The translations under genes and the position numbers were made by a program. Below the pieces are notes generated by a model, which did not search any database, had not been told where the DNA came from, and saw only the letters and a program-made list of their open reading frames with translations. From Acidimicrobiales bacterium (GTDB lineage: Bacteria; Actinomycetota; Acidimicrobiia; Acidimicrobiales; JAUJNH01): DNA of 25,442 bases. The stretch spans positions 1-25,442 of the forward strand of contig JBKJUI010000450.1 of NCBI GenBank assembly GCA_046590775.1. The letters are read 5' to 3'. Shown here one piece after another: positions 1 to 25,442 of the stretch. The first letter of the stretch is position 1. Each line of letters begins with the position of its first letter.

Positions 1-870
1 GCCCAGCACGGTCACCTCCTCCTGCACGCCACCTGAGTCGGACACGGCGACGCCGCACTCGGCCAGCAGCCCAAGGAACGGGACGTAGGGCAGGGGCTCG
101 ACCACCCGCAGCCGAGCGAGGAGCGGGCCCAGCCCGCCTGCGGCGACCCGCGCCGCCGTGCGCGGGTGCATCGGCAGCACGACCGGCGCCGGGATCGCGG
201 CCAGGGCGGCGAGCACGGCGGCCAGCGCCTCGCCGTCGGTGTTCTCCGGCCGGTGGATGGTGGCCAGGACGAACCGGCCGGCGTCGAGCCCGTACGCGGC
301 CAGGAGTGCCGCCCGGGACTCGGGCGGGGGCAGGAGCCGCCGTACCGCCTCGACCACGGTGTTGCCGGTGACGACGACCCGCCCGTCGGGGATCCCCTCG
401 TTCCGCAGGTTGGCGGCGCTGACCGAGGTGGGCGCCAGGCACAGGTCGGCCAGGTGGTCGACCACCACGCGGTTGTGCTCCTCGGGCATGCGCCGGTCGA
501 AGCTGCGCAACCCGGCCTCGAGGTGCACCATGGGCACCTCGACGGCGTTGGCGGCCAGGCCCCCGGCGAGCGCCGAGTTGGTGTCGCCCTGCACCACCAC
601 GGCGTCCGGGCGCAGCTCGGTCAAGAGGCGGGACAGGCCGGCGGTGGCCTCCCCGATCTGCTCGCCGCGGGTCAGGCCGCCGATCCCCAGCTCGTGGTGC
701 GGCCGGCCGACGCCCAGGTCGCGCAGGAACGCCCCGCTCATGGCGTCGTCCCAGTGCTGACCGGTGTTGACGAGCACGGCCCGGGGCCCGAGCCGGCGAG
801 CCAGGTCGGCCAGCTTCACGACCTCGGGCCGGGTCCCGAACACCACGGCGATCTGCGCTCCGGCCGGCAT
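1..870 (-). CDS. wecB: UDP-N-acetylglucosamine 2-epimerase (non-hydrolysing), 3' end truncated by the window edge
   Basis: Not in the ORF track because there is no stop in the window. Read by hand from ATG at 870: MPAGAQIAVVFGTRPEVVKLA...VNTGQHWD...VVVQGDTNSALAGGLAA...HLEAGLRSFDRRMPEEHNR...VTGNTVVEA...LATIHRPEN, all hallmark WecB motifs. Confidence 0.93.
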   Translation of the reverse strand, partial: MPAGAQIAVVFGTRPEVVKLADLARRLGPRAVLVNTGQHWDDAMSGAFLRDLGVGRPHHELGIGGLTRGEQIGEATAGLSRLLTELRPDAVVVQGDTNSALAGGLAANAVEVPMVHLEAGLRSFDRRMPEEHNRVVVDHLADLCLAPTSVSAANLRNEGIPDGRVVVTGNTVVEAVRRLLPPPESRAALLAAYGLDAGRFVLATIHRPENTDGEALAAVLAALAAIPAPVVLPMHPRTAARVAAGGLGPLLARLRVVEPLPYVPFLGLLAECGVAVSDSGGVQEEVTVLG

Positions 871-874
871 CCGT

Positions 875-1576
875 CTACCGCCCGACCTGACCCCGCCGGG
901 CCACGTCGGCCTGCGCTTGGTCGAACAGGTCCTGCAGGCGGCGCTGCAGGTCCTCGGTGAGCGCACCCACGCCCCTGCGCCCGACGCGCCCCGACTGGGT
1001 GGGCGCCGGCGGCGTGATGGGCTGGCCGACCACGATGGAGATCCTGACGGGGCGGATGCCCTTGGTGCCCTTCGGCATGGCGCCCTCGCTGCCGCCGATC
1101 CCGACCGGCACGATCGGCACCTGCAGCTTGGCCGACAGGTAGGCGGGGCCCTCGAACATCTCATCGACCACCGGCCCGCTGCGGCGGGTGCCCTCGGGGA
1201 AGATCACCAGCGCCTGGCCGTCGGCCAGCAGGCGCTCGCACGACCGCAGGGCATCGCGGTCGGGGAGCCCCCGGTGGACCGGGAAGCCGCCCATCGACGT
1301 GAAGAACCAGTCGGAGAACCCGAACTTCCACATCGAGTCCTTGCCCATGAAGCGGACCAGCCGCCTGCCCATCAGGGCCACCAGCGGCGTGTCGACGTTG
1401 GAGCGGTGCACCGGCGACAGGATGAACGGGCCCTCGGCCGGGATGTGCTCGAGGCCCCGGACCCGCACCCGCCAGAACAGCTTGCAGAAGCCCCCCACGG
1501 CGAAGCGGACGAAGCGGTAGAGACCGTGCTGCCACGGGGCGAACCGCACCTGCACCTGGCCGCTCCAGCGGGGCAT
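875..1576 (-). CDS. plsC: 1-acyl-sn-glycerol-3-phosphate (lysophospholipid) acyltransferase
   Basis: C-terminal part of ORF 875..1891. Motifs VHRSNVD (HX4D), FMGK and IFPEGTR. ATG at 1576 overlaps the cmk stop (TGATG). Confidence 0.88.
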   Translation of the reverse strand: MPRWSGQVQVRFAPWQHGLYRFVRFAVGGFCKLFWRVRVRGLEHIPAEGPFILSPVHRSNVDTPLVALMGRRLVRFMGKDSMWKFGFSDWFFTSMGGFPVHRGLPDRDALRSCERLLADGQALVIFPEGTRRSGPVVDEMFEGPAYLSAKLQVPIVPVGIGGSEGAMPKGTKGIRPVRISIVVGQPITPPAPTQSGRVGRRGVGALTEDLQRRLQDLFDQAQADVARRGQVGR

Positions 1577-2346
1577 CAGGTGCTGCTCGTCGACTCGACG
1601 TGGTCGAGCACGGCGGCGACGACGTCGTCGACCGAGAGCCCCGTCGTGTCGAGGACGACCGCGTCGGCCGCCACCTGGAGAGGGTCGGCCGGGCGGGTCG
1701 AGTCGGCGTGGTCGCGGCGGGCGATGTCGGCAGCCACCGCGTCGTAGGAGAGGTCGGTGACCTCCTTGGCCCGGCGCTCGGAGCGCGCTTCGTGCGAGGC
1801 CGTGAGGTAGACCTTCAGCCGCGCCGACGGGAACACGACGTTGCCGATGTCCCGGCCCTCGACCACACCGCCGCCCCGCTTCGCCGCCCACTCGCGCTGG
1901 CGGCGCACCAGCTCCGAGCGCACGGCCGGGTTGGCGGCCACCGCGCTCACGGCCCTCGTGACCTCCGGCCCCCGGATCTCGATGCTCGCGTCGACGCCGT
2001 CGACCATCACCACGCCATCCTCAACCGTGAGCTCGACCCGCTGGGCCAGTCGTGCCACCGGCTCGTCGTCACCGGGGTCGATCCCCCGTCGCAGCGCGGC
2101 GAAGGCCACGCCCCGGTACATCGCCCCGGTGTCGAGGTACGGCAGCCCCAGCCGTTCGGCCACGGCGCGAGCCACCGTCGACTTGCCCGATCCCGCCGGC
2201 CCGTCAATCGCTATGACTCTGTTTCCCGCCGCTGCATCGGCCCTCGCTGACCCCCCGCCTTCCCTCCTCGACTCCCCCGGCTCGCCCAAAGGCTCGCCTC
2301 CTCCGCTCGTCAGTCCAGACGGGGGACGATCCTCATCCGCGCTCAC
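1576..2346 (-). CDS. cmk: cytidylate kinase with a ~43-aa low-complexity N-terminal extension
   Basis: IAIDGPAGSGKST, YLDTGAMYR, VEGRDIG and RDHADSTR motifs. GTG at 2346 (GTGA overlap with the aroA stop) is the nearest in-frame start upstream of the kinase core, so the start position is less certain than the function. Confidence 0.92.
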   Translation of the reverse strand: MSADEDRPPSGLTSGGGEPLGEPGESRREGGGSARADAAAGNRVIAIDGPAGSGKSTVARAVAERLGLPYLDTGAMYRGVAFAALRRGIDPGDDEPVARLAQRVELTVEDGVVMVDGVDASIEIRGPEVTRAVSAVAANPAVRSELVRRQREWAAKRGGGVVEGRDIGNVVFPSARLKVYLTASHEARSERRAKEVTDLSYDAVAADIARRDHADSTRPADPLQVAADAVVLDTTGLSVDDVVAAVLDHVESTSST

Positions 2347-3635
2347 GCGGATCCTCCGGCGAGGAGGGTGGCGAGATCGGCTTCGAAACCGGGGTAGCTG
2401 GTGCGCACGGAGTCCCATCCTGTGATCCGGGTGGTGCCGGGGGCAACCAGGGCGGCCACGGCTGCGGCCATGGCGATGCGGTGGTCGCCGCCGGCCTCGA
2501 CGACGCCGGCCTCTGGACGGGCCCCGCCGGTGATGGCCAAGCCGTCGCTCCGGGACTCGGCGCCCACCCCGAGGGCGCTCAGGAGGGCCACGGTGGTGGC
2601 GACCCGATCGCTCTCCTTCACCCGCAGCTCGGCGGCGTCGCGTACCTCGGTCGGGCCCTGGGCCAGCGCCGCCGCCACGGCCAGCACCGGCACCTCGTCG
2701 ATCAGGCCGGGGACCTCGTCGCCGCCGATGGTCGTGCCCAGGAGGCCGGGCGAGTAGCGGGCGGTGAGATTCGCCGTCGTGGGTCCCACGGCCTCGACGT
2801 CGAGGTCGGCGCCCATCCGGCGCAGCACGTCGACGAACCCAGCCCGGGCCCGGCCGACGTACACGTGCTCGACCGATACTTCGCTGCCCGGAACGAGGCA
2901 GGCGGCCACGATCCAGAAGGCGGCCTGGCTGGGGTCGCCTGGCACGTCGAGCTCGAACGGGTCGAGCACCGACGGCAGCAGCCTGGTCGTGAGCCCGTCG
3001 GCCGAGACCTCGAGCTTGGCTCCGCAGGCGAGCAGCATCTCCTCGCTGTGGGCCCGGGTCGGGACCCGCTCGCGCACGACCGTCTCCCCCTCGGCGGCGA
3101 GGCCGGCCAGCAGCACCGCCCCCTTCACCTGGGCGCTGGGCGTGACCAGGTCGAGGTCGATCCCGTGCAGGTCGCCGCCCCGTACCACGAGGGGCGGAAG
3201 CTGCCCGCCGTCGCGCCCGTCGATCGAGGCGCCCATCCGGCGGAGCGGCTCGGCCACCCGGGCCATCGGTCGACGGGCGATCGAGGCGTCGCCGTGCAGG
3301 ACGGTGAGCCACGGCAGGCCGGCGCAGGCGCCGCTCAGCAGTCGGATGGCGGTGCCCGAGTTGCCGACGTCGACGACGTGGTCGGGCTCGTGCAGGCGGC
3401 TGCGGCCCCCCGTCACGACGTCCCCCTCGACCTCAGCGCCCATGGCCTGCACAGCCGTGGCCATGCTGACCACGTCGTCACCCCGGGAGAGCCCGGCGAT
3501 GCGGCTGCGGCCCTCGGCCAGCGCCGCCAGCAGCAGGGCCCGGTGGGAGATGCTCTTGTCCCCCGGTACCCGCAACCGGCCGCGCAGCGGTCCCGTGCCG
3601 CCCTCGACGGTGAAGGTGCCTCCTGGGTCAGCCAA
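2343..3635 (-). CDS. aroA: 3-phosphoshikimate 1-carboxyvinyltransferase (EPSP synthase)
   Basis: VPGDKSISHRA, DVGNSGTAIRL, SAQVKGAVLLA, ELRVKESDR and DHRIAM motifs. Probable TTG start at 3635 overlapping the tyrA end. Confidence 0.95.
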   Translation of the reverse strand: MADPGGTFTVEGGTGPLRGRLRVPGDKSISHRALLLAALAEGRSRIAGLSRGDDVVSMATAVQAMGAEVEGDVVTGGRSRLHEPDHVVDVGNSGTAIRLLSGACAGLPWLTVLHGDASIARRPMARVAEPLRRMGASIDGRDGGQLPPLVVRGGDLHGIDLDLVTPSAQVKGAVLLAGLAAEGETVVRERVPTRAHSEEMLLACGAKLEVSADGLTTRLLPSVLDPFELDVPGDPSQAAFWIVAACLVPGSEVSVEHVYVGRARAGFVDVLRRMGADLDVEAVGPTTANLTARYSPGLLGTTIGGDEVPGLIDEVPVLAVAAALAQGPTEVRDAAELRVKESDRVATTVALLSALGVGAESRSDGLAITGGARPEAGVVEAGGDHRIAMAAAVAALVAPGTTRITGWDSVRTSYPGFEADLATLLAGGSA

Positions 3636-4716
3636 GCTTCTGCACCGCCGGGCGGTACCCACGGGCGAACAGGGCGCCGCGAGCGACCTCGCTCTGGCCG
3701 GCGTCGACGAGGAGCAGCAGCACGCCACGGTCGCCCTCGGCCGAGTGGGCGATCTCGAGGTCGTAGATGTCGACGCCCAGCTCGCCGAGCAGCGTGGTGA
3801 CCTCGGCCAGGACGCCCGTGCGGTCGGGCACCGGCACCCTGACCTCGGCGACGTCGAGCGGGCGTCCGGCCGCCCGGGCCGGGAGGTTGACCCGAGCGGA
3901 CCGAGCCTTCTCGAGCGCCCGCAGCAGGGCCGCACGGTCGCCGTCGGCCACGACGGCGCGCAGGGTGTCGAGGGCCTGGCCCAGCTGCTCGAGGGTGGAC
4001 ACGATGGCGCTGCGGTTCTCGGCGCAGATGTCGAGCCAGATGCCGGGGTGGCCGGCGGCGATGCGGGTCATGTCGCGGAAGCCGCCGGCGGCCAGGCGCA
4101 GGAGCGTGGCGTGCTCGGTGGCCGCATCGGTGGCCAGCCCCATCAGGGCCGCAGCGGTGAGGTGGGGCACGTGGGACACCAGGGCCACCAGCTGGTCGTG
4201 CCGGTCGGGGGCGACGGCCACCACGTCGGCTCCGAGCGAGGCCACCACCGAGCGCACGAGCGCGAAGGCGGCCGGATCGGTGCCGACGGTGGGGGTCAGG
4301 ACCCAGGTGGCGCCCTCGAACATCGTGGCGTGGGCGCCGTCGATGCCGTCCTGCTCCGACCCGGCCATCGGATGGCCCCCGACGAAGCGCGGGTCGGCCA
4401 CCGCGTCGACCACCGACCGCTTCACCGAGCCGACGTCGGTCACCGCGCCGCCGCCGGCCGACGTCGCCGCCAGCACCTCGGCCGCCACCTCGGGGAGGGC
4501 GTGCACGGGAGTGGACAGGAACGTGATCTCCGCCGACGGGTCGATCCCGACGGCATCGAGCGCCCCGACGGCCAGCGCCTGCTGCGCCCGGCCGGGATCG
4601 GCGTCGGACCCGGTGACGTGCCAGCCGGTGGCCCGGAGAGCGTGGGCGATGGAGCCGCCGATGAGGCCGCACCCGACGACGCCGGCCCGGCGGCGGCCGC
4701 TAGTCGGGGAGGTCAT
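3628..4716 (-). CDS. tyrA: prephenate/arogenate dehydrogenase with C-terminal ACT domain
   Basis: GVVGCGLIGGS (Rossmann), TDVGSVK, FVGGHPMAGSE, VSHVPH, GGFRDMTRIA and ACT-like VPDRTGVLAEVTTLLGELGVDIYDLEI. ATG at 4716. Confidence 0.93.
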   Translation of the reverse strand: MTSPTSGRRRAGVVGCGLIGGSIAHALRATGWHVTGSDADPGRAQQALAVGALDAVGIDPSAEITFLSTPVHALPEVAAEVLAATSAGGGAVTDVGSVKRSVVDAVADPRFVGGHPMAGSEQDGIDGAHATMFEGATWVLTPTVGTDPAAFALVRSVVASLGADVVAVAPDRHDQLVALVSHVPHLTAAALMGLATDAATEHATLLRLAAGGFRDMTRIAAGHPGIWLDICAENRSAIVSTLEQLGQALDTLRAVVADGDRAALLRALEKARSARVNLPARAAGRPLDVAEVRVPVPDRTGVLAEVTTLLGELGVDIYDLEIAHSAEGDRGVLLLLVDAGQSEVARGALFARGYRPAVQKLG

Positions 4717-5065
4717 CGCGCAACCCCATGGCCTGCTCGAGGTAGACGTGGTGCAGCTCGCTGCGGGGCTTGGTGGTCTGGAGGTGCAGCAGCACGCGGA
4801 TGCAGCGGGGCGTGCCCTCGACCACGTCCAGCTCACGGGCGCAGATCAGGGGCACGTCGCCGAGGCCCATCGTGCGGGCCGCCTTGGCCGGGAACATCGA
4901 GTGGAGGTCGTCGGTGGCCGTGAACAGGATGGAGACGAGATCCTCCTTGTCCACCCCGTTCCGCTCGAGGATCCGCTCGAGGAGGGCGACCACCCGCTCG
5001 GTGATGTGCACCGGCTCGTCGGCGTCGACCGTAGTGGCACCCCGCAACGCCCGGACGGTGCCCAC
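4700..5065 (-). CDS. aroH: chorismate mutase, AroH class
   Basis: VRALRGATTV, SILFTATDDLHSMFPAKAAR, VPLICARE, PRCIRVLLH and HHVYLEQAMGLRDDL match the AroH family. Confidence 0.93.
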   Translation of the reverse strand: MGTVRALRGATTVDADEPVHITERVVALLERILERNGVDKEDLVSILFTATDDLHSMFPAKAARTMGLGDVPLICARELDVVEGTPRCIRVLLHLQTTKPRSELHHVYLEQAMGLRDDLPD

Positions 5066-5074
5066 GGCCTGGCG

Positions 5075-5080
5075 ACCCTA
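5075..5080 (-). promoter_or_regulatory. candidate -10 box (TAGGGT) for a near-leaderless aroH transcript
   Basis: TANNNT hexamer 9 nt upstream of the aroH GTG, with no Shine-Dalgarno in between. Confidence 0.4.
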
Positions 5081-5112
5081 GCCAACGGCTTGTGTGACCT
5101 CCGGCGGCCAGG

Positions 5113-5505
5113 TCAGCCGCGACCGAGGACCCGGTCGACCTGGATCTCGATCACCGTTCGATCGGGGTTGGACTGCGGCTGGTGGTAGCGGATGGCGTAG
5201 CGGCGCTCGCCCTCGAGCACGCGGTCGGCGTCGACGACCAGGCGGGCGGGGCCCTCCAGGGCCAGCCACCTGGCCCCGTCGACCTGGGCCACCACGGCCC
5301 GGGTCCCGCCGGCCACCACGTTGCGGGCCTTGCGGCTGTCTCGGCCGGTTATGACCCGGGCCACCCCGGCCGCGTCGTCCCAGGTGAAGGCGATGGCCAC
5401 CACGTGCGGGCTGCCGTCGGGGCGAACGGTGGTGAGGGTGCCGATGTGCCGCTCGGCCAGGAAGGCGAGCGCCTCCGGCGGCAGGGCAGCGGGGTCGAGG
5501 GCCAT
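5113..5505 (-). CDS. PPOX-class (pyridoxamine 5'-phosphate oxidase-like) probable F420-dependent oxidoreductase
   Basis: 130 aa from ATG 5505: FLAERHIGTLTTVRPDGSPHVVAIAFTWD...SRKARNV...WLALEGPARLV, a typical split-barrel PPOX pattern. Confidence 0.82.
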   Translation of the reverse strand: MALDPAALPPEALAFLAERHIGTLTTVRPDGSPHVVAIAFTWDDAAGVARVITGRDSRKARNVVAGGTRAVVAQVDGARWLALEGPARLVVDADRVLEGERRYAIRYHQPQSNPDRTVIEIQVDRVLGRG

Positions 5506-5524
5506 GGCCCCCGTTCCTACTCCG

Positions 5525-6790
5525 TCAGGCGGCCGCCCGGATCGAGCGGACCAGGACGTCGAGGCCCAGCTCGAGCTCGTCGTCGCTGATCGTGAGGGCC
5601 GGGACCAGGCGGACGACCTCGCCGTGCGAGCCGCACGACAGCAGCAGCACGTTCTCGGCCAGCGCCTTGGCGCGGATCTCGTCGCACACGTCACCCGATG
5701 TGAGCTCGACGCCCACCATGAGGCCGACGCCACGCACGCCGACGACGGGGCCGGGCTCGTCGACGAGCGGGCCGAGCACCTCCAGGCAGCGCTGCCCGAG
5801 CCGGTCGGCCCTCTCGAGGAGGCCGTCCTCGGCGATCACGTCGAGCACGGCCAGGGCTGAGGCGCAGGCCACCGGGTTGCCGCCGAAGGTGGTGCCGTGG
5901 GCGGCGGTCGGCCATGCTGCGAAGGTGCTGCGGCCGGCCACGATGGCGGCCAGCGGGAGCCCGCCGGCCAGCCCCTTGGCCAGGAGGAGCACGTCGGGCC
6001 CGACGCCGAACCGCTCGCCGGCGGTCCAGGCCCCCGTGCGGCCGATGCCGCACTGCACCTCGTCGAACACGAGCAGGATCCCGTGCTCGTCACAGCGGCG
6101 GCGCAGGCCGGCCAGCCACCCGTCGAGCGGCACCACGTACCCGCCCTCCCCGAGCACCGGCTCGACGATCATGGCCGCCACCTGGGCTGGGTCGACCCGC
6201 TTGTCGAAGAGGTCGTCGAGCTCGGCCAGCGCGCCCTCGGCCGAGGCGTAGCGGCGAGGGTCGCCGTAGGGCGCGATGTAGACGCTGGGAACCAGCGGCT
6301 CGTACCCGCTGCGGTAGTGGGCCTTGGTGGTCGTGAGGCTGGTGGCCCCGAGCGTGCGGCCGTGGAAGCCACCGGAGAAGGCCAAGATGCCGGGCCGGCC
6401 GGTGGTGCGGCGGGCCATCTTCATCACGCCGTCCACCACCTCGGCGCCGGTGTTGGCGAAGAACAGCTGCGGTTCCTCGAACCACGGGCAGATGGCCCCG
6501 ATCCGCTCGGCCAGCTCGATGTTCCGCGAGTGGTGGGTGGTGACGCTCGTGTGGACCAGGCGGCTGGCCTGCTCGACGATGGCCGCCGTCACCCGTGGGT
6601 GGCAGTGGCCCACCTGGGTGACCCCGATGCCGGCCGTCAGGTCCAGGACCCGCCGCCCGTCGACGTCGGTGAGCCACAGCCCCTCGCCGCTGACGGCCAC
6701 GAGATCGGAGAACCGCCCCAGCACCGGGGCCAGCACCGCCTCGTCGCGGGCCAGCCAGGACGTGGTCAGGTCGTGCTCAACGGCGGTCAC
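5525..6790 (-). CDS. class III PLP-dependent aminotransferase (GabT/ArgD-like, substrate unknown)
   Basis: LDLTAGIGVTQVGHCHP, FANTGAEVVD, FHGRTLGA, IVEPVLGEGG, LVFDEVQCGIGRTG, PLP Lys in LLAKGLAGG and HGTTFGGNP. SD AGGAG 5 nt before GTG 6790. Confidence 0.92.
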   Translation of the reverse strand: MTAVEHDLTTSWLARDEAVLAPVLGRFSDLVAVSGEGLWLTDVDGRRVLDLTAGIGVTQVGHCHPRVTAAIVEQASRLVHTSVTTHHSRNIELAERIGAICPWFEEPQLFFANTGAEVVDGVMKMARRTTGRPGILAFSGGFHGRTLGATSLTTTKAHYRSGYEPLVPSVYIAPYGDPRRYASAEGALAELDDLFDKRVDPAQVAAMIVEPVLGEGGYVVPLDGWLAGLRRRCDEHGILLVFDEVQCGIGRTGAWTAGERFGVGPDVLLLAKGLAGGLPLAAIVAGRSTFAAWPTAAHGTTFGGNPVACASALAVLDVIAEDGLLERADRLGQRCLEVLGPLVDEPGPVVGVRGVGLMVGVELTSGDVCDEIRAKALAENVLLLSCGSHGEVVRLVPALTISDDELELGLDVLVRSIRAAA

Positions 6791-6801
6791 GGCCGCTCCT
6801 C

Positions 6802-8277
6802 TCACTTGAATCGTTCGACGTCGATCTGTGCCCGCTGCAGGCGGCCGGAGTAGTCGACGTACACGGACTTCACCTCGCTGAACTGCTCGATGCCCCGGCG
6901 GCCGGCCTCGCGGAAGCCGTTGCCGGTGTGCTTGGTCCCGCCGAAGGGGAGCTGGATCTCGGCCCCGATGCTGGGGGCGTTGACGTAGACGATGCCGGTG
7001 TCGATGACCTCGACCAGGGCCAGCGCCGTGGCCAGGTCCCGGCTGTAGACGGCGGCCGACAGGCCGTAGTCGACGCCGTTCACGACGGCCGCCGCCTCCT
7101 CGGCCGACCCCACCTCGAGCACCGACAGGACGGGCCCGAACAGCTCGGTGGTGGCCACGTGGTGGGAGGGCTCGACCCCTCGGAGGATGGTCGGAGCGAA
7201 GAACGAGCCCTCGGGGCAGCTGGACGGCTGCACGGGCCCGCCCCCCACCGCCACGGTGGCCCCTTCCTCGACGGCGGTGGCCACGGCCTTCTCCAGGCGG
7301 GTGACCGAGCCGGCGTCGATCACCGGCCCGACATCGGTGCCCTTCTCAGTCGGGTCGCCGACCACCAGGGCTGCCGCCCGCTCGGCCAGCCGCTCGACCA
7401 GCTCGTCGGCCACGGCGTGGTGGACGACCAGCCGGCTGGTGGAGGTGCAGCGCTGGCCGGCGGTGCCAAAGGCGCCGAACAGCGCCCCCTCGAGGGCGAG
7501 GTCGAGGTCGGCGTCGTCGAGCACGACCATGGCGTTCTTCCCGCCGAGCTCGAGCGACACGAGCTTCGGCCCGACCTCGGCGGCGGCGGCCGCCACCTTG
7601 CGACCCGTGGCCACCGACCCGGTGAAGGACACCGCCCTGATGCCGGGGTGCACGGCGATCCTGGCGCCGACCTCGCCACCACCGTGGACCACCTGGAGCA
7701 GCCCGGCCGGGATGCCCCCGTCGATGCAGGCCTGGACGAACGCGTCGGCGCAGGCCGGCGCCAGCTCCGAGGGCTTCAGCACGACGGCGTTCCCCGCCAG
7801 CAGGGCAGGGAAGCACTTCCACGAGGGGATGGCCACCGGGAAGTTCCACGGGGTGATCAAGCCGACCACGCCGACGGGCTGGCGCGTGGTGTAGGCGAGC
7901 CGGCTGCCCAGCTCGGAGGGGACGGTCTCGCCCCAGGCCAGGCGGCCGAGCCCGGCCACGTAGCGGGCCATGTCGATCGCTTCCTGGACGTCGCCCCCCG
8001 CCTCGACGAGGACCTTGCCCGCCTCTTCGGCGACCAGGCGGGTGAGCTGCTCCTTCCGGGCCGCCAGCACGTCGCCGACGGCGCCGATCCGCTCACCTCG
8101 TAGCGGCGTGGGAACCTGCAGCCACGTCCGCTGCGCCTCAGTGGCCGCCGCCACCGCCGCATCCACCGCCTCCGACGACGATCGCGTGAACCAGCCGACG
8201 ACGCGCGACGGGTGGGCTGGGTTCACCGACGTGAAGCGCTGGTCCGCCGCCGTGCTCGGCCCATCTGTTCCGACCAT
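6802..8277 (-). CDS. NAD(P)-dependent aldehyde dehydrogenase
   Basis: ITPWNFPVAI, VLKPSE, SFTGSVATG, catalytic Glu in LELGGKNA, catalytic Cys in GQRCTS, ELFGPV and PFGGTKHTG. Confidence 0.95.
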   Translation of the reverse strand: MVGTDGPSTAADQRFTSVNPAHPSRVVGWFTRSSSEAVDAAVAAATEAQRTWLQVPTPLRGERIGAVGDVLAARKEQLTRLVAEEAGKVLVEAGGDVQEAIDMARYVAGLGRLAWGETVPSELGSRLAYTTRQPVGVVGLITPWNFPVAIPSWKCFPALLAGNAVVLKPSELAPACADAFVQACIDGGIPAGLLQVVHGGGEVGARIAVHPGIRAVSFTGSVATGRKVAAAAAEVGPKLVSLELGGKNAMVVLDDADLDLALEGALFGAFGTAGQRCTSTSRLVVHHAVADELVERLAERAAALVVGDPTEKGTDVGPVIDAGSVTRLEKAVATAVEEGATVAVGGGPVQPSSCPEGSFFAPTILRGVEPSHHVATTELFGPVLSVLEVGSAEEAAAVVNGVDYGLSAAVYSRDLATALALVEVIDTGIVYVNAPSIGAEIQLPFGGTKHTGNGFREAGRRGIEQFSEVKSVYVDYSGRLQRAQIDVERFK

Positions 8278-8301
8278 GCCGACAACTGTAACGTCTGTTC
8301 C
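8278..8301. promoter_or_regulatory. 24-bp bidirectional leaderless promoter with overlapping -10 boxes
   Basis: Plus-strand TAACGT (8289-8294) is 7 nt before GTG 8302. Minus-strand TACAGT (8290-8285) is 7 nt before ATG 8277. Confidence 0.7.
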
Positions 8302-9138
8302 GTGCAGGTGCTGGACCGGCTCACGAATGGGCGAGATGCCCTCTCCCCGGCGGAGCGCCGGGTGGCGGAGGTGGTGGTGGACGATCCCACCCTGGTCGCC
8401 TTCGGGACCGTCGCCCGACTCGCCGCCGCCGCTGGCGCGTCGCCGCCCACCGTCGTGCGCCTGGCCCGCCGCCTGGGCTACCGGGGCTTCGTCGAGCTGC
8501 AGGGCGCGGTCCAGGCCGACCTGGCCGGCCGGCTCTCCCCGGCGGCGGAGCGGATTCGGGCTCGGCCCGCCCCCTCACCGCTGGCCGCCACCCTCGCCCT
8601 CGACCTTGAGAACGTCCACGCCACGCTGGCGGGGGTGGACGAGGCGATGTTCGCCGCCGCCGTGCGGTCGCTGGTCCGCAGCCGCCAGGTCCTGGTGGTG
8701 GCCGCCGACGACCTGCGCGGCATCGCCGCCGAGGTGGCCCTGCAGCTCGGCGCCCTCCGCCCGGGCGTGGCTCTGGCGCCAGCGTCGGCCGTCGGCATCG
8801 GTCGGGCGGTGGCCGGCCTGGACCGCTCGGCCTGCCTGGTGGCCCTCGACCTCCGGCGCTACGAGCGCACGGTGTCCGAGGCCGGTCGCCTGGCGGCCAA
8901 GGGCGGCGCCGCCGTCGTGGCGCTCACGGACTCGCCCCTGTCCCCGCTCGCCGCCATCGCCAGCCAGGCCTTCTCCGTGGTGGCGGCCGGGCCGGGCCCC
9001 TTCGACAGCCACGTCGGCTTCCTCTCGCTCGGCAACGCCCTCCTGAACGCCGCCGCCGCCGCCCTGCGCTCCACGGCCACCGACCGCCTCACCGCCACCG
9101 AGGCGGCGTGGTCCGAGCTAACGCCCTTCGTAACCTGA
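8302..9138 (+). CDS. MurR/RpiR family transcriptional regulator (HTH + SIS domain)
   Basis: LSPAERRVAEVVVDDP...TVARLAAAAGASPPTVVRLARRLGYRGFVELQ (RpiR HTH) and SIS-like VVALTDSPLSPLA...GPFDS. Start placed at GTG 8302 rather than ORF-track 8212, which would overlap the ALDH gene. Confidence 0.92.
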   Translation: MQVLDRLTNGRDALSPAERRVAEVVVDDPTLVAFGTVARLAAAAGASPPTVVRLARRLGYRGFVELQGAVQADLAGRLSPAAERIRARPAPSPLAATLALDLENVHATLAGVDEAMFAAAVRSLVRSRQVLVVAADDLRGIAAEVALQLGALRPGVALAPASAVGIGRAVAGLDRSACLVALDLRRYERTVSEAGRLAAKGGAAVVALTDSPLSPLAAIASQAFSVVAAGPGPFDSHVGFLSLGNALLNAAAAALRSTATDRLTATEAAWSELTPFVT

Positions 9139-9148
9139 CAGCGGGTGG

Positions 9149-9176
9149 TTGACGGCGGGCCGCGGCCTCTTATGGT
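9149..9176 (+). promoter_or_regulatory. sigma70-type promoter candidate upstream of hemH
   Basis: TTGACG (9149-9154), 16-nt spacer, TATGGT (9171-9176). Confidence 0.5.
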
Positions 9177-9242
9177 CGAGCTGTCGGCTCACGGCGGGCA
9201 TTGTCGGAACCCATCCTCGGCCCACTGCGACAGGATGCCCAC

Positions 9243-10217
9243 GTGAACGCTCCTGTGCCTCCCGACTGCGTGCTCGTCGCCTCGTTCGGGGGGCCGGAGG
9301 GGCCCGACGACGTGCTTCCCTTCCTCGAGCACGTCGTGGCGGGGCGCGGCGTCCCCCGGACCCGGCTCGAGAAGGTGGCCGAGCAGTACCAGCTCTTCGG
9401 CGGGCGGAGCCCCCTGAACGATCACAACCGGGCGCTGGTCGCCGCCCTCGGTGAGGTGCTGGACCTGCCGGTGGCCTGGGGCAACCGGCACTGGCACCCG
9501 TTCCTCGAGGAGGCCGTCGCCGGCCTGGCTGCCGACGGGCGCCGGCATGCCCTGGTGTTCGCCACGTCGGCGTACGCGGGTCCGTCGTCCTGCCGGGCCT
9601 ATCGACTGGCCGTCGACGAGGCGTGCCGCTCCGTGGGGCCGGCGGCGCCTGCGGTGACCAAGCTCCCCCACTACTGGGACAGACCCGGGTTCCTGGACCC
9701 GCTGGCCGACGGCCTGGCCCTCGCCCTCGAGCAGCTGCCTGCCAACAGTGCTGTCGCCTTCTGCGCCCACAGCGTGCCGCGAGACCAGGCCGAGGCCGAG
9801 CAGGTGGGCGGCGGGTACGTCGCCCAGCTCACCGAGGCCAGCGACCGCCTGGCGTGGCGCGTGGGCGCCGGTCAGTGGGACGTCGTCTACCAGTCGCGCA
9901 GCGGGCCACCGAGCCAGCCCTGGCTCGAGCCGGACGTGAACGACCACCTGCGGCGCCTGGCCGCCGCGGGGGTACCCGGCGTGGCCCTCTGCCCGGTGGG
10001 CTTCACGTCGGATCACATGGAGGTCCTCTACGACCTGGACACCCAGGCCCGGGCCACGGCCGCCGAGGTGGGGCTGGCCTTCGCCCGGTCGGCCACCGCC
10101 GGCACCGATCCACGCTTCGTGGCCATGGTGGCCGACCTGGTGCACGAGGCCGTGGCCGCCGGCGTGCCGCCCGACCTCGACCCGGCCTGCCGGCCCGGCT
10201 GCTGCAACGCGCTCTAA
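9243..10217 (+). CDS. hemH: ferrochelatase (probably coproporphyrin ferrochelatase, as in Actinobacteria)
   Basis: SFGGPEGPDDVLPFL, FGGRSPLN, WGNRHWHPF, FCAHSVP, YQSRSGPPSQPWLEPDV and GFTSDHMEVLYDLD. Start is GTG 9243 or TTG 9201. Confidence 0.95.
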   Translation: MNAPVPPDCVLVASFGGPEGPDDVLPFLEHVVAGRGVPRTRLEKVAEQYQLFGGRSPLNDHNRALVAALGEVLDLPVAWGNRHWHPFLEEAVAGLAADGRRHALVFATSAYAGPSSCRAYRLAVDEACRSVGPAAPAVTKLPHYWDRPGFLDPLADGLALALEQLPANSAVAFCAHSVPRDQAEAEQVGGGYVAQLTEASDRLAWRVGAGQWDVVYQSRSGPPSQPWLEPDVNDHLRRLAAAGVPGVALCPVGFTSDHMEVLYDLDTQARATAAEVGLAFARSATAGTDPRFVAMVADLVHEAVAAGVPPDLDPACRPGCCNAL

Positions 10218-10236
10218 GGCAGGCTCGGCCCTGCCT
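10217..10236. terminator. GC-rich hairpin between convergent hemH and lipoprotein genes
   Basis: AGGCAGG-ctcggc-CCTGCCT, a 7-bp stem directly at the hemH stop, with no U-tract. Confidence 0.45.
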
Positions 10237-10251
10237 CCAGAGCCGGCGGGC

Positions 10252-10851
10252 TCAGCCCTTGAGGGTGGCGGCCAGCTTCTTGGCGGTGCTCGTCAGCTTG
10301 TCGGACGCGACGCCGCCCTGCGCGGCCACCACGGCCACCGAGGCCGCGCCTCCGCCCGGCAGGTCCGCCGTGGCCGCCGAGGCCGACCCTGAGGGGGCGA
10401 CGACGGCATCGCCGGGCTTGGCCCCCTTGGCTGCGTCGACGAGCGCCTCCGCCGCGGCCGAGTCGAGGCCGGCGTCCTGCAGTGGTCTCGCCAGAGCACC
10501 GACGGCGGCGGCGGTCTCCTGACCCTCGGGAACGGCGACGACGACGAGGGTCACCGGCTTCCCGCCCATCTGGTACTCGCATCGGTACGAGGCACCGCGC
10601 ACGGCGAGGAGCGGGCTCCCGGCCGGTGCCTTGCCGACCGACGTGCCCGCCGCACTGTTGCTGGGCGAACGGGGCTGCACGTCGCCTCCGAACGCCTTTG
10701 CGAAGTCGAGGTCGAGCGGACAGCGCGTCGGGTTGGTCTCGGCGAGCAGGGCGGCGTCCTGGAGCCGACGCACGGCCACACCAGTGCCTCCGCCGTCTCC
10801 CCCGCAGGCCGCCGGCAGGACCGCCATGGCCAGCGATATGGCCAGCCCCAT
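10252..10851 (-). CDS. hypothetical lipoprotein
   Basis: C-terminal 199 aa of the artefactual 1048-aa ORF. Begins [22 protein letters not shown] (hydrophobic stretch, lipobox-like Cys, Gly linker) 8 nt after the thiolase stop. The start could lie slightly upstream. Confidence 0.7.
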
Positions 10852-10859
10852 GGCGCGCC

Positions 10860-12065
10860 TCAGGAGACCCGCTCCACGATCATGGCCATCCCCTGGCCGC
10901 CCCCGACGCACATCGTCTCGAGCCCGATCCGCTTGTCGTGGTGCTCCAGGTTGTTCAGGAGCGTGGTCATGATCCGCGCTCCCGTCATCCCAAAGGGATG
11001 GCCGAGGGCGATGGCGCCACCGGCCACGTTCAGCTTGTCCCACTCGACGCCGAGGGCCCGGGCCGACGGGATCACCTGGGCGGCGAAGGCCTCGTTCAGC
11101 TCGACGAGGTCGATGTCGTCGATGGTCATTCCGGCGCGCCGGAGCGCCTGACGGGAAGCCTCGACCGGGCCGAGGCCCATGATCTCGGGATCGAGGGCGC
11201 TCACCCCCGTGGCCACGATGCGGGCCAGCGGGGTGACCCCGTGCTGGCGAGCCTTGGTGTCGCTCAGGACGATGACGGCGGCGGCGCCGTCGTTCAGCGG
11301 GCAGGCGTTGCCGGCGGTGACCTTGCCGTCGGCGCGGAACACCGGCTTCAGCTGGGCCAGGCCCTCGGTGGTGGTGCCGGGCCTCGGACCGTCGTCCTTG
11401 GCCACGACCGTGCCGTCGGCCTTTTGGACCGGCGTGATCTCCCGCTCGAAGAAGCCGATCTCCTGGCTGTGCACCGCCCGGTTCTGCGAGAGGGCGGCGA
11501 ACTCGTCCATCTCCTCGCGGGTGACGCTCTCGATCTCGGCCACGTTCTCGGCGGTCTGCCCCATGTCGATGTAGATGTCCGGAAGGCCGTCGGGGGGCGT
11601 CCACGTCGAGCCACCCGCCGCTCGCTCCTCGGAGCGCTTGGCCGCTTCGGCGAACTGCGGGTTCTTGGCCGAGCCGACGTCGCTGGTGCCGGCCCCGAAG
11701 CGGCTGACCGTCTCGACACCGGCGGCCACGAACACGTCGCCCTCGCCGGCCCGGATCGCGTGCATGGCCATGCGCATGGTCTGGAGCGAGGAAGAGCAGT
11801 AGCGGGTGACGGTCGTTCCCGGCACCCCCTCCATCCCAGCCAGGATCGCCACCACCCGGGCCATGTTGAACCCCTGCTCGCCGCCGGGGAGGCCGCAGCC
11901 GAGCATCAGGTCCTCGACCGAGGCGGGATCGACCTCGGGGACCTTGGCCAGCGCCTCTTTCACGATGAAGGCGGCCAGGTCGTCGGGGCGCTGGTCGATG
12001 AGAGATCCCTTGAAGGCGCGACCGATCGGGGTGCGCGCCGCGGCGACGATGACGGCCTCGGGCAT
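10860..12065 (-). CDS. acetyl-CoA C-acyltransferase (thiolase)
   Basis: [20 protein letters not shown] (nucleophile Cys), [18 protein letters not shown] and [13 protein letters not shown] at 12065. Confidence 0.96.
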
Positions 12066-12073
12066 GGGCCGGG

Positions 12074-12135
12074 ACGCTACTCGCACCGGTTGGATCCGAA
12101 GATCCGCGTCGTCCCGCCGCGGGCCCTCCTAGTGT
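12074..12135. promoter_or_regulatory. divergent candidate -10 boxes for thiolase (TAGCGT, minus, 12079-12074) and fucosidase (TAGTGT, plus, 12130-12135)
   Basis: TANNNT hexamers 8 and 9 nt upstream of the respective ATGs, with no SD motifs. Confidence 0.45.
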
Positions 12136-12144
12136 CCGGACGCC

Positions 12145-13503
12145 ATGACCCCGTTCCTCGGACGGCCCCTGCCGGCGTGGTGGAGCGACGCCGGTCTCGG
12201 CATCCTCGTGCACTGGGGGCCGTACTCGGTGCCCGCCTGGGCCCCTGTCGGGCCCGATCCGTTCACCGTCGCCGAGACCGACGGGTGGGGTGAGGCGCTG
12301 CGCCGGTCGCCCTATGCCGAGTGGTACTGGAACAGCCTGGAGCTCGAGGACTCGAGCGTCGCCGCCCACCACGCCGCCGCCCACGCCGGCAGCTCCTACG
12401 ACAGCTTCGCCGCCGACTTCGCCGCAGCCAGCGCCGGCATCGACGCCGACTCGTGGGCCGACCTCTTCGCCCGGGCCGGTGCCGGCTACGTGGTCCTCAC
12501 GGCGAAGCACCACGACGGCTTCCTCCTGTGGGACGCCTCGACGGTGAACCCCCATCGCGGGGCGGCATGGCAGGCCGACGAGGACCTGGTGGGCGAGGTG
12601 GCGGCGGCAACCCGGCGGCGGGGGCTGCGCTTCGGGGCGTACTACTCCGGAGGCCTCGACTGGACGTTCGGGGGCCTGGGCATCGACTCGGTCGACGCCC
12701 TCCAGGCTGCGCTCCCCACCGACCCGGCCTACGCGGCTTACGTCCGCGCCCACTGGCTCGAGCTGATCGAGCGCCACCATCCCGACGTGCTCTGGAACGA
12801 CGTCCGCCACCCGGGTGGATCCGACGATGCCCACGAGCTCTTCGCCCGGTTCTACCGAGAGGTTCCCGACGGGGTGGTGAACGACCGGTTCGACCTCCTC
12901 GGCGTCGCCGCCGGCAGCGCCCACGCCGACATCGTCACCCCGGAGCACCGCGCCCTCTCGGGCGTGCCCCGCCGGCCCTTCGAGGTGTCCCGGCCGCTCG
13001 GCGGCAGCTTCGGCTGGAACCGGGCCGAGAAGGAGGACGACCTCCTGACCACCGGGGATCTGGTCGACCTGCTCGTCGACGTCCGCAGCCGGGGCGGCAA
13101 CCTGCTGCTCGGCGTCGGACCGACCGCCCACGGCTCGATCCCCAGGCTCCAACGCCAGCGGCTCGAGGGCCTGGCCGCGTGGATGGATGTCGCCCGCGAG
13201 GCGGTGGTCGGCGCCCGGCCCTGGGAGCTTCCGGTGCTCGCCACCTCCGACGACCGCGTGGCCCGGGCCACCACCGCCGGCGGGTCCCTCTACCTCACCT
13301 TGTGCGGCCCCGGGCGCAGCAGCCGCGTCGGCATCACCGGTCTGCCCCTGCCGCCCGGGCATGACGTCCGCCTCCTCGGCCACGGCGAGCTCCGGCATCG
13401 CTCAACCGAGGGCTCGCTGGTGGTCGACCTCCCTCCCTCGGCTCCGGGCCCGCCCGTGCTGTGCATCACCCCGGCGCCGCAGCTGCGCCTGCCCGGGGGC
13501 TGA
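12145..13503 (+). CDS. alpha-L-fucosidase (glycoside hydrolase family 29)
   Basis: HWGPYSVPAW, YAEWY, VVLTAKHHDGF, FGAYYSGGLDW, nucleophile Asp in VLWND, and SRGGNLLLGVGP. No signal peptide seen. Confidence 0.92.
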   Translation: MTPFLGRPLPAWWSDAGLGILVHWGPYSVPAWAPVGPDPFTVAETDGWGEALRRSPYAEWYWNSLELEDSSVAAHHAAAHAGSSYDSFAADFAAASAGIDADSWADLFARAGAGYVVLTAKHHDGFLLWDASTVNPHRGAAWQADEDLVGEVAAATRRRGLRFGAYYSGGLDWTFGGLGIDSVDALQAALPTDPAYAAYVRAHWLELIERHHPDVLWNDVRHPGGSDDAHELFARFYREVPDGVVNDRFDLLGVAAGSAHADIVTPEHRALSGVPRRPFEVSRPLGGSFGWNRAEKEDDLLTTGDLVDLLVDVRSRGGNLLLGVGPTAHGSIPRLQRQRLEGLAAWMDVAREAVVGARPWELPVLATSDDRVARATTAGGSLYLTLCGPGRSSRVGITGLPLPPGHDVRLLGHGELRHRSTEGSLVVDLPPSAPGPPVLCITPAPQLRLPGG

Positions 13504-13695
13504 TCGGTCCATCGCCCAGGCAAGGTCCGTGGCGCATGCGAGCATGCCTTCAGCATCGACGCCAAGCACGGCGCGCCCGACTTCGCCCGCGACGTGGCCT
13601 TCCAAAAGATCACCGCCCGGGTCGAGGGCACCCGGATGGCTTCGGAGCAGCTCGAGGTCCGATCGATGTTAAAGGCGCCGGCTGGGCCCATAGCC

Positions 13696-14664
13696 TCAGC
13701 CGGCGTCTCCCACACCTCGAGAGTTTTCCTTGCGCTCCGATCGCCGTGCGCTCCACATGGTGTGCTCGCGGCTGATGGCGTTCTCCGCCTCGTCCACGAA
13801 CGCGGCCCACTCGGCCTCGGCGCCGACGGCCGGGAGGAGGTCGGCGATACTGGCGAGTTCGAGGGCGGCGACGGTGTAGGCGCTGGCGAGGGTGTCGTGC
13901 TGCTTGGTCTGGAGGTAGGCGGTGGCTCCCGCCACCACGGCCGCGACCACGGGAAGCAGGTCGAGCGGGAGATTGGTGGTGGCCTTCAGGACGGCGCCGA
14001 GGGCGCCGGCGGCCTCGACACCCAGCAGGAAGGCGTTCCAGCGATCAGCGCAGCGCTTGTTCCAGCGCGCCTTGCGGGCGTACCAGTCCCGCTGCTGCTG
14101 GATCCTGCCCCCGGCGTACACCGCTTTGCGCGCGTCGAGCGAGAGGCCGCGCAGGCCTCGCATGCCATCGGTGATCTGGCGCCCGCCCTCAGCGCTCGGG
14201 ACGAGCTCGAGGTCGCGCAGGTCGACGGGGAGGTCCCGCAGCCGGCCTATGAGCTCGGCGTCGGCGGCGGCCCACGTACCGTCGGGCTTGAGCGGGAACG
14301 GCTTTCCCCCGACTGCGTAGCGCCACGCCATCGTCCTGGCCGACTCGGCCGCAGCCCGTCCGTCGTACCAGGAGCGTTCGAGCTTTCGCCGCTGCATGCC
14401 GGCGCGGAGCACGCCGGCGAGGGCGAAGGCGGAAGCGGCCACGATGGCGGCGACGTCGGTGCCCGTGCCCGGCCAGCGCCACGTGAAGGCACCGAAGGCG
14501 GCGGCCACGGCGAGGGCCACGAGCTGGATTCGCATGCTGGTGAGGAACCGGGCCTGCGCGGCCAGCGAGCTCTGGTCGGCGGCGCGGAAGACCTCCGGCA
14601 GATCCGGGTCAGAGAGGCCGGTGGGCTGCGGCCCGGATGACCCGCCGCCGCCCGCTCCTGCCAT
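13696..14664 (-). CDS. tandem SLATT-domain (DUF4231-like) 4-TM membrane effector
   Basis: Two 2-TM units, each preceded or followed by conserved polar motifs: AADQSSLAAQARF-TM-TM-WYDGRAAAESARTMAWRYAVGGKPF and YAGGRIQQQRDWYARKARWN-TM-TM-LASAYTVAALEL...VDEAENAISREHTMW. Pattern recalled as SLATT_3 + SLATT_1 and needs HMM confirmation. ATG 14664. Confidence 0.82.
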   Translation of the reverse strand: MAGAGGGGSSGPQPTGLSDPDLPEVFRAADQSSLAAQARFLTSMRIQLVALAVAAAFGAFTWRWPGTGTDVAAIVAASAFALAGVLRAGMQRRKLERSWYDGRAAAESARTMAWRYAVGGKPFPLKPDGTWAAADAELIGRLRDLPVDLRDLELVPSAEGGRQITDGMRGLRGLSLDARKAVYAGGRIQQQRDWYARKARWNKRCADRWNAFLLGVEAAGALGAVLKATTNLPLDLLPVVAAVVAGATAYLQTKQHDTLASAYTVAALELASIADLLPAVGAEAEWAAFVDEAENAISREHTMWSARRSERKENSRGVGDAG

Positions 14665-14670
14665 GCCAAG

Positions 14671-14676
14671 ATCGTA
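14671..14676 (-). promoter_or_regulatory. -10 box (TACGAT) for leaderless SLATT transcript
   Basis: Minus strand reads TACGAT-cttggc-ATG, a 6-nt spacing to ATG 14664. Confidence 0.6.
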
Positions 14677-14754
14677 ACCAGGAGCCCGATGAGGACGCTC
14701 GTGCCGCCGCAATGCCCGGGTACGTCATCGCCCGGTCTGGCTGAGGAGATCGCC

Positions 14755-16047
14755 ATGGCAGACAAGATGTGCTTCGTCATCATGGGCTTCGGCACGAAGA
14801 CCGATTTCGTAACCGGCCGCTCCCTCGACCTCGACAAGTCCTACCGGACCCTCATCCGACCTGCCGTAGAGAATGCCGGCCTCAGATGCGTGCGAGCCGA
14901 CGAGATCGTTCACGCCGGCTCGATCGACGTCACGATGTACCGGCACCTCCTCAACGCCGACCTCGTGATCGCCGACATCTCGACGTGCAACCCCAACGCC
15001 CTCTACGAGCTGGGCGTCCGCCACGCCCTGCGGCCGTTCACCACCATCACCATCGCCGAGGACAAGATCACCTACCCCTTCGACGTCAGCCACATCGCGA
15101 TCCGCCACTACCAGCACCTCGGTCAGGGGATCGACTTCGAGGAGGCCGTCCGCTTCCGCGGCGAGCTCACCTCGGCCATCCAAACCCTGCTGGAGCGTCC
15201 CGAGCCCGACAGCCCGGTGTACAGCAGCGTCAGCGGGCTGAATCCGCCGATCATCGAGCTGGTGGCCAAAGCAGAAGCCGCCGCCACCGAGCCTCCCGCT
15301 CCCGAGTCGGACGTGACCCTCAGCGTCCTCACCCAGCGAGCCGAGGCGGCCCTCGCCGCAAGCCGGTTCGACGAGGCGAAAATGCTGTTCTCGGCGGCCC
15401 GGGTCATCCGCGACGACCCGTTCCTGGTCCAGCGGCTGGCCCTGGCCACCTACAAGAGCCGCTCGCCGAGCGACGCCGAGGCCCTGGAGGCACTGGAGGA
15501 GGCCAAGGCCATCCTGAGGGGGCTTGACCCCGAGGTGTCGAACGACCCCGAGACGCTGGGCCTTTGGGGGGCGGTCCACAAGCGGCTCTGGAGCGCCACG
15601 GGCGGGCACGACCACCTTGACACAGCCATCCTGGCCTACGAGCGGGGCTTCGACATCCGAAACGACTACTACAACGGGATCAACCTGGCCTTCCTGCTCA
15701 ACCTGCGGGCCACCGTCTCGTCGCCCGCCGAGCAGATCGCAGACTTCGTGAACGCCGAGCGAGTTCGCCGACGGGTGATTCCCCTGTGCGAGCGACAGCT
15801 GCCCATCGCCGCCTCCCCACCAGAGCGCTACTGGCTCCAGGCCACCCTGGCCGAGGCCCACCTGGGCATCGGGGACGAGCCAACCGGTGCAGCGTGGCTG
15901 GAGCGGGCGAGGCGAGAACCGGTGGCGGCCTGGATGTTCGACACGACGCAGAAACAGCTCGCCGAGCTCCGGGAGCTCCTGAAACCCTCGCCGCTGGAGA
16001 TGATCCGGACCTCGTTCCCCGGAGCGGGCCGAGCCGGCTCGCGGTAG
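14755..16047 (+). CDS. nucleoside deoxyribosyltransferase/deoxyribohydrolase-like domain + TPR-S (MAP3K TRAF-binding/DUF4071-like) protein
   Basis: N-term CFVIMGFG...LIRPAVENAGLRCVRADE...ADLVIADISTCNPNALYELGVRHAL (NDT-like fold, Glu codon 15007-15009). C-term helical repeats FLVQRLALATYK, DPETLGLWGAVHKRLW, AYERGFDIRNDYYNGINLAFL, YWLQATLAEAHL. SD GAGGAG 6 nt before ATG 14755. Confidence 0.8.
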   Translation: MADKMCFVIMGFGTKTDFVTGRSLDLDKSYRTLIRPAVENAGLRCVRADEIVHAGSIDVTMYRHLLNADLVIADISTCNPNALYELGVRHALRPFTTITIAEDKITYPFDVSHIAIRHYQHLGQGIDFEEAVRFRGELTSAIQTLLERPEPDSPVYSSVSGLNPPIIELVAKAEAAATEPPAPESDVTLSVLTQRAEAALAASRFDEAKMLFSAARVIRDDPFLVQRLALATYKSRSPSDAEALEALEEAKAILRGLDPEVSNDPETLGLWGAVHKRLWSATGGHDHLDTAILAYERGFDIRNDYYNGINLAFLLNLRATVSSPAEQIADFVNAERVRRRVIPLCERQLPIAASPPERYWLQATLAEAHLGIGDEPTGAAWLERARREPVAAWMFDTTQKQLAELRELLKPSPLEMIRTSFPGAGRAGSR

Positions 16048-16103
16048 CAGTCGATCATCTCGTGCAAGATGAGCTTGCGACGTCTTGGTCGTCGTGAGAA
16101 AGG

Positions 16104-18896
16104 GTGGCGGGGGTGACCAACCGGGACGATGAGGAGCGGGCGGCGCCCGAGCGGAGCTCGTTCAAGGCGTTCATCTCCTACAGCCATGCCGTGGACGGGA
16201 AGCTGGCACCCCGCCTCCAGCGGGCGTTGCACGGATTCGCCAAGCCCTGGTACCGCCTGCGGGCCATCCGGGTCTTCCGTGACGAGACCAACCTTGCCGC
16301 CAACCCTGGATTGTGGTCTTCGATCGCCCAGGCGTTGGACGCATCGGAGTTCTTCATCCTGCTGAGCTCTCCCGCCGCGGCGCAGTCAGAATGGGTGGAG
16401 CGGGAGGTGGCGCACTGGACCCAGCACAGGACCGTTGAGACCCTGCTGGTCGTGCTGACCCAGGGCGAGATCGACTGGGACGACGAGGCGGGCGACTTCA
16501 ACTGGACCAGGACCACTGCCCTGCCCGTCGCACTGCGGGGCACCTTCACCGAGGAGCCTCGCTTCATCGACCTTCGTTGGACGAACGGGGAGCTGGACCT
16601 GTCGCTGGCCAACCCCCGCTTCCGGGACGCCGTGGCCGACCTGGCGGCAACCCTGCACCGGCGACCGAAGGACGAGATCGTCGGCGACGACGTTCGTGAG
16701 CACCGCCGCAGGCTTCGCCTGGCCAGGGCGGCCGTGGCGGTCGTCACGTCCTTGGCGCTGGTAGCCGGCGCCTTGGCGACGGTCGCCTTCGATCAGCGCA
16801 ACGCAGCGCGGCGCCAACGTGACGCTGCCGAATCACGGCGGCTGGCCGGGCAGGCCGTGACCGACTTGGGCTCCCGGCTCGACCGGTCCCTCCTCCTGGC
16901 CGTCGAGGCCGTCAACCGGCGTGATACTCCCGAGGCTCGCGGCGCGCTCCTGGCTGGCCTCCAGCGCACGTCGCAGGTGCGCGCTTTCCTGTCCGTCGGG
17001 GCCACGGCCGTCAACGCGGTTGCCTTCAGCCCGGACGGCGCCTTGGTGGCATCGGCCGGCAAGGACGACGCGGTCACCCTCTCGGACACCCGGACGCACG
17101 CCCGGGTGGCCGAACCTCTCGTCGGCCACGAGGAGGACGTCACGGCCGTGGCGTTCAGCCCAGACGGGAGGAGCCTGGCCTCGGCCGGCGGCGACGGCAC
17201 CGTCAGGCTGTGGGACGTGGAGGCGCGGGCGCCGCGCCGCGGCCCGCTTCGAGGCCACCAGGAAGTGGTCACCAGCGTGGCCTTCACGCCCGACGGCCGG
17301 CTCCTGGCCTCGGGCAGCCTGGACCGCAGCATCCGCCTGTGGGACGTGGCGACGGGCGAGGCGGTCGGCGAGCTCAACGGCCACACCGACACCGTCCGCA
17401 GCGTCGCAGTGAGCCCCGACGGCTCCACGCTGGCGTCGGCTGGCGTCGACGGGACGATCCGGCTGTGGGACATCGCCACGAGGCAGGCACGGGGGTCGCC
17501 TCTCGTCGGCCATGCAGGCGCCGTCACCAGTGTGGCGTTCAGCCGCGACGGTGCCCTCCTAGCCTCCGGCGGCGCCGACAAGGCCGTGATCCTCTGGGAC
17601 GTCGCCGCTGGTCGTCCTGACGGTGAGCCGTTGGTCTCGCACACCGAAGCCGTTCGCACGGTGGCCTTCTCACCCGACGGTGCGACGCTGGCATCGGCTG
17701 GCGACCGGTCGATCGTGGTGTGGGACGTGGCCAGCCGCTCCCGCCGAGGACGGCCACTCAGCGGCCATCAGCAGGCGGTGACGGGGGTCGCGTTCAGCCC
17801 GGGCGGCGACCTGCTGGCCTCCGGAAGCGACGACAGGACCGTGATCCTGTGGAACGTCGGCCGGGAGCAGAACCTCGCTCGGCGGCTGCCGGGTCATGAG
17901 GGACCGGCCCGCACGCTCGCCTTCAGCCCGGACGCCGAGCTCCTGGCATCGGGCGGCGACGACGGCTCCGTCCTCCTGTGGGACGTGACGCGAGGAGAGC
18001 GACGCACTGACCCCCTCCGAGGCCATGCCGGCCCCGTCCGCAGCGTCGCCTTCAGCCCGGACGGGACGCTCCTGGCCTCGGGTGGAAGTGACGACGCCAT
18101 CCTCCTCTGGGATGTCTCGGAGCGAGCGCGTCTGGTCGGCCGGCTGCCCGTCGCCGCACCCGTCTACGGATTGACCTTTGATCCGAGTGGGAGAATACTG
18201 GCCTCAGGCGGAGAGGACGGCACCATCGTGTTGTGGGACGTGGAGGATCGGAAGGCGGAGGGCGCCGTGCTGTCCAAGCACGACGGGACCGTCCGTGGCG
18301 TGGCCTTCAGCCCAGACGGCAAAGCGCTGGTCTCGGCCGGTGACGATAAGACGGTCCGGGTCTGGGACGTCGCCCGGCGAGCGCCGGTGGGGGAACCACT
18401 CGAGGGTCACCTCGGACCGGTCCGGTCCGTCGCCTTCAGCGCCGACGGCCGGACGATCGCCTCGGGGAGCATCGACACCACGGTGATCCTCTGGGACGTC
18501 GGCACCCGCCGTCGGCTCGGTGAGGCACTGACGACCCACCGCACCTTCGTGACCTCCGTCGCCTTCAGCCCGGACGGCCAGCTGCTGGCGTCAGGCGGCT
18601 TCGACGAGGACGTGCGGCTGGCCACCGTGCTGTCACGGGAACGGGTGGCCACGCCCCTGGGCGAGGCCCTGAGCGGCCGCCAAGGACAGGTGACCAGCGT
18701 GGCGTTCGGCACCGACACGCGCCTGGCGTCGGCCGGCACGGACGGCACCATCCTCCTGTGGGACCTCAACCCCAGGTCGGGGGCGACGAAGGCGTGCGCC
18801 ATCGCCAATCGCACCTTGAGCCGCTCGGAGTGGAGCCAGTTCGTCGGGACCGGGACTCGCTTCCGCCCACGGTGCCGACCGGAGGTGGCGCCGTGA
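16104..18896 (+). CDS. TIR domain - transmembrane helix - 14x WD40 repeat protein
   Basis: TIR: AFISYSH, VFRDETNL, ALDASEFFILLSSP, SEWVEREV (catalytic-position Glu 16404-16406). Hydrophobic segment LARAAVAVVTSLALVAGALATVAF at about 16720-16790 after RRRLR. Then 14 WD40 units and the tail ACAIANRTLSRSEWSQF. Start is GTG 16104 or 16113. Confidence 0.92.
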   Translation: MAGVTNRDDEERAAPERSSFKAFISYSHAVDGKLAPRLQRALHGFAKPWYRLRAIRVFRDETNLAANPGLWSSIAQALDASEFFILLSSPAAAQSEWVEREVAHWTQHRTVETLLVVLTQGEIDWDDEAGDFNWTRTTALPVALRGTFTEEPRFIDLRWTNGELDLSLANPRFRDAVADLAATLHRRPKDEIVGDDVREHRRRLRLARAAVAVVTSLALVAGALATVAFDQRNAARRQRDAAESRRLAGQAVTDLGSRLDRSLLLAVEAVNRRDTPEARGALLAGLQRTSQVRAFLSVGATAVNAVAFSPDGALVASAGKDDAVTLSDTRTHARVAEPLVGHEEDVTAVAFSPDGRSLASAGGDGTVRLWDVEARAPRRGPLRGHQEVVTSVAFTPDGRLLASGSLDRSIRLWDVATGEAVGELNGHTDTVRSVAVSPDGSTLASAGVDGTIRLWDIATRQARGSPLVGHAGAVTSVAFSRDGALLASGGADKAVILWDVAAGRPDGEPLVSHTEAVRTVAFSPDGATLASAGDRSIVVWDVASRSRRGRPLSGHQQAVTGVAFSPGGDLLASGSDDRTVILWNVGREQNLARRLPGHEGPARTLAFSPDAELLASGGDDGSVLLWDVTRGERRTDPLRGHAGPVRSVAFSPDGTLLASGGSDDAILLWDVSERARLVGRLPVAAPVYGLTFDPSGRILASGGEDGTIVLWDVEDRKAEGAVLSKHDGTVRGVAFSPDGKALVSAGDDKTVRVWDVARRAPVGEPLEGHLGPVRSVAFSADGRTIASGSIDTTVILWDVGTRRRLGEALTTHRTFVTSVAFSPDGQLLASGGFDEDVRLATVLSRERVATPLGEALSGRQGQVTSVAFGTDTRLASAGTDGTILLWDLNPRSGATKACAIANRTLSRSEWSQFVGTGTRFRPRCRPEVAP
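17007..18764 (+). repeat. 14 coding WD40 repeats (probably two 7-bladed beta-propellers)
   Basis: Hand count of GH..V.SVAFSPDG..LASG..D..V.LWD units gives 14, each ~41-44 aa and degenerate at DNA level. Confidence 0.9.
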
Positions 18897-19585
18897 GGGG
18901 CCTGGCGAGGATCGTGGCCGGCGCGGCCGGCTGCGCCCTCCTCTGCCTGGGCCCCGCATCCCCGGCCGTGGCGGCCACGACGACCGTCAACATCCGGCAG
19001 GCGAACTACGAGCCACAGCTCGTGACGGTCTCCGTCGGGAGCACCGTCACCTGGTTGAACCTGGACAACGAGGCCCACACGGTGATCTCGGACGACGCCC
19101 TGTTCGACTCGAGCCCACGATGCCAGGACGAGGGCCGGGAACCGGGCAGCAGGGACTGCGGCGTGGCGCAGAACGCGAAGTTCTCCTACACCTTCACCCG
19201 AACCGGCACGTACCAGTACTTCTGCATGTTCGACGGGGCGTCGGCGGGCAATGGCATGTCGGGGAAGGTGAAGGTCATCCCGGCGTCGCCCACCACGCAG
19301 ACCTCGCCCACCACGCAGACCCCGCAGACGAGGACCCAGCCCACCCAGCCGGCGACCACGATCGTCGGCACAACGACAACGGATCAAGTCGTCGAGTCCA
19401 CCACGACCCAGCAAGCCGACACGTCCACCACGACGCCAGCTCCGTTGACCTTGCCCATCAGCTCGGACGAGGATCCGGAGGGTGGCGGATCGGCCCTACC
19501 CGTCGTGGCCGGTTTTGCCGTTGTGACCGGGGCTGCCCTTGCGGGAGCAGCCTGGTTCTGGCGGCGCCGGCGCCCCAGCGGCTAG
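18893..19585 (+). CDS. secreted cupredoxin/plastocyanin-like domain + Thr-rich stalk + C-terminal TM anchor
   Basis: Signal peptide-like ...PAVAA, then VTVSVGSTVTWLNLDNEAHTV...FSYTFTRTGTYQYFCMFD...GMSGKVKV, a T/P/Q-rich linker, a hydrophobic helix and a WRRRRP tail. GTG 18893 overlaps the TIR-WD40 stop (GTGA) with SD GGAGGT. Confidence 0.82.
   Translation: MRGLARIVAGAAGCALLCLGPASPAVAATTTVNIRQANYEPQLVTVSVGSTVTWLNLDNEAHTVISDDALFDSSPRCQDEGREPGSRDCGVAQNAKFSYTFTRTGTYQYFCMFDGASAGNGMSGKVKVIPASPTTQTSPTTQTPQTRTQPTQPATTIVGTTTTDQVVESTTTQQADTSTTTPAPLTLPISSDEDPEGGGSALPVVAGFAVVTGAALAGAAWFWRRRRPSG
19286..19321 (+). repeat. exact 18-nt tandem duplication (SPTTQT x2) in the Thr-rich stalk
   Basis: TCGCCCACCACGCAGACC at 19286-19303 and 19304-19321. 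Confidence 0.9.
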
Positions 19586-19769
19586 CAGCGGTCTGGGGGG
19601 CGGGAGGTCGCCGGTGCGGCGGCCGGCGAGGGGCCTCGATGGGTTCCTGCGCCTCGACGGCTTCTGAGACTCGGGGGTACCGGGCTCGACCGCCCGGCGC
19701 AGCACCGCCTTGGCCTCCTCACGATCGGGAGGGCGGTCGCGGCGCCCACCCCTAGCCTGACCCGGCGAC

Positions 19770-20699
19770 GTGGCCGACGACCTGCCGAGCCGGTACACCG
19801 AGCTCTCCGCCGAGGAGTGGGGCCGGCTGCGGGCCTCGACCCCGATGACGCTCGACGAGGCCGAGCTGGCCTCGTTGCGGGGCCAGCTGGACCCCCGCCT
19901 CGAGCTGTCCGAGGTGGAGGGCGTCTACCTTCCGCTGTCCCGCCTGCTCAACCTGCACGTCGTCGCCGCCCAGGGATTGGCGGCGGCCACCGACCGCTTC
20001 CTCGGTCGACCGGCGCGGAGGCCGCCATTCGTCATCGGGGTGGCCGGCAGCGTCGCCGTGGGCAAGTCGACCACGGCCCGCCTGCTGCAGGCCCTCCTCT
20101 CCCGCTGGCCGACCACGCCGACGGTCGACCTCGTCACCACCGACGGCTTCCTCCACCCGAACGCCGCGCTGGAGCGGCGGGGGCTGCTGGCCCGCAAGGG
20201 CTTCCCTGAGTCGTACGACGTCCGGCGCCTCCTGCGCTTCCTGGCCGACGTGAAGGCCGGGAAGGCCCAGGTCGCCGCCCCGGTGTACAGCCACGTGCTG
20301 TACGACATCGTCCCCGGGCGGACCCAGGTCGTCGCCGCGCCCGACATCGTGGTGGTCGAGGGTCTCAACGTGCTGTCGACCTCGGTGGCGGCCGAGGTCG
20401 TGGTCAGCGACTTCTTCGACTTCACGGTCTACGTCGACGCCGACGAGGCCGACATCGAGGCCTGGTACGTCGAGCGGTTCCTCGGGCTCTGCGCCACCGT
20501 GTTCCGGGACCCTGCGTCGTACTTCCACCGCTTCGCCGCCCTCGAGCCCGACGAGGCCGTCGCCACCGCACTCAGACTCTGGTCGTCGATCAACGCAGTG
20601 AACCTGCGGGAGAACATCCTTCCCACCCGCGAGCGGGCCCACCTCATCCTGGAGAAGGGCGCCGGCCACCGCGTCCGCCGGGTCCGCCTGCGCGTCTGA
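19770..20699 (+). CDS. coaA: type I pantothenate kinase
   Basis: [66 protein letters not shown] and [17 protein letters not shown]. Confidence 0.97.
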
Positions 20700-20785
20700 C
20701 CCCTCCCAGCCTTCCTTCCTCCGCGTCTGCCCGGAAAGGGATCTCCCAGGGACCAAAGCTGGGCAGACTCGATGGGGGGTCAGAC
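20694..20785. terminator. nested inverted repeats between convergent coaA and GGCT-like genes
   Basis: Outer GTCTGACCCC (20694-20703)/GGGGTCAGAC (20776-20785) and inner GTCTGCCC (20725-20732)/GGGCAGAC (20761-20768). Confidence 0.45.
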
Positions 20786-21685
20786 CGAGTGGCGGTCGAT
20801 GTAGGCCGCCGCCGCCTCGGGGCTCAGGCCGTGCGCCTCGGCCAGGCCGTCGGCGATGACGGCCCGGTAGGCCGGGCCCGGAGGGCTCAGGCCCAGGCCG
20901 GCGGCGGCCTCGTCGGTGAAGGTCACCATCGGCCAGCCCTGGTGGCGGCCGAGGGGCACGATGCAGCCGTACCAGTGGCCGGGACGGGCCACCACGCACA
21001 CCGCTTCGAGCGCCGGGACCTCCACCGACCCGACGGGGAGCCCGCACTCCTGGGCCAGCACGTCGGCGAACTGCTCCCAGGTCAGCAGCCAGGCCCGGGC
21101 GAGCGTCCTGGCGCCGGCTGTCGGGGCCGGGTCGAGGAAGGCGACCCCGCCACCCCCCCACCTCGACGACTCCCGGGCGAAGAGCAGGCGGTGCGGCACC
21201 TCCACGGCCGCCCAGCGCCATGGGGGGCTGGGGTCCCGGCAGCCCTCGAGGTAGCGGCCGAACCGGGCCGACGACAGGTTGGACCCGTAGCTCACGTACC
21301 AGGCGAAGGCACCGAGCCAGTCGCCGCCCGGGACCAGCCGCTGCCCGGAGGAGGCGACCGTGCCGGCGACGTAGGTCCACGCCTCCACCAGCTCACCGGC
21401 CTTCCCGTCCAACCGCCGCACGGTGCACCGCTCCCGCCGGTACAGGCCGCCGGCCACGTCCTCCAGCTCGTCCAGGTCGGCGAGCAGGCTCGGCTCCACG
21501 ACCGCCACCTCGCCGGCCACCGTGGACCCGGGCGCCGGCCGCACCCAGGGCCAGTCGCCCAGCCGCAGCTCGTAGCCCTCGAGGACGGCGGGTCGCATGG
21601 ACCGCCGGCCCAGCAGCCGCACGTTGTTGGCCTGCCCGGCCCGGAGGGTCCCGTAGGCGAACACCAGGTCGCCGGCTGCCGTCAC
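20780..21685 (-). CDS. protein with two tandem gamma-glutamylcyclotransferase (GGCT/AIG2-like) fold domains
   Basis: Domain 1: LVFAYGTLR...VAGEV...LADLDELE...LYRRE...AWTY. Domain 2: WYVSYGSNL...RLLFARESSRWGGGGVAFLD...PPGPAYRAVIADGLAE. GTG start at 21685. Confidence 0.78.
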   Translation of the reverse strand: MTAAGDLVFAYGTLRAGQANNVRLLGRRSMRPAVLEGYELRLGDWPWVRPAPGSTVAGEVAVVEPSLLADLDELEDVAGGLYRRERCTVRRLDGKAGELVEAWTYVAGTVASSGQRLVPGGDWLGAFAWYVSYGSNLSSARFGRYLEGCRDPSPPWRWAAVEVPHRLLFARESSRWGGGGVAFLDPAPTAGARTLARAWLLTWEQFADVLAQECGLPVGSVEVPALEAVCVVARPGHWYGCIVPLGRHQGWPMVTFTDEAAAGLGLSPPGPAYRAVIADGLAEAHGLSPEAAAAYIDRHSV

Positions 21686-21695
21686 GCCCCCTGTG

Positions 21696-21701
21696 TACCG
21701 T
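21696..21701 (+). promoter_or_regulatory. candidate -10 box (TACCGT) for the herA operon
   Basis: TANNNT 9 nt upstream of ATG 21711, inside a 25-bp divergent spacer. Confidence 0.4.
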
Positions 21702-21710
21702 GCCGAGGGG

Positions 21711-23383
<1,673 letters not shown>

Positions 23384-23387
<4 letters not shown>

Positions 23388-24526
23388 AGGTGCTGCACAC
23401 CTCCGACTGGCACGTCGGCCGCGCCATCCGGGGGAGGAGCCGGGCCGAGGAGCACACGGCCGTGCTGGCCGAGGTCGCCGGCATCGCCCGCCGGGAGGCC
23501 GTCGACGTCGTGCTGGTGACCGGGGACCTGTTCGACACCGCCTCGCCGAGCCCCGAGAGCGAGCGGCTGGTCTACCGGGCCCTGCTCGACCTCGAGGCCA
23601 GCGGCGCCACCGTGGTGGCCATCGCCGGCAACCACGACAACGAGCGCCGCCTGCAGGCGGTGGCCCCTCTCTTCGAGCGGGGTCGGGTGGTGGTGGGCGC
23701 CGTGCCCGCCAGGCCCGATGACGGTGGAGTGGTCCGACTCACGACCGCGGGCGGCGAGGACCTCGACATCGCCCTCGTCCCGTTCCTCTCCCAGCGCAAC
23801 GCCGTGCGGGCCGACCTGCTGATGGCCGGCACCGAGGCCGAGGCCGTGGCCGCCTACGACGACCGCTGCCGAAGGGTCATCGCCGCGCTGTGCTCCGCCA
23901 TGCGACCGGGCGTGGTGCGGATGGTGGCCGCTCACCTCTTCGTCCTCGGCGGGGTCAGCGGCACGAGCGAGCGGGTGGCCCACACCGCGCTCGGCTACGC
24001 CGTCAGCGCCCACGCCTTTCCCCCCGACCTCCACTACGTGGCTCTCGGCCACCTGCACCGGCCGCAGGCCGTCGGGCAGCCGACCGTGCGCTACGCCGGG
24101 TCGCCGCTGCAGCTCGACTTCGGCGAGGCGGGTGAGGCCAAGTCGGTGGCGCTGGTCGAGGTCGGGGCCGGGGTGCCTGCCAGGGTGACCGAGGTACCGC
24201 TCTCAGCGGGCCGGGCGCTGCGGGTCGTCTCCGGCACAGTGGCGGAGCTGGCTTCGGTGGCCGGCACCACGGGCGACGCCCACATCCGGGCCGTCGTGCG
24301 CGAACGGGCCCGCCCAGGCCTGGCCGATGAGGTGCGGGCCCTGTTCGAGCACGTGGTCGAGGTGGCGGTCGAGGCACCGGTCGACGCCGGCACGGTCCGC
24401 CGTGCCCGGCGCCCCGAGGGCCTCACGCCGGTCGAGCTGGTCACCGCCTACTGCGAGGCGAACAACCTCGAGACCGACGGTGTCGTCCCGCTCTTCGCCG
24501 AGCTGCATGAGGAGGCCACGGGCTGA
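23384..24526 (+). CDS. sbcD: SbcD/Mre11-family exonuclease subunit
   Basis: Metallophosphoesterase motifs HTSDWHVG, TGDLFD, AGNHD, AHL, YVALGHLH and YAGSPLQLDFGE. ATGA overlap with herA. Confidence 0.94.
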
Positions 24527-25442
24527 TGCGGCCCCAGCGGCTCGAGCTGGCCGGCTTCGGAGCCTTCCCCGAGCCCACCGTCGTCGACTTCGACGGTGTC
24601 GACCTCTTCGCCCTCGTCGGCCCCACCGGCGCAGGGAAGAGCACGGTGCTCGACGCCATCGCCTTCGCCCTCTACGGGTCGGTGGCCCGCTACGAGAACC
24701 CGGCGCTGGTGGCCCCGGCGATCCACGCCCGGCGGGGCGAGGCCAGGGTGCGGCTCGACTTCTCGGTGGCCGGCGTCACCTACAGCGCCGTGCGCGTGGT
24801 GAAGCGGACGCCGAAGGGGGCGACCACGCGCGACGCCCGGCTCGAGCGGGGCGAGGAGGTCCTGGCGTCCGACGCCAAGTCGGTGTCGCGGGAGGTCGAG
24901 CAGCTCCTGGGCCTCAGCTTCGACGACTTCACCAAGTGCGTGGTCCTGCCCCAGGGCGAGTTCGCGCGGTTCCTCCACGACAAGCCGGCCGTCCGCCAGG
25001 AGGTGCTCATCGGCCTGCTGGGCCTCAGCGTCTACGACCGGGTTCGCGGTCTCGCCGTCGTCCAGCAGCGGCAGGCCGACCACGAGGCCAGCGTCCTCGG
25101 CGCCAGGCTCGGCGACCTGGCCGCCGCCACCGACGAGGCGGTCGCCGCCGCCCGCCGACGGGTGGAGGTCCTGGCCGACCTGGCCGGCAGGGTGGCCGAG
25201 GCCGAGCCCGCCGTCGAGGCGGCAGTCGACGAGCAGCGTCGCCTCCTGGCCGCCGCCGACGAGGCCGAGGCCCGGGCCCGTCGTCTGGCCGCCGTGCAGG
25301 CGCCGGCGGCGGTGGCCGACGTGGCCGGGGCGCTGGCCGCGGCCAGGACCGACCAGGACGAAGCGGCGCGGGCCGAGGAGGCGACCACCCGCGCCCTCGA
25401 CGCCGCCCGCACCGCCCTGGCCGACGCCGGAGACCGGGCGGC
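24526..25442 (+). CDS. sbcC: SbcC/Rad50 SMC-family ATPase, 3' end truncated by the window edge
   Basis: Not in the ORF track. ATG 24526 (TGATG overlap, SD GAGGAGG): MRPQRLELAGFGAF...LFALVGPTGAGKSTVLDAIAFALYG...FTKCVVLPQGEFARFL, then Ala/Glu/Arg-rich coiled coil. Confidence 0.94.
   Translation, partial: MRPQRLELAGFGAFPEPTVVDFDGVDLFALVGPTGAGKSTVLDAIAFALYGSVARYENPALVAPAIHARRGEARVRLDFSVAGVTYSAVRVVKRTPKGATTRDARLERGEEVLASDAKSVSREVEQLLGLSFDDFTKCVVLPQGEFARFLHDKPAVRQEVLIGLLGLSVYDRVRGLAVVQQRQADHEASVLGARLGDLAAATDEAVAAARRRVEVLADLAGRVAEAEPAVEAAVDEQRRLLAAADEAEARARRLAAVQAPAAVADVAGALAAARTDQDEAARAEEATTRALDAARTALADAGDRA

Follow-up and report, generated by a model that had tools for sequence, protein, structure and literature searches.

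A Thoeris type VII/VIII-like candidate defence module with a predicted membrane TIR-WD40 protein on an accessory island of an Acidimicrobiales bacterium

Four contiguous genes in an Acidimicrobiales genome, encoding a SLATT membrane protein, a MilB/NDT-like protein with a TPR-S region, a TIR-TM-WD40 protein and an anchored cupredoxin, raise the question of whether they act as one TIR-signalling system and, if so, whether that system already has a name. The initial annotation of the window (the whole 25,442-nt stretch of contig JBKJUI010000450.1 analysed here) had proposed a four-gene immune or signalling system that fits no described type. The four open reading frames are present where that annotation had placed them, and their domains, spacings and GTGA overlap are all borne out. 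The reading we consider probable is that the SLATT, MilB-like/TPR-S and TIR-TM-WD40 genes form a Thoeris-type TIR-signalling defence module located on a horizontally acquired island of 7.7 kb.

The genes lie in an accessory island (12087–19769) that is delimited by synteny and GC content between a thiolase and a PRK-family gene. At the syntenic site in two genomes of the same genus (G001 and G004) the thiolase is directly beside the PRK-family gene, with a spacing of ∼100 bp, and the island is missing, in agreement with the earlier description of a locus flanked by housekeeping genes. The 7.7-kb insert has a GC content of 0.67–0.70, compared with 0.73–0.75 in the flanks, and holds, in addition to the four genes, an alpha-L-fucosidase gene (12145–13503, + strand; Pfam Alpha_L_fucos, 1.1e-64), which is absent from the corresponding site in G001, G003 and G004 and is probably a passenger of the island. 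The ThsI-like (MilB/NDT-like and TPR-S) gene was not found in six genomes of the same family. No convincing flanking direct (att-like) repeats or tRNA integration site were detected at the island. Horizontal acquisition is part of the reading that we favour.

Two Thoeris types are directly relevant to these genes, namely type VII, which combines a TIR with a SLATT effector (ThsH), and type VIII, which combines a TIR with a 'CMP hydrolase-TPR' effector (ThsI) (Yirmiya et al., bioRxiv 10.64898/2025.12.03.692087). Both protect against phage; upon infection their TIRs produce canonical cADPR, which is toxic when supplied to cells, and ThsH and ThsI occur together in rare operons (Fig. 5I in bioRxiv 10.64898/2025.12.03.692087). 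The BcTir/BcTpr system of Bacillus cereus also defends against phage, and the MilB-like N-domain of BcTpr is an NADase (Liu et al., bioRxiv 10.1101/2023.05.26.542521); in this system it was reportedly BcTpr, and not the TIR, that produced a cADPR isomer and depleted NAD+ (bioRxiv 10.1101/2023.05.26.542521). Types VII and VIII, and the reported operons with both effectors, contradict the initial view that the locus lies outside Thoeris. Since the two types cover three of the four genes, these largely map to a named system, an outcome that the initial annotation had itself listed as counting against an uncharacterised one. Its statement that CD-NTase and STAND genes are lacking is correct: neither these nor a cyclase were found among the domains of the four genes or of the genes flanking them, which rules out CBASS, Pycsar and Avs. 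The PADLOC library of 2023, which predates types VII and VIII, returned no system-level match; its weak single-protein matches were 'TIR effector' (on the MilB-like domain), ThsB and 2TM.

The ThsI-like gene (14755–16047, + strand) encodes a putative effector of 430 aa, identified by Pfam, fold search and homology, in which a MilB/NDT-like N-glycosidase domain (14755–15249) precedes a TPR-S domain (15367–15699; PF20308, 1e-24) and further helical repeats, so that it shares the C-terminal TPR-S region of type VIII effectors. In the fold search the N-domain was informative when taken alone: an AF2 model of residues 1–165 gave MilB (4JEM) as the top match (E 3.2e-5, TM 0.60), followed by NDTs, TIR-STING and DNPH1, and the full-length model gave generic TPR matches only. 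Judged from this model, the N-domain is predicted to have the fold of the CMP N-glycosidase MilB, corresponding to the CMP-hydrolase-like domain of type VIII. PDB sequence searches with the whole protein and with an N-domain profile produced nothing useful. The catalytic Glu85 is encoded at 15007–15009, as initially stated, and the Glu of the YELG motif is nearly invariant. Residues I9, M10, N79, P80, N81 and E85 correspond to I10, M11, N80, P81, N82 and E86 of BcTpr. A full-length homologue (43% identity over 382 aa, E 2e-105) is a ThsI-type protein of the Pseudomonas plasmid pA7J1, whose gene is followed by a ThsB_TIR gene; on visual comparison the ThsB encoded there looks like the one listed for a validated system. 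The ThsI-like protein is also 39–42% identical to proteins encoded in TIR operons on E. coli and Acinetobacter plasmids.

The SLATT gene (13696–14664, − strand) is divergent and encodes a candidate ThsH-like effector with SLATT_3 (14125–14598; Pfam, 3.6e-39) and SLATT_1 (13753–14118; 1.3e-34) in tandem, an assignment with which NCBIfam agrees. The tandem domains were thus correctly described at the outset; of the four transmembrane segments described with them, three exceed the hydropathy threshold and the fourth was identified by visual inspection at AFLLGVEAAGALGAVL. Full-length homology (25% identity, 297 aa, E 1.75e-35) was found with a SLATT_3 and SLATT_1 protein of the E. coli plasmid pKMi029_2, which is encoded in a ThsI-TIR-TIR-SLATT cluster with two ThsB_TIR genes. 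With the SLATT and TIR genes 1.4 kb apart on one island, the locus has the SLATT effector that characterizes type VII. The divergent intergenic region (14665–14754) is 90 bp long because the database start of the ThsI-like gene is 14755 and the start Met of the SLATT orthologue at locus L178 (88% identity) corresponds to 14664; GAGGAG is found ahead of the ATG at 14755, and a consensus scan of the region revealed no sigma-70-type promoter.

The TIR gene (16104–18896, + strand) starts 56 bp after the ThsI-like gene, a gap that had been noted correctly and in which no terminator is predicted; intrinsic terminator prediction gave nothing convincing within the operon as a whole. Its 930-aa product comprises, by Pfam and hydropathy, a TIR domain (16170–16508; TIR_2, 7e-9; ThsB_TIR, 22.5 bits versus a cut-off of 21.2), a TM helix (16734–16790), 14 WD40 repeats (∼16998–18800), in agreement with the number first counted, and a C-terminal two-Cys motif (codons 18795–18797 and 18873–18875). 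A period of 126–129 nt is also seen in the DNA of the repeat array. Glu101, which lies at 16404–16406 as the initial annotation had it, aligns with the catalytic Glu of the plant L6 TIR and is invariant in all 121 relatives. BLAST detects no close relationship between the TIR domain and the small ThsB TIRs of the plasmid type VIII operons (E 0.03–0.1), and the assignment of cADPR to this locus is therefore drawn from the effectors alone. In the place of the adjacent TIR of type VIII the window has a TM-WD40 fusion of 930 aa, 56 bp downstream, and this gene is missing from the locus of the nearest relative. The genome encodes three further TIR_2 proteins, whose TIR domains are 42–49% identical to TIRs adjoining ThsI or SLATT genes elsewhere.

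The hydrophobic helix between the TIR and the repeats (residues 211–229, mean Kyte-Doolittle 2.28) is the only one in the protein, and a comparable helix is found in 121 of 121 relatives. The presence of one membrane helix only, together with the need of the TIR for cytoplasmic NAD+, makes an outward orientation of the propellers most likely, and a location of the WD40 array outside the cytoplasm is plausible. As indirect indications, K+R residues are more numerous before the helix (4.8) than after it (3.7), and in 111 of the 121 relatives an even number of Cys follows the helix, usually two in a conserved C-terminal motif. The only Cys residues of the protein are 898 and 924.

To what extent these genes travel together was assessed from related loci. 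When 80 ThsI-family loci were searched by tblastn with the SLATT, TIR and cupredoxin proteins of the window almost no matches were obtained, and since the domains are too divergent for tblastn, Pfam scans of neighbouring ORFs and locally built HMMs were used instead. TIR_2 was the commonest immediate neighbour family of the TPR-S protein family (15 of 155 neighbours at the 80 loci), ahead of patatin (6), TPR-S (4), DUF4062 (3) and DUF4231 (2); for about three quarters of the ThsI-family genes in these 80 genomes, no neighbour could be recognised as belonging to a conflict system. Among actinobacterial ThsI-like relatives (63–86% identity), a SLATT, LSDAT, TIR_2 or patatin gene adjoins in seven of eight contigs. 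Assemblies centred on TPR-S, with NAD+-derived signals and TIR, SLOG/LSDAT, patatin or SLATT genes, were reportedly described by Burroughs and Aravind in 2020, and the 80-locus census and the actinobacterial contigs likewise place TPR-S recurrently beside these families.

Viewed from the TIR-TM-WD40 gene, whose family has at least 683 members, a TPR-S-family gene immediately adjoins it in 13 of 29 loci, corresponding to 13 of 23 genomes, which shows that the link between TIR and TPR-S is recurrent. At two loci read on both strands (L151 and L160) the TPR-S gene comes first on the same strand, in the order seen in the window. The six TPR-S partners checked by Pfam carry a cyclase or a BTAD-cNMP domain, a ThsI-type (MilB-like) partner was found at none of the 29 loci, and some relatives pair with a cNMP-patatin. 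A SLATT or LSDAT gene is located beside the TIR-TM-WD40 gene in three of 33 loci (L093, L094 and L159), and the SLATT protein at L159 shares the SLATT_3 and SLATT_1 tandem. The closest relative of the locus, L178 (86% nucleotide identity), matches the window at 13727–16038 only, that is, over the SLATT and ThsI-like genes, beyond which lie integrase and Tn3 remnants. Contig P0006 has the same divergent SLATT/ThsI-like pair, with the gene past the ThsI-like gene on the opposite strand. Since L178 keeps only this pair and the next gene in P0006 is opposite, the TIR-TM-WD40 gene is outside the conserved unit. In L178 the ThsI-like gene carries a frameshift, in keeping with decay after the loss of a partner.

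The fourth gene (18893–19585, + strand) encodes a signal peptide, a cupredoxin domain (18977–19276; Copper-bind, 2.3e-10), a Thr/Pro-rich stalk and a C-terminal TM anchor (19493–19549), hydropathy showing a signal-like helix at the N-terminus and another helix at the C-terminus. Its GTG at 18893 overlaps the TGA of the TIR gene (18894–18896), confirming the stop/start overlap described earlier, and GGAGG is found 6 nt upstream of the GTG, so that co-translation with the TIR gene is predicted from the arrangement of these signals. A cupredoxin was found at none of 33 TIR-TM-WD40 loci (29 from genomes and four from metagenomes), at none of eight close ThsI loci, and not in G001, G003 or G004. 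The count of zero in 33 rules it out as a conserved partner, and it looks like a bystander rather than a part of a conserved system. The initially proposed logic of a TIR generator, a TPR-S nucleotide enzyme and a SLATT effector is upheld by the recurrence of these families, but the cupredoxin as its fourth member is not.

In the assembled pathway that we consider probable, a cue would engage the outward-facing WD40 propellers, and the cytoplasmic TIR, with Glu101 intact, would turn NAD+ into a cyclic ADP-ribose-type messenger, which, if Thoeris types VII and VIII are taken as a guide, would be canonical cADPR. Two effectors may read this messenger in parallel. In the ThsI-like protein, the TPR-S region would free the N-terminal N-glycosidase (Glu85), leading to destruction of NAD+ and/or nucleotides, and the tandem SLATT protein would oligomerise and breach the membrane; the infected cell would presumably halt growth or die ahead of phage release. 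The other TIR proteins of the genome may also feed the ThsI-like and SLATT effectors. This differs from the initial annotation, in which the NDT-TPR-S protein was a processing step upstream of SLATT: in published experiments proteins of this kind act as cADPR-switched effectors or, in another preprint, as the NADase itself. More tentatively, and with a confidence somewhat short of even, we suggest that TIR-TM-WD40 is an outside-in immune receptor, in which a double WD40 propeller at the surface perceives a cue from outside the cell or from its envelope (such as phage adsorption, damage to the wall or a signal sent by infected kin) and the cytoplasmic TIR responds with an NAD+-derived messenger read by TPR-S proteins, a Toll-like logic placed upon Thoeris effectors.

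The most serious competitor to a single module, in our view unlikely but deserving of weight, is that two independent systems are neighbours in a defence island. The SLATT/ThsI-like pair would then be self-contained, with the MilB-like domain making a cADPR isomer, or would answer other TIRs, and TIR-TM-WD40, with or without the cupredoxin, would be a separate receptor whose TIR is its own NAD+-depleting effector. The conservation of just this pair in L178 and its recurrence in P0006 point in this direction, as do the isomer production and NAD+ depletion reported for BcTpr itself, the many TIR-TM-WD40 genes that are solitary or in tandem arrays, and the resemblance of the three other genomic TIR_2 genes to ThsI- and SLATT-linked TIRs. 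However, the adjacency of TPR-S and TIR-TM-WD40 genes at 13 of 29 loci and the shared order at L151 and L160 are hard to explain by chance, the 56-bp gap is short and has no predicted terminator, and the frameshift in L178 is consistent with decay of a gene that had lost its partner.

It is also conceivable, but improbable, that the locus serves outside-in signalling unrelated to viruses (for example in sensing of the envelope, redox state or kin, or in programmed cell death), with a surface WD40 receptor acting through an NAD+-derived messenger on regulators of the membrane and the nucleotide pool. The probably extracytoplasmic WD40 array would suit such a role, relatives pair with TPR-S-cyclase proteins, BTAD-cNMP-TPR-S regulators and cNMP-patatin, the TIR-TM-WD40 family occurs in 8% of the class's genomes, frequently with several copies per genome, and an exported cupredoxin is predicted to be co-translated with the TIR gene here. 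Against this, a role in phage defence has been demonstrated for both effector families, the island is accessory and missing from congeners, mobile-element remnants flank relatives, and homologues reside on conjugative plasmids beside toxin-antitoxin genes. Least probable is the four-gene system as first proposed, with the anchored cupredoxin as an obligatory co-receptor or redox input for TIR-TM-WD40. The GTGA overlap, the GGAGG ribosome-binding site inside the TIR gene, the predicted exposure of domains of both proteins outside the membrane and their presence on the same insertion would all agree with it, but it is unsupported because the cupredoxin is present at none of the related loci examined, be they the 29 genome and four metagenome TIR-TM-WD40 loci or those of the eight close ThsI homologues.

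The three-gene Thoeris-type module that we favour has consequences for how such loci are viewed. Known Thoeris TIRs are soluble and cytoplasmic and sense infection from within the cell. If a membrane TIR with an external WD40 array does drive ThsI and SLATT effectors, bacterial TIR immunity would gain surface sensing, parallel in layout to the Toll-like receptors of animals. The recurrent pairing of TIR and TPR-S would furthermore provide a concrete case in which TPR-S reads a messenger made by a TIR and in which the output, be it a glycosidase, a cyclase or a transcription factor, can be exchanged. For annotation, we propose that the locus be called a Thoeris type VII/VIII-like module rather than unclassified, and that the cupredoxin be left out of it.

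Comparison with known systems places the locus closest to these two types. As in type VIII, the effector has a MilB/CMP-hydrolase-like N-domain and TPR-S and its gene is beside a TIR gene with the catalytic Glu; however, the TIR protein of the window is a 930-aa TIR-TM-WD40 of another TIR clade, whereas the type VIII ThsB has ∼130 aa, and the locus belongs to an actinobacterium, in contrast to the validated type VIII systems, which stem from Pseudomonadota. The likeness to type VII lies in the presence of a SLATT membrane effector and a ThsI-type gene at a TIR locus, but the SLATT gene of the window is divergent and the ThsI-like gene is located between it and the TIR gene. The architecture of a MilB-like glycosidase with TPR, along with the conserved I, M, N-P-N and E, is common to BcTpr and the window protein, and the set of partners (TIR, SLOG/LSDAT, patatin, often none) recalls both BcTir/BcTpr and the TPR-S assemblies; BcTir/BcTpr, in contrast, involves no SLATT protein and no membrane TIR. 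The likeness to animal Toll-like receptors is confined to the predicted architecture, in which one membrane helix joins a sensor of repeat domains to a cytoplasmic TIR, and homology of the ectodomains is not implied: the order is reversed in the protein of the window, with the TIR N-terminal, WD40 repeats take the place of LRRs, and an enzymatic role, in place of that of an adaptor scaffold, is predicted for the TIR. As judged from its genes and their predicted products, the locus is best described as a Thoeris type VII/VIII-like module, and the predicted membrane TIR-WD40 protein is what differs from the known systems.

The four open reading frames described in the initial annotation are all present in the window. 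The SLATT protein gene (13696-14664, minus strand) encodes tandem SLATT_3 and SLATT_1 domains (Pfam 3.6e-39 and 1.3e-34; NCBIfam 8e-48 and 2.5e-32), each half with paired hydrophobic helices by hydropathy, and its start is the Met matching 14664, as set by an orthologue of 88% identity. The ThsI-like gene (14755-16047, plus strand) starts at 14755, a position set by the protein's database version together with a GAGGAG motif; with both starts fixed, the divergent spacer measures 90 bp, as had been claimed. Its product carries a TPR-S domain (Pfam 1e-24) and an N-terminal domain without a Pfam match. The TIR-TM-WD40 gene follows after 56 bp (16104-18896) and encodes a TIR domain (TIR_2 7e-9; ThsB_TIR 22.5 bits, cut-off 21.2), one TM helix (residues 211-229, the sole strongly hydrophobic helix of the protein by hydropathy) and 14 WD40 repeats (Pfam), visible in the DNA as well as 126-129-nt repeats.

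Our results identify the MilB-like/TPR-S protein as a ThsI-type Thoeris effector. Yirmiya et al. (bioRxiv 10.64898/2025.12.03.692087) describe Thoeris type VIII as a TIR gene paired with ThsI, labelled 'CMP hydrolase and TPR', the TPR being that which Aravind and colleagues had predicted, and type VII as a TIR gene paired with the SLATT protein ThsH. In either type canonical cADPR is made by the TIR upon infection and supplied cADPR is toxic; there are also rare operons with ThsH and ThsI together beside one TIR. When the N-terminal domain of the ThsI-like protein was modelled alone (AlphaFold, pLDDT 74.8), its best fold match was the CMP N-glycosidase MilB (4JEM, E 3.2e-5, TM 0.60), followed by nucleoside 2'-deoxyribosyltransferases, TIR-STING and DNPH1. 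The full protein aligns with one from the Pseudomonas plasmid pA7J1 (43% identity over 382 residues, E 2e-105), directly 3' of whose gene lies a 134-aa ThsB_TIR gene whose product is similar, by eye, to the ThsB sequence that the same preprint gives for its validated type VIII system of Pseudomonas, and further homologues (39-42% identity) occur in Acinetobacter and E. coli plasmid TIR operons. The family is very large (5,834 matches among 8,000 candidates scored) and unusually conserved, at ~54% identity across phyla. The same architecture is described for BcTir/BcTpr (10.1101/2023.05.26.542521), and the BcTpr catalytic-pocket residues I10, M11, N80, P81, N82 and E86 have counterparts in I9, M10, N79, P80, N81 and E85 of the window's protein. 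In that report BcTpr is itself the NADase, producing a cADPR isomer, so that the two preprints name different proteins as the source of the signal.

The SLATT protein can be aligned from end to end with a SLATT_3 + SLATT_1 protein of the conjugative E. coli IncP plasmid pKMi029_2 (25% identity over 297 residues, E 1.75e-35). In the cluster encoding it (L180; NZ_CP147111.1, record 1143-4339), which adjoins a recombinase gene, the SLATT_3+SLATT_1 gene comes last, after a ThsI-like gene and a pair of ThsB_TIR genes. The cluster is a ready RefSeq example in which Thoeris types VII and VIII are combined; thus the window's two effectors each have a homologue in this single TIR cluster. SLATT, LSDAT, TIR or patatin genes adjoin the ThsI-like gene at seven of eight actinobacterial or metagenomic loci whose ThsI-like proteins are 63-86% identical to that of the window. 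A tandem SLATT gene diverges from the ThsI-like gene on the P0006 contig and at L178, the nearest relative of the window's pair, and on the P0029 contig the ThsI-like gene precedes an LSDAT-SLATT_3-SLATT_1 fusion. The remaining arrangements are SLATT_3, ThsI-like, LSDAT and TIR_2 (L081); three TIR genes, ThsI-like and patatin (L084); TIR_2, ThsI-like, LSDAT and a second TIR_2 (P0013 contig); ThsI-like and LSDAT (L179); and a ThsI-like gene alone with a PRK gene adjoining (L082). At L178 the ThsI-like gene (L178:1034-2297) is frameshifted into 322-aa and 94-aa pieces, with phage-integrase fragments and a Tn3-type DUF4158 gene beyond (3368-7239). In 80 genomes of other phyla, most ThsI-family loci lacked a conflict-system neighbour; TIR_2 was the commonest family among the 155 immediate neighbours (15), ahead of patatin (6), another TPR-S protein (4), DUF4062 (3) and DUF4231 (2). 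This agrees with the published survey, in which the TPR protein gene stands alone in 29/78 cases and with Tir in 28/78 (10.1101/2023.05.26.542521).

On balance, the TIR-TM-WD40 protein is probably the cognate signal generator of these effectors. Its catalytic Glu101 aligns with the catalytic Glu of plant L6 and is invariant in 121 relatives. Of 300 genomes of the class, 23 carry the family, and 29 loci were fetched from these 23. A TPR-S-family gene adjoins the TIR-TM-WD40 gene in 13 of the 29 loci (L149, L151, L153, L155, L157, L158, L160, L161, L164, L165, L166, L172 and L174), each from a different one of 13 genomes, with a gap of <300 bp in 11 of the 13. TPR-S is the commonest neighbour family of TIR-TM-WD40 genes, as TIR is of ThsI genes. 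At L151 and L160, where both strands were read, the TPR-S gene lies upstream on the same strand, the order seen in the window. Pfam searches of six of the 13 partners identified TPR-S with an adenylate/guanylate cyclase domain in four (L149, L151, L153, L157) and BTAD, cNMP-binding and TPR-S domains in two (L160, L166), and L172 additionally has a cNMP-binding patatin; these pairs suggest that a TIR messenger is relayed into a cyclic-nucleotide output. Three loci are flanked by SLATT or LSDAT genes, namely L159, with the window's tandem SLATT_3+SLATT_1 plus a RyR/TrkA protein, and L093 and L094, with LSDAT and SLATT_3. The genes frequently form tandem arrays, two to four genes long at G223:C18:31685-41368, G264:C51:75801-82732, G141:C96:1-7823 and G229:C86:5533-9240, as would be expected of a diversifying receptor family.

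However, several observations argue against the linkage. The 86% nucleotide identity between L178 and the window is confined to 13727-16038, beyond which L178 has integrase and Tn3 remnants; none of the 29 TIR-TM-WD40 loci has a MilB-type TPR-S partner beside the TIR gene; and no close similarity between the window's TIR and the small ThsB TIRs was detectable. The window's genome also encodes three other TIR_2 proteins (G000:C64:3690-4055, 365 aa; C10:2630-3043, 551 aa; C8:1571-1951, 382 aa), whose TIR domains share 42-49% identity with those encoded next to ThsI or SLATT genes in L081 and L094, and which have uncharacterised C-terminal regions and no recognisable effector gene within 1.5 kb. 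By analogy with multi-TIR plasmid operons, more than one TIR sensor may act through the same pair of effectors.

A hydrophobic segment (19 residues, mean Kyte-Doolittle >1.6) occurs at the same position in 121/121 relatives of the TIR-TM-WD40 protein, and by this criterion the window's TIR-TM-WD40 protein has no second one. Since the TIR NADase needs cytoplasmic NAD+ and the helix passes once, the WD40 array is likely to lie outside the cell. This is consistent with the K+R content of the 15 residues before and after the helix (4.8 and 3.7), and with an even Cys count over the ~700 residues past it in 111 of 121 relatives, exactly two in 86. These two Cys (window 18795-18875; C-termini of P0125-P0244) belong to a conserved cap motif past the last WD40 blade, C-x3-A-x-R-[ND]-L-[ST]-x2-E-W-..F......C, and Cys is nearly absent elsewhere in the region. 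Exported actinobacterial proteins typically have paired Cys; the external placement nevertheless stays an inference, because related sequences do not count as independent cases and the conserved Cys pair could serve another role.

The cupredoxin gene begins at a GTG (18893) that overlaps the TIR gene's TGA and is preceded by GGAGG at a distance of six bases, which indicates co-translation. Its product combines a signal-peptide-like helix with a cupredoxin domain (2.3e-10), a stalk rich in Thr and Pro, and a C-terminal helix after which RRRR follows. The initial annotation counted it among the system's components, but no cupredoxin was found in the 33 TIR-TM-WD40 loci or the eight close ThsI loci examined; from this absence we treat it as a passenger rather than a conserved partner, and a true role in the system is very unlikely. 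Its copper-site region (19223-19234) reads C-M-F-D...M, with Asp where type 1 copper sites usually carry the second His, and an 18-nt unit, TCGCCCACCACGCAGACC, is duplicated exactly in the stalk (19286-19321). The only other notable cupredoxin-like domain of the genome lies in a surface-type protein of >700 aa, cut by a contig end (L107, G000:C399:1-2100), with bacterial Ig, laminin-G and fn3 domains.

The genome is fragmented (3.2 Mb, 511 contigs, 79% complete), and the window has a GC of ~0.72-0.76. The flanking thiolase (10860-12086, minus strand) and PRK/uridine-kinase-family (19770-20699) genes lie ~100 bp apart in two same-genus genomes, and the window therefore holds a 7.7-kb insertion comprising an alpha-L-fucosidase gene (12145-13503) and all four genes discussed here, cupredoxin included; in a third congener ferrochelatase lies ~1.1 kb from PRK. 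GC within the insertion is lower (0.67-0.70), six same-family genomes showed no copy of the ThsI-like gene and three near-complete congeners none of the cupredoxin, and neither att-like repeats nor a tRNA were found at the borders. Farther downstream, a 564-aa ORF (21693-23387, plus strand) without a Pfam match is 90-91% identical in two same-genus genomes and hence a genuine, conserved but uncharacterised gene; the far less conserved antisense ORF overlapping it (21393-22880) is probably spurious.

The initial annotation had proposed a sensor, nucleotide signal and membrane effector acting outside Thoeris, CBASS and Avs. The wiring logic stands, but the placement outside Thoeris does not: the SLATT, ThsI-like and TIR genes together correspond to a type VII/VIII Thoeris hybrid, and they also match the TPR-S assemblies that were predicted in 2020. 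The hallmark of the locus is the receptor-like TIR-TM-WD40 protein that takes the place of ThsB, together with the recurrent pairing of this family with TPR-S proteins.
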